Shown: positions 1 to 64,000 of the stretch, piece after piece | How the letters are laid out: the number at the start of each line of letters is the position of its first letter | How positions within the stretch are numbered: the stretch's first letter is position 1 | Assembly: GCF_001677475.2 (NCBI RefSeq) | Contig: NZ_CP015229.1 | Strand: one strand, 5' to 3' | From: Escherichia coli | GTDB lineage: Bacteria; Pseudomonadota; Gammaproteobacteria; Enterobacterales; Enterobacteriaceae | DNA: 64,000 nt | The notes under the pieces: model-generated | Databases searched by the model: none | What the model was told of the DNA's origin: nothing | The model's input: the letters and a program-made list of their open reading frames with translations, nothing else | Program-made: the position numbers and the translations under genes

Positions 1-127
1 ATATGGATGATATTGAGAGAGAAATAGAAAAGATAAAATGTTGGGAGAAGCCGGGTGATTAATATAAAACGGGAAGGCATGTAGCCTTCCCGTTGAGCCT
101 GTCAATCATTCTGTGTAAATGCCTTTC

Positions 128-583
128 TCAGAAGTGACCGTCAAGGCAGTCCCCGAACTCGATAATAAAGCGACTCATGGCTATCCGCCAGTCCTGAAGT
201 GGCATCGTCCATTTCTGTGAGGCTGACTGGATAGCCAGCCACACCACTTTTTTCACCGAGTCGTCTGTCGGGAACACTTTCCGTTTCTTTATCGCATGTC
301 TGATGACGCTATTCAGCGATTCGATTGCGTTAGTGGTGTAGATAACCTTGCGGATCGCCTCCGGGTACACGAAGAAGGTGGCAACATTCGGCCAGTTTGC
401 CCGCCAGCTGCGACTTATCTGCGGGTACCGTGCATCCCATTCCTTCCCGAACGCATCCAGCGCCTGCAACGTGCCTTCTTCCGTGGCTGCGCGGTAAACC
501 TGTTTCAGGTCACGGGTTACCGCTTTATAGTCTTTCCACGCCACGAACCGCAGGCTGTTGCGTACCATGTGTACTATGCACAA
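128..583 (-). pseudogene. IS256 (Mutator)-family transposase, C-terminal remnant; N-terminal two thirds absent
   Basis: 151-aa ORF carries the family C-terminal signature (...YTTNAIESLNSVIRH...); full-length members are ~400 aa; upstream coding sequence missing. Confidence 0.6.
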
Positions 584-742
584 CTGGATCTGCGTCTCAG
601 GGAAAGATCACGTAACGCTACTTTTTTGTACTAAATAATTGGCATTTTATGTTTAAAAATTGAGATATTCCTCATTACCTAAAGCTGTTTTTTTATTGCT
701 TATACATGATCAAGTACTCCTTACATAATTAAGGAGAACAAA

Positions 743-1534
743 ATGGAACTTAAAAAATTGATGGAACATATTTCTATTATTCCCGATTACAGACAAGCCT
801 GGAAAGTGGAGCATAAATTGTCAGATATTCTACTGTTGACTATTTGTGCCGTTATTTCTGGTGCAGAAGGTTGGGAAGGTATAGAGGATTTTGGGGAAAC
901 ACATCTCGATTTTTTGAAGCAATATGGTGATTTTGAAAATGGTATTCCTGTTCACGATACTATTGCCAGAGTTGTATCCTGTATCAGTCCTGCAAAATTT
1001 CATGAGTGCTTTATTAACTGGATGCAAGATTGCCATACTTCAGATGATAAAGACGTCATCGCAATTGATGGAAAAACACTTCGGCATTCTTATGACAAGC
1101 GTCGCCGCAAGGGAGCGATTCATGTCATTAGTGCGTTCTCAACAATGCACAGTCTGGTCATCGGACAGCTCAAGACGGATGAGAAATCTAATGAGATTAC
1201 AGCTATCCCTGAACTTCTTAACATGTTGGATATTAAAGGAAAAATTATCACAACTGATGCGATGGGTTGCCAGAAAGATATCGCAGAGAAGATACAAAAA
1301 CAGGGCGGTGATTATTTATTCGCTGTAAAAGGAAATCAGGGGCGGCTTAATAAAGCCTTTGAGGAAAAATTTCCACTGAAAGAATTAAATAATCCAGAGC
1401 ATGACAGTTACGCAATGAGTGAAAAGAGTCACGGCAGAGAAGAAATCCGTCTTCATATTGTTTGCGATGTCCCTGATGAACTTATTGATTTTACGTTTGA
1501 ATCGAAAGGGCAGCTATGGACAGAAACTACCTGA
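743..1534 (+). CDS. ybfD: H-repeat-associated (ISAs1-family) transposase-like protein, truncated; YbfD-like
   Basis: 263-aa ORF resembling the N-terminal part of Rhs H-repeat ORF-H proteins; lies immediately upstream of ybgA as in K-12. Confidence 0.6.
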
Positions 1535-1651
1535 CGTCAGTCCTTGCGGGGAGCGGGCTTTCGTAATCTTGCCCTGCTACAACAGGATTAACTTCACAAA
1601 CATCATTTACCAACGTCTACACTTACTCCTGTTAATATCTCAGGAGCAGTA

Positions 1652-2161
1652 ATGAATCAGCAACGATTTGATGACAGCACCCTAATCCGTATCTTCGCCC
1701 TTCATGAGTTACATCGACTGAAAGAACATGGCTTAACGCGCGGGGCGCTTCTCGATTATCACAGCCGCTATAAACTCGTCTTTCTGGCTCATTCCCAGCC
1801 GGAATACCGCAAACTTGGCCCGTTTGTGGCTGATATTCATCGGTGGCAAAGTCTGGATGACTATTACAACCAGTACCGCCAACGCGTAATTGTTTTGCTT
1901 TCTCACCCCGCCAACACGCGCGATCACACTAACGTTTTGATGCACGTTCAGGGATATTTTCGCCCACATATTGATTCCACAGAACGCCAGCAGCTGGCGG
2001 CGCTTATCGACAGTTATCGCGGTGGCGAGCAACCGCTTCTTGCGCCGCTGATGCGTATCAAACACTATATGGCGCTTTATCCTGACGCCTGGCTTTCAGG
2101 GCAGCGTTATTTCGAACTTTGGCCGCGTGTGATTAACTTGCGCCATTCAGGAGTTTTATGA
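1652..2161 (+). CDS. ybgA: DUF1722 protein YbgA
   Basis: 169-aa ORF; 4-bp overlap with phr start (ATGA), same arrangement as K-12 ybgA-phr. Confidence 0.9.
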   Translation: MNQQRFDDSTLIRIFALHELHRLKEHGLTRGALLDYHSRYKLVFLAHSQPEYRKLGPFVADIHRWQSLDDYYNQYRQRVIVLLSHPANTRDHTNVLMHVQGYFRPHIDSTERQQLAALIDSYRGGEQPLLAPLMRIKHYMALYPDAWLSGQRYFELWPRVINLRHSGVL

Positions 2162-3576
2162 CTACCCATCTGGTCTGGTTTCGCCAGGATTTACGTCAGC
2201 ACGATAATCTCGCGCTGGCTGCCGCCTGCCGCAATTCGTCTGCGCGCGTGCTGGCGTTGTATATCGCTACCCCACGCCAGTGGGCGGCGCATAATGTGTC
2301 GCCGCGTCAGGCTGAACTTATCAATACACAACTTAATGCGCTGCAAAACGCGCTGGCGGAAAAAGGTATTCCTTTATTGTTCCGTGAAGTGGATGACTTT
2401 GTCGCCAGCGTCGAAATAGTTAAACAGGTGTGCGCGGAAAACCGCGTTACTCATCTTTTTTATAACTATCAGTATGAGGTGAATGAGCGGGCGCGGGATG
2501 TGGAAGTTGAAAGAGCGCTGCGTAACGTGGTGTGTGAAGGATTTGATGACAGCGTGATCCTGCCGCCGGGGGCGGTGATGACTGGCAATCATGAGATGTA
2601 CAAAGTCTTTACGCCATTTAAAAACGCCTGGCTGAAACGGCTGCGGGAAGGGATGCCGGAGTGCGTCGCTGCGCCAAAAGTACGTAGTAGTGGATCGATA
2701 GATCCCGCGCCATCCATTACGCTGAATTACCCTCGTCAGTCTTTCGATACTGCGCATTTCCCGGTGGAAGAAAAAGCGGCGATTGCGCAATTACGCCAGT
2801 TTTGCCAGAACGGTGCCGGAGAGTACGAGCAACAGCGAGATTTCCCTGCGGTAGAAGGCACCAGCCGTTTGTCCGCCAGCCTGGCAACGGGCGGGTTATC
2901 GCCTCGCCAGTGTCTGCATCGCCTGTTGGCGGAACAGCCGCAGGCGCTGGACGGTGGGGCCGGTAGTATCTGGCTTAATGAGCTGATCTGGCGCGAGTTT
3001 TACCGTCATCTGATAACGTATTACCCCTCGCTGTGTAAACATCGTCCGTTTATTGTCTGGACCGACCGCGTGCAGTGGCAGAGCAATTCCACGCATTTAA
3101 AGGCCTGGCAGGAAGGCAAAACGGGATACCCGATTGTTGATGCTGCCATGCGTCAGCTTAACAGCACTGGCTGGATGCATAACCGGCTACGGATGATTAC
3201 AGCCAGTTTTTTGGTGAAAGATTTATTGATCGACTGGCGCGAAGGTGAGCGATATTTCATGTCGCAGCTGATTGATGGTGATTTGGCAGCCAATAACGGT
3301 GGCTGGCAGTGGGCCGCTTCAACCGGAACCGATGCAGCGCCGTATTTTCGTATTTTTAATCCGACAACCCAGGGCGAGAAATTTGACTGCGAAGGCGAGT
3401 TTATCCGCCGGTGGCTACCAGAGTTGCGCGATGTACCAGGGAAAGCGGTGCATGAGCCGTGGAATTGGGCAGATAAATCAGGTGTGACGCTGGATTATCC
3501 GCAACCGATAGTCGATCACAAAGAAGCGAGAGTACGAACGTTGGCAGCGTATGAGGCGGCGAGGAAGGGGAAATAA
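2158..3576 (+). CDS. phr: deoxyribodipyrimidine photolyase
   Basis: 472-aa ORF with photolyase/cryptochrome FAD-binding C-terminal region (WMHNRLRM..., GGWQW...). Confidence 0.95.
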   Translation: MTTHLVWFRQDLRQHDNLALAAACRNSSARVLALYIATPRQWAAHNVSPRQAELINTQLNALQNALAEKGIPLLFREVDDFVASVEIVKQVCAENRVTHLFYNYQYEVNERARDVEVERALRNVVCEGFDDSVILPPGAVMTGNHEMYKVFTPFKNAWLKRLREGMPECVAAPKVRSSGSIDPAPSITLNYPRQSFDTAHFPVEEKAAIAQLRQFCQNGAGEYEQQRDFPAVEGTSRLSASLATGGLSPRQCLHRLLAEQPQALDGGAGSIWLNELIWREFYRHLITYYPSLCKHRPFIVWTDRVQWQSNSTHLKAWQEGKTGYPIVDAAMRQLNSTGWMHNRLRMITASFLVKDLLIDWREGERYFMSQLIDGDLAANNGGWQWAASTGTDAAPYFRIFNPTTQGEKFDCEGEFIRRWLPELRDVPGKAVHEPWNWADKSGVTLDYPQPIVDHKEARVRTLAAYEAARKGK

Positions 3577-4147
3577 CAGACGCGTCAGGCAATCTTGCCC
3601 GGATGCCGGATACTGCGTGATGAACTGCACCCCAAATGTTGGACATAATCTGACATCTGAAGGTGCAGTTTATGAAACATTCATTTGAAGTAAAACTTGC
3701 CGCTGTAAATCATTACCTGGCTGGTCATGCAGGCATCATTTCTACGGCAAAACTCTTTCAACTTTCTCACACCAGCCTCTCACACTGGATTAATCTTTTT
3801 CTTCTTCACGGTCCTCGGGCACTGGATTGCAGACACAAGCGTAGCTATTCTCCTGAAGATAAACTTTGCGTGGTTCTTTATGCTCTCGGGCATTCTGAGT
3901 CTCTACCCCGGGTAGCTGCCCGGTTTAACATTCCCAGCCACAACACGGTTAAAAACTGGATAAAAGGCTACCGCAAATCTGGTAATGAGGCCTTTATCAG
4001 GCGCAGGAAGGAGAAAAGCATGACCCGTTCTGATGATACCCATGAAAACGAGGCAAACATGACGCCGGAAGAGATGAAGAATGAGCTGCGTTATCTTCGC
4101 GCAGAAAATGCATATCTGAAAGCCATGCAGGAGCATCTCCTGGAAAA

Positions 4148-5052
<905 letters not shown>

Positions 5053-5110
5053 GAACGCCTTCTCCGGCTTGGCAAATAGTGCAAATTCAATATATTGCAG
5101 GGACATCCAG

Positions 5111-5143
5111 GCCTGATAAGACGCATTAAGCGTCGCATCAGGC
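5111..5143. repeat. REP/PU-like palindromic element
   Basis: gcctgataagacgcattaagcgtcgcatcaggc, imperfect palindrome of REP type in the IS-dtpD spacer. Confidence 0.55.
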
Positions 5144-5158
5144 ATCGGTGCTGGCCTG

Positions 5159-6823
<1,665 letters not shown>

Positions 6824-6910
6824 TTAATATGTCAAAAGATTGGCTATCGACGAACAGGCGAGGTAACGCTATGTTAACGGAGTAGCTATCAGAATACGGA
6901 AGGCGCGAAG

Positions 6911-7654
6911 ATGAAAAACACCGAACTGGAACAACTGATTAACGAAAAACTGAACAGCGCGGCGATTAGTGATTACGCGCCGAATGGTTTGCAGGTGGAA
7001 GGCAAAGAGACGGTGCAAAAAATTGTTACCGGTGTCACTGCCAGCCAGGCTTTGCTCGATGAGGCAGTGCGTCTGGGCGCGGATGCGGTCATTGTGCATC
7101 ATGGCTACTTCTGGAAAGGCGAATCTCCGGTCATTCGCGGCATGAAGCGTAACCGTTTAAAAACGTTGCTGGCGAATGATATCAACCTGTATGGCTGGCA
7201 TTTGCCGCTTGACGCACATCCTGAACTGGGCAATAACGCACAGCTGGCGGCGTTACTGGGGATCACGGTCATGGGCGAAATTGAGCCGTTGGTGCCGTGG
7301 GGCGAACTGACTATGCCTGTGCCGGGACTGGAGCTGGCTTCCTGGATTGAAGCGCGTCTGGGACGTAAGCCGTTATGGTGTGGCGATACCGGACCTGAGG
7401 TGGTCCAGCGCGTCGCCTGGTGCACGGGCGGCGGGCAAAGTTTTATCGATAGCGCCGCGCGTTTTGGCGTGGATGCTTTTATTACTGGCGAAGTTTCTGA
7501 ACAGACCATTCATTCAGCCCGCGAGCAGGGATTGCATTTTTATGCTGCGGGTCACCATGCCACTGAACGCGGTGGTATTCGCGCATTGAGCGAGTGGCTG
7601 AATGAAAATACCGATCTTGATGTGACCTTTATTGATATTCCTAATCCTGCATAA
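6911..7654 (+). CDS. ybgI: NIF3-family metal-binding protein (GTP cyclohydrolase 1 type 2 homolog)
   Basis: 247-aa ORF, first gene of ybgI-pxpBCA cluster. Confidence 0.93.
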   Translation: MKNTELEQLINEKLNSAAISDYAPNGLQVEGKETVQKIVTGVTASQALLDEAVRLGADAVIVHHGYFWKGESPVIRGMKRNRLKTLLANDINLYGWHLPLDAHPELGNNAQLAALLGITVMGEIEPLVPWGELTMPVPGLELASWIEARLGRKPLWCGDTGPEVVQRVAWCTGGGQSFIDSAARFGVDAFITGEVSEQTIHSAREQGLHFYAAGHHATERGGIRALSEWLNENTDLDVTFIDIPNPA

Positions 7655-7676
7655 CGAATAATCAGAGGGATCGAAA

Positions 7677-8333
7677 GTGCAACGAGCGCGTTGTTATCTG
7701 ATAGGTGAAACGGCGGTAGTACTGGAACTGGAACCGCCGGTGACGCTGGCTAGCCAGAAACGGATCTGGCGACTGGCACAGCGTCTGGTGGATATGCCGA
7801 ATGTGGTTGAAGCCATTCCTGGCATGAACAATATCACAGTGATTTTGCGTAATCCTGAGTCGCTGGCGCTGGATGCCATAGAGCGTTTGCAACGCTGGTG
7901 GGAGGAGAGTGAGGCGCTGGAGCCGGAGTCTCGCTTTATTGAAATTCCGGTGGTTTACGGTGGCGCAGCCGGACCGGATTTGGCGGTGGTCGCGGCGCAT
8001 TGTGGATTGAGCGAAAAACAGGTTGTTGAATTGCACTCCTCCGTGGAATACGTGGTCTGGTTTTTAGGTTTTCAACCGGGCTTCCCGTATCTCGGGAGTT
8101 TGCCGGAACAACTACACACGCCACGGCGCGCTGAACCGCGCTTGCTCGTTCCGGCAGGTTCTGTCGGGATCGGCGGGCCGCAGACCGGTGTTTATCCGCT
8201 GGCAACGCCGGGTGGCTGGCAGTTGATTGGTCATACATCACTCAGCCTGTTTGATCCGGCGCGTGACGAACCCATCTTATTACGTCCGGGAGACAGCGTG
8301 CGCTTTGTACCCCAGAAGGAGGGAGTATGCTGA
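7677..8333 (+). CDS. pxpB: 5-oxoprolinase subunit B
   Basis: 218-aa ORF, kinase-inhibitor/allophanate-hydrolase-subunit-1-like; synteny. Confidence 0.9.
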
Positions 8334-9252
8334 AGATTATTCGTGCGGGCATGTATACCACTGTGCAGGATGGCGGTCGTCACGGTTTTCGCCAGTCGGG
8401 TATCAGCCACTGCGGCGCACTGGATATGCCCGCGTTACGCATTGCTAACCTACTGGTGGGTAATGACGCCAATGCCCCCGCGCTGGAGATCACGCTCGGT
8501 CAGTTAACGGTTGAGTTCGAAACTGATGGGTGGTTTGCTCTGACGGGGGCCGGTTGCGAAGCGCGGCTGGATGATAACGCCGTCTGGACCGGCTGGCGCT
8601 TGCCGATGAAAGCAGGTCAGCGTTTAACGCTTAAACGCCCGCAGCACGGGATGCGCAGTTATCTGGCGGTCGCGGGTGGTATTGATGTTCCGCCGGTAAT
8701 GGGGTCATGCAGTACCGATCTCAAAGTGGGGATTGGTGGGCTGGAAGGCCGTTTACTGAAGGATGGTGACCGACTCCCGATGGGTAAATCGAAGCGTGAT
8801 TTTATGGAAGCGCAGGGCGTTTGCTGTGGGGCAACCGCATTCGCGCCTTGCCGGGGCCGGAATATCATGAGTTCGATCGCGCCTCGCAGGATGCATTCTG
8901 GCGTTCGCCCTGGCAGCTTAGTCCGCAAAGTAACCGCATGGGCTATCGCTTACAGGGGCAAATTTTAAAACGCACCACCGATCGCGAACTGTTATCTCAC
9001 GGTTTGTTACCGGGCGTGGTGCAGGTGCCACATAACGGGCAGCCGATTGTGTTGATGAACGACGCACAGACCACCGGTGGTTATCCGCGTATTGCCTGTA
9101 TCATCGAGGCTGATATGTACCATCTGGCGCAAATTCCGCTCGGTCAGCCGATTCATTTTGTCCAGTGTTCACTGGAAGAAGCACTGAAAGCACGGCAAGA
9201 TCAGCAACGTTATTTCGAACAATTAGCGTGGCGGCTGCACAATGAAAATTGA
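8327..9252 (+). pseudogene. pxpC: 5-oxoprolinase subunit C, reading frame broken near 8819-8821
   Basis: Expected single ~310-codon gene is split into two overlapping ORFs (8327..8968 and 8821..9252) in different frames; both halves look like genuine protein sequence. Confidence 0.6.
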
Positions 9253-9976
9253 CCTGAACGCCGATCTGGGCGAAGGCTATGCCAGCGACGCAGAGCTATT
9301 AACGCTGGTTTCCTCTGCCAATATTGCCTGTGGATTTCATGCAGGCGATGCGCAAACCATGCAGGCTTGCGTGCGTGAAGCAATAAAAAATGGTGTTGCG
9401 ATTGGCGCTCACCCGAGTTTTCCCGACAGGGAAAATTTTGGGCGCAGCGTCATGCAGCTGCCGCCAGAAACCGTTTACGCCCAGACGCTGTATCAAATTG
9501 GCGCGCTGGCAACGATTGCCCGTGCGCAAGGCGGTGTTATGCGTCATGTCAAACCTCACGGCATGTTATACAACCAGGCAGCGAAAGAGGCACAACTGGC
9601 AGACGCCATCGCCAGAGCGGTATACGCTTGCGATCCGGCATTGATTCTCGTCGGGCTGGCGGGAAGCGAGCTGATTCGTGCAGGCAAGCAATATGGCCTG
9701 ACAACGCGCGAGGAAGTGTTTGCCGATCGCGGTTACCAGGCTGACGGCTCGCTGGTGCCGCGAAGCCAGCCAGGCGCGTTGATTGAAGACGAAGAACAGG
9801 CGCTTGCGCAAACGTTGGAGATGGTGCAACACGGCAGAGTCAAAAGTATCACCGGCGAATGGGCAACGGTCACGGCGCAAACGGTCTGCCTGCATGGCGA
9901 CGGCGAGCACGCACTGGCATTCGCCCGCCGACTACGCTCTACATTTGCCGAAAAGGGGATTGTTGTCGCAGCATAA
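9242..9976 (+). CDS. pxpA: 5-oxoprolinase subunit A (LamB/YcsF family)
   Basis: 244-aa ORF, LamB/YcsF N-terminus (DLNADLGEG). Confidence 0.93.
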
Positions 9977-10011
9977 CCCCGTTTAATAAAGAATGAAAAA
10001 AGGATATCACC

Positions 10012-10803
10012 ATGCCTGAAGGCCCGGAGATCCGCCGTGCAGCGGATAACCTGGAGGCGGCGATCAAAGGCAAACCACTAACTGATGTCTGGTTTGCCTT
10101 CCCGCAGTTAAAATCTTATCAATCACAACTTATCGGTCAACACGTTACCCATGTGGAAACGCGTGGTAAGGCGTTGTTAACTCATTTTTCCAACGAATTA
10201 ACGCTCTACAGCCATAATCAGCTTTACGGCGTCTGGCGCGTGGTTGATACCGGCGAAGAGCCGCAGACTACGCGAGTATTGCGGGTAAAACTGCAAACGG
10301 TTGACAAAACTATTCTGCTTTATAGCGCCTCGGATATTGAGATGTTGACGCCGGAACAACTGATCACGCATCCGTTTTTACAACGAGTCGGCCCCGATGT
10401 GCTGGATCCGAATCTGACGCCGGAGGTGGTAAAGGAACGGTTATTGTCGCCGCGCTTTCGTAACCGTCAGTTTGCTGGATTACTGCTCGATCAGGCGTTT
10501 CTGGCTGGGCTTGGCAATTATTTGCGGGTGGAGATCCTCTGGCAGGTTGGGTTGACTGGAAATCATAAAGCGAAAGATCTCAATGCGGCGCAACTGGATG
10601 CACTCGCACACGCGTTACTGGATATTCCTCGATTTTCCTACGCTACGCGGGGGCAGGTGGATGAGAATAAGCATCATGGGGCGCTGTTTCGCTTTAAGGT
10701 TTTTCATCGTGATGGCGAACTGTGCGAACGCTGTGGCGGCATCATTGAGAAAACCACGCTGTCATCTCGCCCGTTTTACTGGTGCCCTGGCTGTCAGCAC
10801 TAG
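10012..10803 (+). CDS. nei: endonuclease VIII (DNA glycosylase/AP lyase)
   Basis: 263-aa ORF, N-terminal MPEGPEI catalytic motif, C-terminal zinc finger CxxC...CxxC. Confidence 0.95.
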
Positions 10804-11846
10804 GCCGTACGTTTCGGCGCATAGGTTGAAATAAACCGCGCAATGGCTGGTCCCGTCAGCAAAATACTGAACAGGCGCAGGGTTTGCATCGCCATAATGA
10901 GCGCCATATCGGCATTGCTCCCTGCGGCGATGACCGCCACGGTATCAAGCCCGCCGGGGCTGGTGGCGAGGTAGGCAGTCATAAAATCAATGTGCATAAA
11001 TCGGGTCAGTCCCCACGCCATACCCGCACAAATAGCCAGCAGAGCAAAAATCGACAGCAGGATTTGTGGCAGTGGGCGCAATGCCCGCAGTAATATTTGT
11101 TTATCGAAACCAAGACCAATCCGCCAACCAATTGCCATATACGCCATCGCCAGCAGCCATTCTGGTAGTTCGATGGTGATGAGCTGACCAGACTGGAGCA
11201 CTGCGCCCGCCAGCATCGGGATGAGCATCGTGCCGGAAGGAAGACGTAGCAAGCATCCCGCCGTACCGGCAACGACCGCGAGCAAAATCGTAAGCAGGAG
11301 ATTAATGCTCACTGGCGGAAACCAGACGATCTGCTGGTTAACCGCTTCAGCGTTATCGCCCAGCATCATGCGGGTGACCAGAACAGCGGCCCCCGCGACG
11401 AACAGCACTCGCAGATATTGCATAAACGCCACCAGGCGAATATCTGCGCCGTAATCTTGCGCCATAGCGACCATTGCCGCCGCGCCGCCAGGAGAGGAAC
11501 CCCAGGCACCGGTATTTCCAGGCAATGAGCTATAGCGCACCAATAACCAACCCACAATGGCGCTGGAAAGCAGCGTTACCAGTAAAATTGCAAGCACGAT
11601 CGGCCAGTTGACGGCCAGGGTGGTGAGAATCGAACCAGTGAGGTTTTGCGCAATCATGCAGCCAAGAATGGCCTGGGCGGCGAGAAAAGCGGAGCGGGGA
11701 AGTTGCAGAGTAATTCCGCGCATACTAAAGATGATCCCGGCGATCATCGGCCCAAGTAATAGCGCCGCCGGGAGATGTACCGCGAGGAAACCAATAGAAA
11801 GGAGAAGTGATAGCACACATAACATTCCCCACTGCAAAACTGGCAT
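10800..11846 (-). CDS. abrB: AbrB-family membrane protein (putative transporter/regulator)
   Basis: Polytopic membrane ORF; track ORF runs to 11924 but the Met at 11846 gives the expected ~348 aa. Confidence 0.85.
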
Positions 11847-12076
11847 CCTTCGCTCCCTCATTATTTTCTCTTTGGTGTATCGATACAGCATAAAGAAAGC
11901 TGGGCCAGGAAAAAATAACAGCAATCAAGGAAAAGGGGAAAATCAGCAATTTTCTGAAAGAGATGCCCTTTCCGGCGGCAAAGGGCATCATGGTAAATCA
12001 GTTATAGTTAATCTTAAAAAGCACCACTGTATCGAAGGGGCCAGCCTCGATGGGGGTGCCTGCAATGGACGAAAGT

Positions 12077-13102
12077 TCAGCAGTATAGGTTTTTTTCGTA
12101 GATCAGCATATCGCTGGTGAAATCGGCGTATTCAGCATATTTATTGAATGTATAAGGCGAGGCGTTTTCATCTAGTAAACGTAGCTTCAGACCATTACCA
12201 ATCAACAATGCTTTATCCTCTTCAATCAATGTTTCTTCGGTATAAAACGAAGAGCTGACCTTAAATCCGTCGGTGCACTGGTCATTTTGTGATTTTGTCG
12301 TCTTAATACTGAATGTTTTCGACATTGTGTGGCGGCGAATATCCAGCAGATTAAATTTACCAAAATCAATCACCTGTGTTTCTGGTGAAATAGAAAAATT
12401 GACGCTGCAATCCAGTACACGAATGTTTTCCAGACCAGTAATATGGTATTTCAGGTTTTGGGCGGTAGGGTCTTCGTTAACGCTACCGGCACCATCAAAT
12501 TGCACGACGATGTAGTCGCTAAGCGTACTTTGATAATCATGCGGCGGCATTTCGCGAATCTTAACGTATAACCGCATACGAGCGAGAAAGGTTCGCGACA
12601 TGTGAATATTAGCGGGGTCACCCGAGCATATTTTGTTCTGCCAGCCCATCGCGATAAGCTGCTCAGGGGTATAAATGTTAATGTTCTTACTGTCGATACA
12701 CTGGTTGGTGTCGATGCGGCTTTTCCCCAGACTGGCATCGTAATCGACACCATTGTATGTCACGCCGAGTTGATAATAACGATCCTGTACCCCTGGGTAG
12801 GGGTTTACCCATGCGTAGACATGTTCGCTTTCAAAGTTGCCGTTGGTATTGTTGTCGCAATAGACGGGAATTTTAATATCGTCAGATTCCCAGATCTTAT
12901 CGCCGAGTTTGGCATTACCTGGCACAGCAAAGGGTTGAATCGCTTCCGATTTTTCTACCGTTCCGCCGGAAGTACCAAAATAGCAGTTCAGCGCTAGCGC
13001 AGACTTCAATGGTAGAAATAACAGACAGATGACGAGCAACAATCCTTTGCCAGTACTCATTTCTTCGCCTCCACTGCTTGTAAACGGCAATGTCCGTTGC
13101 AA
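12077..13102 (-). CDS. ybgO: fimbrial adhesin-like protein of the ybgD chaperone-usher operon
   Basis: 341-aa ORF with signal peptide, last gene of the four-gene minus-strand fimbrial cluster; start uncertain. Confidence 0.75.
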
Positions 13103-13788
13103 TTGAGCGTCGTCATGCGTAACGCGCCGTAATCATCCATATAACCGAGATAAAACTGACTGCCGCTATAACTTCCGGTGTTTGTAATTACTGTACTAAA
13201 AGGCGCAACCATCACGGTTTTGAAGCCCGGGAGAACAGCTTGCTCATTTCGTCCCAGGTAGGCGATTGTCAGGTAATAGCCGGTCGGGTTTTTTAAGTTA
13301 AGTTGATTGCCCTGCTGGCTGACTTGTAACTGTAGCTCGACTTTTTCTCCTGCTTTCTTGCGTAACGCGGACGGTCTCCAGAACACCTTGATACGACTCT
13401 GGATGGCGACCTGCAGAACGGCATGACTGCTGTTTTTTTCTGGGGAGGGAGGAATTTCACGCATATTGTAGAAAAATAGCGTTTCGCGATCGCCAGGTAA
13501 TTTCGCGGTCGAGGCTTGCTTGACTATCCGCACCTGCGTTGTTGCTTTCGGTTCCAGACGTTGTATCGGTGGCAGGGCGACCAGAAGATCGTCGCTTTTC
13601 TCCCCTTTTTCATTTTCGAGCCAGGAATAAGCGAGGTAGGGGAGTTTATCGCTACGATTATCCACTCGCAGGCTGGTGGCTTTATCATTAGCGTTAAACA
13701 CAATGCGAGTGCGATCGGGTTGTAGCGCAGCGTAGCTGCACAGACTGGCAATCAACAACAAAAGGGGAAGTCCTTTCATAAATGTCAT
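13057..13788 (-). CDS. ybgP: periplasmic fimbrial chaperone (PapD-like)
   Basis: 243-aa ORF, signal peptide, pilus-chaperone fold motifs; synteny. Confidence 0.85.
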
Positions 13789-13803
13789 TTTTCATTTCCT
13801 TAA

Positions 13804-16305
13804 TTAATGACAAGGTAAAATCAGGCGATTTGCGGTGTCTTCCATATGTTCAGGAAGATGGATCGAGCAACGCTGGCTATCACCCCAGACCACGGTAAAT
13901 TGTTGATTTTCAGCGACTCCACTTAACCAGGCGTGTCCTTCCTCGCCAACCATCCCCACGCTAATGCCGCTATCATTCTGACGGATATCCGCACCGAGGG
14001 GAGGGAACTGACCGCTGGCGTTGCGAATGATGACGTTAACGTTATTACCGGAACGGGAAGCCAGCGATTTGTAACCTATCGCGCCTTCAATCCACGTTTC
14101 TTTGATAACGTTTTCTGCCACTGTTACGCCGTCGGGTAAGTCATTCATGTTCACCGCCACGGTGGAAGGCTGATAACTGGAAATCAACGGCACCACCGCA
14201 ATGCCAAAATGGTTGGTGTAGTCGAGATTGCCCTGAACCGGAATATCTGCCACGCCATCGGTACTGACCATCAGACGTGGTTCATTGGTGGAGCTGCGAC
14301 GATGGAACGCCGCACCATATTGAGTTGCCGTGAAAGAACCGCTCCAGCTGCTGCTGACGGAACTGTAATCATTGGCGGCATAGGTACCAGAAATATCCCA
14401 CTCACCCGCTGAACTCAGGTGCTGATAGTTACCGCTCACCTGGGCGCCATTGTCAGGACGGTCGGATTGCAGCCCGGCAGACATGCCCCAGCTATTACGT
14501 TCATCCAGCGTATCGTTCCACGACATGCGGTGCGTGGTGCTGTTACTACTGTTTTGCATGTCATAGCCGACTCGACCACCGTTACCGACAGGTAATGAAA
14601 TCGACAGGTAAATCTGGTTGTCGCGATCTTTGTCTTCGTAGTGGGTTGTGTTGAATGACGTCGAGATCGATATATCTTTCCAGTCACCGATATCAATATT
14701 AAAACCTGCCGTTATGTTGGCGGTCGTGGAGGTATTTGCGTTCCACCAGGTCTGATGTAACAGGTTGGCGTACAGGTTGAGGTTCAGAGGGGTTATCGGT
14801 TGGCCTACTGATAAGCTGATCGTCTGTTTTTCGTCTTGTGCATCGTTGTCGTTGTATTTGTGATCCAGATAGTTGGCGTAGCTGTGAAAATGACGATCGG
14901 AGAAGCGATAAGCAGCGAGTGAAATCGTACTATTTGTGGCGTCCACTTGTTTGCTGTAATTGAAACGGTAGCTTAAGCCCCGCTCGTCCTGCTGGGTATC
15001 AAATTGGCTACTGGCCCAGGTGACATCAAACGACAATGCACCAAGCCAGAGTATATTTTGCCCGATACCCATTGCGGCAGAATGGTAGTCGTCACCCGAA
15101 ATCAGCAGGCCGCCGTACAGCGAGGTATTTGACAGCATCCCCCAGGAAACTTCATTGCTAAAAAAGGTTTCATTTTCAGTTTGATGAGACATAGATGTTC
15201 GCGGCTGACCGGCAGCAAGTTTATAGCGAACCTGCCCCTGACGCGTAAGGAAAGGCGTCGATGCTGCCGAAACCTGGAAATTCTTCACCCGACCATCTTC
15301 TTCCGTCACTTTGACATCCAGCGTACCCTGGACGGACTGATTAAGGTCATCAATAATAAACGGGCCTGGCGGGACTTTTTTCTGATAAATAACTCGCCCC
15401 GAATGACTTACGGTGACAGTGGCGTTGGTTTGCGCGATACCGCTGATTTGTGGGGCGTAGCCGCGTAGCTCCCACGGTAACATCCGATCGTCACTTGCCA
15501 GTGCCGCGCCGGTATAAGAAAAGCCGTCGAAAATATTGGAACTGAAATCCGTTTCACCAAGGGTTAATTTTGAACCTAATTGCGGTAATGGACGAAAAAG
15601 ATAGGTGCGTGATATTTCGCCTGACTGTTCATGGTTATCATCGCTATCGGTCTGATTCAATTGGTAATCACTGCGTAAACGCCATGCTCCCGCGTTAATT
15701 CCGGCTGTTCCATAGGCGTTCAGGTTAGTGCTGTTGCTACCATCCTGTGGGCGGTAGCTGCTTGCAAACAGGTTGTAGTCCATCAGGACGCCGGCGACAC
15801 CCTCTTTCCATGTTGAGGGGGGAGTCCAGTTATCTGAGTGCCACGCCAGCCAGGCTTGTGGAATAGTGATATTCAGTTGCTGGCTAGCCTGATCAAAAAT
15901 GAAGAGAATTTCAGGCCGGGAGCTAAAATCGACGCACTGGTTTAACCGTGGTAACGACTGACGAACTTCAGGTTTTAAACCAAATTTATCTACCAGTAAA
16001 TCATTAATACACGGAATGGTTTGGTCACCGTTCTTTTTCCAGTCAATTTTTTGTCCGTTACTGATTTGGTTGTTATTTACTGCAACGCTAACAAAATATT
16101 CACCGGGAACAATGCCCCCTTTTTCCTTTAATAATGAAATATCAATGCGATCTCGCATCGATTTATCGAGGACATTCAGGTTGAATTCGACCGCCAATGC
16201 GGAAGGCATCGCCATGACCAGGCAGGATATAAAAGAGAGTCGATAAATATTCACGGTGTCCATACCTGATAAATATTTGAAGAAAGGCGACGATGACGCC
16301 GCCAA
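13804..16305 (-). CDS. ybgQ: outer-membrane fimbrial usher
   Basis: 833-aa ORF (true start probably an internal Met), usher family; synteny. Confidence 0.88.
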   Translation of the reverse strand: MAASSSPFFKYLSGMDTVNIYRLSFISCLVMAMPSALAVEFNLNVLDKSMRDRIDISLLKEKGGIVPGEYFVSVAVNNNQISNGQKIDWKKNGDQTIPCINDLLVDKFGLKPEVRQSLPRLNQCVDFSSRPEILFIFDQASQQLNITIPQAWLAWHSDNWTPPSTWKEGVAGVLMDYNLFASSYRPQDGSNSTNLNAYGTAGINAGAWRLRSDYQLNQTDSDDNHEQSGEISRTYLFRPLPQLGSKLTLGETDFSSNIFDGFSYTGAALASDDRMLPWELRGYAPQISGIAQTNATVTVSHSGRVIYQKKVPPGPFIIDDLNQSVQGTLDVKVTEEDGRVKNFQVSAASTPFLTRQGQVRYKLAAGQPRTSMSHQTENETFFSNEVSWGMLSNTSLYGGLLISGDDYHSAAMGIGQNILWLGALSFDVTWASSQFDTQQDERGLSYRFNYSKQVDATNSTISLAAYRFSDRHFHSYANYLDHKYNDNDAQDEKQTISLSVGQPITPLNLNLYANLLHQTWWNANTSTTANITAGFNIDIGDWKDISISTSFNTTHYEDKDRDNQIYLSISLPVGNGGRVGYDMQNSSNSTTHRMSWNDTLDERNSWGMSAGLQSDRPDNGAQVSGNYQHLSSAGEWDISGTYAANDYSSVSSSWSGSFTATQYGAAFHRRSSTNEPRLMVSTDGVADIPVQGNLDYTNHFGIAVVPLISSYQPSTVAVNMNDLPDGVTVAENVIKETWIEGAIGYKSLASRSGNNVNVIIRNASGQFPPLGADIRQNDSGISVGMVGEEGHAWLSGVAENQQFTVVWGDSQRCSIHLPEHMEDTANRLILPCH

Positions 16306-16313
16306 AGTGATAC

Positions 16314-16880
16314 TTATTTATAATCCAGTACGTAGGTCGCATTCGCCGTAACTGCGCCTGGTGTTACGGGCGTAGCCTGATCAATTTGTTCCATCCACGC
16401 AAAGAAATTTAACGTTTGTTCGCTGGAGGTTGGTGCCAGGTCGATATCTGGAGTAGCGTTGCCTAAAACGATATTGGTTTGATCTTTATTCATTAAACGC
16501 ACGCCGACACCAGTCGCTTCACCCGTGCTGGTGTTGTTGAGAATCGGATCTGCGCCGGTGGTTTTCGCTGAGCTGTCAAAGGTGACTGCAACTTTAGAAA
16601 TCTTGCCGCCGGAACCGTTGTTAGAGTTTTCCAGATCGCAGTTGACTAAGCGCAGGTCGACAGCAACGGCATCGCTGTGATGCGACTGATTAATGTGGCT
16701 GGTGGTCACCTGACCGAGTTCAACCTCTTTATCAATATCATCCTGATGTATTTCACACGGTGCTTCAATAACTTCACCTTTAAAGTGAATTTCACCGGAT
16801 CCTTCATCAGCCGCATAAACAGGTGCAGTGAACAGCAGAGATACGGCCAGTGCGGCCAATGTTTTTTGTCCTTTAAACAT
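16314..16880 (-). CDS. ybgD: fimbrial major subunit
   Basis: 188-aa protein from Met at 16880 (MFKGQKTLAALAVSLLFTAPVYA signal peptide); track ORF extends to 16967. Confidence 0.85.
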   Translation of the reverse strand: MFKGQKTLAALAVSLLFTAPVYAADEGSGEIHFKGEVIEAPCEIHQDDIDKEVELGQVTTSHINQSHHSDAVAVDLRLVNCDLENSNNGSGGKISKVAVTFDSSAKTTGADPILNNTSTGEATGVGVRLMNKDQTNIVLGNATPDIDLAPTSSEQTLNFFAWMEQIDQATPVTPGAVTANATYVLDYK

Positions 16881-17268
16881 AGCTGAGTCCTTTAAATAAT
16901 GAGATAGAGTGTTGCGAGGCAAGAATATATTAACTGACAGTTGAATGTATTTGGTTTTATTTAACAATATTAAAAAGCTTGTTATATAAAGAATGGAATA
17001 ATTGAGTGCATAAATTTATTGTTTAATGAGATGAAGGATGGGGGGGATGGATATGCATAATTTTCATTGGGTTAACAATGCTACCGGCAGGAAAGTATAA
17101 AAATAAACTTATCATTCTGCTCAGTATGTGACTTGTCATATTTTTTCACCTTATTAATGGGTATTTGCATCTGGTTTAATTTTTACAATTTATTATGTTC
17201 AGCCATATAAAAAAGAACCCGCTCTATTAAAGGCGGGTCCGGAAAGTAAACGGCTTAGCAATCAACCA

Positions 17269-18552
17269 TTAACGCTTGATATCGCTTTTAAAGTCGCGTT
17301 TTTCATATCCTGTATACAGCTGACGCGGACGGGCAATCTTCATACCGTCACTGTGCATTTCGCTCCAGTGGGCGATCCAGCCAACGGTACGTGCCATTGC
17401 GAAAATGACGGTGAACATGGAAGACGGAATACCCATCGCTTTCAGGATGATACCAGAGTAGAAATCGACGTTCGGGTACAGTTTCTTCTCGATAAAGTAC
17501 GGGTCGTTCAGCGCGATGTTTTCCAGCTCCATAGCCACTTCCAGCAGGTCATCCTTCGTGCCCAGCTCTTTCAGCACTTCATGGCAGGTTTCACGCATTA
17601 CGGTGGCGCGCGGGTCGTAATTTTTGTATACGCGGTGACCGAAGCCCATCAGGCGGAAAGAATCATTTTTATCTTTCGCACGACGAACAAATTCCGGAAT
17701 GTGTTTAACGGAGCTGATTTCTTCCAGCATTTTCAGCGCCGCTTCGTTAGCACCACCGTGCGCAGGTCCCCACAGTGAAGCAATACCTGCTGCGATACAG
17801 GCAAACGGGTTCGCACCCGAAGAGCCAGCGGTACGCACGGTGGAGGTGGAGGCGTTCTGTTCATGGTCAGCGTGCAGGATCAGAATACGGTCCATAGCAC
17901 GTTCCAGAATCGGATTAACTTCATACGGTTCACACGGCGTGGAGAACATCATATTCAGGAAGTTACCGGCATAGGAGAGATCGTTGCGCGGGTAAACAAA
18001 TGGCTGACCAATGGAATACTTGTAACACATCGCGGCCATTGTCGGCATTTTCGACAGCAGGCGGAACGCGGCAATTTCACGATGACGAGGATTGTTAACA
18101 TCCAGCGAGTCGTGATAGAACGCCGCCAGCGCGCCGGTAATACCACACATGACTGCCATTGGATGCGAGTCACGACGGAAAGCATGGAACAGACGGGTAA
18201 TCTGCTCGTGGATCATGGTATGACGGGTCACCGTAGTTTTAAATTCGTCATACTGTTCCTGCGTCGGTTTTTCACCATTCAGCAGGATGTAACAAACTTC
18301 CAGGTAGTTAGAATCGGTCGCCAGCTGATCGATCGGGAAACCGCGGTGCAGCAAAATACCTTCATCACCATCAATAAAAGTAATTTTAGATTCGCAGGAT
18401 GCGGTTGAAGTGAAGCCTGGGTCAAAGGTGAACACACCTTTTGAACCGAGAGTACGGATATCAATAACATCTTGACCCAGCGTGCCTTTCAGCACATCCA
18501 GTTCAACAGCTGTGTCCCCGTTGAGGGTGAGTTTTGCTTTTGTATCAGCCAT
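17269..18552 (-). CDS. gltA: citrate synthase
   Basis: 427-aa [16 protein letters not shown]... N-terminus. Confidence 0.97.
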
Positions 18553-19260
18553 TTAAGGTCTCCTTAGCGCCTTATTGCGTAAGACTGCCGGAACTTAAAT
18601 TTGCCTTCGCACATCAACCTGGCTTTACCCGTTTTTTATTTGGCTCGCCGCTCTGTGAAAGAGGGGAAAACCTGGGTACAGAGCTCTGGGCGCTTGCAGG
18701 TAAAGGATCCATTGATGACGAATAAATGGCGAATCAAGTACTTAGCAATCCGAATTATTAAACTTGTCTACCACTAATAACTGTCCCGAATGAATTGGTC
18801 AATACTTCCACACTGTTACATAAGTTAATCTTAGGTGAAATACCGACTTCATAACTTTTACGCATTATATGCTTTTCCTAGTAATGTTTGTAACAACTTT
18901 GTTGAATGATTGTCAAATTAGATGATTAAAAATTAAATAAATGTTGTTATCGTGACCTGGATCACTGTTCAGGATAAAACCAGACAAACTATATGTAGGT
19001 TAATTGTAATGATTTTGTGAACAGCCTATACTGCCGCCAGGTCTCCGGAACACCCTGCAATCCCGAGCCACCCAGCGTTGTAACGTGTCGTTTTCGCATC
19101 TGGAAGCAGTGTTTTGCATGACGCGCAGTTATAGAAAGGACGCTGTCTGACCCGCAAGCAGACCGGAGGAAGGAAATCCCGACGTCTCCAGGTAACAGAA
19201 AGTTAACCTCTGTGCCCGTAGTCCCCAGGGAATAATAAGAACAGCATGTGGGCGTTATTC
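18553..19260. promoter_or_regulatory. gltA-sdhC divergent promoter/regulatory region
   Basis: ~700-bp AT-rich non-coding spacer between divergent gltA and sdhC; in K-12 this region carries multiple promoters and ArcA/CRP/Fnr control (established knowledge, individual sites not mapped here). Confidence 0.7.
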
Positions 19261-19650
19261 ATGATAAGAAATGTGAAAAAACAAAGACCTGTTAATCTGG
19301 ACCTACAGACCATCCGGTTCCCCGTCACGGCGATAGCGTCCATTCTCCATCGCGTTTCCGGTGTGATCACCTTTGTTGCAGTGGGCATCCTGCTGTGGCT
19401 TCTGGGTACCAGCCTCTCTTCCCCTGAAGGTTTCGAGCAAGCTTCCGCGATTATGGGCAGCTTCTTCGTCAAATTTATCATGTGGGGCATCCTTACCGCT
19501 CTGGCGTATCACGTCGTCGTAGGTATTCGCCACATGATGATGGATTTTGGCTATCTGGAAGAAACATTCGAAGCGGGTAAACGCTCCGCCAAAATCTCCT
19601 TTGTTATTACTGTCGTGCTTTCACTTCTCGCAGGAGTCCTCGTATGGTAA
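19261..19650 (+). CDS. sdhC: succinate dehydrogenase cytochrome b556 subunit
   Basis: 129 aa from MIRNVKK; track ORF begins 15 nt upstream. Confidence 0.95.
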
Positions 19651-19991
19651 GCAACGCCTCCGCATTAGGACGCAATGGCGTACATGATTTCATCCTCGTT
19701 CGCGCTACCGCTATCGTCCTGACGCTCTACATCATTTATATGGTCGGTTTTTTCGCTACCAGTGGCGAGCTGACATATGAAGTCTGGATCGGTTTCTTCG
19801 CCTCTGCGTTCACCAAAGTGTTCACCCTGCTGGCGCTGTTTTCTATCTTGATCCATGCCTGGATCGGCATGTGGCAGGTGTTGACCGACTACGTTAAACC
19901 GCTGGCTTTGCGCCTGATGCTGCAACTGGTGATTGTCGTTGCACTGGTGGTTTACGTGATTTATGGATTCGTTGTGGTGTGGGGTGTGTGA
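19644..19991 (+). CDS. sdhD: succinate dehydrogenase membrane anchor subunit
   Basis: 115-aa ORF, overlaps sdhC and sdhA. Confidence 0.95.
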
Positions 19992-21757
19992 TGAAATTGC
20001 CAGTCAGAGAATTTGATGCAGTTGTGATTGGTGCCGGCGGCGCAGGTATGCGCGCGGCGCTGCAAATTTCCCAGAGCGGCCAGACCTGTGCGCTGCTCTC
20101 TAAAGTCTTCCCGACCCGTTCCCATACCGTTTCTGCGCAAGGCGGCATTACCGTTGCGCTGGGTAATACCCATGAAGATAACTGGGAATGGCATATGTAC
20201 GACACCGTAAAAGGGTCGGACTATATCGGTGACCAGGACGCGATTGAATATATGTGTAAAACCGGGCCGGAAGCGATTCTGGAACTGGAGCACATGGGCC
20301 TGCCATTCTCGCGTCTTGATGATGGTCGTATCTATCAACGTCCGTTTGGCGGTCAGTCGAAAAACTTCGGCGGCGAGCAGGCGGCACGTACTGCGGCGGC
20401 TGCTGACCGTACCGGTCACGCACTGTTGCACACCCTTTATCAGCAGAACCTGAAAAACCACACCACCATTTTCTCCGAGTGGTATGCGCTGGATCTGGTG
20501 AAAAACCAGGATGGCGCGGTGGTCGGTTGTACCGCACTGTGCATCGAAACTGGTGAAGTGGTTTACTTCAAAGCTCGCGCTACCGTGCTGGCGACTGGCG
20601 GGGCAGGGCGTATTTATCAGTCCACTACCAACGCCCACATTAACACTGGCGACGGCGTCGGCATGGCTATCCGTGCAGGCGTACCAGTGCAGGATATGGA
20701 AATGTGGCAGTTCCACCCGACTGGTATTGCCGGTGCGGGCGTACTGGTCACCGAAGGGTGCCGTGGTGAAGGCGGTTATCTGCTGAACAAACATGGCGAA
20801 CGCTTTATGGAGCGTTATGCGCCGAACGCCAAAGACCTGGCGGGCCGTGACGTGGTGGCGCGTTCCATCATGATTGAAATCCGTGAAGGTCGCGGCTGTG
20901 ATGGTCCGTGGGGGCCACACGCAAAACTGAAACTTGACCACCTGGGTAAAGAAGTTCTCGAATCCCGTCTGCCGGGTATCCTGGAACTCTCCCGTACCTT
21001 CGCTCACGTCGATCCGGTGAAAGAGCCGATTCCGGTTATCCCAACCTGTCACTACATGATGGGCGGTATTCCGACCAAAGTGACCGGTCAGGCGCTGACT
21101 GTGAACGAGAAAGGCGAAGATGTGGTTGTTCCGGGGCTGTTTGCCGTTGGTGAAATCGCTTGTGTATCGGTACACGGCGCTAACCGTCTGGGCGGCAACT
21201 CGCTGCTGGACCTGGTGGTCTTTGGTCGCGCAGCGGGTCTGCATCTGCAAGAGTCTATCGCCGAGCAGGGCGCACTGCGCGATGCCAGCGAGTCTGATGT
21301 TGAAGCGTCTCTGGATCGTCTGAACCGCTGGAACAACAACCGTAACGGTGAAGATCCGGTGGCGATCCGTAAAGCGCTGCAAGAATGTATGCAGCATAAC
21401 TTCTCGGTCTTCCGTGAAGGTGATGCGATGGCGAAAGGGCTTGAGCAGTTGAAAGTGATCCGCGAGCGTCTGAAAAATGCCCGTCTGGATGACACTTCCA
21501 GCGAGTTCAACACCCAGCGCGTTGAGTGCCTGGAACTGGATAACCTGATGGAAACGGCGTATGCAACGGCTGTTTCTGCCAACTTCCGTACCGAAAGCCG
21601 TGGCGCGCATAGCCGCTTCGACTTCCCGGATCGTGATGATGAAAACTGGCTGTGCCACTCCCTGTATCTGCCTGAGTCGGAATCCATGACGCGCCGAAGC
21701 GTCAACATGGAACCGAAACTGCGCCCGGCATTCCCGCCGAAGATTCGTACTTACTAA
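19991..21757 (+). CDS. sdhA: succinate dehydrogenase flavoprotein subunit
   Basis: 588 aa from [19 protein letters not shown] (FAD-binding). Confidence 0.97.
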
Positions 21758-21772
21758 TGCGGAGACAGGAAA

Positions 21773-22489
21773 ATGAGACTCGAGTTTTCAATTTATCGCT
21801 ATAACCCGGATGTTGATGATGCTCCGCGTATGCAGGATTACACCCTGGAAGCGGAAGAAGGTCGTGACATGATGCTGCTGGATGCGCTTATCCAGCTGAA
21901 AGAGAAAGATCCCAGCCTGTCGTTCCGTCGCTCCTGCCGTGAAGGTGTGTGCGGTTCCGACGGTCTGAACATGAACGGCAAGAATGGTCTGGCCTGTATT
22001 ACCCCGATTTCGGCACTCAACCAGCCGGGCAAGAAGATTGTGATTCGCCCACTGCCAGGTTTACCGGTGATCCGTGATTTGGTGGTAGACATGGGACAAT
22101 TCTATGCGCAATATGAGAAAATTAAGCCTTACCTGTTGAATAATGGACAAAATCCGCCAGCTCGCGAGCATTTACAGATGCCAGAGCAGCGCGAAAAACT
22201 CGACGGGCTGTATGAATGTATTCTCTGCGCATGTTGTTCAACCTCTTGTCCGTCTTTCTGGTGGAATCCCGATAAGTTTATCGGCCCGGCAGGCTTGTTA
22301 GCGGCATATCGTTTCCTGATCGATAGCCGTGATACCGAGACTGACAGCCGCCTCGACGGTTTGAGCGATGCATTCAGTGTATTCCGCTGTCACAGCATCA
22401 TGAACTGCGTCAGTGTATGTCCGAAGGGGCTGAACCCGACGCGCGCCATCGGCCATATCAAGTCGATGTTGTTGCAACGTAATGCGTAA
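21773..22489 (+). CDS. sdhB: succinate dehydrogenase iron-sulfur subunit
   Basis: 238-aa ORF with Cys clusters for three Fe-S centres. Confidence 0.97.
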   Translation: MRLEFSIYRYNPDVDDAPRMQDYTLEAEEGRDMMLLDALIQLKEKDPSLSFRRSCREGVCGSDGLNMNGKNGLACITPISALNQPGKKIVIRPLPGLPVIRDLVVDMGQFYAQYEKIKPYLLNNGQNPPAREHLQMPEQREKLDGLYECILCACCSTSCPSFWWNPDKFIGPAGLLAAYRFLIDSRDTETDSRLDGLSDAFSVFRCHSIMNCVSVCPKGLNPTRAIGHIKSMLLQRNA

Positions 22490-22689
22490 TTAAATGTTGA
22501 TGCCGGGGAAATCCCCCGGCTATTCAGGAAATCTTTAAAAACTGCCCCTGACACTAAGACAGTTTTTAAAGGTTCCTTCGCGAGCCACTACGTAGACAAG
22601 AGCTCGCAAGTGAACCCCGGCACGCACATCACTGTGCGTGGTAGTATCCACGGCGAAGTAAGCATAAAAAAGATGCTTAAGGGATCACG

Positions 22690-25491
22690 ATGCAGAACAG
22701 CGCTTTGAAAGCCTGGTTGGACTCTTCTTACCTCTCTGGCGCAAACCAGAGCTGGATAGAACAGCTCTATGAAGACTTCTTAACCGATCCTGACTCGGTT
22801 GACGCTAACTGGCGTTCGACGTTCCAGCAGTTACCTGGTACGGGAGTCAAACCGGATCAATTCCACTCTCAAACGCGTGAATATTTCCGCCGCCTGGCGA
22901 AAGACGCTTCACGTTACTCTTCAACGATCTCCGACCCTGACACCAATGTGAAGCAGGTTAAAGTCCTGCAGCTCATTAACGCATACCGCTTCCGTGGTCA
23001 CCAGCATGCGAATCTCGATCCGCTGGGACTGTGGCAGCAAGATAAAGTGGCCGATCTGGATCCGTCTTTCCACGATCTGACCGAAGCAGACTTCCAGGAG
23101 ACCTTCAACGTCGGTTCATTTGCCAGCGGCAAAGAAACCATGAAACTCGGCGAACTGCTGGAAGCACTCAAGCAAACCTACTGCGGCCCGATTGGTGCCG
23201 AGTATATGCATATTACCAGCACCGAAGAAAAACGCTGGATCCAACAGCGTATCGAGTCTGGTCGAGCGACTTTCAATAGCGAAGAGAAAAAACGCTTCTT
23301 AAGCGAACTGACCGCCGCTGAAGGCCTTGAACGTTACCTCGGTGCAAAATTCCCTGGTGCAAAACGCTTCTCGCTGGAAGGCGGTGACGCGTTAATCCCG
23401 ATGCTTAAAGAGATGATCCGCCACGCTGGCAACAGCGGCACCCGCGAAGTGGTTCTCGGGATGGCGCACCGTGGTCGTCTGAACGTGCTGGTGAACGTGC
23501 TGGGTAAAAAACCGCAAGACTTGTTCGACGAGTTTGCCGGTAAACATAAAGAACACCTCGGCACGGGTGACGTGAAATACCACATGGGCTTCTCGTCTGA
23601 CTTCCAGACCGATGGCGGCCTGGTACACCTGGCGCTGGCGTTTAACCCGTCTCACCTTGAGATTGTCAGCCCGGTAGTTATCGGTTCTGTTCGTGCCCGT
23701 CTGGACAGACTCGATGAGCCGAGCAGCAACAAAGTGCTGCCAATCACCATCCACGGTGACGCCGCAGTGACCGGGCAGGGCGTGGTTCAGGAAACTCTGA
23801 ACATGTCGAAAGCGCGTGGTTATGAAGTTGGCGGTACGGTACGTATCGTTATCAACAACCAGGTTGGCTTCACCACCTCTAATCCGCTGGATGCTCGTTC
23901 TACACCGTACTGTACTGATATCGGTAAGATGGTTCAGGCACCGATTTTCCACGTAAACGCGGATGATCCGGAAGCCGTTGCCTTTGTGACCCGTCTGGCG
24001 CTCGATTTCCGTAACACCTTTAAACGTGATGTCTTCATCGACCTGGTGTGCTACCGCCGTCACGGCCACAACGAAGCCGACGAGCCGAGCGCAACCCAGC
24101 CGCTGATGTATCAGAAAATCAAAAAACATCCGACACCGCGCAAAATCTACGCTGACAAGCTGGAGCAGGAAAAAGTGGCGACGCTGGAAGATGCCACCGA
24201 GATGGTTAACCTGTACCGCGATGCGCTGGATGCTGGCGATTGCGTGGTAGCAGAGTGGCGTCCGATGAACATGCACTCTTTCACCTGGTCGCCGTACCTC
24301 AACCACGAATGGGACGAAGAGTACCCGAACAAAGTTGAGATGAAGCGCCTGCAGGAACTGGCTAAACGCATCAGTACGGTGCCGGAAGCAGTTGAAATGC
24401 AGTCTCGCGTTGCCAAGATTTATGGCGATCGCCAGGCAATGGCAGCCGGTGAGAAACTGTTCGACTGGGGCGGTGCGGAAAACCTCGCTTACGCCACGCT
24501 GGTTGATGAAGGCATTCCGGTTCGCCTGTCGGGTGAAGACTCCGGTCGCGGTACGTTCTTCCACCGCCACGCGGTGATCCACAACCAGTCTAACGGTTCC
24601 ACTTACACGCCGCTGCAACACATCCATAACGGTCAGGGCGCGTTCCGTGTCTGGGACTCCGTACTGTCTGAAGAAGCCGTGCTGGCGTTTGAATACGGTT
24701 ATGCCACCGCAGAACCACGCACCCTGACTATCTGGGAAGCGCAGTTCGGTGACTTCGCTAACGGTGCTCAGGTGGTTATCGACCAGTTCATCTCCTCTGG
24801 CGAACAGAAATGGGGCCGGATGTGTGGTCTGGTGATGTTGCTGCCGCACGGTTACGAAGGGCAGGGGCCGGAGCACTCCTCCGCGCGTCTGGAACGTTAT
24901 CTGCAACTTTGCGCTGAGCAAAACATGCAGGTGTGCGTACCGTCTACCCCGGCACAGGTTTACCACATGCTGCGTCGTCAGGCGCTGCGCGGGATGCGTC
25001 GTCCGCTGGTCGTGATGTCGCCGAAATCCCTGCTGCGTCATCCGCTGGCGGTTTCCAGCCTCGAAGAACTGGCGAACGGCACCTTCCTGCCAGCCATCGG
25101 TGAAATCGACGAGCTTGATCCGAAGGGCGTGAAGCGCGTGGTGATGTGTTCTGGTAAGGTTTATTACGACCTGCTGGAACAACGTCGTAAGAACAATCAA
25201 CACGATGTCGCCATTGTGCGTATCGAGCAACTCTACCCGTTCCCGCATAAAGCGATGCAGGAAGTGTTGCAGCAGTTTGCTCACGTCAAGGATTTTGTCT
25301 GGTGCCAGGAAGAGCCGCTCAATCAGGGCGCATGGTACTGCAGCCAGCATCATTTCCGTGAAGTGATTCCGTTTGGGGCTTCTCTGCGTTATGCAGGCCG
25401 CCCGGCCTCCGCCTCTCCGGCGGTAGGGTATATGTCCGTTCACCAGAAACAGCAACAAGATCTGGTTAATGACGCGCTGAACGTCGAATAA
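22690..25491 (+). CDS. sucA: 2-oxoglutarate dehydrogenase E1 component
   Basis: 933-aa ORF. Confidence 0.97.
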
Positions 25492-25505
25492 ATAAAGGAT
25501 ACACA

Positions 25506-26723
25506 ATGAGTAGCGTAGATATTCTGGTCCCTGACCTGCCTGAATCCGTAGCCGATGCCACCGTCGCAACCTGGCATAAAAAACCCGGCGACGCAGTCGT
25601 ACGTGATGAAGTGCTGGTAGAAATCGAAACTGACAAAGTGGTACTGGAAGTACCGGCATCAGCAGACGGCATTCTGGATGCGGTTCTGGAAGATGAAGGT
25701 ACAACGGTAACGTCTCGTCAGATCCTTGGTCGCCTGCGTGAAGGCAACAGCGCGGGTAAAGAAACCAGCGCCAAATCTGAAGAGAAAGCGTCCACTCCGG
25801 CGCAACGCCAGCAGGCGTCTCTGGAAGAGCAAAACAACGATGCGTTAAGCCCGGCGATCCGTCGCCTGCTGGCTGAACACAACCTCGACGCCAGCGCCAT
25901 TAAAGGCACCGGTGTGGGTGGTCGTCTGACTCGTGAAGATGTGGAAAAACATCTGGCGAAAGCCCCGGCGAAAGAGTCTGCTCCGGCAGCGGCTGCTCCG
26001 GCGGCGCAACCGGCTCTGGCTGCACGTAGCGAAAAACGTGTCCCGATGACTCGCCTGCGTAAGCGTGTGGCAGAGCGTCTGCTTGAAGCGAAAAACTCCA
26101 CCGCTATGCTGACCACGTTCAACGAAGTCAACATGAAGCCGATTATGGATCTGCGTAAGCAGTACGGTGAAGCGTTTGAAAAACGTCATGGTATTCGTCT
26201 GGGCTTTATGTCCTTCTACGTGAAAGCGGTGGTTGAAGCCCTGAAACGTTACCCGGAAGTGAACGCGTCTATCGACGGCGATGATGTGGTTTACCACAAC
26301 TATTTCGACGTCAGCATGGCGGTTTCTACGCCGCGCGGCCTGGTGACGCCGGTACTGCGTGATGTCGATACCCTAGGCATGGCAGACATCGAGAAGAAAA
26401 TCAAAGAGCTGGCAGTTAAAGGCCGTGACGGCAAGCTGACGGTTGAAGATCTGACCGGTGGTAACTTCACCATCACCAACGGTGGTGTGTTCGGTTCCCT
26501 GATGTCTACGCCGATCATCAACCCGCCGCAGAGCGCAATTCTGGGTATGCACGCTATCAAAGATCGTCCGATGGCGGTGAATGGTCAGGTTGAGATCCTG
26601 CCGATGATGTACCTGGCGCTGTCCTACGATCACCGTCTGATCGATGGTCGCGAATCCGTGGGCTTCCTGGTAACGATCAAAGAGTTGCTGGAAGATCCGA
26701 CTCGTCTGCTGCTGGACGTGTAG
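25506..26723 (+). CDS. sucB: dihydrolipoyllysine-residue succinyltransferase (E2o)
   Basis: 405-aa ORF, lipoyl domain (ETDKV) and Ala/Pro linker. Confidence 0.97.
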
Positions 26724-26745
26724 TAGTTTAAGCTTCACCTGCACT

Positions 26746-26776
26746 GTAGACCGACGTGGATAGGGTGTCGGTCTAC
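26746..26776 (+). other. intercistronic stem-loop between sucB and sucC
   Basis: gtagaccgac / gtcggtctac perfect 10-bp inverted repeat. Confidence 0.5.
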
Positions 26777-26816
26777 GGTTTAAAAGATAACGATTACTGA
26801 AGGATGGACAGAACAC

Positions 26817-27983
26817 ATGAACTTACATGAATATCAGGCAAAACAACTTTTTGCCCGCTATGGCTTACCAGCACCGGTGGGTTATGCCTGTACTACTCCG
26901 CGCGAAGCAGAAGAAGCCGCTTCAAAAATCGGTGCCGGTCCGTGGGTAGTGAAATGTCAGGTTCACGCTGGTGGCCGCGGTAAAGCGGGCGGTGTGAAAG
27001 TTGTAAACAGCAAAGAAGACATCCGTGCTTTTGCAGAAAACTGGCTGGGCAAGCGTCTGGTAACGTATCAAACAGATGCCAATGGCCAACCGGTTAACCA
27101 GATTCTGGTTGAAGCAGCGACCGATATCGCTAAAGAGCTGTATCTCGGTGCCGTTGTTGACCGTAGTTCCCGTCGCGTGGTCTTTATGGCCTCCACCGAA
27201 GGCGGCGTGGAAATCGAAAAAGTGGCGGAAGAAACTCCGCACCTGATCCACAAAGTTGCGCTTGATCCGCTGACTGGCCCGATGCCGTATCAGGGACGCG
27301 AGCTGGCGTTCAAACTGGGTCTGGAAGGTAAACTGGTTCAGCAGTTCACCAAAATCTTCATGGGCCTGGCGACAATTTTCCTGGAGCGCGACCTGGCGCT
27401 GATCGAAATCAACCCGCTGGTCATTACCAAACAGGGCGATCTGATTTGCCTCGACGGCAAACTGGGCGCTGATGGCAACGCACTGTTCCGCCAGCCTGAT
27501 CTGCGCGAAATGCGTGACCAGTCGCAGGAAGATCCACGTGAAGCACAGGCTGCACAGTGGGAACTGAACTACGTTGCGCTGGACGGTAACATCGGTTGTA
27601 TGGTTAACGGCGCAGGTCTGGCGATGGGTACGATGGACATCGTTAAACTGCACGGCGGCGAACCAGCTAACTTCCTTGACGTTGGCGGCGGCGCAACCAA
27701 AGAACGTGTAACCGAAGCGTTCAAAATCATCCTCTCTGACGACAAAGTGAAAGCCGTTCTGGTTAACATCTTCGGCGGTATCGTTCGTTGCGACCTGATC
27801 GCTGACGGTATCATCGGCGCGGTAGCGGAAGTGGGTGTTAACGTACCGGTCGTGGTACGTCTGGAAGGTAACAACGCCGAACTCGGCGCGAAGAAACTGG
27901 CTGACAGCGGCCTGAATATTATTGCAGCAAAAGGTCTGACGGATGCAGCTCAGCAGGTTGTTGCCGCAGTGGAGGGGAAATAA
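26817..27983 (+). CDS. sucC: succinyl-CoA synthetase beta subunit
   Basis: 388-aa ORF, ATP-grasp. Confidence 0.97.
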
Positions 27984-28852
27984 TGTCCATTTTAATTGAT
28001 AAAAACACCAAGGTTATCTGCCAGGGCTTTACCGGTAGCCAGGGGACTTTCCACTCAGAACAGGCCATTGCATACGGCACTAAAATGGTTGGCGGCGTAA
28101 CTCCAGGTAAAGGCGGCACCACCCACCTCGGCCTACCGGTGTTCAACACCGTGCGTGAAGCTGTTGCTGCTACTGGCGCTACCGCTTCTGTTATCTACGT
28201 ACCAGCACCGTTCTGCAAAGACTCCATTCTGGAAGCTATTGATGCAGGCATCAAACTGATTATCACCATCACTGAAGGCATCCCGACGCTGGATATGCTG
28301 ACCGTGAAGGTGAAACTGGATGAAGCGGGCGTTCGCATGATCGGCCCGAACTGCCCAGGCGTTATCACTCCGGGTGAATGCAAAATCGGTATCCAGCCTG
28401 GTCACATTCACAAACCGGGTAAAGTGGGTATCGTTTCCCGTTCCGGTACACTGACCTATGAAGCGGTGAAACAGACCACGGATTACGGTTTCGGTCAGTC
28501 GACCTGTGTTGGTATCGGCGGCGACCCGATCCCTGGCTCTAACTTTATCGACATTCTCGAAATGTTCGAAAAAGATCCGCAGACCGAAGCGATCGTGATG
28601 ATCGGTGAGATCGGCGGTAGCGCTGAAGAAGAAGCGGCTGCGTACATCAAAGAGCACGTTACCAAGCCAGTTGTAGGTTACATCGCTGGTGTGACTGCGC
28701 CGAAAGGCAAACGTATGGGCCACGCGGGTGCGATCATTGCCGGTGGGAAAGGGACTGCGGATGAGAAATTCGCTGCTCTGGAAGCCGCAGGCGTGAAAAC
28801 TGTTCGCAGCCTGGCGGATATCGGTGAAGCACTGAAAACTGTTCTGAAATAA
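27983..28852 (+). CDS. sucD: succinyl-CoA synthetase alpha subunit
   Basis: 289-aa ORF, 1-nt overlap with sucC. Confidence 0.97.
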
Positions 28853-28951
28853 ATATCTGTAATAAGAAATAGCCCTCGCCGCTTCCCTCTACAGGAATGG
28901 CGAAGGGCTGTCGGTTTCGACATGGTTGGCCATCGTATGATGGCCTTTTTT
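28853..28951 (+). ncRNA. sdhX: sucD 3'UTR-derived sRNA region (SdhX/RybD-like) ending in an intrinsic terminator
   Basis: Two hairpins (agccctcgcc...ggcgaagggct at 28871-28909; ggccatc...gatggcc plus T6 at 28928-28951) directly after sucD stop; position matches the known SdhX locus; sequence identity not verified. Confidence 0.5.
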
Positions 28952-30347
28952 ATGCCTTAAACGTTAACCACGGTCGAAATCTGACCGCTGGCTGAATTAA
29001 TCCGGCTTCTTGTTGAGCTTCGATAACCGGACCAATATCTTTATAAGCCGCTGGCGCTTCTTCAAGACGTCGTTCTTCGCGCAATGTGACGCATTGCCAC
29101 GGCAGCGTTGACTCTTCAGTCACGCGTGAGCGCATGGCCTGCCGACGCTGGCTGCGTCCTGCTCCGTGACTGCATGACCACAGCCACTCCGGGTTGCCGC
29201 AACCTACCGCAAGCCACGAATAATCGCCCATTGAACCAGGGATTAATGCCAGATCACCCACTCGTGCCGGTGTTGCGCCTTTGCGATGAATATTCATTTC
29301 ATGCTCGCGAAGGATGATGTTATGTGGCACATCCACCACCAGATGCGAATTGTCCTGATGAAAGAGATCGGCAAAACATACGCGCACCATTTCGGCAATT
29401 GTGACGCGATTTAACCATGCGTAACGCGCCGCCATCCCCATCGCTTGTAGATATTCCTCCGCCAGTCCACCGGTTAGACCATATAACTCGCTTTGTGGAT
29501 GTTTATGCCCGGCAGGCCAGGCGGCACGGGCGCGATCCATCCAGCGTCTTCCGACGTAAAAGCCAACATCTCGCGATCCACTGTGGATCATCACCACAAT
29601 ATCGCCTGTTTTCAGCCCTTGTTGCCAGGCTACATGGCGATCAACCACGCTATCAACGACCTGAAGTTCAATAAAATGATTACCTGAACCCGGCGTACCC
29701 AGACAAGGATCGCGGAGTAATGCGCGGTCCGTTGCCAGCAGGGCGGGTGGGGCATAACGCGAATGACTGTTATGCTCGTTAAGCCCAATGCAGCGGTCAA
29801 TCTCTTGTACCATTCGGGGGATATTCGTGCGTGTCCAGAGACCTGCTGATGGCAAGGTCGACACGCAATCTGCCGGTCCGTCATCAAAAAGCGCGGTGAA
29901 CGCCTGTGCGGATAACGGAACATCGCGCTCATTTTGCAGTAGCACTTGCGTTAACCGCTGAGCGATGACGTCTTTATGCGCTTCGGCTTGCTCAAGTGTT
30001 AATCCGGTCGTCAGCAGCCGCATGCCACAAGAAATATCGGTGCCGATGGCGGCAGGAATGACTAAATCCGGCGTTGAGGCCACCACCGCGCCAACGGGGA
30101 CGCCATTGCCGGGATGAAAATCTGGCGTCGCGCACGTCTGGCGCACATAACCTGGGTGGTCTGGTAGCTTCACTTCTGCAAAATCAAGCAGTTGTGTTAC
30201 TGCTTTTTCTTCCAGCGGCAGTTCGTCCGGCAGCAGTACGCGGGCACTGGCACCTGATGGACGAGATAATGAAACAATATTGTTGGCGCGGGAAAGTTGG
30301 ATCCCTTTGCGCAGAAAGGCTTTATCAAGCCTTGAAAGATGATGCAT
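28950..30347 (-). CDS. RtcB-family RNA ligase paralog (3'-phosphate/5'-OH ligase family)
   Basis: 465-aa ORF with RtcB motifs aligned to E. coli RtcB from memory: PAAIGTDISCGM, GSGNHFIE, IHSGSRDVG, IPGSMG, SCSHGAGR, AYKDI. Confidence 0.85.
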   Translation of the reverse strand: MHHLSRLDKAFLRKGIQLSRANNIVSLSRPSGASARVLLPDELPLEEKAVTQLLDFAEVKLPDHPGYVRQTCATPDFHPGNGVPVGAVVASTPDLVIPAAIGTDISCGMRLLTTGLTLEQAEAHKDVIAQRLTQVLLQNERDVPLSAQAFTALFDDGPADCVSTLPSAGLWTRTNIPRMVQEIDRCIGLNEHNSHSRYAPPALLATDRALLRDPCLGTPGSGNHFIELQVVDSVVDRHVAWQQGLKTGDIVVMIHSGSRDVGFYVGRRWMDRARAAWPAGHKHPQSELYGLTGGLAEEYLQAMGMAARYAWLNRVTIAEMVRVCFADLFHQDNSHLVVDVPHNIILREHEMNIHRKGATPARVGDLALIPGSMGDYSWLAVGCGNPEWLWSCSHGAGRSQRRQAMRSRVTEESTLPWQCVTLREERRLEEAPAAYKDIGPVIEAQQEAGLIQPAVRFRPWLTFKA

Positions 30348-30938
30348 AACGCTGTCCTGAAATATAGACGTTAAACAACCCCCTGTATTGCGAGGGTAAT
30401 TTTGTCTTTCCGGTCAGCAGCCAGCAAAAGGGAAAGAAAACGCGCGTAGTGTATGTGGCGATAGCAAGTTTTACAAGTGGTAAATCTGGCTTATTGTTAA
30501 AGAGAAATTATCTTTAGCGAAGCCTTTTAAGGCCATGACTCATTCAATTTAACCGGACACAGAGATTATATAACATAGGGTATCTAAATTTATCATTGTA
30601 TACTTGTCATACTTCAAGTTGCATGTACTGCATCGATGTTCGCTCAGCCTGGCCACTTACTTATGTAAGCTTCTGGGAATTCATTATTTGTTGCCTTCCT
30701 GCAACTCGAGTTATTTAGAGTATATTTACACATATGAATAATATACTTACAATAATGTTTTTAAAGTATTGCATGCGGATAACTGAGGTGAAATTCCTGT
30801 TTTAGGATTATTGTCACTTTATTTTCCTGGTTGGACATATAGCTGACTGGTTTGTTTATTTGAATTATGATATTCATTAGTGCTACTGTTTTTTTATAAA
30901 ATAATTTTTTGAATTGTTATTTTTTCACGGAAGGCATT

Positions 30939-31844
30939 ATGCGAGGGAAAATACCTAAAACGGAACTGCTGGTGACTTTTGAGGTCGTCGCACGTCATGA
31001 AAGTTATACCAGAGCGGCAGAGGAGTTAGCGTTAACCCAAAGTGCAGTATTCAGACAAGTGAGTGCGCTGGAGGAATTTTTACATACTCCGTTATTTTCA
31101 CACTCTAAAAAACGTATTTTTCTTAATGATGCAGGGAAGTATTACCTGGGGATAGTAAAAGAAACATTAAATAAGCTGGAACGCGATACCAATACCATTA
31201 TGACCTGGCAACCTACAGTTAAGGTTATTGAACTTGCCGTGAATCCTACGTTTAGTACCCACTGGTTAATCCCAAATTTACATGAATTCACAAAGTTACA
31301 TCCCGATATTATTGTTAATATTCACTCTTTAGCTAATAACGGCGATTTTCTTAATCGGGAGTACGATGCTGTCATTATGCGCGAAAATTTTTGCGCGCCC
31401 TGGGCGGAAGTAGAATATCTCTTTGAAGAAGAGATTTTGCCGGTATGCAGCGGCAGTTTGCTTGCAATGTCCGATCAAAAACTGTCAGTGGCAGAACTGC
31501 TTACAGAGTTACCACTTCTGCATCAAAGTACCCGTATTACTGGCTGGGAAGAGTGGTTTGCTTTATCTGGCGTTAGCAGTCCGCTGGTCAATAACGGACC
31601 ACGTTTCGATTTGCTTTCAATGCTGATTGCCGCCGTGCGCTCTAATCTCGGCGTGGCGCTGTTACCACGGTTCGCTATTCAACATGATTTGGATAGTGGC
31701 GATATGGTGATTCCCTGTGATGTGCCTATTCGTACCGGTAATCGTTTTATTATGACGTGGCAGGAAGAGAAGTCTGACTCGCCGCACTTGCAGCAATTTC
31801 GTGAATGGTTGCTGGCGAAATCGGTCGTACCGCAGGAGATGTAA
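30939..31844 (+). CDS. LysR-family transcriptional regulator
   Basis: N-terminal HTH (LVTFEVVARHESYTRAAEELALTQSAVFRQVSALE), ~300 aa, GGAAGG Shine-Dalgarno before ATG at 30939; divergent from the RtcB paralog. Confidence 0.85.
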   Translation: MRGKIPKTELLVTFEVVARHESYTRAAEELALTQSAVFRQVSALEEFLHTPLFSHSKKRIFLNDAGKYYLGIVKETLNKLERDTNTIMTWQPTVKVIELAVNPTFSTHWLIPNLHEFTKLHPDIIVNIHSLANNGDFLNREYDAVIMRENFCAPWAEVEYLFEEEILPVCSGSLLAMSDQKLSVAELLTELPLLHQSTRITGWEEWFALSGVSSPLVNNGPRFDLLSMLIAAVRSNLGVALLPRFAIQHDLDSGDMVIPCDVPIRTGNRFIMTWQEEKSDSPHLQQFREWLLAKSVVPQEM

Positions 31845-31877
31845 AACCTGCGCCTGGCGGGATGCCAGGCGCAGTTA

Positions 31878-32480
31878 TTACCAGTCGATACCCGGCTGGG
31901 CCTGAATGCCGCTATCAAAAGCATGTTTGACGGGGCGGATTTCGCTGACCGTATCCGCCATTTTTAATATCTGACTGTGGCAACCGCGTCCGGTGACAAT
32001 GACACTTTGTTGTGCCGGGCGGTTTTGCAGAGAAGCGATCACTTCTTCGGTATCCAGATAATGGTAAGCCAGCATATAGGTGAGCTCATCAAGCACCACT
32101 AAGTCGTAACGCTTGTCAGCCAGCATCCGTTTGCTTTCCGACCAGACCTCTTTCGCCGCGTCGATATCCGCTTGTCGGTTCTGTGTTTCCCAGGTAAAAC
32201 CGGTTCCCATAATATGAAACTCAACCCCCAGCGGCTGGAGAAGGTTGTATTCGCCGTTGTCCCATTGCCCCTTGATGTACTGCGCAACCCCCACCGTTTT
32301 GCCATGACCCACCGCGCGCGTCACAGTACCAAACGCGGCAGTGGATTTCCCTTTGCCGTTGCCGGTGAAAACAATCAAGATCCCTTTTTTCTCTATCGCC
32401 GCCGCGACGCGCGTATCGACCTGTTCCTTCAATTTCTGCTGGCGCTGCACATGCCGTTCTGTTGAAATTCGCGCTTCCAT
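31878..32480 (-). CDS. ATP:cob(I)alamin adenosyltransferase, BtuR/CobA-type paralog
   Basis: 200-aa ORF closely resembling E. coli BtuR (VFTGNGKGKSTAAFG P-loop, VVLDELTYM, RPVKHAFD); last gene of the island operon. Confidence 0.85.
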   Translation of the reverse strand: MEARISTERHVQRQQKLKEQVDTRVAAAIEKKGILIVFTGNGKGKSTAAFGTVTRAVGHGKTVGVAQYIKGQWDNGEYNLLQPLGVEFHIMGTGFTWETQNRQADIDAAKEVWSESKRMLADKRYDLVVLDELTYMLAYHYLDTEEVIASLQNRPAQQSVIVTGRGCHSQILKMADTVSEIRPVKHAFDSGIQAQPGIDW

Positions 32481-32489
32481 TCATTTTCC

Positions 32490-34142
32490 TTAATGTCCCG
32501 CAGGGCAACTGGCGCAGCGGTGTTGCTGCTCAAACTGACTAAAGAAATTATTGCCTTTATCATCTACCAGGATGAATGCGGGCAGATTTTCCACTTCCAT
32601 CATCCACACCGCTTCCATACCCAGCTCCGGGTATTCAAGGCAACGCAGACTTTTGACATATTCTTGCGCCAGTAACGCAGCTGCACCGCCAATACTTCCC
32701 AGATTGAAGCCGCCATGTTTGTGACAGGCATCGGTGACCTGCTGGCTGCGGTTACCTTTCGATAACATCACCAGACTGCCGCCAGCCGCCTGGAAGGTAT
32801 CGACATAACCGTCCATTCGACCGCCCGTGGTTGGACCCAGTGAACCGCAGGCCATGTTCTCCGGTGTTTTCGCCGGGCCAGCGTAATAGACAATATGATG
32901 CTTCAGGTAATCCGGCATCGGTTCGGCGCTATCCAGCCGCGCTTTTATTTTGGCGTGGGCGATATCGCGTGCCACTACGATGGGACCACTTAACGACACG
33001 CGGGTGCCTACCGGTAATCTGGCGAGATCCTGCATCACGTCACGCAACGGACGGTTTAGATCCAGATGTACATGTTGCGCGTGATTTTCTTCCCGCAGTG
33101 AGGCTGGAATATATTGCCCCGGATTGTGTTCGAGTTTTTCCAGCCAGATACCGTGCTTGTTAATTTTTGCTTTGATATTGCGATCGGCAGAACAGGAGAG
33201 CGCCATAGCTATCGGACAAGAGCCACCGTGACGCGGCAGACGAATGACGCGAATATCATGAGCGAAATATTTACCCCCAAATTGCGCACCAATACCAAAT
33301 TGCTGACTGGCCTCGAGCAACACTTTTTCCAGCTCAATATCACGGAATGCTTGTCCCTGCTCGTTTCCGCTGGTGGGCAAATTGTCGTAATATTTCGTTG
33401 AGGCCAGCTTGGCAACTTTTAAGGTTTGATCGGCTGAAAGCCCTCCGACGACAAAGGCGATGTGGTAAGGCGGGCAGGCAGCGGTGCCCAGCGATTTCAT
33501 TTTTTCGATTAAAAATGCGGTCAGTTTTTCTGGTTGCAATAAGGATTTGGTTTCCTGATAAAGTGCGGCTTTATTGGCGGAGCCGCCCCCTTTATTAACA
33601 CAGAGAAAATGGTACTCATTACCAGCGACAGCGTTGATATCAATCTGCGCCGGGAGATTGGTTTGCGTATTGACTTCGGTATACATATCCAGCGGCGCAT
33701 TTTGTGAAAAGCGCAGATTATTTTCCTGGAAAGTGGTGTAAATGCCTTTGCTTAAGGCTTCAGCGTCGTTACCTCCGGTCCATATCTGTTGCCCTTTACT
33801 GGCAACAATAGTTGCGGTGCCGGTATCCTGACAGTTGGGTAATACCCCTTTTGCTGAGACTTCAGCATTACGTAATAACTGCAACGCAACGTATTTATCA
33901 TTACTACTGGCCTGCGGATCGTTAAGAATGCTGGCGACCTGTTGCAAATGAGCGGAACGTAAGAAAAAAGAAGCTTCATAAAATGCCTGCCGGGCAAGCA
34001 GCGTTAATGCTTCAGGTGCGATTTTTATCACTTCTTCGCCGTCTAATTCCGTTACTGTAATATGCTGATCGCTAATTAATGTATATTCTGTACCGTCTTT
34101 ATTTTGTAGAAATGGTTCTTGCCAGATAAATGGTTTGGACAT
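32490..34142 (-). CDS. fumD: class I fumarate hydratase homolog, probable mesaconase/fumarase (FumD-like)
   Basis: 550-aa ORF highly similar to FumA/FumB along its length ([39 protein letters not shown]); clustered with glutamate mutase and methylaspartase. Confidence 0.85.
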
Positions 34143-34249
34143 ATTTCACTTTTCACCTTAAACGTTAGTGTTACTTAATTGCCGTCTAACTTCATGATCC
34201 GGCTTATAAAAATGCATAGTCATTGGCTTCTGATTGCTTAAGATCCCCC

Positions 34250-35530
34250 TCAGGGCAGAGCAACGTTCGATTCATTGGGTTTTAATGCTTTACCCCGACA
34301 GCCCTCGCCGAAATGTTCGCCTTCCCACCGACTCACCATCGCAGCGCCCATTGCGTTGCTCATGACGTTTGTCGCGGAACGCCCCATATCAAGGAACGGA
34401 TCAACGCCCATCAGCAAGATCAGCCCCGCTTCCGGAATATTGAACTGGTTGAGCGTGGCGGCGATAACCACCATTGAAGCGCGTGGTACGCCAGCCATTC
34501 CTTTCGAGGTCAACATCAGGATCAACAGCATGGTGATTTGCTCACCGATGGATAAATGGATATTGCAGGCCTGGGCGATGAAAACTGTGGCGAAGGAGCA
34601 GTAGGCCATTGATCCAACGAGATTAAATGAGTAGCCAATGGGTAAGACAAAGCTGGCAATTTTGGGGGAAACGCCAAATTGCTCCAGTTTTTCAAGCGTT
34701 CCTGGAAAAGCCGCTTCAGAACTGGATGTGGTAAATGCCAGCAGGGCGGGTTCCGAAAGGGCGCGGGTCAGGCGTCTGATGCAGGGGCCGACATAAACGA
34801 TGGCCAGACCGATAAGCAGCACCCAAAGTAACAACATGGTGAAATAAAATTCACCCATAAAGATCCCGGCGCTCACCATAACTGCCAGTCCTCGTTCAGC
34901 AATCAATGCTGAAATAGCGGCGAATACGGTCAGGGGAGCGAAGAGCATGACGTAGCCAGTGAGCTTTAACATGGCATGTGCCAGCGAATCTAAGGCGTGA
35001 ACGATGGCGCTGCCTTTCTCGCCAATCGCCGTCAGGCTACAGCCGAGGAAAATTGAGAACACCACGATTTGCAAAATTTCATTGTGCGCCATGGCATCGA
35101 CAATGCTGGTGGGGAAAGCATGCGAAATAAATACTTTTAGCGTGAAGGGTTCTGACGCGACCACTCCAGTGGTTTCGGCACCGTGTGCAACAAAATTAAT
35201 TCCTGTACCTGGCATGAAGAAATTTACTGTTATTAAGCCTAAGGCAATTGACAGCAATGAGGCGCAAATAAATAAAAAGAGTGTTTTAGAAAAAATACGA
35301 CCAAGGGCTTTGGCATCGCCCATTTTAGCAATACCTACCACCAGGGTAGAGACCACTAACGGAGCGATAATCATTTTTATCAGTCGTAAGAAAATCGTCG
35401 TGAATATCGATATTTCTTGCGCATAGAGTTTTGCGGTTTCCGGTGAAGCAGTGTTATTGAGCACTACGCCGATAACCATTCCAAGTACCAGCGCCAAAAG
35501 AATCATCGTGGTTAAACTTATTTTCTTCAT
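34250..35530 (-). CDS. dicarboxylate/amino acid:cation symporter (DAACS family; GltP/DctA-like)
   Basis: Polytopic ORF with DAACS-type motifs; Met at 35530 preceded by GGAGG; substrate not inferable. Confidence 0.8.
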   Translation of the reverse strand: MKKISLTTMILLALVLGMVIGVVLNNTASPETAKLYAQEISIFTTIFLRLIKMIIAPLVVSTLVVGIAKMGDAKALGRIFSKTLFLFICASLLSIALGLITVNFFMPGTGINFVAHGAETTGVVASEPFTLKVFISHAFPTSIVDAMAHNEILQIVVFSIFLGCSLTAIGEKGSAIVHALDSLAHAMLKLTGYVMLFAPLTVFAAISALIAERGLAVMVSAGIFMGEFYFTMLLLWVLLIGLAIVYVGPCIRRLTRALSEPALLAFTTSSSEAAFPGTLEKLEQFGVSPKIASFVLPIGYSFNLVGSMAYCSFATVFIAQACNIHLSIGEQITMLLILMLTSKGMAGVPRASMVVIAATLNQFNIPEAGLILLMGVDPFLDMGRSATNVMSNAMGAAMVSRWEGEHFGEGCRGKALKPNESNVALP

Positions 35531-35575
35531 TTTTTCCTCCATCAGGTGCACGGCGATAAATCAGAATCAGGAGAA

Positions 35576-35607
35576 GTAGATGCCTGAATAGAGATTCAGG
35601 CATCTAC
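35576..35607 (-). other. intercistronic perfect hairpin (14-bp stem, 4-nt loop)
   Basis: gtagatgcctgaat-agag-attcaggcatctac between the small coupled gene and the transporter gene. Confidence 0.5.
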
Positions 35608-35690
35608 CTGCTATTACAACCTTACAAATAGCTGAAGTGTTGAACTGCAATAAGTGACGGGATGTCAGTTGGCTAAAAGTGTTCGGATTT

Positions 35691-36008
35691 TTACAAATCG
35701 AAACTCATATTTAATAAAGGTGCATGTTGCTGTGCACCATAGACATCATTGTCACCTACATTCCCGGAGATAATATCTCGTGGCATGACGATTTTTACTG
35801 CGTTAGAAGGATCAAACCAGACAATACGATGAATAAAGTCAGGTTCAACATGATATAAGCGCGCAATCAGTTCTGGGGTTAATTGCCCTGATGATTTAAC
35901 TCGCTCATAGTTTTCTTTGGTTTTAAATAAAATATCTAAAACCAGTTCGTAAGGTCCGGCATTTTTCGAACGAATGACTTGCGCCAGTGAGACAATTGAC
36001 TGTTTCAT
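35691..36008 (-). CDS. uncharacterized small protein, partner of the upstream 456-aa protein (possibly DUF4387-like; unverified)
   Basis: 105-aa ORF overlapping the upstream gene by 4 bp; no motif I can assign. Confidence 0.55.
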   Translation of the reverse strand: MKQSIVSLAQVIRSKNAGPYELVLDILFKTKENYERVKSSGQLTPELIARLYHVEPDFIHRIVWFDPSNAVKIVMPRDIISGNVGDNDVYGAQQHAPLLNMSFDL

Positions 36009-37375
36009 GCCTGAACTCCTTCTGGCGTCACCTGTTCAATATGGAAATCAAAACGCAGAGCGTCGTTGGCTTCAATCAGGTGATATATGGAAAATTCGTA
36101 TACTGGCCCGCCCTGGATATCAGAAGGGGAGAACGGGAACGCCAGGTTGCCTGCGGTAGCGATGCGGTTTTCATAGCCGTAGTGCAGCATAGTAGAGCGC
36201 ACCAGCGAGCAAACGCTGTTGGCAATTTCCTGGGTCGATGCAACTACATCTAGCACAATCCCCAGCTCATGCCCGGCAGTTTGCATCGGTTCATGGTCGC
36301 CCATCACCCCGTTTTTGCCGTACAGGTGGAAATTGATGCGAATGCTGTCATCGTCGAGCGACAGGTTACGCGAAACGCTGGTTTTGACTTCATCGATGAT
36401 TTTATCGATCCCGGCGATCATGATCGGGTCGCGCGTTCCTGCGATGGTCAGACAGCGGAAGCCCACTCGTCGCGCACCTTCCAGTTTCAGGGCATACGGC
36501 GTTCCTTCATGCTTAGAACCGCTGACGTACACTTCGCCGTCATTGACCGCTTTAAATGTGCAGCCTTTCAGGTTCAACACGCCGCCAGGTCCAGGCAGGA
36601 AGTAGGGATCGGATTTCTCATACAGTGTGTGTGCAGCCGCTGACGTTTCGGTAAATTTACGCTTCGGATTAAATGTCTTCAGCGTAAAGCCGTTGTCATC
36701 AATGATGCCCATCGCACAGTCAGAGCCTGAGCCGGGCGTTGCGGCGATTGCCGCGCATTCAAGGATTTTCCCACAATGCAGCGCCAGACCTTCATCAAAG
36801 CCTTGCATGATCGGTAGCGCAGCAAAGCAGGCCGGGTCGTAAGCGCGCCCGCCCAGCACCACTTGCGCGCCTTCTTTCAGCGCCTGCTGGAAGGGTTCGA
36901 TGCCCATTTGCGCGACGATATACGTACTTTCGTCAATCGCGTCGTGGGTTAACGGCGGGACAAAATCCAGCGCCGTGATTTTGCCGTTATCCAGCGCCTG
37001 GTGGACGATGGCTTTGTCAACGTCTGCCGGGATCAACGCCATCGAGAACGAGAGGTGCTCTTCCCGGGCAATCTCATGAATTATTTCTCGGCACCACTCC
37101 AGGTGTGGTGCGGCACCAGAACCGCCAGCCGTTCCGATCACCACCGGTATATTATTTTGCACGCCTGCGGTGATCATATAGCGCAGATCGCGCTTGACCC
37201 CTGCGCGATCGGTAAACGGTTTGCCTGCCCCGAGGTAGTGGGGGCCTGGATCGGAAGAGCCTGCATCAACGGCGATCAGATCGGGCGATTCTGCCATCGC
37301 TTTGCGGAAGCTCTCTTCCGGGAATCCATACCCGAGGATTGCCGTTGGCGATAAGACTTTAAAAGAACGAGCCAT
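36005..37375 (-). CDS. uncharacterized protein, large member of a coupled pair (possibly DUF1446/AtuA-like or an AcnX-type hydratase; unverified)
   Basis: 456-aa ORF starting 3 bp after methylaspartase; several conserved-looking Cys/Gly-rich stretches (GTAGGSGAAPH, HCGKILECAAIAATPGSGSDC); family assignment needs an HMM search. Confidence 0.55.
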   Translation of the reverse strand: MARSFKVLSPTAILGYGFPEESFRKAMAESPDLIAVDAGSSDPGPHYLGAGKPFTDRAGVKRDLRYMITAGVQNNIPVVIGTAGGSGAAPHLEWCREIIHEIAREEHLSFSMALIPADVDKAIVHQALDNGKITALDFVPPLTHDAIDESTYIVAQMGIEPFQQALKEGAQVVLGGRAYDPACFAALPIMQGFDEGLALHCGKILECAAIAATPGSGSDCAMGIIDDNGFTLKTFNPKRKFTETSAAAHTLYEKSDPYFLPGPGGVLNLKGCTFKAVNDGEVYVSGSKHEGTPYALKLEGARRVGFRCLTIAGTRDPIMIAGIDKIIDEVKTSVSRNLSLDDDSIRINFHLYGKNGVMGDHEPMQTAGHELGIVLDVVASTQEIANSVCSLVRSTMLHYGYENRIATAGNLAFPFSPSDIQGGPVYEFSIYHLIEANDALRFDFHIEQVTPEGVQA

Positions 37376-37378
37376 TTG

Positions 37379-38620
37379 TTAATCCTTAGCCTGCAACAGC
37401 GCGATAGTACGATTCATTTCGTTGAAGACAATATCGAGGCCTTCGTCAAAGCCCATCCCAGGTTTTACCAGCATACGCATAGGGCGAGCGGCAAGGGCGA
37501 CGTGGACACAGGTGCGTGCACTGACATCAGTTTCATTGCAGGTGCCGCCCTGGTACGCTTCCATGTTGTGGCTGTTGCAATAAAGAACTGCATCGACGAT
37601 GTTGTGAATACTGCCCAGATCCGGGGTTTTGATTTGCACCATGTGGCAACTGGCGGCATCAGTGAAATCAACAATATCCTGGTAGGTGTTACACCATTCA
37701 TCGGCCACAATTTTCACGCCGGAACCGAGGCGCATCAGCTCTTTGGTAATCGCGGTCAGCAGGCGAATTTGATCGGGCTTGTTACCGGCATCGACCGGCC
37801 CTTCAATGTAGAGCGGCAGGCCTTGCGCTTCTTTTTCCAGGCTGGCGATGTATTGCGCACAGCGAAGCGGATCCATATCGAAGATCAGACCGATAGTGCC
37901 GTATACATCGATGTGCAGGGTTGGGTGGTAGCGTGCGCTGGTGCGCTTGCTCAGAATGCGATCCGACAGCCAGCGGACATATTCGCGCAGTTTTTCACCT
38001 TTAAAGCCCAGCTTCTCTTCGACGTTATTAATCAGCGCATGGGGCAGCACGTCGATGCCTTTAAGGATCATCTTATCGACGGCGATATATCGATCGTCGC
38101 CGCTCTGACCAAATAATGGAATGGATTCCGCCACGCGTGGCAACTGCCATTCATCACAGACCACTTCAGTTTTCAGACGGCCGGTTGCCAGCGCGGCAGC
38201 ATCAAGCAGCGCCTGTGATAATCCGTAGCGCACGGCGGTATGCAGCAAGTTGCCGTCAATACGCAATTTGTCGAAGAAACGGGCATTCGGCAGGAAAGCA
38301 TCCACATCGCGGCCTACCAGTAATGGCTTAATATGGTCGTTGAGGAACGGAATAAAGTGCTCTGCGAGGAACAGTGGATCGCGACCACCTGCCCCGGAAT
38401 ACTGTACGGCAGCACAGTCACCTACAGCGACCGCGCCGTTTTCCAGAATCAACTGTACCGATACGCACTCCCCAGCCTGACGTACGGCGTTAAACCCTTG
38501 TGTTACTGGCTCCCCGGTATAAAAAAAGCCGTCGTGACCCGCTCCGTTTTTTATCGCCTGCTGGTCATCGAAATAGAATGAGGAATAGCCAGCGGTGAAC
38601 AGGGCCTGTTTTATTTTCAT
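37379..38620 (-). CDS. mal: 3-methylaspartate ammonia-lyase (beta-methylaspartase)
   Basis: 413-aa ORF, enolase-superfamily methylaspartase signature (FYFDDQ.AIK.GAGHDGF N-terminus). Confidence 0.9.
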   Translation of the reverse strand: MKIKQALFTAGYSSFYFDDQQAIKNGAGHDGFFYTGEPVTQGFNAVRQAGECVSVQLILENGAVAVGDCAAVQYSGAGGRDPLFLAEHFIPFLNDHIKPLLVGRDVDAFLPNARFFDKLRIDGNLLHTAVRYGLSQALLDAAALATGRLKTEVVCDEWQLPRVAESIPLFGQSGDDRYIAVDKMILKGIDVLPHALINNVEEKLGFKGEKLREYVRWLSDRILSKRTSARYHPTLHIDVYGTIGLIFDMDPLRCAQYIASLEKEAQGLPLYIEGPVDAGNKPDQIRLLTAITKELMRLGSGVKIVADEWCNTYQDIVDFTDAASCHMVQIKTPDLGSIHNIVDAVLYCNSHNMEAYQGGTCNETDVSARTCVHVALAARPMRMLVKPGMGFDEGLDIVFNEMNRTIALLQAKD

Positions 38621-40065
38621 TATGGTCTTCCTATTAATTTACTGTGGGATACAGCATTGATGTCATCTACAACCATCTGGAATGTCGGTTGGCGTCCTTC
38701 AAAGCGTGCGCGTTCCGCAACGTAATCGTGGTGGAGGTCGAGAATATCTTTTGGCAATGGAACGGCTCCGGCTTCCAGTACGCGTATCGCGCCGGTGTTG
38801 TCACGGACCGGAAGAATTTTGCCCGCGTTGCAGGCGGCTGGCGCAAATGGCACATCCAGTACGCCCGCTTCAAATGCCAGCACCGTTCCGCGCGCAATAT
38901 CATCATTACCCAGTTCGAACACTTTATTCAGTACTGCGCGAACCTCGCTCTTAATCAGTTCAATTTCCAGTTCAACCGCAGGGCACGGCGGAAATTTCTG
39001 CTCATTGACCATGTTGAGCATCTGGCGGGAGGCTTTTAGCCCCTGAATGTTGGCAGCGGCAGTCGGGATGCCCCAGGCTTCGTGCGGACTTTTGGTGATG
39101 ACTTTGGTGGCACCAGACATCCCCGCGACGGCTGCGCCCCAGGAGATAATAGCGAACGCTTTCGATTCGTCTTCCGGAAAGCCGCCCATCCACTGGTGAA
39201 ACACGGTACTTAATTCATAGTCGGTATAGCCATAGCTCTGAAAGTAGTCATGTGCAAGTTCACGCAGAGACTGGATCGCCGCAACATCCTGCGTCAGGCT
39301 GCCGACCTGTCCATAACCAACGGTGATAGATTTCACACCCTGTTCCAGTGCCAGCAATCCTTCGATTATCGCGATAGAGTGCGAGATAAACGGCGGGATC
39401 AGCGTACCCGTTAGTGGGCCAAACGGTTCGCGGTTGATGCGGATCCCGTGTTCTTCATACATCCCCATTAAACGGTCGCAGTACTGCCAGTCGCGGATCG
39501 ATTTTTCCAGCGTTACGCGTTTGGCATACGGAATGTTGTAGGAAATGCCGCCGCCTTCATAACTGGTAAAGCCGCTGGACATCGAGATTTCAGCCAGCAG
39601 ACGTGCATCTGGCGTGCCGTGGCGGATCTGTAGCGGTTTTTGCAGGGTTTCGGTGAGGCGACGGCAAGCAGCGACACCATGGTTAACTACCGGTAAACCG
39701 TTCAGTTTAGAGGTTCCGGCTTCGATGGATTTTTTAATCCCTACAGCCGCTTCTTCGTACCGATTCAGACGGGTATATGCATCGATGGTGCTTGGCAGCA
39801 GATCGCACTCTTCTTGTAGTGTTTTCAGTAGTTCGATGTGTTCGTCCATCAGCGCCACACCTGCGCGTGGTTGGCTAAGGGTTTTTCCTTCCTTGTCTGC
39901 TTTCAGCAGCGCAAGAGAGAAGCGTTTATGCTCAGGAATGGTTTGTTGGTATTTAACGCCATCTTCAAAGTTTTCAACATCCTTGCCGGTTTCCCAGGTT
40001 TTCAGTACCTGTTGCCGCTCGGTCATGAATTCGTCATGGGTTAATTTCTTATTTCGAAGTTCCAT
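38620..40065 (-). CDS. glmE: glutamate mutase epsilon (E) subunit
   Basis: 481-aa ORF matching methylaspartate mutase E chain; 1-nt overlaps with mal and near glmL. Confidence 0.88.
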   Translation of the reverse strand: MELRNKKLTHDEFMTERQQVLKTWETGKDVENFEDGVKYQQTIPEHKRFSLALLKADKEGKTLSQPRAGVALMDEHIELLKTLQEECDLLPSTIDAYTRLNRYEEAAVGIKKSIEAGTSKLNGLPVVNHGVAACRRLTETLQKPLQIRHGTPDARLLAEISMSSGFTSYEGGGISYNIPYAKRVTLEKSIRDWQYCDRLMGMYEEHGIRINREPFGPLTGTLIPPFISHSIAIIEGLLALEQGVKSITVGYGQVGSLTQDVAAIQSLRELAHDYFQSYGYTDYELSTVFHQWMGGFPEDESKAFAIISWGAAVAGMSGATKVITKSPHEAWGIPTAAANIQGLKASRQMLNMVNEQKFPPCPAVELEIELIKSEVRAVLNKVFELGNDDIARGTVLAFEAGVLDVPFAPAACNAGKILPVRDNTGAIRVLEAGAVPLPKDILDLHHDYVAERARFEGRQPTFQMVVDDINAVSHSKLIGRP

Positions 40066-40083
40066 TGATTGCAGCCTTAATTG

Positions 40084-41472
40084 TTATAGGGTTAAGCATT
40101 GAATACTGGTGCGCGCGGCGGCCAGCGGATCGACTCTGGCGACGTTTGCCAGCAGTGGTAATAGCCCCCGGGAATCGCGGTAATATTCAAATTCGGTCGG
40201 TAAGAGAATGCGTTTACCGTCGTCGTTTAACTCGCGGTATTTCAACCAGTGATGCATATCGAACTGACTGGCACGCGAGAGCCATCCGCCGGAACCCACG
40301 ACTTTACGCACGGTTGTCAGGTCACGTCCCATCTGTAAATCGACATTGCCGACGCAGGTGCAGACCTCTTTTTTGGTGCCCGCATGTCTTTCGGTGGCAT
40401 AACCCACACACAGTCCGGCCAGGACGGTATCGAAATATTTCTCTTCTGCATTTGCGGGTAAGTAGTCGGGATGAGCGACTAAATGACGGAGATAATGATA
40501 AAAAGCGTCCAGCTGTGCGGGTTGCTGAGCAAAATTCACATTGACTAACTCTTTCGCACTTTCACCAACCACCACTGCCGAGACGCGCATTCCCAGATCG
40601 CCTTCCACCGTCCGTTTTACGAAGGGTTCCGGTACGCCGTGTAAAACGGTGTCGGGCGAGAGCGTGTTGGCACAGGCGGAATAGACATCGGTGGTTGCGC
40701 CGCCCATGTCGATCAGCATGAACTCTTTCCAGCTGTGATCGACGTTACTGATTGCCTTAACCAGTTCAAAGACCGTCCATGGTGTCGGCCTTGGTTCTTC
40801 GCCTGTTTTATCAACAATGACATCCAGCCCTTTCCCTTTAACGATGCGTTTAAGGAATATGTCGCAAATAGCCTGGCGTGCGGCTAAAGGGTTCGGATGG
40901 TCAAGATCGGGCAGAACGTTGTCGACGATGGTCAGGTCTTTATGCCCGAGGAGCTCCTGCACCTCGTCCTGAATATCCCGGTTTCCGGCATAAATAATGG
41001 CGCAGTCGAGTTGGGATTCTGCCAGCACACGGGCGTTATTCAGTCCGTAACTTTCTTCTCCGCCGTCGGTGCCGCCGGTGAACAAGAGAATATCGGGCTG
41101 CGTTTCTTCCAGTGCCTGGATATCACGGCGGTTCAGCTTGTAGGAGTAATATTGCGCAATTTTAGCCCCCGCAGAGTGAGCGGTTACTTTCGCGGTTTCC
41201 AGGGTGATAGAAGGCACCAATCCCATTGCGGCAACCGCCAGCCCACCTTTGGCAGAGGAGGAATACTTTAATGCAACCTCACCACTGTTTAACAGGGGGA
41301 GGGCATCATCTACGTTTAACACCTGGTCCAGGCTGGAGAAAAACCCCTTCGCCAGATGATGGGTGGTGGTTGGGGTCAGAACGTGGTTAACCAACGTTAA
41401 CGCGTCCCCCTCCCGGGTGAAGAGGGCTGCTTTGGTCCACGTCGAACCAATATCGACAGAGACGATTTGCAT
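40084..41472 (-). CDS. glmL: glutamate mutase accessory protein (GlmL/MutL)
   Basis: 462-aa ORF between S and E subunit genes as in clostridial glmS-glmL-glmE; overlaps glmS stop. Confidence 0.8.
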   Translation of the reverse strand: MQIVSVDIGSTWTKAALFTREGDALTLVNHVLTPTTTHHLAKGFFSSLDQVLNVDDALPLLNSGEVALKYSSSAKGGLAVAAMGLVPSITLETAKVTAHSAGAKIAQYYSYKLNRRDIQALEETQPDILLFTGGTDGGEESYGLNNARVLAESQLDCAIIYAGNRDIQDEVQELLGHKDLTIVDNVLPDLDHPNPLAARQAICDIFLKRIVKGKGLDVIVDKTGEEPRPTPWTVFELVKAISNVDHSWKEFMLIDMGGATTDVYSACANTLSPDTVLHGVPEPFVKRTVEGDLGMRVSAVVVGESAKELVNVNFAQQPAQLDAFYHYLRHLVAHPDYLPANAEEKYFDTVLAGLCVGYATERHAGTKKEVCTCVGNVDLQMGRDLTTVRKVVGSGGWLSRASQFDMHHWLKYRELNDDGKRILLPTEFEYYRDSRGLLPLLANVARVDPLAAARTSIQCLTL

Positions 41473-41921
41473 CAGATTGCCTCTTCAAGAATGCGAGTAT
41501 CAACGTCATGACGTTGGTTGATATCGTGGGCCATCAGCTGACAAACATCTTCTAAGTCATGACTTGGGGAAAAGACGCGATCAAATCCCATCTCTTTGAA
41601 CTTGGTTTCCACGTCAGCGAAGTCATGTTTTCCGACCACCAGGTTACCGCCCACATAGAGCAGGATGTTACCCAGCCCACGCTCGATGCAGCGTTCGCGC
41701 ATGCCCAGACAATCGATATCGCCATGCCCATAGATAGAAGAGACGACAATCGCGTCAGCGCCAGTTTCAATAGCAGCATCAATATATTCGTCCTGGCTGA
41801 CCATTACGCCCAGATTAATGACTCTGAAGTCGTGGTTGCTAAAAACGCGGTCCAGAACTTTATTGCCTACTGCATGGCAGTCCGCGCCAATAACGCCAAT
41901 CACAAGTGTTGCTTTCTTCAT
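41472..41921 (-). CDS. glmS: glutamate mutase sigma (S) subunit, B12-binding
   Basis: Cobalamin-binding motif ([10 protein letters not shown]); start at 41921 ([19 protein letters not shown]) preferred over track start 41984. Confidence 0.88.
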
Positions 41922-41984
41922 GGGTAATCCTTTGTAAGACAGAGAGTAAAATAAGTTACACACGTCGTATTTATGGCCGCTCAT

Positions 41985-42468
41985 AACGGCACAGGTTTAA
42001 TATCACAGGAGTGTCTTTATCTGACCGTAATGTTGCAATTGATCTATTTTCAAAATGTCTTTCGGGAAATGATTGTTTAAAGTGTGTTTTCAAATTCTCA
42101 TTTTAATTCAGTGTGTTATGTCAACTAATGTCATGAATGTTAAATTTTTAAAATTAACTTGATTTGATGTATTGAGATAATTGTGATCAACTTCTAATTT
42201 GCATTTTTGTGACGTGGCTTTAGCCATGAGTAAATGCATTTCATAAAAGTTAAGTCGAATTTCACTGCAATTCATCTCTGCTTAATGTAAAAATAATGTT
42301 GAAAATAACAAATAATTAATGATTCATGCGAATTATGACCTTTGTTAGCTCTTTTGATTTTTCGTAAAAAAGAAAAGCACATGAAGGTGCTACCAGTACG
42401 AGAAACGTTAATCAAAAGTTTTATTACGTCTGGCAATAACGCAGGCCATTTTTCGCGACAGGAGGGAT
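41985..42468 (-). promoter_or_regulatory. AT-rich leader/promoter region of the glmS-led operon
   Basis: ~480-bp very AT-rich non-coding spacer upstream of glmS; individual sites not resolved. Confidence 0.5.
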
Positions 42469-42891
42469 TTAATCAGTATAATCCTCATACAATAGGTCAG
42501 GATTTACAGAACCGTTAACGGGGTTTTGGTGTTGAAATTTAGAAATGGTGGAGTCAATCAATGAAGACAGTATCGAAAAAATGACTGTGTCAGAACTAAT
42601 TTCAATTAATCCTTCTCGTTGTTGATCAAAAAAGATATTTATCTTGATTTCATTTGTACTACGGCAATCAATATGTAGTAATTTTTGATCGCTGAGATTT
42701 TCTGTTTCATAAATGTTTTTGGCGATAGTCGGATGTATTGATGCCAGACATCTGCTCAGATAAGCCATATCCTTTAAGGAACTCCCCGCTGAGTAGAGGA
42801 TGTCAGAGAATTTTTGTGTGTCAACTGTTGTCTCTGAAGCGTATGTTGCATTGACAGGAAGAGTATTGAAAGAGATCTGAGATGGTATCAT
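42469..42891 (-). CDS. hypothetical protein (no recognisable family)
   Basis: 140-aa ORF in low-GC DNA, co-oriented with and 81 bp downstream of the 314-aa ORF. Confidence 0.5.
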   Translation of the reverse strand: MIPSQISFNTLPVNATYASETTVDTQKFSDILYSAGSSLKDMAYLSRCLASIHPTIAKNIYETENLSDQKLLHIDCRSTNEIKINIFFDQQREGLIEISSDTVIFSILSSLIDSTISKFQHQNPVNGSVNPDLLYEDYTD

Positions 42892-42972
42892 TATTTAAAT
42901 CTTTCCGTGAGTAATAAAAATTAATCCCCAGGCATTGTTTAGCAATATTTGCCATAGGGGATATATAGAAAA

Positions 42973-43917
42973 TTAAAGTATTTTATTGGCTTCGGTTAAC
43001 TGATCTATAACCAGTGCCAGATTGGTAAACATTTTGAAAAAGCGATACTGGCTCGGAATATCTCTTTCAAAGACGAAACATTCAAGGTCATTGTTTGAAA
43101 AATAAAGGACTAGTGTTGCTGATTCGTCAGGGAAAACATGGAAATGTATCTGGTTACCAGAAGGAGGATAGTCCAGAAGAAGGGTATCTTTGCCCGTCAC
43201 ATACCTGTTGTTGTCGTGGACGCTACGCTCACACTTCATCAGAGGTGTCAGGATACTCATGTATTCATCTGATGTTAATTTATTAAAATCATCATTCATT
43301 TTAAAGAAACGATAAAGTAACAGTACATCCTCTTGCGTAACCGGTTCGTTTGTTTTTAGAGGGAAATAAGCGGGAACCAGAAGATGAGGTTCTAATCTAT
43401 TTTGTTGAGCGCTATAACTGAATTTGAACATAAATTCTGGATCGCTCATCAATTGAGCGACATAATTATGCCTGGCTTCAAAAATTTTAATTTTTATCAG
43501 GTTGAATAAGTCTGTTTCGTCATCCTGTATTAAAAGACATTGGCCATAGCAGCCTGGATTTTTTTCATTATAAGCAGAAACGGTTATTCTGTCAGAGGTG
43601 TCAACGTTATATTCAAAAGCCAGATAGTGACCTTCTTCATCGCGATTTGTTTCCAGGTTATTTAAATTCATCACATGAAGTGTTTGCAATGCTGATTCAA
43701 TGAGTTGTTGACTCTCTGAGGTAAATGTTTTGCGCTGCGTTGTATAAAGTGTATCAATTCCAACGACTATCCGATGTGGATCAAGGATGGCGGCAATCAT
43801 CTTTATTACCTGCACAGTCACGGGTGATGTCATTGATTCTTCATCTGTTTTTAGAGGATCATTAGATGGCCAACCTGAGAAGCGATTGACAGCCGAACCG
43901 ATATTATCTGGACTCAT
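42973..43917 (-). CDS. hypothetical protein (no recognisable family)
   Basis: 314-aa ORF, low GC (~37-38% by eye versus ~51% backbone), no motif I can assign. Confidence 0.55.
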   Translation of the reverse strand: MSPDNIGSAVNRFSGWPSNDPLKTDEESMTSPVTVQVIKMIAAILDPHRIVVGIDTLYTTQRKTFTSESQQLIESALQTLHVMNLNNLETNRDEEGHYLAFEYNVDTSDRITVSAYNEKNPGCYGQCLLIQDDETDLFNLIKIKIFEARHNYVAQLMSDPEFMFKFSYSAQQNRLEPHLLVPAYFPLKTNEPVTQEDVLLLYRFFKMNDDFNKLTSDEYMSILTPLMKCERSVHDNNRYVTGKDTLLLDYPPSGNQIHFHVFPDESATLVLYFSNNDLECFVFERDIPSQYRFFKMFTNLALVIDQLTEANKIL

Positions 43918-44722
43918 AGCAGCAACCTCATTGTAATCAAGCGAGGCGCTGAGCGTACTCGGCTATAGAAAAACTAACTTGCAAAAATCGCTCATTTTTC
44001 ATTTATCAGGCGAAAGTGGCCTCTGTTCACTCAGAAACAATCACTCCCGCTAAGTCATACCTGTTTCATCGATACATTTAAGTGATTATTACTAATGAAA
44101 CAATAACATAACGGGCTTACGGTCGGTGCTCATAAAGGCAACAATCAATTAACTTTGATAAAAATATGTTATGTAAAATAGCAACAAATTGGCTACTCTA
44201 ATCAATTGGTATTATAAAAAGAGGATAAGGCGGTTCTGTTAAATAAAACACTGGTTTTTTATCTATACCTTTTCATTGTAATAATTGTGTTGCATAAATA
44301 TTTCACAATAAATTAACAATAAAATCACCAATGATCTATGGTTTATACATAATTAACATATTTGGTTGGTTTTGATATAAATCAATTTTTAATTCTTGAA
44401 AAAAATCTGCAAAACACGATAAATTGTCGTAGATCAAATTGGTGAGATCGTGACAATTTCGCTATAAATTGATCACTGTCGAAAAATGCAAATTTGCTCA
44501 ATAAAAACCTGTTTATTGTAAGGATTTTGCGGCGTAATATAATTACGGGATCAATTTGGTTTATTCATTAACATATTTGTAACTTTTTTATCATTGTCTT
44601 TTCCTCTTTTGATGAAATGGCAACGATAGAGGCGAGCAAATAATTTTGTATTGGGGCATGCGTGTGACCCTTTCTAACGGGGTTCACTCTCGGAGTCTTC
44701 ATGCGATGAGCAAGGAGTCATG
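43918..44722 (+). promoter_or_regulatory. cydAB upstream regulatory region
   Basis: ~800-bp AT-rich non-coding region before cydA; in K-12 this carries multiple promoters under ArcA/Fnr control (established knowledge; sites not mapped here). Confidence 0.6.
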
Positions 44723-46291
44723 ATGTTAGATATAGTCGAACTGTCGCGCTTACAGTTTGCCTTGACCGCGATGTACCACTTCCTTTTTGTGCCACTGACG
44801 CTCGGTATGGCGTTCCTGCTGGCCATTATGGAAACGGTCTACGTCCTTTCCGGCAAACAGATTTATAAAGATATGACCAAGTTCTGGGGCAAGTTGTTTG
44901 GTATCAACTTCGCTCTGGGTGTGGCTACCGGTCTGACCATGGAGTTCCAGTTCGGGACTAACTGGTCTTACTATTCCCACTATGTAGGGGATATCTTCGG
45001 TGCGCCGCTGGCAATCGAAGGTCTGATGGCCTTCTTCCTCGAATCCACCTTTGTAGGTCTGTTCTTCTTCGGTTGGGATCGTCTGGGTAAGGTTCAGCAT
45101 ATGTGTGTCACCTGGCTGGTGGCGCTCGGTTCAAACCTGTCCGCGCTGTGGATTCTGGTTGCGAACGGCTGGATGCAAAACCCAATCGCGTCCGATTTCA
45201 ACTTTGAAACTATGCGTATGGAGATGGTGAGCTTCTCCGAGCTGGTGCTTAACCCGGTTGCTCAGGTGAAATTCGTTCACACTGTAGCGTCTGGTTATGT
45301 GACTGGCGCGATGTTCATCCTCGGTATCAGCGCATGGTATATGCTGAAAGGTCGTGACTTCGCCTTCGCTAAACGCTCCTTTGCTATCGCTGCCAGCTTC
45401 GGTATGGCTGCCGTTCTGTCTGTTATTGTTCTGGGTGATGAATCCGGCTACGAAATGGGCGACGTGCAGAAAACCAAACTGGCTGCTATTGAAGCTGAGT
45501 GGGAAACGCAACCTGCGCCTGCTGCCTTTACTCTGTTCGGCATTCCTGATCAGGAAGAGGAGACGAACAAATTTGCGATCCAGATCCCTTACGCGCTGGG
45601 CATCATTGCAACGCGTTCCGTGGATACTCCAGTTATCGGCCTGAAAGAACTGATGGTGCAGCATGAAGAACGCATTCGTAACGGGATGAAGGCGTACTCT
45701 CTGCTCGAACAACTGCGTTCTGGTTCTACCGACCAGGCGGTTCGTGACCAGTTCAATAGCATGAAGAAAGACCTCGGTTACGGTCTGCTGCTGAAACGCT
45801 ATACGCCAAACGTGGCTGATGCGACTGAAGCTCAGATTCAACAGGCAACCAAAGACTCCATTCCGCGTGTAGCGCCGCTGTACTTTGCGTTCCGTATCAT
45901 GGTGGCGTGTGGCTTCTTGCTGCTGGCAATCATCGCGCTCTCTTTCTGGAGTGTCATCCGCAACCGCATTGGCGAGAAAAAATGGTTGCTGCGCGCCGCG
46001 CTGTACGGTATTCCGCTGCCGTGGATTGCTGTAGAAGCGGGCTGGTTCGTGGCTGAATATGGCCGCCAACCGTGGGCTATCGGTGAAGTGCTGCCGACAG
46101 CTGTGGCAAACTCGTCACTGACCGCAGGCGATCTCATCTTCTCAATGGTGCTGATTTGTGGCCTGTATACCCTGTTCCTGGTGGCAGAATTGTTCTTAAT
46201 GTTCAAGTTTGCACGCCTCGGCCCAAGCAGCCTGAAAACCGGTCGCTATCACTTTGAGCAGTCTTCCACGACTACTCAGCCGGCACGCTAA
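44723..46291 (+). CDS. cydA: cytochrome bd-I ubiquinol oxidase subunit I
   Basis: 522 aa from [20 protein letters not shown]. Confidence 0.97.
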
Positions 46292-46306
46292 GACAGGAGT
46301 CGTCAA

Positions 46307-47446
46307 ATGATCGATTATGAAGTATTGCGTTTTATCTGGTGGCTGCTGGTTGGCGTTCTGCTGATTGGTTTTGCAGTCACTGACGGTTTCGACATGGGGG
46401 TGGGCATGCTCACCCGTTTCCTCGGTCGTAACGACACCGAGCGTCGAATTATGATTAACTCCATTGCTCCACACTGGGACGGTAACCAGGTTTGGCTGAT
46501 CACCGCGGGCGGCGCACTCTTTGCTGCCTGGCCGATGGTCTATGCTGCTGCGTTCTCCGGCTTCTATGTGGCGATGATTCTCGTGCTGGCGTCTTTGTTC
46601 TTCCGTCCGGTCGGTTTTGACTACCGCTCCAAGATTGAAGAAACCCGCTGGCGTAACATGTGGGACTGGGGCATCTTCATTGGTAGCTTCGTTCCGCCGC
46701 TGGTAATTGGTGTAGCGTTCGGTAACCTGTTGCAGGGCGTACCGTTCAACGTTGATGAATATCTGCGTCTGTACTACACCGGTAACTTCTTCCAGTTGCT
46801 TAACCCGTTCGGCCTGCTGGCAGGCGTGGTGAGCGTAGGGATGATCATTACTCAGGGCGCGACTTATCTGCAGATGCGCACCGTGGGCGAACTGCACCTG
46901 CGTACCCGTGCAACGGCTCAGGTGGCGGCACTGGTGACACTGGTCTGCTTCGCACTGGCTGGCGTATGGGTGATGTACGGTATCGATGGTTATGTCGTGA
47001 AATCGACAATGGACCATTACGCAGCCTCTAACCCGCTGAATAAAGAAGTGGTTCGTGAAGCTGGCGCATGGCTGGTTAACTTCAACAACACGCCAATTCT
47101 GTGGGCTATTCCGGCACTGGGTGTGGTTCTGCCGCTGCTGACCATCCTGACTGCACGTATGGATAAAGCCGCATGGGCGTTTGTGTTCTCCTCCCTGACG
47201 CTGGCCTGCATCATCCTGACTGCCGGTATCGCAATGTTCCCGTTTGTGATGCCGTCCAGCACCATGATGAACGCAAGTCTGACAATGTGGGATGCAACTT
47301 CCAGCCAGCTGACACTTAACGTCATGACCTGGGTTGCGGTGGTTCTGGTACCGATCATTCTGCTCTACACCGCCTGGTGTTACTGGAAAATGTTCGGTCG
47401 TATCACCAAAGAAGATATTGAACGTAACACCCACTCTCTGTACTAA
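46307..47446 (+). CDS. cydB: cytochrome bd-I ubiquinol oxidase subunit II
   Basis: 379-aa ORF. Confidence 0.97.
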   Translation: MIDYEVLRFIWWLLVGVLLIGFAVTDGFDMGVGMLTRFLGRNDTERRIMINSIAPHWDGNQVWLITAGGALFAAWPMVYAAAFSGFYVAMILVLASLFFRPVGFDYRSKIEETRWRNMWDWGIFIGSFVPPLVIGVAFGNLLQGVPFNVDEYLRLYYTGNFFQLLNPFGLLAGVVSVGMIITQGATYLQMRTVGELHLRTRATAQVAALVTLVCFALAGVWVMYGIDGYVVKSTMDHYAASNPLNKEVVREAGAWLVNFNNTPILWAIPALGVVLPLLTILTARMDKAAWAFVFSSLTLACIILTAGIAMFPFVMPSSTMMNASLTMWDATSSQLTLNVMTWVAVVLVPIILLYTAWCYWKMFGRITKEDIERNTHSLY

Positions 47447-47460
47447 GTAAGGAGCTAAAA

Positions 47461-47574
47461 ATGTGGTATTTCGCATGGATTCTGGGAACGCTTCTTGCCT
47501 GTTCGTTTGGGGTAATCACCGCGCTGGCGCTTGAGCACGTCGAATCAGGCAAAGCCGGTCAAGAAGACATCTGA
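47461..47574 (+). CDS. cydX: cytochrome bd-I small subunit CydX
   Basis: 37-codon ORF MWYFAWILGTLLACSFGVITALALEHVESGKAGQEDI, absent from the ORF track because of size; stop overlaps ybgE start. Confidence 0.9.
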   Translation: MWYFAWILGTLLACSFGVITALALEHVESGKAGQEDI

Positions 47575-47867
47575 TGAGTAAGATTATCGCAACCTTGTAT
47601 GCGGTAATGGACAAGCGCCCCCTGCGGGCGCTTTCCTTCGTGATGGCGCTTCTGTTAGCAGGATGTATGTTTTGGGACCCATCACGTTTTGCCGCGAAGA
47701 CCAGTGAACTGGAAATCTGGCATGGTTTATTGCTGATGTGGGCCGTCTGTGCTGGTGTGATTCACGGCGTGGGCTTTCGTCCGCAGAAGGTTCTTTGGCA
47801 AGGGATTTTTTGCCCATTGCTTGCCGATATTGTTCTCATTGTCGGGCTGATTTTCTTCTTCTTTTAA
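47574..47867 (+). CDS. ybgE: cyd operon protein YbgE
   Basis: 97-aa membrane ORF. Confidence 0.9.
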   Translation: MSKIIATLYAVMDKRPLRALSFVMALLLAGCMFWDPSRFAAKTSELEIWHGLLLMWAVCAGVIHGVGFRPQKVLWQGIFCPLLADIVLIVGLIFFFF

Positions 47868-48016
47868 ATCAGAATTCTCTTTAAAAAATTATGGGCCGCT
47901 CCAGGCCCATAAATTTTTACGCTCCCTTAACTTGCCCTCATTCCCAAACCTCAATCGCGCGCGTATAGTAGCAGCGTTTAAAAGCTCTAACTTTTGTTGC
48001 ATTACCGGGATGTAAA

Positions 48017-49110
<1,094 letters not shown>

Positions 49111-49113
49111 GCC

Positions 49114-49542
49114 ATGGCCAGAGCGCGTGGACGAGGTCGTCGCGATCTCAAGTCCGAAATCAACATTGTACCGTTGCTGGACGTACTGCTGGTGCTGTTG
49201 CTGATCTTTATGGCGACAGCGCCCATCATCACCCAGAGCGTGGAGGTCGATCTGCCAGACGCTACTGAATCACAGGCGGTGAGCAGTAACGATAATCCGC
49301 CAGTGATTGTTGAAGTGTCTGGTATTGGTCAGTACACCGTGGTGGTTGAGAAAGATCGCCTGGAGCGTTTACCACCAGAGCAGGTGGTGGCGGAAGTGTC
49401 CAGCCGTTTCAAGGCCAACCCGAAAACGGTCTTTCTGATCGGTGGCGCAAAAGATGTGCCTTACGATGAAATAATTAAAGCACTGAACTTGTTACATAGT
49501 GCGGGTGTGAAATCGGTTGGTTTAATGACGCAGCCTATCTAA
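49114..49542 (+). CDS. tolR: Tol-Pal system protein TolR
   Basis: 142-aa ORF, ExbD family. Confidence 0.96.
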   Translation: MARARGRGRRDLKSEINIVPLLDVLLVLLLIFMATAPIITQSVEVDLPDATESQAVSSNDNPPVIVEVSGIGQYTVVVEKDRLERLPPEQVVAEVSSRFKANPKTVFLIGGAKDVPYDEIIKALNLLHSAGVKSVGLMTQPI

Positions 49543-49606
49543 ACATCTGCGTTTCCCTTGCTTGAAAGAGAGCGGGTAACAGGCGAACAGTTTTTGGAAA
49601 CCGAGA

Positions 49607-50872
49607 GTGTCAAAGGCAACCGAACAAAACGACAAGCTCAAGCGGGCGATAATTATTTCAGCAGTGCTGCATGTCATCTTATTTGCGGCGCTGATCTGGA
49701 GTTCGTTCGATGAGAATATAGAAGCTTCAGCTGGAGGCGGCGGTGGTTCGTCCATCGACGCTGTCATGGTTGATTCAGGTGCGGTAGTTGAGCAGTACAA
49801 ACGCATGCAAAGCCAGGAATCAAGCGCGAAGCGTTCTGATGAGCAGCGCAAGATGAAGGAACAGCAGGCTGCTGAAGAACTGCGTGAGAAACAAGCGGCT
49901 GAACAGGAACGCCTGAAGCAACTTGAGAAAGAGCGGTTAGCTGCTCAGGAACAGAAAAAGCAGGCTGAAGAAGCCGCAAAACAGGCCGAGTTAAAGCAGA
50001 AGCAAGCGGAAGAGGCGGCAGCGAAAGCGGCGGCAGATGCTAAAGCGAAGGCCGAAGCGGATGCTAAAGCTGCGGAAGAAGCAGCGAAGAAAGCGGCTGC
50101 AGACGCGAAGAAAAAAGCAGAAGCAGAAGCCGCCAAAGCCGCAGCCGAAGCGCAGAAAAAAGCCGAGGCAGCCGCTGCGGCACTGAAGAAGAAAGCGGAA
50201 GCGGCAGAAGCAGCTGCAGCTGAAGCAAGAAAGAAAGCGGCAACTGAAGCTGCTGAAAAAGCCAAGGCAGAAGCTGAGAAGAAAGCGGCTGCTGAAAAGG
50301 CTGCAGCTGATAAGAAAGCGGCAGCAGAGAAAGCTGCAGCCGACAAAAAAGCAGCAGAAAAAGCGGCTGCTGAAAAAGCAGCAGCTGATAAGAAAGCAGC
50401 GGCAGAAAAAGCCGCCGCAGACAAAAAAGCGGCAGCGGCAAAAGCAGCAGCTGAAAAAGCCGCTGCAGCAAAAGCGGCCGCAGAGGCAGATGATATTTTC
50501 GGTGAGCTAAGCTCTGGTAAGAATGCACCGAAAACTGGGGGAGGGGCGAAAGGGAACAATGCTTCGCCTGCCGGGAGTGGTAATACTAAAAACAATGGCG
50601 CATCAGGGGCCGATATCAATAACTATGCCGGGCAGATTAAATCTGCTATCGAAAGTAAGTTCTATGACGCATCGTCCTATGCAGGCAAAACCTGTACGCT
50701 GCGCATAAAACTGGCACCCGATGGTATGTTACTGGATATCAAACCTGAAGGTGGCGATCCCGCACTTTGTCAGGCTGCGTTGGCAGCAGCTAAACTTGCG
50801 AAGATCCCGAAACCACCAAGCCAGGCAGTATATGAAGTGTTCAAAAACGCGCCATTGGACTTCAAACCGTAA
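49607..50872 (+). CDS. tolA: Tol-Pal system protein TolA
   Basis: 421-aa ORF with long Ala/Lys/Glu-rich helical domain II. Confidence 0.96.
   Translation: MSKATEQNDKLKRAIIISAVLHVILFAALIWSSFDENIEASAGGGGGSSIDAVMVDSGAVVEQYKRMQSQESSAKRSDEQRKMKEQQAAEELREKQAAEQERLKQLEKERLAAQEQKKQAEEAAKQAELKQKQAEEAAAKAAADAKAKAEADAKAAEEAAKKAAADAKKKAEAEAAKAAAEAQKKAEAAAAALKKKAEAAEAAAAEARKKAATEAAEKAKAEAEKKAAAEKAAADKKAAAEKAAADKKAAEKAAAEKAAADKKAAAEKAAADKKAAAAKAAAEKAAAAKAAAEADDIFGELSSGKNAPKTGGGAKGNNASPAGSGNTKNNGASGADINNYAGQIKSAIESKFYDASSYAGKTCTLRIKLAPDGMLLDIKPEGGDPALCQAALAAAKLAKIPKPPSQAVYEVFKNAPLDFKP
50020..50480 (+). repeat. degenerate tandem repeats encoding the TolA domain II Ala/Lys-rich helix
   Basis: Repeated gcagc(a/g)ga(a/g)aaagc(g/a)gc(t/a)gc(t/a)ga units (KAAAEKAAADKKAA...). 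Confidence 0.8.
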
Positions 50873-51004
50873 TCGCGATGTTGACTGTTCCGACGGTCAA
50901 CATCAGGCACCGGTTGCCACGGGGTTCTGGTAGTTTTGTGTATTTTAGTTTGTTAACATTCTGCTAAATTATCGTGGGCCATCGGTCCAGATAAGGGAGA
51001 TATG

Positions 51005-52297
51005 ATGAAGCAGGCATTACGAGTAGCATTTGGTTTTCTCATACTGTGGGCATCAGTTCTGCATGCTGAAGTCCGCATTGTGATCGACAGCGGTGTAGAT
51101 TCCGGTCGTCCTATTGGTGTTGTTCCTTTCCAGTGGGCGGGTCCTGGTGCGGCACCTGAAGATATTGGCGGTATCGTTGCTGCTGACTTGCGTAACAGCG
51201 GTAAATTTAATCCGTTAGATCGCGCTCGTCTGCCACAGCAGCCGGGTAGTGCGCAGGAAGTTCAACCAGCTGCATGGTCTGCGCTGGGTATTGACGCTGT
51301 GGTTGTCGGCCAGGTCACTCCGAATCCGGACGGCTCTTACAATGTTGCTTATCAACTTGTTGACACTGGCGGCGCACCGGGTACTGTACTTGCTCAGAAC
51401 TCGTACAAAGTGAACAAGCAGTGGCTGCGTTATGCTGGTCATACCGCTAGTGACGAAGTATTTGAAAAACTGACCGGCATTAAAGGTGCGTTCCGTACCC
51501 GTATTGCCTACGTTGTTCAGACCAACGGCGGTCAGTTCCCGTATGAACTGCGCGTATCTGACTATGACGGTTACAACCAGTTTGTCGTTCACCGTTCACC
51601 ACAGCCGCTGATGTCTCCGGCGTGGTCACCGGATGGTTCTAAACTGGCTTATGTGACCTTCGAAAGCGGTCGTTCCGCGCTGGTCATCCAAACGCTGGCA
51701 AATGGCGCTGTACGTCAGGTGGCTTCATTCCCACGTCACAACGGCGCACCTGCATTCTCGCCAGACGGCAGCAAACTGGCATTTGCCTTGTCGAAAACCG
51801 GTAGTCTGAACCTGTACGTAATGGATTTGGCTTCTGGTCAGATCCGCCAGGTGACTGATGGTCGCAGTAACAATACCGAACCGACCTGGTTCCCGGACAG
51901 CCAGAACCTGGCATTTACTTCTGACCAGGCCGGTCGTCCACAGGTTTATAAAGTGAATATCAACGGCGGTGCGCCACAACGTATTACCTGGGAAGGTTCG
52001 CAGAACCAGGATGCGGATGTCAGCAGCGACGGTAAATTTATGGTAATGGTCAGCTCCAATGGTGGGCAGCAGCACATTGCCAAACAAGATCTGGCAACGG
52101 GAGGCGTACAAGTTCTGTCGTCCACGTTCCTGGATGAAACGCCAAGTCTGGCACCTAACGGCACTATGGTAATCTACAGCTCTTCTCAGGGGATGGGATC
52201 CGTGCTGAATTTGGTTTCTACAGATGGGCGTTTCAAAGCGCGTCTTCCGGCAACTGATGGACAGGTCAAATTCCCTGCCTGGTCGCCGTATCTGTGA
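51005..52297 (+). CDS. tolB: Tol-Pal system beta-propeller protein TolB
   Basis: 430 aa from [21 protein letters not shown]. Confidence 0.96.
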
Positions 52298-52307
52298 TAA
52301 TAATTAA

Positions 52308-52853
<546 letters not shown>

Positions 52854-52862
52854 GAGAATTGC

Positions 52863-53654
52863 ATGAGCAGTAACTTCAGACATCAACTATTGAGTCTGTC
52901 GTTACTGGTTGGTATAGCGGCCCCCTGGGCCGCTTTTGCTCAGGCACCAATCAGTAGTGTCGGCTCAGGCTCGGTCGAAGACCGCGTCACTCAACTTGAG
53001 CGTATTTCAAATGCTCACAGCCAGCTTTTAACCCAACTCCAGCAACAACTCTCTGATAATCAATCCGATATTGATTCCCTGCGCGGTCAGATTCAGGAAA
53101 ATCAGTATCAACTGAATCAGGTCGTGGAGCGGCAAAAGCAGATCCTGTTGCAGATCGACAGCCTCAGCAGCGGTGGTGCAGCGGCGCAATCAACCAGTGG
53201 TGATCAAAGCGGTGCGGCGGCATCAACGACGCCGACAGCTGATGCTGGTACTGCGAATGCTGGCGCGCCGGTGAAAAGCGGCGATGCAAACACGGATTAC
53301 AATGCAGCAATTGCGCTGGTGCAGGATAAATCCCGCCAGGATGACGCAATGGTGGCATTTCAGAATTTCATCAAAAATTACCCTGATTCAACTTACCTGC
53401 CAAACGCCAATTATTGGCTGGGTCAGTTAAACTACAACAAGGGTAAAAAAGATGATGCGGCGTACTATTTTGCTTCGGTAGTAAAAAACTATCCGAAGTC
53501 ACCAAAGGCTGCAGATGCGATGTTTAAAGTCGGTGTCATCATGCAGGACAAAGGTGACACCGCAAAAGCGAAAGCCGTATACCAGCAGGTTATCAGTAAA
53601 TACCCTGGTACTGATGGCGCTAAACAGGCACAAAAACGTCTGAACGCGATGTAA
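52863..53654 (+). CDS. cpoB: cell division coordinator CpoB (YbgF), TPR protein
   Basis: 263-aa ORF, signal peptide, coiled coil and TPR region. Confidence 0.93.
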   Translation: MSSNFRHQLLSLSLLVGIAAPWAAFAQAPISSVGSGSVEDRVTQLERISNAHSQLLTQLQQQLSDNQSDIDSLRGQIQENQYQLNQVVERQKQILLQIDSLSSGGAAAQSTSGDQSGAAASTTPTADAGTANAGAPVKSGDANTDYNAAIALVQDKSRQDDAMVAFQNFIKNYPDSTYLPNANYWLGQLNYNKGKKDDAAYYFASVVKNYPKSPKAADAMFKVGVIMQDKGDTAKAKAVYQQVISKYPGTDGAKQAQKRLNAM

Positions 53655-53737
53655 TGCATAACACACGACCAGAAGTCGCATTATTTCTGGTCGTGTCGTG
53701 CGAATCATAAGCAGTTGAGTGATCTACATCGAAATTT

Positions 53738-53776
53738 TTGTTGCGCTCAAGTCTGAAATCAGTAATATATGCCGCC
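53738..53776 (+). promoter_or_regulatory. candidate sigma70 promoter of the lysT tRNA operon
   Basis: TTGCGC (-35, 53741-53746), 16-nt spacer, TAATAT (-10, 53763-53768), GC-rich discriminator GCCGCC; about 45 nt before lysT. Confidence 0.4.
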
Positions 53777-53818
53777 GTTGCCACGGGATATCAAACAAAC
53801 CGAAAGCAACGAAAAAGT

Positions 53819-53894
53819 GGGTCGTTAGCTCAGTTGGTAGAGCAGTTGACTTTTAATCAATTGGTCGCAGGTTCGAATCCTGCACGACCCACCA
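53819..53894 (+). tRNA. lysT: tRNA-Lys (anticodon UUU)
   Basis: 76-nt sequence GGGTCGTTAGCTCAGTTGGTAGAGCAGTTGACTTTTAATCAATTGG...CACGACCCACCA. Confidence 0.97.
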
Positions 53895-54029
53895 ATCGCT
53901 AAGGTGGAAGCGGTAGTAAAACGTGAAGGATAACGTTGCGTCAGCAACGGCCCGAAGGGCGAGACGAAGTCGAGTCATCCTGCACGACCCACCACTAACA
54001 TAGTTAGTTGTAGTATCCAGCGTAGTATC

Positions 54030-54105
54030 GGGTGATTAGCTCAGCTGGGAGAGCACCTCCCTTACAAGGAGGGGGTCGGCGGTTCGATCCCGTCATCACC
54101 CACCA
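54030..54105 (+). tRNA. valT: tRNA-Val (anticodon UAC)
   Basis: 76-nt sequence GGGTGATTAGCTCAGCTGGGAGAGCACCTCCCTTACAAGGAGG...CACCCACCA. Confidence 0.97.
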
Positions 54106-54107
54106 CC

Positions 54108-54183
54108 GGGTCGTTAGCTCAGTTGGTAGAGCAGTTGACTTTTAATCAATTGGTCGCAGGTTCGAATCCTGCACGACCCACCA
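54108..54183 (+). tRNA. lysW: tRNA-Lys (anticodon UUU)
   Basis: identical Lys tRNA sequence, 2 nt after valT. Confidence 0.97.
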
Positions 54184-54234
54184 CTAATTACGGTGGGTTC
54201 GGTGGAAGTAGTTTGTAGTATCCAGCGCAGTATC

Positions 54235-54310
54235 GGGTGATTAGCTCAGCTGGGAGAGCACCTCCCTTACAAGGAGGGGGTCGGCGGTTCGATCCCGTCA
54301 TCACCCACCA
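54235..54310 (+). tRNA. valZ: tRNA-Val (anticodon UAC)
   Basis: identical Val tRNA sequence. Confidence 0.97.
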
Positions 54311-54313
54311 CTC

Positions 54314-54389
54314 GGGTCGTTAGCTCAGTTGGTAGAGCAGTTGACTTTTAATCAATTGGTCGCAGGTTCGAATCCTGCACGACCCACCA
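54314..54389 (+). tRNA. lysY: tRNA-Lys (anticodon UUU)
   Basis: identical Lys tRNA sequence. Confidence 0.97.
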
Positions 54390-54535
54390 ATTTTAACATC
54401 AAACTCAGATGTTAAGCGTGAAGGATAACGTTGCGCCAGCAACGGCCCGTAGGGCGAGCGAAGCGAGTCATCCTGCACGACACACCAATTTTAAAGATTG
54501 GTTCCGAGTAGAAATCTTTCAGGTAACACCCGTAT

Positions 54536-54611
54536 GGGTCGTTAGCTCAGTTGGTAGAGCAGTTGACTTTTAATCAATTGGTCGCAGGTTCGAATCCTGC
54601 ACGACCCACCA
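54536..54611 (+). tRNA. lysZ: tRNA-Lys (anticodon UUU)
   Basis: identical Lys tRNA sequence. Confidence 0.97.
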
Positions 54612-54644
54612 TCCTGAATGATTAAAGCAGCATAATCCCGCAAG

Positions 54645-54720
54645 GGGTCGTTAGCTCAGTTGGTAGAGCAGTTGACTTTTAATCAATTGGTCGCAGGTTC
54701 GAATCCTGCACGACCCACCA
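54645..54720 (+). tRNA. lysQ: tRNA-Lys (anticodon UUU)
   Basis: identical Lys tRNA sequence. Confidence 0.97.
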
Positions 54721-54724
54721 ATGT

Positions 54725-54751
54725 AAAAAAGCGCCCTAAAGGCGCTTTTTT
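54725..54751 (+). terminator. intrinsic terminator after lysQ
   Basis: aaaaaagcgccctaaaggcgctttttt hairpin with flanking A/T runs. Confidence 0.8.
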
Positions 54752-54880
54752 GCTATCTGAGATATTCAAAGATTCGAACCTGCAGCAGGTTCGAGTTGAG
54801 CGCAGCGAAACAACGGAGCCGCTCGCGGCGACGGCCCGAAGGGCGAGCGAAGCGAGTCATCCTGCACGACCCACCAATGC

Positions 54881-54907
54881 AAAAAAGCGCCCTAAAGGCG
54901 CTTTTTT
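54881..54907 (+). terminator. second copy of the same terminator (tandem duplication)
   Basis: Identical hairpin aaaaaagcgccctaaaggcgctttttt preceded by a tRNA 3'-end-like fragment. Confidence 0.7.
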
Positions 54908-55063
54908 GCTATTCAGGCATCTCTCAATTTCAATTCTTGACCCTGATGACATACTCCGCGCTTGCTGCGTAAACAACTCTACGTCGGAGGAATAAGACGC
55001 AAAGTGTGGCATTCGGCATCTCATACGTAATTCGAGTGACTTTTCCCCACCATTCGACTATCT

Positions 55064-55081
55064 TGTTTAGCATATAAAACA
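55064..55081 (+). promoter_or_regulatory. candidate NadR operator in the nadA promoter
   Basis: tgtttagcatataaaaca, near-palindrome resembling the TGTTTA-N6-TAAACA NadR box, ~75 bp upstream of nadA start. Confidence 0.5.
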
Positions 55082-55153
55082 AATTTCACCGATAACAGCG
55101 AATATTACGCTCATGTCGGTTTTAACGTTAAGCCTGTAAAACGAGATGGTAAG

Positions 55154-56197
55154 ATGAGCGTGATGTTTGATCCAGACACGGCGATTTATCCTTTCCCCCC
55201 GAAGCCGACGCCGTTAAGCATTGATGAAAAAGCGTATTACCGCGAGAAGATAAAACGTCTGCTAAAAGAACGTAATGCGGTGATGGTTGCCCATTACTAT
55301 ACCGATCCCGAAATTCAACAACTGGCAGAAGAAACCGGTGGCTGTATTTCTGATTCTCTGGAAATGGCGCGCTTCGGTGCAAAGCATCCCGCTTCTACGT
55401 TGTTAGTCGCTGGGGTGAGATTTATGGGAGAAACCGCCAAAATTCTCAGTCCGGAAAAAACAATTCTGATGCCGACACTTCAGGCTGAATGTTCACTGGA
55501 TCTCGGCTGCCCTGTTGAAGAATTTAACGCATTTTGCGATGCCCATCCCGATCATACTGTCGTCGTCTACGCCAACACTTCTGCTGCGGTAAAAGCGCGG
55601 GCAGATTGGGTGGTAACTTCAAGCATTGCCGTCGAACTTATTGATCATCTGGATAGTTTGGGTGAAAAAATCATCTGGGCACCCGACAAACATCTGGGAC
55701 GTTACGTGCAAAAACAGACGGGCGCAGACATTTTATGCTGGCAGGGTGCCTGCATTGTGCATGATGAATTTAAGACTCAGGCGTTAACCCGCTTGCAAGA
55801 AGAATACCCGGATGCTGCCATACTGGTGCATCCAGAATCACCGCAAGCTATTGTAGAGATGGCGGATGCGGTCGGTTCCACCAGTCAACTGATTGCTGCT
55901 GCGAAAACATTGCCACATCAGCGACTTATCGTGGCAACCGATCGGGGTATTTTCTACAAAATGCAGCAGGCGGTGCCAGATAAAGAGTTACTGGAAGCAC
56001 CAACCGCGGGTGAGGGCGCAACCTGCCGCAGCTGCGCGCATTGTCCGTGGATGGCCATGAATGGCCTTCAGGCCATCGCAGAGGCATTAGAACAGGAAGG
56101 AAGCAATCACGAGGTTCATGTTGAGGAAAGGCTGCGAGAGAGGGCGCTGGTGCCGCTCAATCGTATGCTGGATTTTGCGGCTACACTACGTGGATAA
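55154..56197 (+). CDS. nadA: quinolinate synthase A
   Basis: 347-aa ORF. Confidence 0.96.
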
Positions 56198-56234
56198 CGA
56201 ATAATAAGGCGTAACGTTACGCTTTGGGGGAAAG

Positions 56235-56954
56235 ATGGATTTTTTTAGTGTGCAGAATATCCTGGTACATATACCAATAGGGGCAGGCGGTTATGATCTC
56301 TCATGGATCGAAGCGGTAGGCACGATCGCCGGGTTGCTGTGTATTGGCCTTGCCAGTCTGGAGAAGATCAGCAACTACTTCTTTGGCCTGATCAACGTCA
56401 CCTTGTTTGGCATTATTTTCTTTCAGATTCAGCTGTATGCCAGCCTGCTATTACAGGTGTTTTTCTTTGCCGCGAATATTTACGGTTGGTATGCGTGGTC
56501 GCGACAAACCAGTCAGAACGAGGCGGAGTTGAAAATTCGCTGGTTGCCATTGCCGAAGGCGCTAAGCTGGTTGGCGGTTTGCGTTGTTTCGATTGGTCTG
56601 ATGACGGTATTTATCAATCCGGTGTTTGCATTTTTGACCCGCGTGGCAGTCATGATCATGCAAGCATTAGGATTACAGGTTGTGATGCCTGAACTGCAAC
56701 CGGACGCTTTCCCGTTCTGGGATTCATGCATGATGGTGTTATCTATCGTGGCAATGATTCTGATGACGCGTAAGTATGTGGAAAACTGGCTGTTGTGGGT
56801 GATTATTAACGTAATTAGCGTCGTTATTTTTGCACTTCAGGGCGTTTACGCCATGTCTCTGGAGTACATCATCCTGACCTTTATTGCCCTTAACGGCAGC
56901 CGGATGTGGATCAACAGCGCACGCGAAAGAGGTTCACGCGCGCTGTCCCATTAA
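56235..56954 (+). CDS. pnuC: nicotinamide riboside transporter
   Basis: 239-aa membrane ORF downstream of nadA. Confidence 0.95.
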
Positions 56955-57892
56955 TGGTGATGATGTGAATGGCCAGACACCCCTTCATTCAGGTGGCAGT
57001 CTGGCCCATGACAAGGTTGATATTCCATCTGAATAGTGGCGTGCTCAATCTGATAGTGATCCATCAGGTAGTGTTGGATCTGATCTAACAAGGCATCGTG
57101 ATCGTGTGGCGGGATCACCTGCACATGCAGCGTCATCACCGGCTTCTCGCCTACCATCCATACATGTACATGGTGCACATTGCGGACTTCCGGGATTTCC
57201 CGGCACATACGACGCTTCAGTTCAGCGATATCCAGCGATACCGGTGCACCTTCAAGTAATTCATTCACGCTATCTTTCAACAGTCGCCACGCGCTACGCA
57301 GAACCAGAAGCGACACCAGTATTGAGAGAATGGGGTCAGCAGGTGTCCAGCCGGTCCAGATAATAATCAACGCGGCAATAATAGCCCCAACCGAACCCAG
57401 CAGGTCCCCGAGCACATGCAGTGCCGCTGCTCGCACGTTGAGGTTTTTCTCTTCGCTGCCGTGATGAAGTAACCAGAAAGAAAGTATATTTGCCAGCAGC
57501 CCAGCCACGGCAATTGCCATCATCATGCCGCCCTCGACCGGACGCGGAGTGCGGAAGCGTTCTATCGCCTCCCAGACAATCAAAATAGTAATCACCACCA
57601 GGGCGATGGCATTCACAAACGCCGCGAGCGTGGTCAATCTTAGCCAACCGAAAGTGTGGCGAATGGTGGGAGGACGACGGGAAAATTGTACTGCGAGTAG
57701 GGCGAAAAGCAGGGCGGCAGTATCGGTCAACATATGACCCGCATCGGCCAGCAATGCCAGAGAACCGGAAAGAAAACCACCAATGACTTCTACGAGCATA
57801 AACCCGGCAGTCACGCCGAAAGCATACAACAAGCGACGAGCATTATTATCTTCTGGCAGGTGTGAGGACGTGTGTGAGTGTGAGTGCGCCAT
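56951..57892 (-). CDS. zitB: zinc efflux cation-diffusion facilitator
   Basis: 313-aa ORF, His-rich termini, CDF motifs; 4-bp convergent overlap with pnuC. Confidence 0.95.
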
Positions 57893-58005
57893 GACGAGTC
57901 ATCCCTTAATTATTCTCACTTAACTTTATGACATCATACTGCTTTTAGAAGGGAAAAATTAAAAGGGAGAGACTCCGCTCTCCCATTATTGGCTATTTCG
58001 CAGGG

Positions 58006-58386
58006 TTACTGCGTGGTACCGTCGGTTTTGGTATCGACATCATTGTTGATGCCATCACCGGTTTGGACTTTTTTATTGATATCCGGGCAGCGACCATCTT
58101 TGCACATGGTGTTCTTGTGCTCTTCATCTTTGGTCATGCCGTCATTGTTCATTGAAGAACCATCCGGATGCAGCATTGTGCCGCCAGAACCGGTATTTAC
58201 CCCGTTATTGTCGACGTTATTTGGCGCGACATTTTCACGGGCATCAGGGGCTACCTGGCCCGCATCAGCTGCGGCGTTTGCCTGGCCGTTATTGCTTTGC
58301 GCTCCGCTATCGGCAGCCAGTGCGGCACCGCTGGCAAGGCTTAGAGTGGCAGTCAAAAATAGTGTGGCCAGTTTTGTCATTTTCAT
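58006..58386 (-). CDS. ybgS: secreted Asn/Gly/Asp-rich protein YbgS
   Basis: 126-aa ORF with signal peptide. Confidence 0.9.
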
Positions 58387-58613
58387 AGGATGCTCCTGTT
58401 ATGGTCGTTATGTCGGATAACCTCTTCCAACAGTGCATTTGCAGGTGAATATAAGGCAATGGTTTAAGATTTCAGCCAGGCAAAGATACCCAGCAGAGAA
58501 TCTTGAAATAATTAACAAACAAAGGAGTTACAGTTAGAAATTGTAGGAGAGATCTCGTTTTTCGCGACAATCTGGCGTTTTTCTTGCTAATTCCAGGATT
58601 AATCCGTTCATAG

Positions 58614-58631
58614 TGTAAAACCCCGTTTACA
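58614..58631 (+). promoter_or_regulatory. TyrR box in the aroG promoter
   Basis: tgtaaaaccccgtttaca matches TGTAAA-N6-TTTACA exactly, ~70 bp upstream of aroG start. Confidence 0.75.
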
Positions 58632-58701
58632 CATTCTGACGGAAGATATAGATTGGAAGTATTGCATTCACCAAGATAAGTATGGCAACACTGGAACAGA
58701 C

Positions 58702-59754
58702 ATGAATTATCAGAACGACGATTTACGCATCAAAGAAATCAAAGAGTTACTTCCTCCTGTCGCATTGCTGGAAAAATTCCCCGCTACTGAAAATGCCGCG
58801 AATACGGTCGCCCATGCCCGAAAAGCGATCCATAAGATCCTGAAAGGTAATGATGATCGCCTGTTGGTGGTGATTGGCCCGTGCTCAATTCATGATCCTG
58901 TCGCGGCTAAAGAGTATGCCATTCGCTTGCTGGCGCTGCGTGAAGAGCTGAAAGATGAGCTGGAAATCGTAATGCGCGTCTATTTTGAAAAGCCGCGTAC
59001 CACGGTGGGCTGGAAAGGGCTGATTAACGATCCGCATATGGATAACAGTTTCCAGATCAACGACGGTCTGCGTATTGCCCGTAAATTGCTGCTCGATATT
59101 AACGACAGCGGTTTGCCAGCGGCGGGTGAGTTTCTTGATATGATCACTCCACAATATCTCGCTGACCTGATGAGCTGGGGCGCAATTGGCGCACGTACCA
59201 CCGAATCGCAGGTGCACCGCGAACTGGCGTCTGGTCTTTCTTGTCCGGTCGGCTTCAAAAATGGCACCGACGGTACGATTAAAGTGGCTATCGATGCCAT
59301 TAATGCCGCCGGTGCGCCGCACTGCTTCCTGTCTGTAACCAAATGGGGGCATTCGGCGATTGTGAATACCAGCGGTAACGGTGATTGCCATATCATTCTG
59401 CGCGGCGGTAAAGAGCCTAACTACAGTGCGAAACACGTTGCTGAAGTGAAAGAAGGGCTGAACAAGGCGGGTTTACCGGCGCAGGTGATGATCGATTTCA
59501 GCCATGCAAATTCGTCCAAACAGTTCAAAAAGCAGATGGAAGTTTGCGCTGACGTTTGCCAGCAAATTGCCGGTGGCGAAAAAGCTATTATTGGCGTGAT
59601 GGTTGAAAGCCACCTGGCGGAAGGGAACCAGAGCCTGGAAAGCGGTGAGCCGCTGGCCTATGGCAAGAGTATCACCGACGCCTGCATTGGCTGGGAAGAT
59701 ACCGATACTCTGTTACGTCAACTGGCGAATGCAGTAAAAGCGCGTCGCGGGTAA
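58702..59754 (+). CDS. aroG: DAHP synthase, Phe-sensitive
   Basis: 350-aa ORF. Confidence 0.97.
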   Translation: MNYQNDDLRIKEIKELLPPVALLEKFPATENAANTVAHARKAIHKILKGNDDRLLVVIGPCSIHDPVAAKEYAIRLLALREELKDELEIVMRVYFEKPRTTVGWKGLINDPHMDNSFQINDGLRIARKLLLDINDSGLPAAGEFLDMITPQYLADLMSWGAIGARTTESQVHRELASGLSCPVGFKNGTDGTIKVAIDAINAAGAPHCFLSVTKWGHSAIVNTSGNGDCHIILRGGKEPNYSAKHVAEVKEGLNKAGLPAQVMIDFSHANSSKQFKKQMEVCADVCQQIAGGEKAIIGVMVESHLAEGNQSLESGEPLAYGKSITDACIGWEDTDTLLRQLANAVKARRG

Positions 59755-59848
59755 TTTATAGTCGAATCGCATGACTGTAAGTTTGTAGCCTTGATAAGAC
59801 GCGCAGCGTCGCATCAAGCAATGTGCTCCATTGTTAGCAACGACAAAC

Positions 59849-59887
59849 AAAAAAGCCGACTCACTTGCAGTCGGCTTTCTCATTTTT
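59849..59887. terminator. bidirectional intrinsic terminator between convergent aroG and gpmA
   Basis: aaaaaagccgactcacttgcagtcggctttctcattttt: 7-bp stem flanked by A-run and T-run. Confidence 0.75.
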
Positions 59888-59900
59888 AAACGAATGACGT

Positions 59901-60653
59901 TTACTTCGCTTTACCCTGGTTAGCCACCGCCGCTGCTTTCGCTGCGATCTCGTCAGCATTACCCAGATAATAGCGTTTCAGCGGTTTGAAGTTCTCGTCA
60001 AACTCATACACCAGCGGCACGCCAGTCGGGATATTCAGCTCAAGAATCTCTTCTTCGCTCATGTTGTCGAGATATTTCACCAGCGCACGCAGGGAGTTAC
60101 CATGAGCGGCGATGATGACGCGCTCACCGCTCTTCATACGCGGCAGAATGGTTTCATTCCAGTAAGGGATCACGCGATCAATGGTCAGCGCTAGACTTTC
60201 AGTCAGCGGCAGTTCTTTCTCGCTCAGCTTCGCGTAACGCGGATCGTGACCCGGATAACGCTCATCATCTTTAGTCAGCTCCGGCGGAGTCACCGCAAAA
60301 CCACGACGCCACTGTTTCACCTGCTCGTCGCCATACTTTTCAGCGGTTTCTGCTTTGTTCAGACCCTGCAACGCACCGTAGTGACGTTCGTTCAGTTTCC
60401 AGGATTTCTCAACGGGCAGCCATGCCTGATCCAGTTCGTCCAGCACATTCCACAGGGTATGGATAGCGCGTTTCAGCACAGAGGTGTAAGCAAAGTCAAA
60501 GCTGTAACCTTCCTCTTTCAGCAACTTACCTGCTGCTTTTGCTTCGCTTACGCCTTTCTCAGACAGATCCACGTCGTACCAACCGGTGAAACGGTTTTCT
60601 TTGTTCCACTGACTTTCGCCATGACGAACCAGAACTAGCTTAGTTACAGCCAT
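59901..60653 (-). CDS. gpmA: 2,3-bisphosphoglycerate-dependent phosphoglycerate mutase
   Basis: 250 aa from [17 protein letters not shown]; track ORF starts 15 nt upstream. Confidence 0.96.
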
Positions 60654-60681
60654 ATACTTACTCCTCAAATCATCTTTTAAT

Positions 60682-60699
60682 GATAATAATTCTCATTAT
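60682..60699 (-). promoter_or_regulatory. candidate Fur box upstream of gpmA
   Basis: gataataattctcattat resembles the GATAATGATAATCATTATC Fur consensus, ~30 bp upstream of gpmA start. Confidence 0.6.
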
Positions 60700-60855
60700 A
60701 TTGCCGTAACGAAGCAACAGCAATGCTTACGCATAACCATAGCGAAAATAGTGTCGCAGTGTAAGGTTGTTGTGAATATTGAGTTGCAAATATGTCGGTG
60801 TTTGCTGGTGATTTGAACAATATGAAGATAAAGCCCTCATGACGAGGGCTTAACA

Positions 60856-61896
60856 TTACTCAGCAATAAACTGATATTCCGTCAGGCTGGAATACTCTTC
60901 GCCAGGACGCAGGAAACAGTCCGGTTGCGGCCATTCAGGGTGGTTCGGGCTGTCCGGCAGAAACTCGCTTTCCAGAGCCAGCCCTTGCCAGTCGGCGTAA
61001 GGTTCGGTTCCCCGCGACGGTGTGCCGCCGAGGAAGTTGCCGGAGTAGAATTGCAGAGCCGGAGCGGTGGTGTAGACCTTCAGCTGCAATTTTTCATCTG
61101 CTGACCAGACATGCGCCGCCACTTTCTTGCCATCGCCTTTGGCCTGTAACAAGAACGCGTGATCGTAACCTTTCACTTTGCGCTGATCGTCGTCGGCAAG
61201 AAACTCACTGGCGATGATTTTGGCGCTGCGGAAATCAAAAGACGTTCCGGCGACAGATTTCAGGCCGTCGTGGGGAATGCCGCCTTCATCAACCGGCAGA
61301 TATTCGTCCGCCAGAATCTGCAACTTGTGATTGCGCACGTCAGACTGCTCGCCGTCAAGATTGAAATAGACGTGATTAGTCATATTCACCGGGCAAGGTT
61401 TATCAACTGTGGCGCGATAAGTAATGGAGATACGGTTATCGTCGGTCAGACGATATTGCACCGTCGCGCCGAGATTACCCGGGAAGCCCTGATCGCCATC
61501 ATCTGAACTCAGGGCAAATAGCACCTGACGATCGTTCTGGTTCACAATCTGCCAGCGACGTTTGTCGAACCCTTCCGGGCCGCCGTGCAGCTGGTTAACG
61601 CCCTGACTTGGCGAAAGCGTCACGGTTTCACCGTCAAAGGTATAACGGCTATTGGCGATACGGTTGGCATAACGACCAATAGAGGCCCCCAGAAACGCGG
61701 CCTGATCCTGATAGCATTCCGGGCTGGCACAGCCGAGCAGCGCCTCGCGGACGCTGCCATCGGAAAGCGGAATACGGGCGGAAAGTAAAGTCGCACCCCA
61801 GTCCATCAGCGTGACTACCATCCCTGCGTTGTTACGCAAAGTTAACAGTCGGTACGGCTGACCATCGGGTGCCAGTGCGGGAGTTTCGTTCAGCAC
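60856..61896 (-). CDS. galM: aldose 1-epimerase (galactose mutarotase)
   Basis: 346-aa ORF. Confidence 0.96.
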
Positions 61897-63038
61897 TGTC
61901 CTGCTCCTTGTGATGGTTTACAAACGTAAAAAGTCTCTTTAATACCTGTTTTTGCTTCATATTGTTCAGCGACAGCTTGCTGTACGGCAGGCACCAGCTC
62001 TTCCGGGATCAGCGCGACGATACAGCCGCCAAATCCGCCGCCGGTCATGCGTACGCCACCTTTGTCGCCAATCACAGCTTTGACGATTTCTACCAGAGTG
62101 TCAATTTGCGGCACGGTGATTTCGAAATCATCGCGCATAGAGGCATGAGACTCCGCCATCAACTCGCCCATACGTTTCAGGTCGCCTTGCTCCAGCGCGC
62201 TGGCAGCTTCAACGGTGCGGGCGTTTTCAGTCAGGATATGACGCACGCGTTTTGCCACGATCGGGTCCAGTTCATGTGCAACAGCGTTGAACTCTTCAAT
62301 GGTGACATCGCGCAGAGCTGGCTGCTGGAAGAAACGCGCACCGGTTTCGCACTGTTCACGACGGGTGTTGTATTCGCTGCCAACCAGGGTACGTTTGAAG
62401 TTACTGTTGATGATGACGACAGCCACACCTTTCGGCATGGAGACTGCTTTGGTACCCAGTGAGCGGCAGTCAATCAGCAAGGCATGATCTTTCTTGCCGA
62501 GCGCGGAAATTAGCTGATCCATGATCCCGCAGTTACAGCCAACAAACTGGTTTTCTGCTTCCTGGCCGTTAAGCGCGATTTGTGCGCCGTCCAGCGGCAG
62601 ATGATAAAGCTGCTGCAATACGGTTCCGACCGCGACTTCCAGTGAGGCGGAAGAACTTAACCCGGCACCCTGCGGCACATTGCCGCTAATCACCATGTCC
62701 ACGCCGCCGAAGCTGTTGTTACGCAGTTGCAGATGTTTCACCACGCCACGAACGTAGTTCGCCCATTGATAGTTTTCATGTGCGACAATGGGCGCATCAA
62801 GGGAAAACTCGTCGAGCTGATTTTCATAATCGGCTGCCATTACGCGAACTTTACGGTCATCGCGTGGCGCACAACTGATCACGGTTTGATAATCAATCGC
62901 GCAGGGCAGAACGAAACCGTCATTGTAGTCGGTGTGTTCACCAATCAAATTCACGCGGCCAGGCGCCTGAATGGTGTGAGTGGCAGGGTAGCCAAATGCG
63001 TTGGCAAACAGAGATTGTGTTTTTTCTTTCAGACTCAT
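61890..63038 (-). CDS. galK: galactokinase
   Basis: 382-aa ORF, GHMP kinase motifs. Confidence 0.97.
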
Positions 63039-63041
63039 TTC

Positions 63042-64000
63042 TTACACTCCGGATTCGCGAAAATGGATATCGCTGACTGCGCGCAAACGCTCTGCTGCCT
63101 GTTCTGCGGTCAGGTCTCGCTGGGTCTCTGCCAGCATTTCATAACCAACCATAAATTTACGTACGGTGGCGGAGCGCAACAGAGGCGGATAAAAGTGCGC
63201 GTGCAGCTGCCAGTGTTGATTCTCTTCGCCATTAAATGGCGCGCCGTGCCAGCCCATAGAGTAGGGGAAGGAGCACTGGAAGAGGTTGTCATAACGACTG
63301 GTCAGCTTTTTCAACGCCAGCGCCAAATCGCTGCGCTGGGCGTCGGTCAAATCGGTGATCCGCAAAACGTGGGCTTTGGGCAGCAGTAGCGTTTCGAACG
63401 GCCAGGCAGCCCAGTAAGGCACAACGGCTAACCAGTGTTCGGTTTCGACAACGGTACGGCTACCGTCTGCCAGCTCGCGCTGAACATAATCCACCAGCAT
63501 TGGCGATTTCTGCTCGGCAAAATATTCTTTTTGCAGGCGGTCTTCGCGCTCAGCTTCGTTAGGCAGGAAGCTATTTGCCCAAATCTGTCCGTGCGGATGC
63601 GGGTTAGAGCAGCCCATCGCCGCGCCTTTGTTTTCAAAGACCTGCACCCACGGGTATGTTTTCCCCAGTTCTGCGGTTTGCTCCTGCCAGGTTTTGACGA
63701 TTTCCGTCAATGCCGCAACGCTCAGTTCTGGCAACGTTTTACTGTGATCCGGTGAAAAGCAGATCACCCGGCTGGTACCGCGCGCGCTCTGGCAACGCAT
63801 TAGCGGATCGTTGCTTTCTGGCGCATCTGGCGTGTCAGACATCAAGGCCGCAAAGTCATTAGTGAAAACGTAAGTCCCGGTGTAATCGGGGTTTTTATCG
63901 CCTGTCACCCGCACATTACCTGCGCAGAGGAAGCAATCTGGATCGTGCGCAGGTAACACCTGTTTGGCTGGCGTTTCCTGCGCCCCCTGCCAGGGGCGCT
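63042..64000 (-). CDS. galT: galactose-1-phosphate uridylyltransferase, 5' end truncated by window edge
   Basis: Open frame continues to the window end; HPHGQ active-site motif present. Confidence 0.93.

Follow-up and report, generated by a model that had tools for sequence, protein, structure and literature searches.

Sequence analysis of a 64-kb stretch of DNA deposited as Escherichia coli (64,000 nucleotides of contig NZ_CP015229.1; referred to below as the window) indicated that the interval upstream of ybgA is very probably the decayed distal end of an rhsC-type Rhs toxin locus, situated between ybfA and ybgA and holding two non-functional IS remnants. One is the right-hand part of an IS256-family element, and the other is an H-repeat with a large internal deletion. 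Judged by the catalytic motifs that they lack, both remnants are enzymatically dead. A preliminary description of the window had called them decayed mobile elements, and this is borne out by the loss of catalytic regions in both and by the early stops and in-frame stops found in their orthologs.

Locus context

The window opens in a probable immunity gene, of which the last 20 codons and the stop are present (1–62, plus strand); the complete ORF is 108 aa long and ends in ...DDIEREIEKIKCWEKPGD. Between this stop and the IS end lies a GC-rich hairpin (GGGAAGGC..GCCTTCCC; 68–94) of 11 pairs, seven of them G-C, followed by TTATATTAAT. The hairpin is conserved in the E. coli orthologs and was scored as a minus-strand intrinsic terminator. 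On the far side of the two remnants, ybgA (1652–2161, plus strand) was identified by a match to PF08349 (DUF1722) and by synteny with K-12 and other E. coli, and phr (2158–3576, plus strand) by the same synteny. These two are conserved chromosomal genes that bound the Rhs locus and are not part of the remnants. No Rfam family was found in window 1–1700 at E values up to 0.1, and no further copy of either element was found in the 64-kb window.

Exact look-up of the 263-aa ORF of the H-repeat retrieved three draft assemblies that match the window at 100% identity over positions 1–3620 or beyond (3620–3731 bases) and that reach 2086 bp upstream of its start. The order in this upstream sequence is an Rhs core end (DPxGL) with a toxin tip, a 94-aa ORF, symE on the opposite strand, a Tox-ART-HYD1 tip, and the 108-aa ORF. 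The orphan Tox-ART-HYD1 Rhs tip (97 aa) lies just upstream of the window, and the 108-aa ORF then ends at position 62. The same 108-aa gene (WP_001039055.1) occupies the same position in E. coli strains 14EC020 and 64.1. A DPxGL core end, a variable tip, and a small immunity gene, which together define an Rhs tail, are thus all present in the 100%-identical upstream contig. The interval reads as the distal end of an rhsC-type locus, and b0699–b0706 is a known Rhs site (PMC3032704).

The preliminary description had stated that K-12 carries an Rhs/H-repeat cluster just upstream of ybgA, which is correct (rhsC, ybfB, ybfO, ybfC, ybfQ, ybfL, and ybfD). It had also proposed an upstream extension in search of Rhs core sequences, and this extension recovered the DPxGL core end, tips, immunity genes, and symE in the three identical assemblies. 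The description would have had to be withdrawn if either transposase ORF had turned out to be full length in a longer context. Neither did: the IS256-family sequence is cut at 597/598, and the H-repeat ORF is internally deleted.

An assembly artefact, in the form of a chimeric join across repeated IS sequence, might be suspected from the facts that both elements occur repeatedly across Escherichia genomes and that the matching draft contigs break at repeats. However, the three independent assemblies are 100% identical over all junctions, and complete E. coli genomes have the same junctions at 96% identity, which leaves this explanation of the juxtaposition a negligible chance.

Downstream of the locus, a complete IS1397 (IS3 family, 1432 bp) occupies window 3621–5052 between phr and dtpD, with 99.8% identity to E. 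coli copies. It is absent from the phr–dtpD site in K-12 and in Escherichia sp. E1V33. IS1397 prefers REP/BIME targets, and the REP-like flanks observed here (sub-threshold Rfam hits at 5074–5194) fit this preference.

The IS256-family remnant

A C-terminal IS256-family fragment had been described on the minus strand, and profile searches confirmed it at the same coordinates, far beyond chance. The transposase ORF at 128–583 (minus strand; frame open to 595) matched Pfam Transposase_mut (PF00872) at profile positions 253–377 of 379 (E value, 1.4e-31), and its score of 110.2 bits against a cut-off of 21 assigns it to the family. It also matched the NCBIfam IS256 model NF033543 (E value, 1.4e-38); the score of 132.7 bits is under the full-length cut-off of 150 because only positions 214–336 of 338 remain. 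The fragment corresponds to residues 248–402 of the intact 402-aa transposase of E. coli SL124 (WP_241069040.1), with 95% identity.

At the DNA level, window 95–597 (minus strand) is 97.6–98% identical to other copies of one particular IS256-family element of approximately 1315 bp with terminal repeats of 31 nt, and it corresponds to positions 807–1314 of the copy in strain LHM10-1 (97.6% DNA identity). The 503 bp that survive include the right terminal inverted repeat, placed at 95–125 by repeat comparison; the left 62% of the element has been lost together with the left terminal repeat, and the H-repeat stands in place of this end from 598 on. The 5′ part of the remnant is cut exactly at the left inverted repeat of the H-repeat (597/598). 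The other half of the element was not found beyond the H-repeat, where the sequence from 1577 on is the conserved ybgA upstream region. A hallmark of the IS256 family is a target-site duplication of 8–9 bp, and just one end of the element survives at this locus.

The last 155 of 402 transposase residues are encoded, and the glutamate region (TTNAIESLN) alone is kept from the DDE triad. Both catalytic aspartate motifs (YLDCIV and CVDGLKG), which were placed by translating a plasmid-borne copy (pCV839-15-p2), lie 5′ of the break and are absent. Because it lacks both catalytic aspartates and the left end, the remnant is predicted to be capable neither of making a transposase nor of being moved. 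In the E. coli orthologs (14EC020), the IS256 fragment also contains two in-frame stops.

The label given to the parent element by PGAP is the generic "IS256 family" only. The nearest named IS is IS1414 (approximately 83% DNA identity), which belongs to the same family, followed by ISEc39 (approximately 78%); the parent is thus a distinct IS256-family element. An alternate frame of IS1414 holds astA, the gene of the EAST1 enterotoxin, and EAST1 was searched for in the remnant because of this relationship. The EAST1 query sequence was validated at 95% identity against the 38-aa astA of an IS1414 fragment. In the parent element, the astA-equivalent frame is 52% identical to EAST1 and contains an in-frame stop. 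The window retains the last 25 codons alone of this frame (523–597, minus strand), a degenerate astA-like tail with 12 of 25 residues identical (48%) and an in-frame stop, and a hidden EAST1 gene was rejected.

A 398-aa "transposase" ORF near traX/finO on plasmid pCV839-15-p2 (retrieved locus L005, 1781–2974) was considered as the full-length parent and was also rejected. It is a chimera that joins IS3 orfA, in frame, to 811 bp left over from the same IS256-like element; this chimeric ORF is found on many IncF plasmids and is widespread on plasmids of Escherichia, Salmonella, and Klebsiella. True copies of the parent element are those of SL124 (intact) and LHM10-1 (frameshifted). The near-full-length copy of E. 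coli LHM10-1 (retrieved locus L006, 2498–3855) belongs to another Rhs locus, beside yafV, at whose tail it lies between the last symE codons and the last 38 nt of an H-repeat. The IS256-like element therefore recurs at Rhs tails beside H-repeat sequence.

The deleted H-repeat

The H-repeat (ISAs1 family, ISEc1-like; 598–1576, plus strand) is 979 bp long, compared with approximately 1292 bp at full length. Its ends were set from an alignment of eight copies in different flanking contexts, which begin with CAGGGAAAGATCACGTAACGC... and end with ...GGCTTTCGTAATCTTGCCCTG. The terminal inverted repeats of the ISAs1 family are present at both ends (598–621 and 1553–1576). The longest exact run in this pair is 5 nt, and matches were therefore counted directly: CAGGGAAAGATCACGTAA agrees with its partner at 15 of 18 positions, compared with 0 of 200,000 random pairs. 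In a BlastN comparison with full-length copies, window 598–1509 and window 1510–1576 aligned on either side of a 313-bp gap. The junction of this internal deletion (1509/1510, plus strand) lies between the imperfect short repeats ATGGAAAGG and ATGCGAAAAG.

The ORF at 743–1534 (plus strand, 263 aa) is a disrupted ISAs1-family transposase gene. It matched PF13808 in full (E value, 8.6e-34) and PF01609 at positions 3–139 of 200, and its match to the NCBIfam ISAs1 model NF033564 (positions 1–221 of 314; 294.9 bits against a cut-off of 70) places it in the family. Residues 1–256 are homologous, with 96% identity, to the same residues of an intact 378-aa ISEc1-family transposase, and the last seven residues result from the frameshift. 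The 313-bp deletion removes transposase residues approximately 257–360, HWHVENKLHW included, and shifts the frame. The third catalytic (glutamate) region is deleted, and the ORF does not encode an intact ISAs1-family transposase. The preliminary description was right in placing an H-repeat ORF on the plus strand, as the PF13808 and NF033564 matches attest, but its term "truncated" does not hold: both ends of the element are kept, and what disrupts the ORF is an internal deletion rather than a missing element end.

By its position and similarity, the element is a ybfD allele, orthologous to K-12 ybfD (b0706, "H repeat-associated putative transposase," the third H-repeat of the RhsC element), which lies in the same place directly upstream of ybgA. 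The two have the same right-end junction and the same 313-bp deletion at approximately 94% DNA identity, whereas the ORF stops at 253 aa in K-12 and at 263 aa in the window. In K-12, two more H-repeats (ybfQ and ybfL) precede ybfD and the left end is rearranged; in the window, the left end abuts the IS256 remnant, which K-12 lacks at this locus. ISEc1, the intact H-repeat of the ISAs1 family, has the same terminal repeats as the window copy, which differs from it in the missing 313 bp and the frameshift.

No target-site duplication was found around the H-repeat; no repeat is common to its left flank (...tgcgtct) and its right flank (ctacaac...), and none would be expected after recombination between copies. 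The presence of both inverted repeats with their 15 of 18 matches, together with the existence of intact ISEc1-family transposase genes in E. coli genomes (WP_041498273.1), could indicate that the deleted element is non-autonomous but mobile, being moved in trans by an intact ISEc1 transposase encoded elsewhere in the genome. However, K-12, other E. coli, and the window lineage all have the H-repeat at one and the same chromosomal junction, as does Escherichia sp. E1V33 in remnant form, so this copy has not moved since before the lineages split. It also lacks a flanking target duplication and a second copy in the 64-kb window, and transposition of H-repeats has not been observed (PMC3032704). 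Mobility in trans is considered highly unlikely.

A promoter-like site (701–729) and the ribosome-binding sequence AAGGAGA (730–736) precede the ORF at 743–1534. The start of ybgA is 75 bp past the right end of the H-repeat; simple scans predicted no terminator after the ybfD ORF and no promoter-like site between the H-repeat and ybgA (window 1577–1651). Putative read-through from the H-repeat into ybgA–phr is possible.

The retained promoter-like site and ribosome-binding sequence are among the points in favor of the 263-aa YbfD-like ORF being kept as a working protein that could inhibit H-repeat transposition or serve as a domesticated regulator, with the N-terminal DNA-binding part retained. 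The pairwise dN/dS of the ORF is 0.14–0.16 (0.15 against K-12 ybfD and 0.14 against intact ISEc1), and the value against K-12, taken alone, would point to constraint. In 4 of 10 copies (window, K-12, FT130, and AF200), the reading frame stays open as far as the deletion point, and the deletion allele, detected as the ybfD-type deletion junction with the ybgA upstream region, stands next to ybgA in 3736 of 5426 complete E. coli genomes. However, six of the 10 sampled copies at the ybfD position have stops after 17–202 codons. The lineage-private substitutions are relaxed, with non-synonymous to synonymous counts of 5:4 in the window, 13:9 in K-12, and 6:3 in copy C of strain 64.1, where one nonsense change is included. 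Low pairwise dN/dS is expected if divergence mostly arose in active copies or by gene conversion, and the left half of the H-repeat has demonstrably been exchanged between copies. Selection on ybfD, as read from the dN/dS of 0.15, was rejected on the basis of the private-substitution counts and the early stops in the orthologs. Decay with gene conversion is favored, and the low dN/dS is attributed to ancestors that were active and to gene conversion. Maintenance of a working protein is quite improbable. It is similarly hard to credit that the ybfD-type allele has been retained because its product (the N-terminal DNA-binding domain and two-thirds of the catalytic domain) represses H-repeat transposition or recombination, or because it drives transcription into ybgA–phr.

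Recombination between H-repeats and occurrence in other genomes

Three H-repeat copies are present at this locus in strain 64.1, with orphan rhs tips, immunity genes, and symE between them. Copy A is full length and abuts the IS256 remnant, copy C is deleted and abuts ybgA, and the remaining one is copy B. Strain 14EC020 has one H-repeat, whose left 400 columns match copy A of 64.1 at 19 of 19 informative sites and whose right side equals copy C in three clean SNPs, the deletion allele, and the ybgA junction. Approximately 5.6 kb of orphan modules found in 64.1 is missing from 14EC020. This pattern is the signature of a crossover between copies A and C, and the A/C chimera of 14EC020, compared with 64.1, gives substance to the earlier proposal that the remnants mark a "recombination-prone boundary." The crossover is demonstrated in E. 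coli; for the window, where the H-repeat shows a mixed pattern of A-like and C-like SNPs, we infer it from the same two junctions. The change may have been either a deletion from a 64.1-like state or an insertion into a window-like state.

The history that we propose would begin with the insertion of an IS256-family element just past the terminator hairpin of an orphan toxin/immunity module, of which the right 503 bp survive. In the H-repeat that abuts this remnant, the 313-bp deletion between short imperfect repeats caused the frameshift and the loss of the third catalytic region. As a passive effect, H-repeats scattered among orphan Rhs modules would supply approximately 1 kb of homology, and RecA-type crossovers across this homology may delete or reshuffle the orphan modules. 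The window arrangement combines the left junction of an upstream "A-type" copy with the deletion that marks the terminal "C-type" copy and with the ybgA junction of that copy, which is the expected product of a crossover between two copies. The missing left part of the IS256 element may have been lost in an event of that kind.

Coverage of window 1–1700 reached at least 80% in 85 of the 5426 complete E. coli genomes. All parts of the composite (immunity gene, IS256 remnant, deleted H-repeat, and ybgA) occur together at 95.9% identity in 14EC020 and a few others, and in 14EC020 and 64.1 the remnants of the same composite are annotated as pseudogenes. The PGAP-annotated composite of 14EC020 and about 85 other complete genomes has an identical architecture and identical junctions (95.9% over window 1–1698). 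In E. coli, the IS256 fragment of the composite is interrupted by in-frame stops and ybfD is frameshifted, whereas both frames are still open in the window, which comes from a diverged Escherichia lineage. O157:H7 has an undeleted full-length H-repeat with an internal stop (Z1504) at the ybfD position upstream of ybgA; E. coli as a whole is therefore not fixed for the 313-bp deletion. In Escherichia sp. E1V33, the last 34 nt of the H-repeat alone remain next to ybgA. The junction between the H-repeat and ybgA, being common to the window, K-12, and E1V33, appears to be old. Among species-representative genomes, the junction between the IS256 remnant and the H-repeat was not found, and a 24-mer from the ybgA upstream region was found only in Escherichia sp. 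E1V33 (92% identical).

The window is approximately 94% identical to K-12 over the first 22 kb and 98% identical over suc/cyd/tol. The step lies between 1–22489 (ybgA–sdhB, approximately 94.4%) and 22522–54183 (sucA–sucD and cyd–tol, 98.3–98.6%), and it reflects either a mosaic or strong conservation of the sucA–sucD and cyd–tol operons. In ybgA–phr, no E. coli genome exceeds 96.4% identity to the window. This value and the approximately 94% identity to K-12 point to a diverged Escherichia lineage as the host, and the window is not typical E. coli. Draft assemblies of related genomes are GCA_018682865.1, GCA_002516285.1, and GCA_018683295.1. Elsewhere in the window, approximately 28960–44350 has no K-12 counterpart, and mngR-mngA-mngB is replaced. 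This region encodes RtcB, a LysR regulator, a corrinoid adenosyltransferase, a fumarase-like enzyme, a dicarboxylate symporter, methylaspartate ammonia-lyase, a glutamate mutase E chain, and a MutL-like protein, which together form a methylaspartate/glutamate-mutase cluster.

The features described here are ordinary and already known, as ybfD and the H-repeats in RhsC and as PGAP-annotated pseudogenes in E. coli. Annotations should list the two ORFs as pseudogenes (IS256-family fragment and ybfD) rather than as transposases. The remnants serve as a map marker, placing the start of the window inside the tail of an rhsC-type polymorphic-toxin locus, and they provide one clean example of H-repeats as crossover sites that would delete orphan toxin/immunity modules.

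Follow-up and report, generated by a model that had tools for sequence, protein, structure and literature searches.

A recent 7-bp deletion that very probably made pxpC a frameshift pseudogene in one clone of Escherichia coli

The pxpB-pxpC-pxpA locus

The window, i.e. the whole stretch of 64,000 nucleotides analysed here (contig NZ_CP015229.1, RefSeq assembly GCF_001677475.2), is E. coli chromosome and runs colinear with K-12 between ybgA and galT, except for one replaced block. The gene order ybgI-pxpB-pxpC-pxpA-nei is identical to that of K-12, which places the interrupted gene at the orthologous position of pxpC; together with the match of its product to K-12 PxpC, this upholds the identification made in the original prediction, which had been drawn from the nucleotide letters without database searches. 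Regarding the function of the locus, the ATP-dependent 5-oxoprolinase of prokaryotes has three subunits, PxpA, PxpB and PxpC, according to the work of Niehaus et al. as conveyed through PMC13274462. By tblastn, the product of the upstream gene matches K-12 PxpB over the full length and in a single frame with 99.1% identity, and public records give the identical protein that very name.

While K-12 pxpC is one frame of 933 bp encoding a product of 310 amino acids, no single uninterrupted frame of about 310 codons is found at this position of the window, where the gene is spread over two frames (Table 1). By tblastn, residues 1-165 of K-12 PxpC align to positions 8327-8821 in frame 2 with 98.8% identity, and residues 167-310 to positions 8818-9249 in frame 1 with 98.6% identity. 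The earlier claim that both halves are genuine PxpC sequence, brought out of phase near 8819-8821, is thereby borne out, and its coordinates and peptide strings proved correct. The downstream frame contains no stop between 8800 and its TGA, so that the two frames overlap over 169 nt (8800-8968).

Table 1. Coordinates of the genes, gene fragments and deletion junction at the pxp locus of the window
Feature	Position	Strand	Description
pxpB (ybgJ)	7677..8333	+	Intact, 218 codons; 3' end overlaps the pxpC start
pxpC, ORF of the 5' fragment	8327..8968	+	213 codons, of which 165 authentic (8327-8821) and 48 out of frame; TAA at 8966-8968
Deletion junction	8821..8822	+	AAACAGC, present in other E. 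coli, missing between these positions
Junction sequence of the deletion allele			GGCGTTTGCTGTGG
pxpC, 3' part	8821..9252	+	-1 frame, ORF of 143 codons, PxpC residues 168-310; TGA at 9250-9252
pxpA (ybgL)	9242..9976	+	Intact, 244 codons; ATG overlaps the normal pxpC stop

Other features of the window

The replaced block is about 15.4 kb long (28956-44346), takes the place of K-12 mngR-mngA-mngB and was matched in 1,142 genomes of the complete E. coli set, which numbers 5,426. Its products include methylaspartate mutase subunits S and E with GlmL and methylaspartate ammonia-lyase, together with a class I fumarate hydratase-like enzyme and a DctA-like transporter, a cob(I)alamin adenosyltransferase, an RtcB-family protein and a LysR regulator, a gene set that resembles the mesaconate pathway of glutamate fermentation. 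Two further ORFs of this island, at 36005-37375 and 42973-43917 (- strand; 456 aa and 314 aa), had no NCBIfam match at E <= 1e-10 / 1e-5; in RefSeq, the annotated genes of a homologous island include an "acyclic terpene utilization AtuA family protein".

Insertion-sequence remnants or copies lie at 128-583 (IS256-family transposase fragment), 743-1534 (ISAs1-family transposase, cf. the K-12 ybfL/ybfD site) and 3663-5020 (IS3-family element), the last of which comprises two ORFs between phrB and dtpD and is absent from K-12. The fimbrial gene ybgO (12001-13060, - strand) contains a run of seven T around 12090, vs. six T in the draft genomes GCA_018428365.1 (L007) and GCA_018428245.1 (L009); compared with K-12, residues 1-323 are read in one frame and residues 322-353 in another, so that the last 30 codons or so are shifted. 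This run sits in a stretch of clustered substitutions, and ybgO may represent a second frameshift in the same clone. Finally, the tRNA cluster at 53819-54720, 3' of cpoB, is unremarkable and reads Lys-Val-Lys-Val-Lys-Lys-Lys in the same order as in K-12.

Nature of the lesion

DNA alignment to K-12 MG1655, E. coli 104, L007 and L009 resolves the break in pxpC into a single deletion of 7 bp, which removes the codons of K166 and Q167 and takes one base, the first, from the codon of L168. The initial proposal had been a deletion of 1 bp or an insertion of 2 bp; the change of phase stands, since the loss of 7 bp produces the same phase shift as that of 1 bp, and it is the size of the lesion that had to be revised. 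In the upstream frame, V165 is followed by 48 unrelated codons before the TAA, and in the downstream frame the deletion created a TTG at 8821. The intact sequence, GCGTT-AAACAGC-TGCTG with the deleted bases in the middle, is free of tandem repeats and homopolymers and has no microhomology on either side of the deletion, and the junction is thus not a slippage-prone site.

Distribution of the allele

The complete-genome set comprised 5,426 RefSeq genomes of E. coli, in 5,424 of which pxpC was matched, i.e. it is effectively a core gene of the species. When these genomes were queried with the 101 bp around the junction, 5,423 gave a match, none of them at 95% identity or above, and the deletion was not found in any; among the matches listed, the subject span was 108 bp for the query of 101 bp in 30 out of 30. 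The possibility that a reference pxpC would display the same two-frame structure was thereby checked, in K-12 with its single frame as well as across these matched genomes, and the layout appears nowhere among them. The 33-bp junction had no exact match in the GTDB species-representative genomes either, which carries no information, since each species is represented there by one genome.

The truncated product of 213 amino acids has an exact counterpart among public proteins and is encoded, exactly, on 16 public contigs drawn from NCBI assemblies and from Logan re-assemblies of SRA runs. The same junction is carried by GCA_033745465.1 (L006) with no mismatch in 5,735 bp, by GCA_018682865.1 (L008) with one mismatch and by SRR24434776 (L003) with one mismatch in 5,227 bp, and the lesion is in this way reproduced in independent sequence data, from three named sources besides the contig count. 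The NCBI record underlying L006 shows pxpB and pxpA with no protein-coding gene annotated between them, which is consistent with pxpC being already treated there as a pseudogene. From these records, the deletion is best regarded as a genuine allele of one clone.

In other assemblies (L020-L029), pxpC bears different lesions, nearly all of them 1-bp indels in short runs of G, C or A, e.g. the loss of one G from the GGGG run matching window positions 8828-8831, which results in a product of 215 amino acids. Several of these lesions co-occur with fragmented pxpA and nei, which suggests that they are not real mutations but errors of long reads in homopolymers.

Age of the deletion and close relatives

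The draft genomes L007 and L009 share their PxpA protein with the window and possess an intact pxpC of 933 bp, from which the window allele differs by 3 and 7 substitutions, respectively, in addition to the 7 bp. An intact close orthologue is thus found alongside an out-of-phase indel leading to a premature stop, as expected of a frameshift pseudogene. Over the 4 kb or so from ybgI to nei, the window and L007 are separated by four substitutions, three of which lie in pxpC, and pxpB and pxpA are unchanged. Of these three pxpC differences, one is private to L007 and the two others are specific to the carriers of the deletion, where both are synonymous (Ser129 AGC>AGT and Gly137 GGC>GGT). As no secondary decay of the carrier pxpC was seen in comparison with L007 and as the near relatives are intact, the deletion is taken to be recent and limited to one clone.

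Regarding the chromosomal background, the 24-kb flank at 5053-28955 reaches a best identity of 98.1% among complete RefSeq E. coli, the closest being ST2747 strains and 2012C-4221, and the best identity of the island at 28956-44346 in the same set is also 98.1%. On account of these two values, the lineage appears to have no finished genome in the complete RefSeq E. coli set.

Predicted consequences for the protein and the operon

The NCBIfam equivalog model of PxpC, NF045499, has a whole-protein cut-off of 500 bits. The 5' fragment scores 284.3 bits over profile positions 1-165 and the 3' fragment 288.2 bits over positions 168-306, both below this threshold, vs. 595.8 bits for the intact PxpC of L007, which passes it. 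The intact protein of the relative also matches the crystallised E. coli YbgK (PDB 5DUD) with E = 5.7e-214. The break separates two conserved blocks and lies in sequence that is variable and poorly conserved: only residues 2-162 and 184-303 are covered by the urea carboxylase profile, and the allelic substitutions cluster at residues 152-157.

The most likely course of events is as follows. The core gene pxpC became a frameshift pseudogene through a recent 7-bp deletion in one clone; translation that begins at the usual start would yield PxpC residues 1-165 followed by 48 nonsense residues up to the stop at 8968, and the C-terminal half (residues 168-310), which holds the second of the two blocks conserved in the CT_A_B domain, would not be made in useful amounts. 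Because PxpC is one of three required subunits, the ATP-dependent conversion of 5-oxoproline to glutamate is predicted to be lost in the clone. Expression of PxpA may also drop, as its initiation is ordinarily coupled to the termination of pxpC; translation of pxpC would now end 273 nt upstream of pxpA, whose own anti-SD (Shine-Dalgarno) pairing is weak (-4.8 kcal/mol). Taken as a whole, the proposal that a recent, clone-confined 7-bp deletion made pxpC a pseudogene, with a predicted loss of 5-oxoprolinase, is one that we hold with high confidence.

Alternative explanations

The original prediction hesitated between a real inactivation and an assembly error, in which case the true genome would have an intact pxpC. 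Other public assemblies do carry apparently artefactual frameshifts in this gene, of the 1-bp kind in G, C or A runs described above and often with pxpA and nei fragmented as well. Yet the lesion of the window measures 7 bp and lies outside any homopolymer, it is identical in at least three separately named assemblies, with its product on 16 contigs of both submitter and Logan origin, and the neighbouring genes are intact; 42 of the 44 K-12 orthologues in the window are full length in one frame, so that the assembly is not a noisy one. An artefact is therefore hardly credible, and of the earlier pair of options it is the real mutation that holds, the inactivation itself being a prediction. The existence of several different pxpC frameshift alleles in public assemblies could, on the other hand, evoke a phase-variable (contingency) switch by which pxpC is reversibly turned on and off. 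Against this, the junction is devoid of any simple-sequence repeat, the deleted heptamer is unique and without flanking microhomology, which does not favour precise reversion, all carriers examined are in the same state, and the majority of the other alleles resemble read errors in homopolymers; phase variation was rejected on the lack of a repeat at the junction, and its probability is practically negligible.

It could also be that the deletion is real and that pxpC still works, either through a -1 frameshift or transcriptional slippage restoring one polypeptide, or through two separate halves, the second initiated at TTG 8821, assembling with PxpB. The position of the break between two conserved blocks, in a variable stretch, would be compatible with such a split, as would the persistence of intact pxpB and pxpA and the occurrence, exactly at the junction, of a TTG in the right frame with an anti-SD pairing of -4.6 kcal/mol. 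Recoding is countered by the sequence of the overlap, since the 169 nt at 8800-8968 contain neither a slippery heptamer of the form X_XXY_YYZ in the 0 frame nor a homopolymer longer than 4 nt, and programmed frameshifting and transcriptional slippage were both rejected on these grounds; moreover, the two-frame layout is not conserved, being absent from the 5,423 matched complete genomes. As to separate initiation, TTG is a rare start codon and the one at 8821 stands inside an actively translated ORF, its spacer is of 3 nt, and its pairing is weak and unremarkable, considering that about 22% of randomly chosen window positions reach -4.0 kcal/mol or stronger. A single ATG occurs in the downstream frame, at 8938; no SD accompanies it (-0.4), and a start there would leave out residues 166-206. 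As judged from its codons and pairing energies, the C-terminal half is without a credible start site, TTG 8821 being only a nominal one, and the N-terminal fragment would bear 48 junk residues. A pxpC that still works by any of these routes is consequently very unlikely, and the particular case of activity kept by a subdomain A with its junk tail and a subdomain B started at TTG 8821, assembled with PxpB, is very unlikely as well; if true, it would represent a natural example of a carboxyltransferase-like fold that stays viable when split between its A and B subdomains.

Significance and comparison with known systems

With pxpC as a frameshift pseudogene being the reading retained, the gene should be annotated as such in this clone, and metabolic models of the clone should omit the PxpABC 5-oxoprolinase. 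The clone is predicted to accumulate 5-oxoproline and to be unable to draw nitrogen from it, and the 7-bp deletion provides a clean typing marker. Given that the gene is matched in all but two of the complete genomes, the loss of pxpC is uncommon, yet it is unsurprising as a sporadic event. In the literature search, no paper pairing ybgK with a pseudogene was found. This is most likely a new allele of a familiar kind, i.e. an ordinary frameshift pseudogene of a well-characterised core gene, with no new mechanism involved.

Three known systems help to situate the allele. The closest is K-12 PxpC/YbgK itself (5-oxoprolinase subunit C; PDB 5DUD; NF045499; PF02626 CT_A_B), with which the gene of the window shares the locus and the overlapping starts and stops with its neighbours, but from which it departs in being 7 bp shorter, in being split over two frames and in having neither fragment at the family cut-off. 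The programmed -1 frameshift sites of dnaX and of IS3-family transposases offer a superficially similar arrangement, namely two overlapping ORFs in a -1 relation; unlike these sites, however, pxpC has no slippery heptamer, and its two-frame layout is unconserved and results from a deletion in a gene that had one frame. Beyond these two, the lineage-specific frameshift pseudogenes of bacterial core genes share with the present allele a small out-of-phase deletion and a premature stop, together with intact orthologues in near relatives, the lack of secondary decay and intact neighbouring genes. Nothing material sets pxpC apart from ordinary members of this class, the one particularity being a loss of 7 bp without repeats or microhomology instead of a homopolymer slip.

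Follow-up and report, generated by a model that had tools for sequence, protein, structure and literature searches.

The accessory segment between sucD and cydA in the window (the whole stretch of 64,000 nucleotides of Escherichia coli DNA analysed here; GCF_001677475.2 NZ_CP015229.1) is probably the E. coli glutamate fermentation island of O157:H7, in a variant that bears an rtcB-family gene, with its nine-gene operon encoding a complete CoA-independent methylaspartate pathway that includes CmlAB. The island is already known, having been published as the O157:H7 FumD/glutamate fermentation cluster (Kronen & Berg 2015, PLoS One, PMC4682846); in agreement with that paper, the initial annotation mentioned that a similar cluster with FumD is described for O157:H7 and for a minority of E. 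coli, where what becomes of citramalate had not been resolved. If a previously unrecognised gene pair is taken as the citramalate lyase CmlAB, the island would encode every step as far as pyruvate and acetate, and it may confer anaerobic, B12-dependent use of glutamate.

The segment is flanked by sucD (27983-28852, +) and cydA (44720-46291, +). In alignments to K-12 MG1655 and to one K-12-type strain, homology to K-12 stops at position 28955 and starts again at 44347, within regulatory sequence of cydA (right junction 44346/44347). The intervening 28956-44346 (15,391 bp, or 15.4 kb) is without a K-12 counterpart, MG1655 having at the same site about 5.9 kb with mngR-mngA-mngB. These alignments agree with the earlier claim that the island genes are missing from K-12 at this locus. 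The accompanying statement that the island replaces mngR-mngAB stands for the window relative to K-12, but not as a strict alternative, because strain A25 carries, in tandem, mngR-mngAB, then rtcB, and then a remnant of the island from which a deletion took out lysR through most of glmE. The extent given initially, 28950-43917, is accurate from the first to the last open reading frame (ORF), but the island holds 13 ORFs, all intact, rather than twelve; RefSeq annotation at near-identical loci gives the identical gene set. The features are as follows.

28853..28953, + strand: SdhX sRNA/sucD 3'UTR, the left boundary, almost identical to MG1655 sdhX as annotated
28928-28945: SdhX/sucD terminator hairpin, a terminator-like site
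28950..30347, - strand: stand-alone RtcB-family RNA ligase paralogue (Pfam RtcB E=6e-97, residues 63-464)
30939..31844, + strand: LysR-type transcriptional regulator, GcvA-like (NCBIfam GcvA subfamily 221.6 bits, under the 288 cut-off)
31848..31874, unstranded: GC-rich hairpin of 11 pairs (9 GC) between the lysR and cobA 3' ends
31878..32480, - strand: cobA/btuR-like ATP:cob(I)alamin adenosyltransferase (NF004637 295.7 bits, cut-off 185; TIGR00708 246 bits, cut-off 168)
32490..34142, - strand: fumD, class I (Fe-S) fumarase as mesaconase, mesaconate to (S)-citramalate (NF011921 1279 bits, cut-off 1060, matched over its full length, 1-550 of 550)
34250..35530, - strand: DAACS-family dicarboxylate/amino acid:cation symporter (DctA 312 bits, GltP 302 bits, each under its cut-off)
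35691..36008, - strand: cmlB (DUF4387), predicted citramalate lyase small subunit (Pfam DUF4387 E=3e-39; PDB 9erq_B E=5e-57)
36005..37375, - strand: cmlA (AtuA/DUF1446 family), predicted citramalate lyase large subunit, (S)-citramalate to pyruvate and acetate
37379..38620, - strand: mal, methylaspartate ammonia-lyase, 3-methylaspartate to mesaconate and NH4+ (TIGR01502 545 bits, cut-off 286)
38620..40065, - strand: glmE, glutamate (methylaspartate) mutase epsilon subunit (TIGR01503 858 bits, cut-off 390)
40084..41472, - strand: glmL (mutL), glutamate mutase accessory protein/reactivating chaperone (NF040745 505 bits, cut-off 475; TIGR01319 885 bits)
41472..41921, - strand: glmS, B12-binding sigma subunit of glutamate mutase (NF002612 252 bits, cut-off 110)
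41922..42375, - strand: AT-rich untranslated region (about 30-39% GC) upstream of glmS
42469..42891, - strand: AT-rich ORFan of 140 aa, a "hypothetical protein" at related loci
42973..43917, - strand: AT-rich ORFan of 314 aa, with no Pfam domain

Nine minus-strand genes form one block, namely glmS, glmL, glmE, mal, the AtuA/DUF4387 pair (cmlA, cmlB), the DAACS transporter gene, fumD and cobA. The gaps measure -4 to +18 nt inside glmS-cmlB, 160 and 107 nt on the two sides of the transporter gene, and 9 nt ahead of cobA, which bears out the earlier description of a tightly spaced block. The hairpin between the lysR and cobA ends is likely a bidirectional terminator that ends the operon, while the unit upstream of the glmS leader ends in a terminator-like hairpin (42391-42376). 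The operon promoter presumably sits within the AT-rich 41922..42375, judging by composition and sequence; this region gave no Rfam match and no riboswitch, and neither a B12 riboswitch nor a recognisable regulatory site was found for the operon. The LysR-type gene, named in RefSeq as a LysR substrate-binding-domain protein, lies tail-to-tail with cobA, and its position at the 3' end of the operon makes it a likely candidate regulator.

GlmS, GlmL, GlmE, methylaspartate ammonia-lyase, the FumD-type class I fumarase and CobA all exceed curated NCBIfam cut-offs, in keeping with the glutamate mutase, methylaspartase, fumarase and adenosyltransferase calls of the initial annotation; the transporter, too, was rightly placed in the DAACS family, though below the GltP and DctA cut-offs. 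Mal, GlmE and the class I fumarase each have a solved close homologue. The symporter presumably takes up glutamate or a C5-dicarboxylate, and we propose that it brings in the glutamate with which the pathway would begin. Adenosylcobalamin-dependent GlmS/GlmE would then turn glutamate into (2S,3S)-3-methylaspartate, with GlmL keeping the mutase active and CobA adenosylating salvaged cobalamin, and hence probably supplying the mutase with its cofactor; these roles are established for the respective families. In line with such activity, GlmS has the DxHxxG cobalamin-binding motif at residue 14, and GlmE matches PDB 1CCW/6H9E with E=1e-188. Methylaspartate ammonia-lyase would take off ammonia to give mesaconate, and the island version is about 93% identical to that of Citrobacter amalonaticus (1KKO), keeping the catalytic and Mg2+-binding residues H194, D238, E273, D307, Q329 and K331. 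Mesaconate would in turn be hydrated to (S)-citramalate by FumD, which is 98.4% identical to the O157:H7 protein; biochemical proof comes from that enzyme, a mesaconase that prefers mesaconate 2- to 3-fold (Kronen & Berg 2015, PMC4682846). In Fig 5 of the same paper, the transporter is labelled GltP.

The final step, from (S)-citramalate to pyruvate and acetate, is assigned to the AtuA/DUF4387 pair, and the resulting pyruvate may feed normal mixed-acid metabolism. The two genes are adjacent with a 4-nt overlap and translationally coupled directly downstream of mal. CmlA shares about 92% identity with chain A, and CmlB about 83% with chain B, of PDB 9ERQ/9EVF, released in October 2025, whose chain titles read "Citramalate lyase, subunit A (cmlA)" and "subunit B (cmlB)" and whose entry titles name AMPPNP-citramalate and ADP-pyruvate as ligands. 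This makes outdated the initial annotation's remark that the island has no evident citramalate lyase. Both pairs combine an AtuA-family protein of 456 aa with a DUF4387 protein of 105 aa, and the predicted fold superposes on the solved citramalate lyase with a TM of 0.93. The searchable literature yielded no primary paper on CmlAB; a 2026 preprint (bioRxiv 10.64898/2026.01.16.699985) reports growth on mesaconate of an E. coli acetyl-CoA auxotroph provided with cmlAB and FumA, and label from mesaconate reached acetyl-CoA. Its cmlAB, from Raoultella planticola, is in our own estimation probably the enzyme of 9ERQ/9EVF. The function of CmlAB is taken from the PDB entry titles and from a single preprint, whose cmlAB genes were a gift, and the island pair would by homology be a citramalate lyase of this recently solved, new type. 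CmlA shares its Pfam family with AtuA of the Pseudomonas acyclic terpene utilisation cluster (PF07287), but matches the profile only weakly (E=2e-18, 67 bits), and so forms a distinct subfamily. Further, the order glmS-mutL-glmE-mal-AtuA-DUF4387 is kept both in Candidatus Rifleibacterium and in a further, unrelated genome of 5.46 Mb (CmlA identity 61-66%); both loci have a fumarase nearby and neither has citrate-lyase-like genes.

In O157:H7 the genes, their order and the sucD-cydA site are the same as in the window, that is, LTTR, cobA, fumD, gltP-like transporter, DUF4387, DUF1446, mal, glmE, glmL, glmS and two hypothetical genes. The 12 proteins in common are 94-100% identical and free of internal stops; against an O157:H7 genome, fumD, glmS, glmL, glmE, mal, cobA, the transporter, the LTTR (99.0%) and DUF1446 reach 98-100% protein identity. 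The pathway genes have dN/dS values of 0-0.17 (0.05-0.14 for glmS-glmL-glmE and cobA), and the 140-aa and 314-aa ORFans 0.27 and 0.23 relative to O157. Both ORFans travel with the island; the shorter matched nothing in NCBIfam or PHROG and drew no more than a marginal hit in PADLOC (E=0.0096), and the longer has only 5 protein clusters among 5.8 billion sequences, the sole named one being from E. coli. The window departs from O157:H7 in the 465-nt spacer that precedes lysR and in its rtcB-family gene, which is intact; in O157:H7, rtcB is left only as scars, as is a hut-module flank. The rtcB-family gene, whose product falls under the NCBIfam equivalog cut-offs, is covered at least 80% in 144 of 5426 complete E. 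coli genomes and is a variable module of the island. cmlAB is carried by 1121 of these genomes, chromosomally throughout except for one plasmid match, and the cluster is intact in about 1120; a hut module is inserted beside it in 144. The SdhX-cydA interval is a hypervariable slot that houses varying combinations of mng, hut, rtcB, a TPR gene and the glm cluster.

Several other readings of the island may be considered. The pathway might end at (S)-citramalate, excreted for instance as a host-directed metabolite, with the AtuA/DUF4387 pair doing something else. Kronen & Berg (2015, PMC4682846), who could detect no citramalate lyase activity in extracts of O157:H7 and suggested that the compound is secreted, left this as an open possibility, the initial annotation implicitly took the same view, and the island is without citrate-lyase-type CitDEF genes. 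However, those extracts came from cells that were not expressing the cluster, methylaspartase being undetectable, and the close identity of the pair to a deposited citramalate lyase with citramalate and pyruvate bound, the mesaconate-dependent acetyl-CoA formation that cmlAB sustains in vivo and the coupling directly 3' of mal, in a position kept across phyla, make an end-point at citramalate very unlikely. Somewhat less improbable, though still unlikely, is that the operon mainly serves C5-dicarboxylates or 3-methylaspartate that diet or microbiota supply from outside and that enter via the DAACS carrier, with glutamate mutase as an optional, B12-limited entry. The transporter scores equally as DctA and GltP, passing neither cut-off; FumD and CmlAB would suffice to convert mesaconate to pyruvate and acetate; an Accumulibacter contig has cmlAB without glm or mal; and, to our knowledge, E. 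coli cannot synthesise B12 de novo. Against this, glmS-glmL-glmE stand first in the operon, remain intact and under purifying selection together with a dedicated cobA, and the hut module found beside the cluster has glutamate as its end product.

It is also conceivable that horizontal transfer left E. coli with a silent, decaying remnant that has no present function there. In the only published physiological test in E. coli, O157:H7 ATCC 700728 lacked methylaspartase activity, did not grow anaerobically on glutamate and was not stimulated by it, expression being absent under every condition tried (PMC4682846), and the AT-rich flanks and promoter region, as well as the A25 deletion, might be read in the same way. 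Yet the nine genes are full length and without stops, and their low dN/dS and the many genomes with an intact cluster render decay hardly credible. Hence, we favour a functional, complete methylaspartate pathway for glutamate fermentation.

The proposed pathway shares with that of clostridia (Clostridium tetanomorphum, C. tetani) GlmS/GlmE with GlmL/MutL, methylaspartate ammonia-lyase, a class I fumarase-type mesaconase and the end products pyruvate and acetate. The clostridial citramalate lyase is the citrate-lyase-like CitDEF with an acyl-carrier subunit, accompanied by CitCXG, whereas the island has the unrelated CmlAB instead; none of the 13 island ORFs matched the CitF, CitE, CitD, CitC, CitX or CitG families and none of these is annotated at homologous loci, so that in its citramalate lyase the island is not a clostridial-type cluster. 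The mesaconase is a split MesAB in clostridia but the single-chain FumD in the island, the regulator is of the GntR type in clostridia but of the LysR type in the island, and only the island cluster includes a dedicated cobA and a transporter. In the haloarchaeal methylaspartate cycle, which serves acetate assimilation, mesaconate is activated to mesaconyl-CoA; the island, in contrast, has no CoA-transferase or hydratase, and FumD would hydrate mesaconate directly.

Between sucD and cydA, the window carries thirteen intact ORFs, where the initial annotation had counted twelve island genes; nine of these, from cobA to glmS, form a minus-strand block. The features are as follows.

27983-28852, plus strand, sucD (left flank)
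28928-28945, sucD/SdhX terminator
28950-30347, minus strand, rtcB-family gene
30939-31844, plus strand, lysR-family gene
31848-31874, GC-rich hairpin between the converging 3' ends of lysR and cobA
31878-32480, minus strand, cobA
32490-34142, minus strand, fumD
34250-35530, minus strand, DAACS transporter gene
35691-36008, minus strand, DUF4387 gene (cmlB)
36005-37375, minus strand, AtuA/DUF1446 gene (cmlA)
37379-38620, minus strand, mal
38620-40065, minus strand, glmE
40084-41472, minus strand, glmL
41472-41921, minus strand, glmS
42469-42891, minus strand, AT-rich ORFan (140 aa)
42973-43917, minus strand, AT-rich ORFan (314 aa)
44720-46291, plus strand, cydA (right flank)

The genes from glmS to the DUF4387 gene are separated by only -4 to +18 nt; the transporter gene is flanked by gaps of 160 and 107 nt, and 9 nt precede cobA. 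The overlapping cmlB and cmlA (35691-37375) differ in GC content (38% versus 55%), which is unusual for two translationally coupled genes.

Six of the island proteins exceed the curated cut-offs of NCBIfam profiles: GlmS (NF002612, 252 bits against 110), GlmL (NF040745, 505 against 475), GlmE (TIGR01503, 858 against 390), Mal (TIGR01502, 545 against 286), the FumD-type class I fumarase (NF011921, 1279 against 1060), and CobA (NF004637, 296 against 185). GlmS contains the DxHxxG cobalamin motif, Mal is ~93% identical to the crystallised methylaspartate ammonia-lyase of Citrobacter amalonaticus and retains H194, D238, E273, D307, Q329, and K331, and strong homologues with solved structures were found for GlmE and FumD. 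The transporter is a DAACS member that falls below both the GltP and the DctA cut-offs of NCBIfam, and the regulator is a GcvA-like LysR protein, likewise scoring below its cut-off. The 12 proteins that the window has in common with O157:H7 are all 94 to 100% identical between the two, with no stops, and the dN/dS values of the pathway genes in this comparison (0 to 0.17) argue against decay.

For the AtuA/DUF4387 pair, NCBIfam offers no model for either protein, and Pfam places them in the families AtuA (E=2e-18, CmlA) and DUF4387 (E=3e-39, CmlB). A sequence search of the PDB matched the pair over nearly its full length to entries 9ERQ and 9EVF: CmlA is ~92% identical (E=4e-291) to chain A, “Citramalate lyase, subunit A (cmlA),” and CmlB ~83% identical (E=5e-57) to chain B, “Citramalate lyase, subunit B (cmlB).” Independent support comes from genomic context in distant genomes: in a Candidatus Rifleibacterium (locus L007) and in an unrelated 5.46-Mb genome (L008), the gene order is GntR-glmS-mutL-glmE-mal-AtuA-DUF4387, with CmlA proteins 61 to 66% identical to that of the window, a fumarase close by, and no citrate-lyase-like genes at either locus. 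Judging from these sequence relationships, we identify the pair, previously left unrecognised, as the predicted citramalate lyase, which supersedes the view that no such enzyme was evident in the island. The RefSeq names used here, “acyclic terpene utilization AtuA family protein” and “DUF4387 domain-containing protein,” could accordingly be replaced by citramalate lyase subunits.

The PDB and one preprint have already made this identity public; no primary paper on the function of CmlAB or AtuA/DUF4387 was found in the literature searched. In the preprint, cmlAB together with FumA allowed an acetyl-CoA auxotroph of E. coli to grow on mesaconate, with label recovered in acetyl-CoA-derived leucine, and the cmlAB used there is connected with Berg's laboratory (bioRxiv 10.64898/2026.01.16.699985). 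We infer that the enzyme in 9ERQ and 9EVF is the product of the same cmlAB.

Two further observations concern the neighborhoods of cmlAB elsewhere. An Accumulibacter contig (L009, 9001-10679) has the pair beside rpoBC, with a CmlA ~67% identical to that of the window and no glm, mal, or fumarase genes nearby, suggesting that the lyase also serves other contexts related to citramalate or C5 dicarboxylates. Directly 3' of cmlB, the nonenterobacterial glm-mal-cmlAB clusters encode a conserved protein of 313 to 317 aa (L007, 10712-11665; L008, 10677-11618) that has a Walker-A motif, GAEGxGKST, matches no Pfam family, and is 62% identical across phyla. The E. coli island lacks this protein, which may serve the lyase or the pathway as an accessory NTPase.

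With CmlAB recognised, the island is predicted to encode every step of a B12-dependent conversion of glutamate into pyruvate, acetate, and ammonia. The DAACS carrier would import glutamate, which GlmS/GlmE would turn into (2S,3S)-3-methylaspartate with adenosylcobalamin, the latter made by CobA from salvaged corrinoid, while GlmL would act as the reactivating chaperone; these roles of GlmS/GlmE, CobA, and GlmL are well established for their families. Mal would then release mesaconate and NH4+, FumD would convert mesaconate to (S)-citramalate, and CmlAB, by homology, would cleave this to pyruvate and acetate. Neither a CoA thioester nor an acyl-carrier subunit would take part, and in this the CmlAB of the island would differ from the clostridial citramalate lyase, which is of the CitDEF type. 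Given standard E. coli metabolism, pyruvate formate-lyase, Pta, and AckA downstream would probably render the whole redox neutral and ATP yielding. Glutamate is abundant in the gut. A complete route makes the physiology directly testable, both in the timing of operon expression and in any help that it gives in colonisation.

The island itself is the one published in 2015. Of the E. coli genomes available at that time, 26.5% were reported to have the cluster, as were 90.6% of those of O157:H7, and the DUF1446 gene downstream of mal was already noted (PMC4682846). Thus, the initial annotation rightly recognised a published island, but its reasoning on a missing citramalate lyase is outdated; recognition of CmlAB would close the gap left in 2015 on the fate of citramalate. 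Interest now lies in how the island functions and is regulated in E. coli, in the chemistry by which CmlAB acts, and in the mosaic make-up of the site between SdhX and cydA.

That site is hypervariable across E. coli. In K-12 MG1655, the order is sucD-sdhX-mngR-mngA-mngB-cydA; its alignment with the window breaks off directly behind the SdhX terminator, at 28955, and restarts at 44347, so that 15,391 bp (28956-44346) occupy the place of the ~5.9 kb of mng genes. In some strains, a TPR-protein gene alone fills the site. The O157:H7 version of the island is without rtcB, of which scars of 38 and 57 nt are left, and retains a flank-like remnant of a hut module (~86% identity over 409 nt). Strain WP2-W18-ESBL-08 has rtcB, the complete hut module (hutU, permease, hutD, hutI, hutG, and HAL; L006, 4600-12400), and the island. 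This module, present in 144 of 5,426 complete E. coli genomes, is inserted between rtcB and lysR, at the point corresponding to 30455-30921 of the window, and histidine-to-glutamate genes thereby directly adjoin the glutamate-degrading operon. In strain A25 (L005, 2457-14183), mngR-mngA-mngB is followed by rtcB and this by what a deletion has left of the island: a truncated glmE pseudogene, glmL, glmS, and both ORFans. This tandem arrangement indicates that mng does not preclude the island and that the island is subject to decay; hence, the claim that the island replaces mng holds relative to K-12 but not in the sense of alleles, the two being neighbors in a mosaic site. Strain HCP5S3_I2 has the exact variant of the window, with rtcB and without hut, and aligns to it over the whole length at 98.3%.

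Scored by cmlAB at a coverage of at least 80%, the island is present in 1,121 of the 5,426 complete genomes, and 1,116 cover at least 80% of 28000-45000; about one in five, O157:H7 included, thus carries it. The sdh-suc genes of the window are 98 to 99% identical to those of all E. coli genomes, which places the window in this species. Among the complete genomes, the best identity is at most 99.0% for the sdh-suc region (19000-28900) and at most 98.3% for the island region; the lineage of the source strain has no close relative in this set. The island flanks were only ~94 to 96% identical in one comparison, which raised the question of a source outside E. coli; this was rejected on the sdh-suc identities, the low figure coming from the variable region upstream of cydA.

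The rtcB-family gene is a stand-alone paralogue whose 3' end lies exactly at the SdhX terminator; its product has a full Pfam RtcB domain yet falls below every NCBIfam RtcB equivalog cut-off, and neither rtcA, rtcR, nor prfH adjoins it. Both ORFans (36 to 38% GC; dN/dS, 0.23 to 0.27) accompany the island in every variant seen, share a terminator-like hairpin of their own (42391-42376), and have no Pfam, NCBIfam, or PHROG match, with a marginal PADLOC match (E=0.0096). Among 5.8 billion proteins, homologues of the 314-aa ORFan fall into only 5 clusters, the sole source-named one being from E. coli; the ORFan shows no similarity to the Walker-A protein found 3' of cmlB elsewhere, of which it might have been a decayed copy.

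As to expression and regulation, methylaspartase activity was not found in O157:H7 ATCC 700728, and glutamate neither supported its anaerobic growth nor had a stimulatory effect (Kronen and Berg, PMC4682846). The region upstream of glmS is of 30 to 39% GC, and consensus and FNR scans identified no regulatory site above chance there. Promoter and terminator consensus counts did not exceed those in shuffled sequence, and of the sites from the terminator scan just two were used, the terminator of sucD/SdhX and the hairpin between lysR and cobA. The pattern TTGAT-N4-ATCAA with up to 2 mismatches gave 47 matches against 36 ± 6 expected, just one of them, with 2 mismatches, upstream of glmS. An Rfam search of 27500-45000 at E≤0.1 gave no match, whether to a cobalamin riboswitch or to another structured RNA. 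The sole perfect FNR-type palindrome, TTGATATAAATCAA (44372-44385), is part of the cydA promoter region and sits 26 nt inside the island's right junction; hence, the variable site abuts cydA regulatory DNA. The cydA upstream region is only ~96% identical to that of K-12. By its position, the LysR-type gene is a candidate regulator of the operon.

One further possibility, which we regard as rather unlikely, is that CmlAB is a mechanistically new, nucleotide-using lyase and that the hut-bearing version of the site is a supercluster leading from histidine via glutamate to pyruvate and acetate. ATP would then turn the C4 carboxylate of free citramalate into an activated acyl phosphate, permitting C-C cleavage without CoA or acyl-carrier protein and yielding either acetyl phosphate or acetate with ATP regenerated. 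If so, the ~3% of E. coli that carry hut would possess a contiguous catabolic supercluster.

Follow-up and report, generated by a model that had tools for sequence, protein, structure and literature searches.

The window, the whole 64,000-nucleotide stretch of Escherichia coli DNA analyzed here, carries an RtcB-family gene (rtcB below) whose immediate neighbors are sucD and a LysR-type regulator gene, with a methylaspartate (mesaconate) pathway island beyond the latter (Table 1). Family, fold, catalytic residues, clade, population genetics and synteny were computed, the population sample being 5,426 complete E. coli genomes. rtcB and the LysR gene diverge across a spacer that, counted from the ATG start of the LysR gene, is 591 bp long with a GC content of 34.7% (0.347 vs 0.503 for the window), in accord with the AT-rich gap of about 590 bp in the original prediction for this locus. 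The mechanical call of the LysR reading frame begins at a TTG at 30909 (311 aa); the ATG at 30939 (301 aa) is the likely start because RefSeq annotates 906 bp and because cross-configuration homology begins at 30921. On the other side of rtcB lies the sucD 3' UTR, 100% identical to that of E. coli ETEC1738, which we take to be the SdhX sRNA region. The stretch 28700-31000 had no Rfam match at E ≤ 1, so the rtcB leader and the sucD 3' UTR correspond to no known riboswitch or sRNA model. As the original prediction had stated, rtcB has no adjacent rtcA, rtcR or prfH-like/release-factor reading frame: neither the ORFs called in the window nor the genes that RefSeq annotates over the syntenic 35 kb in ETEC1738 include one.

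Table 1. Features of the rtcB locus and the adjoining island, in window coordinates.
Feature	Position	Strand	Description and basis
sucD	27983-28852		
sucD 3' UTR	28853-28949	plus	terminator hairpin 28928-28945 and T-run, ending 4 nt before the opposite-strand rtcB stop codon
rtcB, predicted solo RtcB-family 3'-phosphate/5'-OH polynucleotide ligase gene	28950-30347	minus	465 aa; Pfam, catalytic residues, tree, fold, codon pattern
Conserved upstream region, presumed own promoter and 5' leader of rtcB	30348-30455	minus	108 bp; always accompanies the gene
AT-rich filler, configuration-specific	30456-30920		GC 0.318; between rtcB module and LysR gene
LysR-type (GcvA-like) regulator	30939-31844	plus	301 aa; NCBIfam match to GcvA-like LysR models
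Methylaspartate (mesaconate) pathway island	31878-41984	minus	convergent with LysR gene; ORFs, profiles, RefSeq annotation of syntenic ETEC1738 region
cobO/cobA	31878-32480	minus	methylaspartate island
Class I fumarase/mesaconase FumD	32490-34142	minus	methylaspartate island
GltP/DctA-like transporter	34250-35551	minus	methylaspartate island
DUF4387	35691-36008	minus	methylaspartate island
AtuA/DUF1446	36005-37375	minus	methylaspartate island
Methylaspartate ammonia-lyase	37379-38620	minus	methylaspartate island
Glutamate mutase E	38620-40065	minus	methylaspartate island
GlmL	40084-41472	minus	methylaspartate island
GlmS	41472-41984	minus	methylaspartate island

The RtcB-family protein and its place among RtcB types

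The rtcB product is an ordinary addition to a known enzyme family. Pfam RtcB (PF01139) spans it end to end (residues 63-464, model positions 7-425/426, E = 6.3e-97), and the conserved metal/GTP and His-GMP motifs noted in the original prediction survive alignment with E. coli RtcB1 without loss of a single catalytic residue. D104/C107, N223/H224, H255/R259, H342, H394 and R398/R402 pair with RtcB1 D75/C78, N167/H168, H185/R189, H281, H337 and R341/R345, respectively, and D76 and H78 are likewise conserved. Going by roles assigned in the RtcB literature, H394 is the counterpart of the GMP-histidine (E. coli H337), and D104, C107, H224, H255 and H342 are those of the metal ligands. The metal-binding, GMP-histidine and phosphate-binding residues are all invariant in an alignment of 17 sequences (16 members of the protein's own clade and RtcB1). 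For the AlphaFold model (pLDDT 85.4, pTM 0.89), the significant PDB matches of a fold search are RtcB structures only; the top 16 are all RtcB, with TM up to 0.83, and the best structural match is the P. horikoshii RtcB-GMP/Mn2+ structure 4DWQ (TM 0.81). Given that the differences from an 80%-identical relative (L097) fall 53/27/202 over the three codon positions, rtcB evolves as a real coding gene under purifying selection. From conserved sequence and by analogy with characterized RtcB enzymes, we infer that the product is a catalytically competent RtcB-type ligase. PADLOC models gave no defense-system match to the RtcB and LysR proteins at E ≤ 0.01.

By sequence comparison the protein belongs to a third clade, separate from RtcB of the rtcBA/RtcR kind and from the kind coupled to PrfH. 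Its identity is 29% with RtcB1, 33% with RtcB2 and about 34% with the Thermus/Pyrococcus enzymes, and the protein misses the PrfH-type NCBIfam cut-offs (NF007153, 207 vs 407 bits; TIGR03073, release_rtcB, 167.5 vs 271.8 bits). Phylogeny had been suggested as a check on its status as a distinct paralog, and in a neighbor-joining tree its clade indeed forms a branch separate from RtcB1 and PrfH-coupled RtcB2. The clade, with members about 465 aa long, extends across Beta- and Gammaproteobacteria, P. aeruginosa and Burkholderia among them, and farther relatives are found in cyanobacteria and myxobacteria (the myxobacterial sequences at 31-43% identity). A conserved N-terminal helix, in which R6, L7, A10 and R13 are invariant, is specific to the clade. 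In the searchable literature we found no biochemical or expression report on any of its members.

E. coli RtcB1, whose rtcBA operon is under the sigma-54 activator RtcR, shares PF01139 and the catalytic residues with the 465-aa protein, and the ligation chemistry is presumably alike. The 465-aa protein is, however, 57 residues longer and has helical and beta-hairpin inserts as in the archaeal and Thermus enzymes, and its gene, in comparison with the K-12 rtcBA-RtcR locus, has sucD and the LysR gene at its sides instead of an adjacent rtcA and a divergent rtcR. A simple pattern search of the 591-bp spacer in the rtcB orientation (TGGC-N-TGC; GG-N10-GC) found no sigma-54 promoter. The two also differ in frequency, RtcB1 being present in 4,850 of the 5,426 complete E. 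coli genomes (89%) and the 465-aa RtcB in 289 (about 5%). RtcB2, from the rtcB2-prfH ribosome-repair module of the E. coli ATCC 25922 type (PMC9223846, PMC9304027), is likewise an accessory RtcB-family ligase of some E. coli strains and is slightly closer to the protein than RtcB1 is, but it has 379 aa and is translationally coupled to an overlapping prfH, a partner that the 465-aa gene lacks. The best sequence matches among solved structures are the RtcB proteins of P. horikoshii and T. thermophilus (PDB 4DWQ/1UC2 and 2EPG; E about 1e-44), which resemble the protein in length and inserts and from which it differs by its own N-terminal helix; no archease gene was seen near rtcB. M. xanthus sets a precedent for the coexistence of several RtcB paralogs: its RtcB1-3 reportedly differ in RNA/DNA ligation and capping activities (Maughan and Shuman, J Bacteriol, 2015, as cited in PMC9223846).

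Upstream region and genomic distribution

In a second E. coli configuration rtcB is divergent from hutU. Homology with that configuration, as with L097, stops exactly at 30455, and the 108 bp between this point and the gene are 100% identical in ETEC1738, which has the LysR configuration, and 99% identical in MS14385, which has the hut one. Against L097 the same 108 bp are 87% identical and the third codon positions of the gene just 57%, so that conservation ahead of the gene exceeds that of synonymous sites. Read from the sequence, this region offers a candidate -35 element (TTGCTG) and -10 element (CAAAAT) 17 nt apart, two short hairpins, and a candidate AGGA Shine-Dalgarno sequence 7 nt before the rtcB ATG. 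As a sigma-70 promoter the candidate is weak (3/6 and 4/6 matches); a consensus promoter scan gave 7 sites vs 5.4 ± 2.4 in shuffles, with none inside the conserved 108 bp, and the fold of the leader RNA (z = -1.88) is suggestive at best. Conservation nevertheless points to these 108 bp as the probable promoter and leader from which rtcB is driven. A near match to a HutC-type operator was picked out by eye in the leader (GTCTATAT) and dropped, as it is not conserved in L097.

The DNA that travels with rtcB between contexts is the gene and the 108 bp upstream only. In the filler that follows, an inverted-repeat search located an imperfect palindrome (about 30599-30724) of ERIC-like appearance. 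Just 144 of the 5,426 E. coli genomes contain this filler, where it is 93-95% identical. The spacer outside the 108 bp diverges fast (93.8% identity vs 97.7-97.8% for the rtcB and LysR genes), and fragments of the filler match a Yersinia intergenic region.

Among the 289 E. coli carriers, rtcB lies beside the LysR gene in 138 and is divergent from hutU, without LysR, in 145. The LysR gene is found in 1,120 genomes and the methylaspartate ammonia-lyase gene (mal) in 1,122, figures that compare totals rather than individual genomes. Plasmid carriage of rtcB was not observed, as the sole E. coli match labeled "plasmid" is 4.9 Mb long and evidently chromosomal. Outside E. coli, we predicted the genes lying no more than 4 kb from the clade RtcB at 82 loci and grouped them into families; no conserved partner gene emerged. 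Recurring flank families are generic (ABC transporters, sensor kinases, SDRs, LysR), each at ≤9 of the 82 loci and mostly within one genus, and the contexts vary among P. aeruginosa, Burkholderia and enteric metagenome contigs. The window's rtcB is a solo accessory gene in a variable hotspot downstream of sucD.

The LysR gene and alternative readings of the locus

The LysR protein shares 99% identity with the version common in E. coli, and its orthologues in Salmonella and Yersinia lie in a methylaspartate cluster without rtcB. Across genera the gene keeps company with mal, glmSLE, fumD and cobA, as judged from the E. coli totals and the Salmonella and Yersinia loci. On this comparative evidence the LysR gene belongs to the neighboring glutamate-fermentation island and is better viewed as that island's candidate regulator. 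A figure legend in a study of glutamate fermentation (Kronen and Berg 2015, PMC4682846, Fig 5) lists an LTTR as part of the enterobacterial cluster, and the window's LysR is this regulator, as judged by its identity to the common E. coli protein and by its position after cobA-fumD, the same as in O157:H7 and Salmonella. The sole departure from the cluster as given there is the rtcB module on the other side of the LysR gene.

The original prediction had coupled rtcB to LysR: the regulator would bind the shared spacer and control the divergent gene, making RNA repair responsive to a small molecule. LysR-type regulators typically diverge from the genes they control. The layout seen here is maintained in 138 E. 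coli genomes, for which the co-occurrence statistics are compatible with LysR also acting on rtcB. Moreover, six loci (five from Burkholderia, one from Chitinimonas) have a LysR gene that is not an orthologue and is placed two genes upstream of the clade RtcB, where it diverges from the gene in between. Against such control, rtcB and LysR assort independently in E. coli by the counts above, where co-inheritance would be expected of a regulator and its target. The part of the spacer conserved across contexts is just the 108 bp beside rtcB, kept without LysR too, while the other 465 bp are configuration-specific and fast-evolving, and the DNA upstream of LysR in O157:H7 is unrelated to them. A search of flanks in other taxa, which the original prediction had called for, found LysR as the immediate neighbor at 0 of the 82 clade loci, vs about 3 expected from the 2% frequency of LysR in flanks; no orthologue of the window's LysR was found near other clade members, the best match being 32% identical and 3.6 kb away. 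LysR orthologues instead follow the methylaspartate cluster. At the level of sequence comparison, these findings together bring the claim close to the outcome the prediction had itself named as fatal, regulation of the convergent operon. The stand-alone paralog with an intact active site is supported, but the functional pairing with LysR and the small-molecule control are not. We infer that LysR control of rtcB is absent, the opposite being very unlikely, and the two genes seem to be side by side by chance, through the mosaic make-up of the islands. Comparative data lend no support to a LysR switch that would couple RNA repair to a metabolite, and we advise against pursuing the idea.

A different reading treats rtcB as a decaying passenger whose sequence is still intact but which, in E. 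coli, is silent or of no functional relevance and is heading for loss. Carriage is limited to 5% of genomes, about 401 genomes retain a 44-bp 3' scar of the gene and nothing else, O157:H7 keeps this scar and a 57-bp internal fragment, and there exist one partial copy and a cluster of annotations shortened at the N terminus to 398 aa. Since deletions (about 401) outnumber retentions, the contribution of rtcB to E. coli fitness may be small. We nonetheless regard decay as quite improbable, given that the frame is full length with every catalytic residue kept, that gene length is identical across alleles 95-98% identical in both contexts, and that strong purifying selection on codon positions is accompanied by an upstream region conserved beyond synonymous sites. 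Finally, the 145 genomes with rtcB divergent from hutU, and the persistence of this arrangement in L097 at 80% DNA identity, could mean that rtcB is tied to the histidine-utilization (hut) island and that the rtcB-hutU pair is the original unit. This is extremely improbable: hut genes are missing beside the clade RtcB at the other 82 loci and beside the 83%- and 67%-identical relatives, 138 LysR-island genomes retain rtcB without hut, and we know of no biochemical rationale for such a link.

Proposed function and wider context

We propose, with a probability of roughly three in four for the account as a whole, that the gene encodes a competent RtcB ligase of the solo clade, that it is accessory and occupies the hotspot downstream of sucD with its own 108-bp promoter/leader, and that the LysR gene comes from the adjacent island. 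As in characterized RtcBs, the 465-aa enzyme would use GTP and Mn2+. His394 would be guanylylated and the GMP then passed to an RNA (or DNA) 3'-phosphate end, 2',3'-cyclic ends being hydrolyzed first, and attack by a 5'-OH end would seal the break. Transcription would start within the conserved 108-bp promoter/leader, and rtcB and LysR would have become neighbors through the formation of a junction, at 30455/30456, between the methylaspartate island and the rtcB module.

By population counts, up to three different RtcB ligases are possible in E. coli strains (rtcB1 in 89%), two of which have been studied. The third, whose gene is intact and shows purifying selection, is widely distributed among Beta- and Gammaproteobacteria. 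Because it has no partner gene that hints at a substrate, it is a reasonable, though not urgent, target for research on RNA repair and toxin resistance. A bolder version of the proposal, which we consider unlikely, is that the solo 465-aa clade constitutes a specialized third pathway of RNA (or DNA-end) repair in proteobacteria, in which the strongly conserved 108-bp leader would be a cis-acting sensor in place of RtcR or PrfH and the target would be cut by a competitor's ribotoxin. If true, a ribotoxin-cleaved target would account for the patchy accessory spread of the gene in host-associated bacteria (E. coli, Xenorhabdus, Pectobacterium, Gilliamella, Snodgrassella). RNA damage and translation stress are examples of signals to which such a putative leader sensor might respond.

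The stand-alone RtcB protein

The locus had been described as a 465-aa RtcB-family gene divergent from a LysR-type regulator across a ~590-bp AT-rich spacer, with no rtcA, rtcR or release-factor gene adjacent, and this is right in every particular. The window is chromosomal DNA of E. coli type: its sucA reaches 99.1% identity in comparisons with complete E. coli genomes, and the sdhAB-sucABCD gene order continues to 28852. Neither the called ORFs of the window nor the syntenic RefSeq annotation contain rtcA, rtcR or prfH. The longest mechanical ORF for the LysR gene begins at TTG 30909. We consider ATG 30939 most likely the true start because RefSeq annotates a 906-bp version, because homology on the LysR side to other configurations (including O157:H7) begins only at 30921, and because this ATG is preceded by a GGAAGG Shine-Dalgarno. 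With this start the spacer measures 591 bp and has a GC content of 0.347 versus 0.503 for the window. Within 28853-28993, only 4 nt separate the stop codon of rtcB from the terminator of the sucD 3' UTR, the SdhX sRNA region; a transcript running past the end of rtcB would therefore be antisense to SdhX.

Features of the rtcB-LysR region of the window
Feature	Position	Strand	Remarks
sucD-to-cydA interval	28853-42970		
Terminator hairpin of sucD 3' UTR	28928-28945		
rtcB ORF	28950-30347	-	465 aa; directly after sucD 3' UTR
Clade-specific N-terminal segment	30288-30347		residues 1-20; helix predicted at 6-13
108-bp upstream region	30348-30455	-	
Remainder of spacer	30456-30920		465 bp
ERIC-like imperfect palindrome	30599-30724		25-nt arms, 76 nt apart
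LysR-family gene	30939-31844	+	301 aa; most likely start ATG 30939

The rtcB gene is intact and under selection, and its product has an RtcB fold and a complete active site. The Pfam RtcB match spans the whole ORF (E = 6e-97). The residues that bind two Mn2+ ions, GTP/GMP and phosphate ends in the RtcB literature correspond here to D76, H78, D104, C107, N223, H224, H255, R259, H342, H394 (the GMP-histidine), R398 and R402. All are invariant in an alignment with E. coli K-12 RtcB and 15 relatives; thus, the metal/GTP-binding and His-GMP motifs are kept and no catalytic residue is lost. An AlphaFold model built from a 16-sequence alignment (mean pLDDT 85.4, pTM 0.89) has significant PDB matches to RtcB structures only, the best being 4DWQ (P. 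horikoshii RtcB-GMP/Mn2+; TM 0.81), and this comparison found no extra domain beyond RtcB. Relative to a homolog with 80% DNA identity, there are 53, 27 and 202 differences at codon positions 1, 2 and 3, the pattern left by purifying selection on the protein.

The window protein is only 29% identical to RtcB1, the rtcBA-type ligase of E. coli, and 33% identical to the PrfH-coupled RtcB2 (taken from an E. coli strain whose rtcB2-prfH operon is intact); the Thermus and Pyrococcus proteins are each about 34% identical. Its scores against both PrfH-type NCBIfam models fall far short of the curated cut-offs, and RtcB1 is likewise under both. A neighbour-joining tree places the protein in its own clade, on a branch separate from RtcB1 and RtcB2; the proposal of a third, stand-alone class holds. 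The nearest members (55-67% identity, 462-470 aa) come from Burkholderia, Ralstonia, Variovorax, Janthinobacterium, Chitinimonas, Pseudomonas aeruginosa and Xanthomonadaceae, and from Gilliamella, Snodgrassella, Xenorhabdus and Pectobacterium, with cyanobacteria (about 40%) and myxobacteria (31-43%) on remoter branches. RefSeq labels clade members simply "RtcB family protein", and the literature searched yielded no publication on this solo 465-aa clade. The gene adjoins an already described metabolic island; its product, as yet uncharacterised, is a new member of an enzyme family that is itself well known. The clade also carries a predicted N-terminal helix, absent from RtcB1, in which R6, L7, A10 and R13 are invariant.

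Assortment of rtcB and LysR in E. coli

Among 5,426 complete E. coli genomes, full-length rtcB of this clade occurs in 289 and the LysR gene in 1,120, while methylaspartate ammonia-lyase, from the same island as LysR, occurs in 1,122. The rtcB gene, spacer and LysR are found together in 138 genomes; in another configuration (145 genomes) rtcB is divergent from hutU and the LysR gene is absent. The majority of LysR carriers, O157:H7 among them, lack rtcB. Therefore, rtcB and LysR assort independently. What is left of rtcB in O157:H7 (compared locus L003, region 8052-8250) is a 44-bp scar of its 3' end and a 57-bp internal fragment, and about 401 genomes hold the 44-bp scar only. Since the gene is often deleted, it is dispensable in many lineages. 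The clade's rtcB is accessory and chromosomal and never on real plasmids. Its sole E. coli "plasmid" match, PLSDB NZ_CP134663.1, is a 4.9-Mb record that is evidently a chromosome.

Comparing the LysR and hutU configurations, we find that homology covers window positions 28802-30455, that is rtcB plus exactly 108 bp upstream, and then ends. It ends at the same base in L097, a divergent metagenome contig (86% protein and 80% DNA identity) with hutU opposite rtcB. The 108 bp therefore move with rtcB. They are 100% identical in ETEC1738 (rtcB beside LysR), 99% in MS14385 (rtcB beside hutU) and 87% in L097, versus only 57% at rtcB third codon positions in L097, so they are under constraint. We take this region to be, presumably, rtcB's own promoter and leader. 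Read by eye, candidate signals invariant in the three sequences are a -35 TTGCTG, a 17-nt spacer, a -10 CAAAAT, two small hairpins (CTTTCC...GGAAAG and ACCCTC...GGGGGT) and an AGGA Shine-Dalgarno. The region may do more than promote transcription, for instance as a regulatory leader; its predicted fold is just marginally more stable than those of shuffled sequences (z = -1.88).

The remainder of the spacer is confined to roughly 144 genomes of the rtcB-LysR configuration, is the least conserved part of the region (93.8% versus 97.8% for rtcB and 97.7% for LysR), and bears no resemblance to the 449 bp preceding LysR in O157:H7. A divergent LysR-target pair is expected to have a shared, conserved control region; only the 108 bp are kept and the rest is variable, so such a region is absent. 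The palindrome in this remainder, ERIC-like as judged by the ERIC primer sequences, had no Rfam match; an intergenic region of Yersinia enterocolitica matches its ends, and elsewhere in E. coli a single locus gave a match, at 87%.

Genomic neighbours of LysR and of RtcB

The LysR protein has orthologs at 60-90% identity in genera that include Salmonella, Citrobacter, Enterobacter, Klebsiella and Yersinia. The Salmonella locus lacks rtcB and runs sucD-LysR-cobA-fumD-gltP-DUF4387-AtuA-mal-glmE. In Y. enterocolitica the cluster lies elsewhere, rearranged and also without rtcB: LysR is divergent from sumT...glmS-glmL-glmE-mal, followed by fumD-cobA (L095/L096, 4205-10449). The legend to Figure 5 of Kronen and Berg (PMC4682846) already lists this regulator, as "LTTR", among the components of the enterobacterial glutamate-fermentation cluster. 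The most economical reading of these gene orders is that LysR serves the methylaspartate/glutamate-fermentation island, which comes close to the outcome named as counting against the original prediction, a LysR that regulates the convergent operon. The Yersinia layout is a classical regulator arrangement; E. coli and Salmonella have lost it, and their LysR is convergent at the operon tail.

For the RtcB clade, scanning a single genome of each species gave 80 loci, brought to 82 with P. aeruginosa and Burkholderia; genes were called and LysR-family proteins flagged by iterated HMM. A LysR gene immediately adjoins RtcB in 0 of the 82, where about three would be expected by chance (LysR makes up 2% of flanking genes). 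In six loci (five Burkholderia, one Chitinimonas) a non-orthologous LysR lies two genes from RtcB, divergent from the intervening gene. When the genes within 4 kb of RtcB were clustered, no family common to different genera emerged, and closer relatives (83% and 67% identity) are also in unrelated contexts. The clade is genuinely solo. The third, stand-alone class stands, but its coupling to LysR is not supported: the two genes assort independently in E. coli, immediate adjacency is missing from the 82 loci of other taxa, and none of the comparative tests run supports a LysR-coupled, differently regulated RNA repair function. In the five Burkholderia loci (L007, L013, L019, L023, L038), RtcB lies 53-230 bp downstream of a same-strand NmrA-like gene that is divergent from the LysR; possibly this lineage has its own operon, controlled by LysR and including RtcB.

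We propose that transcription of rtcB would start in the 108-bp region with no dedicated regulator, that its enzyme would seal 3'-P or 2',3'-cyclic-P to 5'-OH ends via a His394-GMP intermediate, and that it may repair RNA, either generally or after damage by specific toxins, in addition to RtcB1, which 89% of E. coli genomes carry. The gene occupies a hotspot downstream of sucD whose cargo varies by strain: mngR-mngAB in K-12, the hut or the methylaspartate island, or combinations that include rtcB. Compared with L002, L003, L097 and K-12, the whole sucD-to-cydA interval is a hotspot of recombination whose cargo is interchangeable; in L097, sucD and rtcB are separated by an additional gene for a TPR protein.

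What the first reader, a model, noticed from the sequence alone, without database searches (positions are those of the whole stretch)
28853..28960. Island junction abuts the sucD 3'UTR sRNA/terminator, which also terminates the convergent RtcB paralog
Seen in sequence: the RtcB-family gene stop codon (28950-28952) lies inside the T-tract of the sucD terminator hairpin (28928-28951), so the accessory DNA begins immediately after the terminator and the hairpin is placed to act on both strands. Inference: the 3'UTR region (the SdhX/RybD locus in K-12) appears preserved, but its 3' context differs from K-12.
Basis: partly seen in the sequence, partly recalled or inferred. Interest (0 to 1): 0.35.

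Follow-up and report, generated by a model that had tools for sequence, protein, structure and literature searches.

The report
SdhX terminator meets RtcB gene end
The known small RNA SdhX at the end of the E. coli TCA-cycle operon is intact here, and the neighbouring RtcB-family gene borrows its stop codon from the SdhX terminator flank at a clean 5.6-kb deletion/insertion junction, but the terminator hairpin is probably not what ends the neighbour's transcript; overall an ordinary, largely already-known locus.

Summary
sucD stops at 28850-28852. The 99-nt 3'UTR (28853-28951) is identical to K-12 SdhX, seed included. The terminator is GGCCATC-GTAT-GATGGCC (28928-28945) plus T6 (28946-28951). 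The stop of a convergent 465-aa RtcB-family gene is the complement of 28950-28952.

- **Junction.** The breakpoint is 28955|28956, inside the gene's last codon. It equals, base for base, a 5,610-bp removal of mngR-mngA-mngB from the composite arrangement of strain Z1002. The flank supplies a new last codon (Gly to Ala) and the stop.
- **Frequency.** 994 of 5,426 complete E. coli genomes carry this junction. About 156 keep the gene intact. The rest share one remnant.
- **K-12 context.** It is analogous: the mngR stop lies 4 nt past the T-tract.
- **"Acts on both strands".** Not supported. The minus-strand tail of that hairpin is AACCAUGU. Published K-12 3'-end maps put the minus-strand terminus about 60 nt further on, after the complement of the SdhX 5' stem-loop (window equivalent 28865).

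So the convergent transcript probably runs antisense across all of SdhX. SdhX and the methylaspartate island are already known. Interest is low.

The parts
27983..28852 (+). sucD coding sequence, the last gene of sdhCDAB-sucABCD
   Evidence: ORF list. Annotated as sucD in matching E. coli genomes.
28853..28952 (+). sucD 3'UTR, which is the SdhX (RybD) sRNA locus. The expected plus-strand 3' end is at about 28952-28954.
   Evidence: 99/99 identical to K-12 through the T-tract. Fold z-score -4.4. The K-12 plus-strand terminus at 765,144-154 (dominant 765,149/151) maps here.
28871..28909 (.). SdhX 5' stem-loop. Its minus-strand complement is the likely terminator hairpin for the convergent gene.
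   Evidence: dG -22.0 on the plus strand and -23.4 on the minus strand. The TRS fold for the K-12 antisense terminus uses this hairpin, at -24.2 kcal/mol.
28862..28870 (-). U-rich tail AUUUCUUAU after the minus-strand hairpin. The predicted 3' end of the RtcB-family transcript is at about 28865.
   Evidence: Tail score 2.1-3.6. The K-12 minus-strand terminus with dominant 765,062/063 maps to 28865/28866. Transfer to this strain is by inference from sequence identity.
28916..28926 (+). SdhX seed UUCGACAUGGU (core CGACAU), which pairs with the ackA start region
   Evidence: The sequence matches the seed quoted in PMC6393394. It is invariant in all E. coli architectures aligned.
28928..28951 (+). 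Rho-independent terminator of sdh-suc and SdhX: 7-bp stem, GTAT loop, T6
   Evidence: dG -11.5; 7 of 8 U in the tail; tail score 4.61.
28950..28952 (-). Stop codon TAA of the RtcB-family gene, made of two T-tract bases plus A28952
   Evidence: K-12 has G at this position. Z1002, which has both mngRAB and the island, has A.
28955..28956 (.). Breakpoint between the sucD-terminator flank and the RtcB-family gene body, with 1-nt microhomology (C)
   Evidence: Deleting L020 3264-8873 (5,610 bp) reproduces the window exactly, with 0 mismatches from -155 to +60.
28950..30347 (-). RtcB-family gene, 465 aa, intact
   Evidence: Pfam RtcB at 326 bits. Below the NCBIfam E. coli RtcB equivalog cutoff, 207 against 407. 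Six catalytic motifs align with T. thermophilus RtcB 2epg. dN/dS 0.12-0.24.
28950..28993 (-). The 44-nt 3' end of the gene that survives as a remnant in O157-type genomes
   Evidence: retained segments 28802-28993 and 29167-29223.
30909..31844 (+). LysR-family regulator, the first gene of the methylaspartate/mesaconate island proper
   Evidence: Pfam HTH_1 and LysR_substrate. Annotations.

Best explanation
The sucD 3'UTR here is the unchanged SdhX sRNA with its own strong, one-directional Rho-independent terminator.

The DNA downstream is a variable segment of the E. coli chromosome. It has at least five architectures:
- mngR-mngAB only (K-12);
- mngRAB plus RtcB-family gene plus methylaspartate island (Z1002);
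- RtcB-family gene plus island (this window);
- RtcB remnant plus island (O157);
- a TPR gene (A3).

The window's junction is the exact product of removing 5,610 bp (mngR-mngA-mngB and their flanks) from the composite arrangement. The equivalent reading is that the composite arose by inserting that cassette. The join falls inside the last codon of the RtcB-family gene. The terminator flank ...TTTTTTATGC therefore now supplies the last codon (GCA Ala instead of GGG Gly) and an in-frame TAA at the same position, which keeps the protein at 465 aa.

Transcription of the RtcB-family gene most likely reads through the complement of the sucD terminator hairpin. That hairpin has no U-tract on the minus strand and lies 4 nt from the stop codon. 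Transcription then ends about 60 nt later, at the complement of the SdhX 5' stem-loop followed by AUUUCUUAUU. The resulting 3'UTR of roughly 85-90 nt is fully antisense to SdhX.

Shown: the sequence identity, the junction arithmetic, the population counts and the K-12 3' ends. Inferred: the direction of the event (deletion favoured), and transfer of the K-12 minus-strand terminus to the RtcB-family transcript.
For: - SdhX is 99/99 identical to K-12, and the seed is as published.
- Z1002 junctions are TTTTTTATGC|TTATCG and GTTACCC|CTTAAACG. The in-silico deletion matches the window perfectly around the join.
- All nine alleles are intact at 465 aa. Those next to sucD end in A* and those next to mngB end in G*.
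- A separate Escherichia species (MOD1-EC7003) carries the composite junction and is the outgroup in the gene tree.
- Counts out of 5,426 genomes: island 1,122; mngR 3,884; this junction 994; intact gene next to sucD 156; intact gene anywhere 289.
- Terminator asymmetry: plus-strand tail score 4.61, minus-strand hairpin A 0.11, minus-strand hairpin B 2.1-3.6. The scan finds no minus-strand terminator at hairpin A.
- K-12 experimental termini: minus strand 765,059-068, after the -24.2 kcal/mol hairpin and labelled 'Antisense sdhX', in two TRS datasets; plus strand 765,144-154.
Against: - No transcript data exist for this strain or for the RtcB-family gene, so its expression and promoter are unknown. 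There is only a weak sigma-70-like match and no sigma-54 motif.
- The K-12 minus-strand terminus is assumed to come from mngR read-through. It could come from another antisense start.
- The supplementary files were truncated when stored, so a second minus-strand terminus at hairpin A in other sheets cannot be excluded.
- A Liu-lab preprint argues that many E. coli bidirectional terminators do not look intrinsic and work by hairpin pausing plus polymerase collision. Hairpin A could therefore contribute when sdh-suc is highly transcribed.
- The direction of the 5.6-kb event is not proven. Gene-tree topology does not track junction type.
Confidence: 0.72

Rival explanations
1. The sucD terminator hairpin (28928-28945) is a genuine bidirectional terminator. 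It stops sdh-suc transcription on the plus strand. On the minus strand it pauses or stops RNA polymerase coming from the RtcB-family gene, either intrinsically or through head-on collisions with the heavily transcribed sdh-suc operon.
For: The hairpin lies between convergent genes, and the same stem forms on both strands at -11.5 kcal/mol. The collision model says bidirectional terminators need not resemble intrinsic ones and that the hairpin acts as a pause site.
Against: The minus-strand tail is AACCAUGU, with tail score 0.11. There is no A-tract upstream on the plus strand. The stop codon 4 nt upstream means a terminating ribosome would cover the 5' arm of the stem; this point is established knowledge and was not tested here. 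K-12 3'-end maps show the minus-strand terminus about 60 nt further on, and none at this hairpin in the data available.
Confidence: 0.15
2. The window arrangement (sucD|rtcB) is ancestral, and the mngR-mngA-mngB cassette was later inserted between the terminator and the RtcB-family gene. In that case the TAA inside the T-tract flank is the original stop, and the GGG-TAA end in Z1002 is the derived one.
For: The junction arithmetic is symmetric, so deletion and insertion give the same sequences. The sucD|rtcB alleles are diverse, down to 94% identity, so that arrangement is old. Z1002's allele nests inside the sucD|rtcB alleles.
Against: The only non-coli Escherichia with the gene has the composite arrangement with a near-identical junction and 3'UTR. 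A single deletion with 1-nt microhomology is mechanistically simpler than a precise 5.6-kb insertion with no mobility genes or repeats. mngR abuts SdhX in 72% of genomes.
Confidence: 0.25
3. The SdhX 3' end is a site-specific integration target, as tRNA, tmRNA and some sRNA genes are, and the accessory segment is a mobile genomic island that integrated there.
For: Several different gene contents all begin within about 5 nt of the T-tract.
Against: No integrase or transposase was found: the far-end ORFs have no Pfam hits and the annotations list none. There are no flanking direct repeats. The RtcB-family gene has core-like GC content. The junction is fully explained by a simple deletion/insertion polymorphism. 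A sharp boundary is expected anyway, because selection preserves the sRNA and terminator up to their last base.
Confidence: 0.04

Closest known systems
SdhX (RybD), the Hfq-dependent sRNA processed from the sdhCDAB-sucABCD 3'UTR (Miyakoshi et al. 2019, PMC6393394; De Mets et al. 2019, from my own knowledge)
   Same: Position directly after the sucD stop. 99/99 nt identity to K-12. The seed UUCGACAUGGU, the E. coli-specific upstream part, and the terminator stem plus U6 are all the same.
   Different: Nothing within the sRNA. Only the base after the U-tract differs (A against G in K-12), along with the downstream gene.
K-12 sucD/mngR convergent pair
   Same: A convergent ORF ends a few nucleotides from the SdhX T-tract: mngR at +4 nt, and here an overlap of 2 nt. 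The intervening sequence is identical, so the termination signals on both strands are the same.
   Different: The convergent gene is an RtcB-family RNA ligase homolog rather than the GntR-type repressor MngR. Its stop codon overlaps the T-tract.
Methylaspartate (glutamate fermentation / mesaconase FumD) gene cluster of E. coli O157:H7 (Kronen and Berg 2015, PMC4682846)
   Same: [quoted passage not shown]
   Different: O157 retains only 44-nt and 57-nt scraps of the RtcB-family gene. The window has it intact. The paper does not mention the RtcB gene or sucD.
Overlapping bidirectional terminators at convergent E. coli genes (Ju et al. 2019, as described in bioRxiv 10.1101/2022.10.23.513370)
   Same: A convergent pair whose transcripts overlap across hairpin-forming sequence. 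In K-12 the two mapped 3' ends are 87 nt apart and enclose both hairpins.
   Different: Each strand appears to use its own hairpin with its own U-rich tail: hairpin A for plus, the complement of hairpin B for minus. They do not share a single hairpin. The overlap is a functional sRNA.
Canonical E. coli RtcB (rtcBA operon, RtcR/sigma-54 controlled)
   Same: Pfam RtcB domain across residues 63-464. The metal-binding and His-GMP motifs are conserved.
   Different: Scores below the NCBIfam equivalog cutoff. There is no adjacent rtcA or rtcR, and no sigma-54 motif upstream. The nearest relatives outside Escherichia are 57-63% identical proteins of Burkholderiales, Snodgrassella and Gilliamella.

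Membership tests
SdhX (RybD) 3'UTR-derived sRNA | Lies in the sucD 3'UTR, immediately after the sucD stop codon | tested here: met
   sucD stop at 28850-52, UTR at 28853-28951.
SdhX (RybD) 3'UTR-derived sRNA | Conserved seed UUCGACAUGGU (core CGACAU) just before the terminator stem | tested here: met
   Present at 28916-28926 and identical to K-12. Seed as quoted in PMC6393394.
SdhX (RybD) 3'UTR-derived sRNA | Rho-independent terminator with a terminal U stretch (the Hfq site) | tested here: met
   7-bp GC-rich stem plus U6. The K-12 plus-strand terminus maps here.
SdhX (RybD) 3'UTR-derived sRNA | RNase E processing from the operon mRNA, Hfq binding, and repression of ackA | not testable with these tools
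   Shown experimentally for K-12 and Salmonella (PMC6393394). Inferred here from 100% sequence identity.
Bidirectional intrinsic terminator (one hairpin, U-tract on both strands) | Located between convergent genes | tested here: met
   sucD (+) and the RtcB-family gene (-) converge.
Bidirectional intrinsic terminator (one hairpin, U-tract on both strands) | U-rich tract follows the hairpin on both strands (an A-tract upstream on the plus strand) | tested here: not met
   The minus-strand tail is AACCAUGUCG, 2 of 8 U, score 0.11 against 4.61. There is no minus-strand hit in the scan.
Bidirectional intrinsic terminator (one hairpin, U-tract on both strands) | Transcript 3' ends on both strands map just beyond the same hairpin | tested here: not met
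   In K-12, with identical sequence, the minus-strand terminus is at window-equivalent 28865. That is beyond the other hairpin. This strain was not measured.
Collision-type overlapping bidirectional terminator (Ju et al. 2019 model) | Convergent transcripts with overlapping 3' ends, where termination depends on opposing transcription | not testable with these tools
   An overlap of about 88 nt is seen in K-12 maps. Dependence on collisions needs experiments.
RtcB RNA ligase family (PF01139) | Full-length RtcB domain with the metal-ligand and His nucleophile motifs | tested here: met
   Pfam E-value 5e-97 over residues 63-464. The motifs PDFH, DISCG, GSGNHF, HSGSR, PHN and SHGAGR align with 2epg.
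Canonical E. coli RtcB (NCBIfam NF007153 equivalog) | Score above the curated equivalog cutoff | tested here: not met
   207 bits against a cutoff of 407. It is a distinct paralogous subfamily.
Integrase-mediated genomic island | Integrase or recombinase gene and flanking direct repeats (att) | tested here: not met
   Annotations and Pfam show none. There are no flanking repeats.

The most novel reading that the evidence does not exclude
The convergent neighbour's transcript ends beyond the SdhX 5' stem-loop, so its 3'UTR is a perfect antisense of the whole sRNA, seed included. Which gene sits next to sucD would then set a strain-specific level of antisense RNA. That gene is mngR in 72% of strains, an intact RtcB-family gene in about 3%, and nothing convergent in about 15%. 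The antisense RNA could titrate or destroy SdhX, or the gene could be silenced by sdh-suc transcription. Either effect would couple accessory-gene content to acetate and TCA-cycle regulation. The widespread decay of the RtcB-family gene in this position could be one consequence.
Probability: 0.1. Interest if true: 0.55.

Novelty: new member of a known kind. Interest (0 to 1): 0.2.

Why it matters
It matters little for new biology. SdhX, the methylaspartate island and convergent genes with overlapping 3' ends are all documented. Three modest points have some value.

1. The junction is a clean example of how a conserved sRNA and terminator sets the exact boundary of a variable chromosomal segment. 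It also shows a deletion/insertion join re-creating an in-frame stop from terminator-flank sequence.
2. The complement of the SdhX 5' stem-loop, not the sucD terminator, is the mapped minus-strand termination site in K-12. Whatever gene lies downstream therefore makes a full antisense to SdhX.
3. The census of five architectures in 5,426 genomes could guide anyone testing strain differences in SdhX function.

Tried and rejected
- **Rfam.** Both the gathering search and the permissive search gave no SdhX family, only a sub-threshold isrD terminator-like hit. Identity therefore had to rest on alignment and literature.
- **K-12 reciprocal scar.** I looked for a deletion scar between mngB and cydA in K-12. 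There is none. The spacer is unrelated apart from about 400 nt upstream of cydA, at 82% identity.
- **CTTA microhomology.** I considered a 4-nt CTTA microhomology for the deletion. It predicts one C too few and was rejected. The actual join has 1-nt microhomology.
- **Compensatory G to A.** I considered that A28952 was a compensatory mutation creating the stop after the deletion. This was rejected because Z1002 already has A at its sucD|mngR junction.
- **Recoding site.** I considered a programmed frameshift at the A-run plus hairpin (A AAA AAG). The heptamer is not in the gene's reading frame and follows the stop, so this was rejected by inspection.
- **Sigma-54 promoter.** I searched for a canonical rtcBA-like sigma-54 promoter upstream of the gene. 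No match was found in 30348-30908.
- **Literature.** A search for mngR, sucD and terminator returned nothing. The Ju et al. 2019 paper is not held.
- **Mobile-island hallmarks.** Integrase and direct repeats are absent.

Full report
**Observation**

The window sequence and ORF list show sucD at 27983-28852. A 99-nt untranslated stretch follows. It ends in the hairpin GGCCATC-GTAT-GATGGCC (28928-28945) and a run of six T (28946-28951).

A 465-aa minus-strand ORF spans 28950-30347. Its TAA stop is the complement of 28950-28952, so two of its three bases are the last two T of the T-tract.

The consensus scan lists this hairpin as the best plus-strand terminator in 28000-31500 and finds nothing on the minus strand there. 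The UTR folds far better than shuffled controls, with a z-score of -4.4.

**Identity of the 3'UTR**

Rfam has no model that matches. Alignment to K-12 MG1655 shows that 28853-28951 is identical at every base. The seed quoted for SdhX is UUCGACAUGGU with core CGACAU, lying immediately before the terminator stem (PMC6393394). In the window it sits at 28916-28926. It is invariant in every E. coli architecture I aligned. The terminal 38-nt form described in that paper corresponds to about 28914-28951.

**What lies downstream, and where the junction is**

A search of 5,426 complete E. coli genomes shows that homology downstream of the T-tract stops at different points in different genomes. Fetching representatives revealed five arrangements:

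| Arrangement | Example |
|---|---|
| sucD, then mngR-mngAB | K-12 |
| sucD, RtcB-family gene, LysR regulator, cobO, class I fumarase, methylaspartate and glutamate-mutase genes, cydA | Z0117EC0005 and the window |
| Same island, but the RtcB-family gene reduced to scraps | O157 |
| A TPR protein gene | strain A3 |
| Composite: sucD, mngR, mngA, mngB, RtcB-family gene, island | Z1002 |

The island is the known glutamate-fermentation / mesaconase (FumD) cluster of O157:H7 (PMC4682846). That paper does not mention the RtcB gene.

All arrangements are identical through the T-tract and diverge within about five bases after it.

**The junction is a clean 5.6-kb deletion/insertion polymorphism**

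In Z1002 the sucD|mngR junction reads TTTTTTATGC|TTATCG. The mngB|rtcB junction reads CAGTTACCC|CTTAAACG. Removing L020 3264-8873 (5,610 bp) in silico gives TTTTTTATGCCTTAAACG. This matches the window with no mismatch from 155 bases left to 60 bases right of the join. The join has one base of microhomology.

The breakpoint is therefore 28955|28956, inside the last sense codon of the RtcB-family gene. In the composite arrangement the protein ends ...TFKG followed by its own TAA. Next to sucD it ends ...TFKA, and the TAA is built from the T-tract plus A28952. All nine alleles examined are intact and 465 aa long.

The A at 28952 is already present in Z1002's sucD|mngR junction. No compensatory mutation is therefore needed.

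An unclassified Escherichia species, MOD1-EC7003, has the composite junction almost base for base. It is the outgroup in the gene tree. That favours the composite form as the older one and deletion as the event.

The direction is not proven, however. Z1002's allele is 99.6% identical to a sucD-adjacent allele. Junction type has therefore been reshuffled by recombination.

**Census (out of 5,426 genomes)**

| Feature | Genomes |
|---|---|
| mngR present | 3,884 |
| Island present (methylaspartate ammonia-lyase gene) | 1,122 |
| Exact terminator|rtcB-3'-end junction | 994 |
| RtcB-family gene at 80% coverage or more | 289 |
| Intact RtcB-family gene next to sucD | 156 |

These numbers reconcile. 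994 plus roughly 130 composite genomes comes close to the 1,122 island carriers.

The truncated form has the same breakpoints in O157 and in an unrelated canine isolate: 28993|29167, then a 57-nt piece. It therefore reflects shared events rather than many independent ones.

The junction is common, at 18% of genomes.

**Is it a mobile island using SdhX as an attachment site?**

I found no integrase and no flanking direct repeats. The RtcB-family gene has core-like GC content. The sharp boundary is what purifying selection on the sRNA and terminator would produce for any rearrangement.

**Does the hairpin act on both strands?**

- **Sequence features.** On the plus strand the hairpin (-11.5 kcal/mol) is followed by UUUUUUAU, with tail score 4.61. 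On the minus strand the same stem is followed by AACCAUGU, with tail score 0.11. The stop codon lies only 4 nt upstream of the stem on the minus strand. A terminating ribosome would cover the 5' arm; this is established knowledge and was not tested here.
- **An alternative site.** The minus-strand complement of the SdhX 5' stem-loop (28909-28871, -23.4 kcal/mol) is followed by AUUUCUUAUU, with score 2.1-3.6. The simple scan misses it because the stem is bulged.
- **Experimental data for K-12.** K-12 is identical across this stretch. The TRS study (PMC10687069) lists a minus-strand 3' terminus labelled 'Antisense sdhX' at 765,059-765,068, with dominant position 765,062 or 765,063, in two separate analyses. 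Its fold sequence ends ...GGCGAGGGCUAUUUCUU and has a -24.2 kcal/mol hairpin. The study also lists the plus-strand sucD/sdhX terminus at 765,144-765,154.
- **Mapping to the window.** The only offset that reproduces the 87-nt distance between the two dominant positions places each dominant at the second-to-last base of its listed fold sequence. That maps the termini to window positions 28865 (minus) and 28952 (plus).

In K-12 the convergent transcript therefore reads through the terminator hairpin and ends after the other hairpin. It overlaps the whole of SdhX by about 88 nt. By sequence identity, the same is expected for the RtcB-family transcript here.

There are four caveats:
- The stored supplement files were truncated.
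- The K-12 antisense transcript is assumed, not shown, to come from mngR.
- Expression of the RtcB-family gene is unknown.
- A Liu-lab preprint argues that hairpins without U-tracts can act as pause sites in collision-driven bidirectional termination. A contribution of the terminator hairpin when both genes are active therefore cannot be excluded.

**The RtcB-family gene**

It is a full-length Pfam RtcB protein. The catalytic motifs align with solved RtcB structures. dN/dS is 0.12-0.24 among alleles, so it is functional where it is kept.

It is not the canonical E. coli RtcB. It scores below the NCBIfam equivalog cutoff and has no sigma-54 motif upstream. Its nearest relatives outside Escherichia are 57-63% identical proteins in Burkholderiales, Snodgrassella and Gilliamella. 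Its function in this context is unknown.

**Comparison and verdict**

The locus combines three known things: SdhX, the methylaspartate island, and convergent genes with overlapping 3' ends.

Its statement that the K-12 context differs is true only for gene content, because mngR ends 4 nt from the same T-tract. Its idea that the terminator hairpin serves both strands is not supported by sequence features or by K-12 3'-end maps.

Two small things are new. One is the exact junction reconstruction, in which the stop codon and last residue are supplied by the terminator flank. The other is the recognition that the downstream gene's transcript is a complete antisense of SdhX.

The most novel reading still open is strain-specific antisense control of SdhX by whichever gene sits downstream. 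It is untested, and I rate it unlikely.

Noticed in passing
window 26724-26816 (sucB-sucC spacer): The spacer is 93 nt here and in O157 (L003), but about 260-275 nt in K-12, Z0117EC0005 and A3. This is a presence/absence polymorphism, possibly a REP-type insert.
   Followed up: no
window 42469-42891 and 42973-43917 (minus strand): Two low-GC (33-39%) ORFs at the cydA-proximal end of the island have no Pfam match. RefSeq relatives annotate them as hypothetical proteins.
   Followed up: partly
L005 283-302 (Z1002, mngB/rtcB spacer): The hairpin AGGCCATC-TTCG-GATGGCCT between mngB and the RtcB-family gene has the same 7-bp stem sequence (GGCCATC/GATGGCC) as the SdhX terminator. This may be coincidence or a shared origin.
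   Followed up: no
window 44347-44753 (upstream of cydA): This region is only 82% identical to the K-12 cydA upstream region. That is far more divergent than the flanking core genes, which are 97-99% identical. The right-hand boundary of the variable segment may therefore extend into the cydA regulatory region.
   Followed up: no
window 52754-52892 and 53819-54876: Rfam hits: the CpoB/ybgF thermometer, and the lysT-valT-lysW tRNA array with three RtT repeats. These are the ordinary K-12-like features.
   Followed up: no
L011 (MAG 'Citrobacter sp.' HRGM_Genome_0066): The contig carries an E. coli-type SdhX, the sucD|rtcB junction, and a sucD 97.1% identical to the window. The Citrobacter label looks doubtful.
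   Followed up: partly
window 28950-30347; L013-L018: The nearest homologs of the RtcB-family protein outside Escherichia are 57-63% identical proteins in Burkholderiales (Massilia, Acidovorax, Undibacterium, Saezia) and in the bee-gut bacteria Snodgrassella and Gilliamella. This suggests horizontal origin. Their gene neighbourhoods were not examined.
   Followed up: no
window 29733-29748 and 34736-34751: An exact 16-nt direct repeat, TGCCAGCAGGGCGGGT, occurs inside the RtcB-family gene and inside the transporter gene. It is probably chance.
   Followed up: no

Follow-up and report, generated by a model that had tools for sequence, protein, structure and literature searches.

The window, by which we mean the whole stretch of DNA analysed here (64,000 nucleotides), covers the E. 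coli region from sdh-suc to cyd, with accessory genes between sucD (27983-28852, + strand) and cydA (44720-46291, + strand). Nine of these are co-directional on the - strand, in the order glmS-glmL-glmE-mal-AtuA-DUF4387-transporter-fumD-cobA, and none of the nine open reading frames (ORFs) is truncated, either in the window or in two annotated E. coli genomes that were inspected. The array begins with glmS (41472-41921; PF02310), for the B12-binding subunit S of glutamate mutase; the RefSeq product is 149 aa long, the longest ORF reaches 41984, and the DxHxxG B12-binding motif reads DCHAVG in the translation. It continues with the gene for the glutamate mutase accessory (reactivating) protein GlmL/MutL (40084-41472; PF13941, 461 bits), which bears this name in RefSeq, and with glmE (38620-40065; PF06368, 706 bits), for subunit E of glutamate (methylaspartate) mutase; the mutase genes are intact. 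The methylaspartate ammonia-lyase gene mal (37379-38620; TIGR01502, 545 bits) comes next, followed by genes for an AtuA/DUF1446-family protein (36005-37375; PF07287) and a DUF4387 protein (35691-36008; PF14330). A dicarboxylate/amino acid:cation symporter is encoded at 34250-35551; it matches DctA/GltP models at 304-314 bits, under the equivalog cut-offs, is shorter in RefSeq (426 aa), and is called 'GltP' in PMC4682846. Directly upstream of cobA lies fumD (32490-34142; NF011921, 1279 bits), for a class I fumarase/mesaconase, and the FumD protein of O157:H7 has been characterised as a mesaconase/fumarase (PMC4682846). The array ends with cobA (31878-32480), on which a LysR-type regulator gene of the + strand (30909-31844) converges; the latter is GcvA-like (NF008352, 221 bits, under the cut-off), with a RefSeq start about 30 nt further in (301 aa), and is labelled LTTR in Fig 5 of PMC4682846.

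The co-localisation of glmS, glmL, glmE and mal with fumD, in the same order as in O157:H7, and the position of cobA directly downstream of fumD and before a LysR-type regulator gene, place this locus in the cluster described by Kronen & Berg 2015 (PLoS One, PMC4682846). The frequencies given there are 26.5% for E. coli genomes and 90.6% for O157:H7 genomes. These authors also pointed out that the AtuA/DUF1446 protein is often mis-annotated as methylaspartate ammonia-lyase. The AtuA/DUF1446 and DUF4387 genes (35691-37375, - strand) overlap and lie between methylaspartase and transporter in every taxon examined. According to PMC4682846, it is unresolved what becomes of citramalate in E. coli, and the two genes are obvious candidates for that missing step.

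Several other features of the region were observed. An RtcB-family gene (28950-30347, - strand; 465 aa; PF01139, 326 bits) stands alone between sucD and the LysR gene, and no ORF of at least 60 aa separates it from either. It scores below the NCBIfam cut-offs (207 versus 407 bits for NF007153, and 167.5 versus 271.8 for TIGR03073), is absent at this position in O157:H7, and occurs in other E. coli genomes as well as in a divergent Escherichia variant. Between it and the LysR gene lies an unusually long non-coding stretch (30348-30908, 560 nt), which has no Rfam match and contains several sigma-70-like matches on the + strand (30470-30871). At the other end, between glmS and cydA, two low-GC ORFs (36-38% GC) of 140 aa (42469-42891, - strand) and 314 aa (42973-43917, - strand) are annotated as hypothetical in RefSeq and gave no significant match in Pfam, including a relaxed search, or in PADLOC; both accompany the cluster in O157:H7 and in further strains. 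In K-12, the interval between sucD and cydA is occupied by mngR, mngA and mngB, all of which are absent from the window between 28853 and 44719. Some E. coli genomes carry mngAB in addition to the cluster; their matches are split into two pieces, with mngA/mngB annotated. Further along, at 52754-54876 (+ strand), the window has a CpoB/ybgF thermometer element, a run of seven tRNA genes and three RtT repeats, which are ordinary and unrelated to cobA.

Organisation of the cobA end of the array

The intergenic distances from glmS to cobA are, in order, -1, 18, -1, 3, -4, 139, 107 and 9 nt, so that six of the eight junctions are short. Together with the shared direction and the hairpin behind cobA, this spacing may indirectly point to one transcript for the glmS-to-cobA array. 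The gaps of 139 and 107 nt could house internal promoters, from which the transporter gene and fumD-cobA would each be transcribed on their own. A consensus promoter scan yielded fewer sites in total than expected from shuffled sequence, and none on the - strand in either of these two gaps. A search against Rfam at gathering scores detected in the window no cobalamin riboswitch or other known RNA element that could link the cluster to B12 sensing, and between 30300 and 44750 no Rfam element was found even at E<=1.

The last junction is that between fumD and cobA (32481-32495, - strand). The cobA ATG begins 9 nt past the fumD stop codon, and this stop, TAA, is also the first part of a TAAGGA Shine-Dalgarno sequence. 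Both the 9-nt spacing and the TAAGG core recur in seven sequences from five taxa, with TAAGGA in six of the seven and TAAGGT in the divergent Escherichia variant. From this recurring overlap, we consider cobA to be probably translationally coupled to fumD.

Past the other end of cobA, 3 nt after its stop codon and before the convergent LysR gene, a terminator-like hairpin of 11 pairs, 9 of them G-C, can be drawn at 31848-31874 (- strand; dG -28.1 kcal/mol, z -6.7 versus shuffles). Its U-tail is weak (GUUUUAC). GC-rich hairpins that differ in sequence also come after cobA in the other taxa.

Family, motifs and relatives of the island CobA

The initial annotation had described a 200-aa protein closely resembling E. 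coli BtuR, encoded by the last gene of the glutamate mutase operon. An intact ORF runs from ATG to TAA at exactly 31878-32480 (- strand) and encodes 200 aa. Its product matches the NCBIfam models NF004637 (295.7 bits, cut-off 185) and TIGR00708 cobA (246.4 bits, cut-off 167.75), as well as PF02572 CobA_CobO_BtuR of Pfam (215.9 bits, cut-off 25.7), for which positions 1-172 of the 172 in the profile are covered. PF02572 and its N-terminal companion PF12557 are the only Pfam families on the protein; the same search gave no PduO-type or EutT-type domain, and the island CobA thus falls outside these two families. Aligned with K-12 BtuR, taken from the yciK-btuR locus, the island CobA shows 67% identity and 84% positives with zero gaps. 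The Salmonella CobA structures 1G5R and 4HUT match at E about 1e-88. In the 1G5R alignment (E=9.7e-89), island residues 6-200 fall on 2-196 without a gap, and the Salmonella CobA crystal structure is 69% identical in sequence. Because of these family matches and alignments, the description of the gene was correct as regards coordinates, length and resemblance, and its terminal place was likewise seen in the nine-gene co-directional array with a hairpin behind it. RefSeq uses the name cobO for both the island gene and btuR. By these sequence comparisons, the island gene is real and undamaged, and represents the CobA/BtuR/CobO-type ATP:co(I)rrinoid adenosyltransferase family a second time, with its enzymatic function predicted.

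The gene itself is already known. It is annotated in RefSeq and drawn in Fig 5 of Kronen & Berg 2015 (PMC4682846), the legend of which reads 'CobA, cob(I)alamin adenosyltransferase' beside GltP, FumD and LTTR. No biochemical, genetic or expression report on the island CobA was found in the searched literature, including searches with the locus tags ECs0755-0761 and Z0886-0891. EHEC transcriptome and in-vivo-induced-gene papers mention eutT and btuR and do not mention the island gene.

Catalytic motifs were inspected in an alignment of five island-type proteins, K-12 BtuR and Salmonella CobA. Across both clades, 122 of the 200 columns are invariant, and these include all motifs checked. The modified P-loop of CobA, which binds ATP and Mg in the 1G5R structure, is present as the Walker-A-like GNGKGKST at residues 40-47 of the island CobA, compared to GNGKGKTT at residues 36-43 of Salmonella CobA. 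Thr42 of the Salmonella enzyme is thereby replaced by Ser throughout the island clade, consistent with the GK[ST] rule. The segment GFTWETQNR is invariant and places the equivalents of Phe91 and Trp93 at F95 and W97. [quoted passage not shown] The island proteins differ from the housekeeping ones by four extra N-terminal residues and by 26 positions that are fixed differently in the two clades, among them T42S in the P-loop and a cluster of changes around Trp69 (T68Q, P70D, and R74Y).

The nearest relatives of the island CobA are 200-aa proteins of 84-87% identity in Citrobacter, Salmonella enterica, Enterobacter and [Enterobacter] lignolyticus, together with an 86% identical variant labelled E. 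coli. Five neighbourhoods of these relatives were inspected. In all of them the gene begins 9 nt after a gene for a 550-aa class I fumarase, lies within a glutamate mutase/methylaspartase cluster, and has a convergent LysR gene behind it. The order fumD-cobA-(convergent LysR) is accordingly found in E. coli, the divergent Escherichia variant, Citrobacter amalonaticus, Salmonella enterica, Enterobacter cloacae and [Enterobacter] lignolyticus.

Identity is 84-92% among the island-type proteins and 68-71% between them and housekeeping BtuR/CobA, while the housekeeping proteins of E. coli and Salmonella share 89% identity. As the island copies resemble each other more than they resemble the housekeeping proteins, we regard the island cobA, on this sequence evidence, as an old paralogue that travels with the cluster. 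A recent duplication of btuR was considered and rejected, given 68% identity to btuR versus 84-87% to the cluster-linked copies of other genera.

Synonymous sites are saturated when E. coli is compared with the other genera, and dN/dS was therefore used only for comparisons inside E. coli and for those between Citrobacter, Salmonella and Enterobacter. Among the orthologues of the three genera, dN/dS is 0.04-0.06, which indicates strong purifying selection. Between the cobA genes of the window and O157:H7, with few substitutions to count, dN is 0.002 and dS 0.046. Low dN/dS and conserved motifs are marks of a gene selected for enzyme function, and the linkage, recurring in four other enterobacterial taxa, together with the purifying selection speaks for a use of the gene in conjunction with the cluster.

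Some differences between taxa were also noted. Citrobacter amalonaticus and Salmonella enterica have an extra glutaminase gene between transporter and fumD, and in Citrobacter and Salmonella a TP_methylase (SumT-like) gene and a gene for a PocR-domain AraC regulator are found beyond the LysR gene. As in the window, the cluster lies near sucD in Salmonella (within about 5 kb) and in the divergent Escherichia variant. Because this proximity is shared, the sucD-adjacent position may be ancestral or exchanged by recombination in the flanks, rather than the result of independent insertion.

Distribution in E. coli and coexistence with btuR

A query of 676 bases spanning the cobA gene and the fumD-cobA junction was used to search 5426 complete E. 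coli genomes. The junction was found in 1121 of them (20.7%), with a coverage of at least 80% in every match and an identity of at least 95%, and at least 80% of the 15-kb cluster is present in 1116 complete E. coli genomes.

Chromosomal btuR is sufficiently similar to the island gene (~67% nucleotide identity) to be seen in a more sensitive search. That search returned 6546 places versus 5425 records, and the excess of 1121 is the number of island carriers. Among the matches listed, six genomes that carry the island have two places each, namely the island copy and btuR. Since the excess of places equals the carrier count and the listed genomes have two places, the island gene is additional to btuR, in agreement with the suggestion of the initial annotation that it exists in addition to the chromosomal gene. 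E. coli carriers of the island apparently always keep chromosomal btuR. In EDL933, btuR is Z2540 and eutT is Z3715 (EHEC transcriptome and in-vivo-induced-gene papers). Strains like EDL933 thus encode three adenosyltransferases, as btuR and eutT are present besides the island cobA.

Proposed role and comparison with known systems

We consider it likely, from motifs, selection and gene order, that the island gene encodes a functional CobA-type adenosyltransferase, which is made together with FumD and boosts the supply of adenosylcobalamin (AdoCbl) to glutamate mutase GlmSE. In this model, the island CobA and the mesaconase FumD would be produced jointly, probably along with everything else encoded in the glmS-to-cobA array. 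Switching on the cluster would then give the cell a greater capacity to convert imported corrinoid to adenosylcobalamin, the cofactor of GlmSE. Prior reduction of the corrinoid to Co(I) would be carried out by flavodoxin, as for Salmonella CobA. Island CobA and the reactivating GlmL would together make up a supply-and-repair unit for the cofactor, by analogy with EutT/EutA of the eut operon and PduO/PduGH of the pdu operon. In both of these AdoCbl-dependent operons, an own adenosyltransferase is encoded beside a reactivating factor. Of this model, we infer the catalytic activity, the shared transcription and regulation, the reductant, and the gain for glutamate mutase.

The initial annotation pointed to the fact that E. 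coli makes no corrin de novo, and as an explanation of the gene this does not hold up. The same paralogue occupies the same place in Salmonella enterica and Citrobacter. Both are corrin (B12) producers, and the B12 auxotrophy of E. coli is therefore not the explanation. Moreover, an adenosyltransferase does not remove the need for imported corrinoid. For the rest, the interpretation given there appears reasonable, and its parts that are testable in silico are all supported by the sequence.

The housekeeping BtuR, with EutT when induced, might already provide enough AdoCbl, and because these two might suffice, a specific need for a third enzyme is unproven. The island gene could accordingly encode a functional but redundant adenosyltransferase that is retained because it is physically embedded in the cluster, with no specific gain for glutamate mutase over BtuR. 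Salmonella CobA serves several AdoCbl enzymes, island-bearing E. coli genomes keep btuR, and E. coli also has EutT, all of which would fit with redundancy. A dispensable gene should decay, however, yet dN/dS is 0.04-0.06, the 9-nt coupled position is kept across taxa whose synonymous sites are saturated, and the 1121 E. coli matches all span at least 80% of the 676-base query; we regard redundancy as unlikely. Loss of function of the entire cluster, with cobA silent or decaying together with its neighbours and without any present function in E. coli, is very improbable. It would account for the report that neither cluster expression nor methylaspartase activity could be detected in O157:H7 in any of the conditions used, whether cobalamins were supplied or not, and for the unresolved fate of citramalate in E. 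coli (PMC4682846). On the other hand, the nine ORFs are full length in the window as in the two annotated genomes inspected, the low dN relative to dS between the window and O157:H7 (few substitutions) speaks for selection on cobA within E. coli, and about 21% of complete E. coli genomes retain the cluster.

An opposite possibility is that the island CobA is used for something that BtuR does not do. It could have an altered corrinoid preference, for example for non-cobalamin cobamides of the gut, or deliver AdoCbl directly to GlmS as a chaperone. The 26 clade-fixed differences, including T42S, T68Q, P70D and R74Y, are compatible with such a change, and so is the long distinctness of the clade beside a housekeeping copy, even in Salmonella. 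PduO-type enzymes deliver AdoCbl to methylmalonyl-CoA mutase; we know of no CobA-type enzyme that acts as a delivery chaperone. The invariance of 122 of 200 columns across the clades, with all checked motifs among them, the conservative nature of the T-to-S exchange in GK[ST], and a sequence that gives no hint of a new interaction surface weigh against a new property, and we hold it to be quite unlikely. In a broader and equally doubtful version, the cluster-linked CobA would be tuned to non-cobalamin cobamides of the gut, be an AdoCbl delivery partner for GlmS/GlmL, or provide an AdoCbl signal for the LysR-type regulator. If true, any such specialisation would explain why the gene is retained beside a housekeeping CobA in corrin-producing Salmonella and Citrobacter.

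On the preferred reading, a supply of AdoCbl by the island CobA to glutamate mutase, an AdoCbl-dependent catabolic cluster would bring along its own cofactor-activating enzyme in roughly one E. coli in five and in the majority of O157:H7. This may be useful for making the still silent glutamate mutase pathway of pathogenic E. coli work, or for its heterologous expression. Beyond the picture of 2015, the present analysis adds the probably coupled 9-nt junction, the terminal hairpin, the separation of the CobA clade, dN/dS, the frequency of 20.7%, and a window in which no B12 riboswitch was found.

The cluster CobA of Kronen & Berg 2015 (PMC4682846) and the island cobA are the same gene, with the common order glutamate mutase, methylaspartate ammonia-lyase, DUF1446, transporter, FumD, CobA, and LTTR. 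Compared to the O157:H7 cluster, the version in the window has in addition the RtcB-family gene between sucD and the LysR gene. Compared to the clusters of Citrobacter and Salmonella, the E. coli versions are without the glutaminase, TP_methylase (SumT in PMC4682846) and PocR-type genes. Relative to Salmonella CobA and E. coli BtuR (EC 2.5.1.17; 1G5R, 4HUT), the island protein belongs to the same family and length class, at 67-69% identity without internal gaps and with conserved motifs, but forms a separate clade, marked by 26 diagnostic substitutions and an N-terminus that is four residues longer. Unlike btuR, which is part of a yciK-btuR unit, the island cobA ends a glutamate mutase cluster and is confined to ~21% of complete E. 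coli genomes. EutT and PduO are of unrelated families, and the eut and pdu systems have microcompartment genes, which were not seen in the island. The operon logic of EutT and PduO is nevertheless the same as that of the island CobA with GlmL, and the current understanding of such systems is unchanged by a locus that follows the familiar eut/pdu-like pattern.
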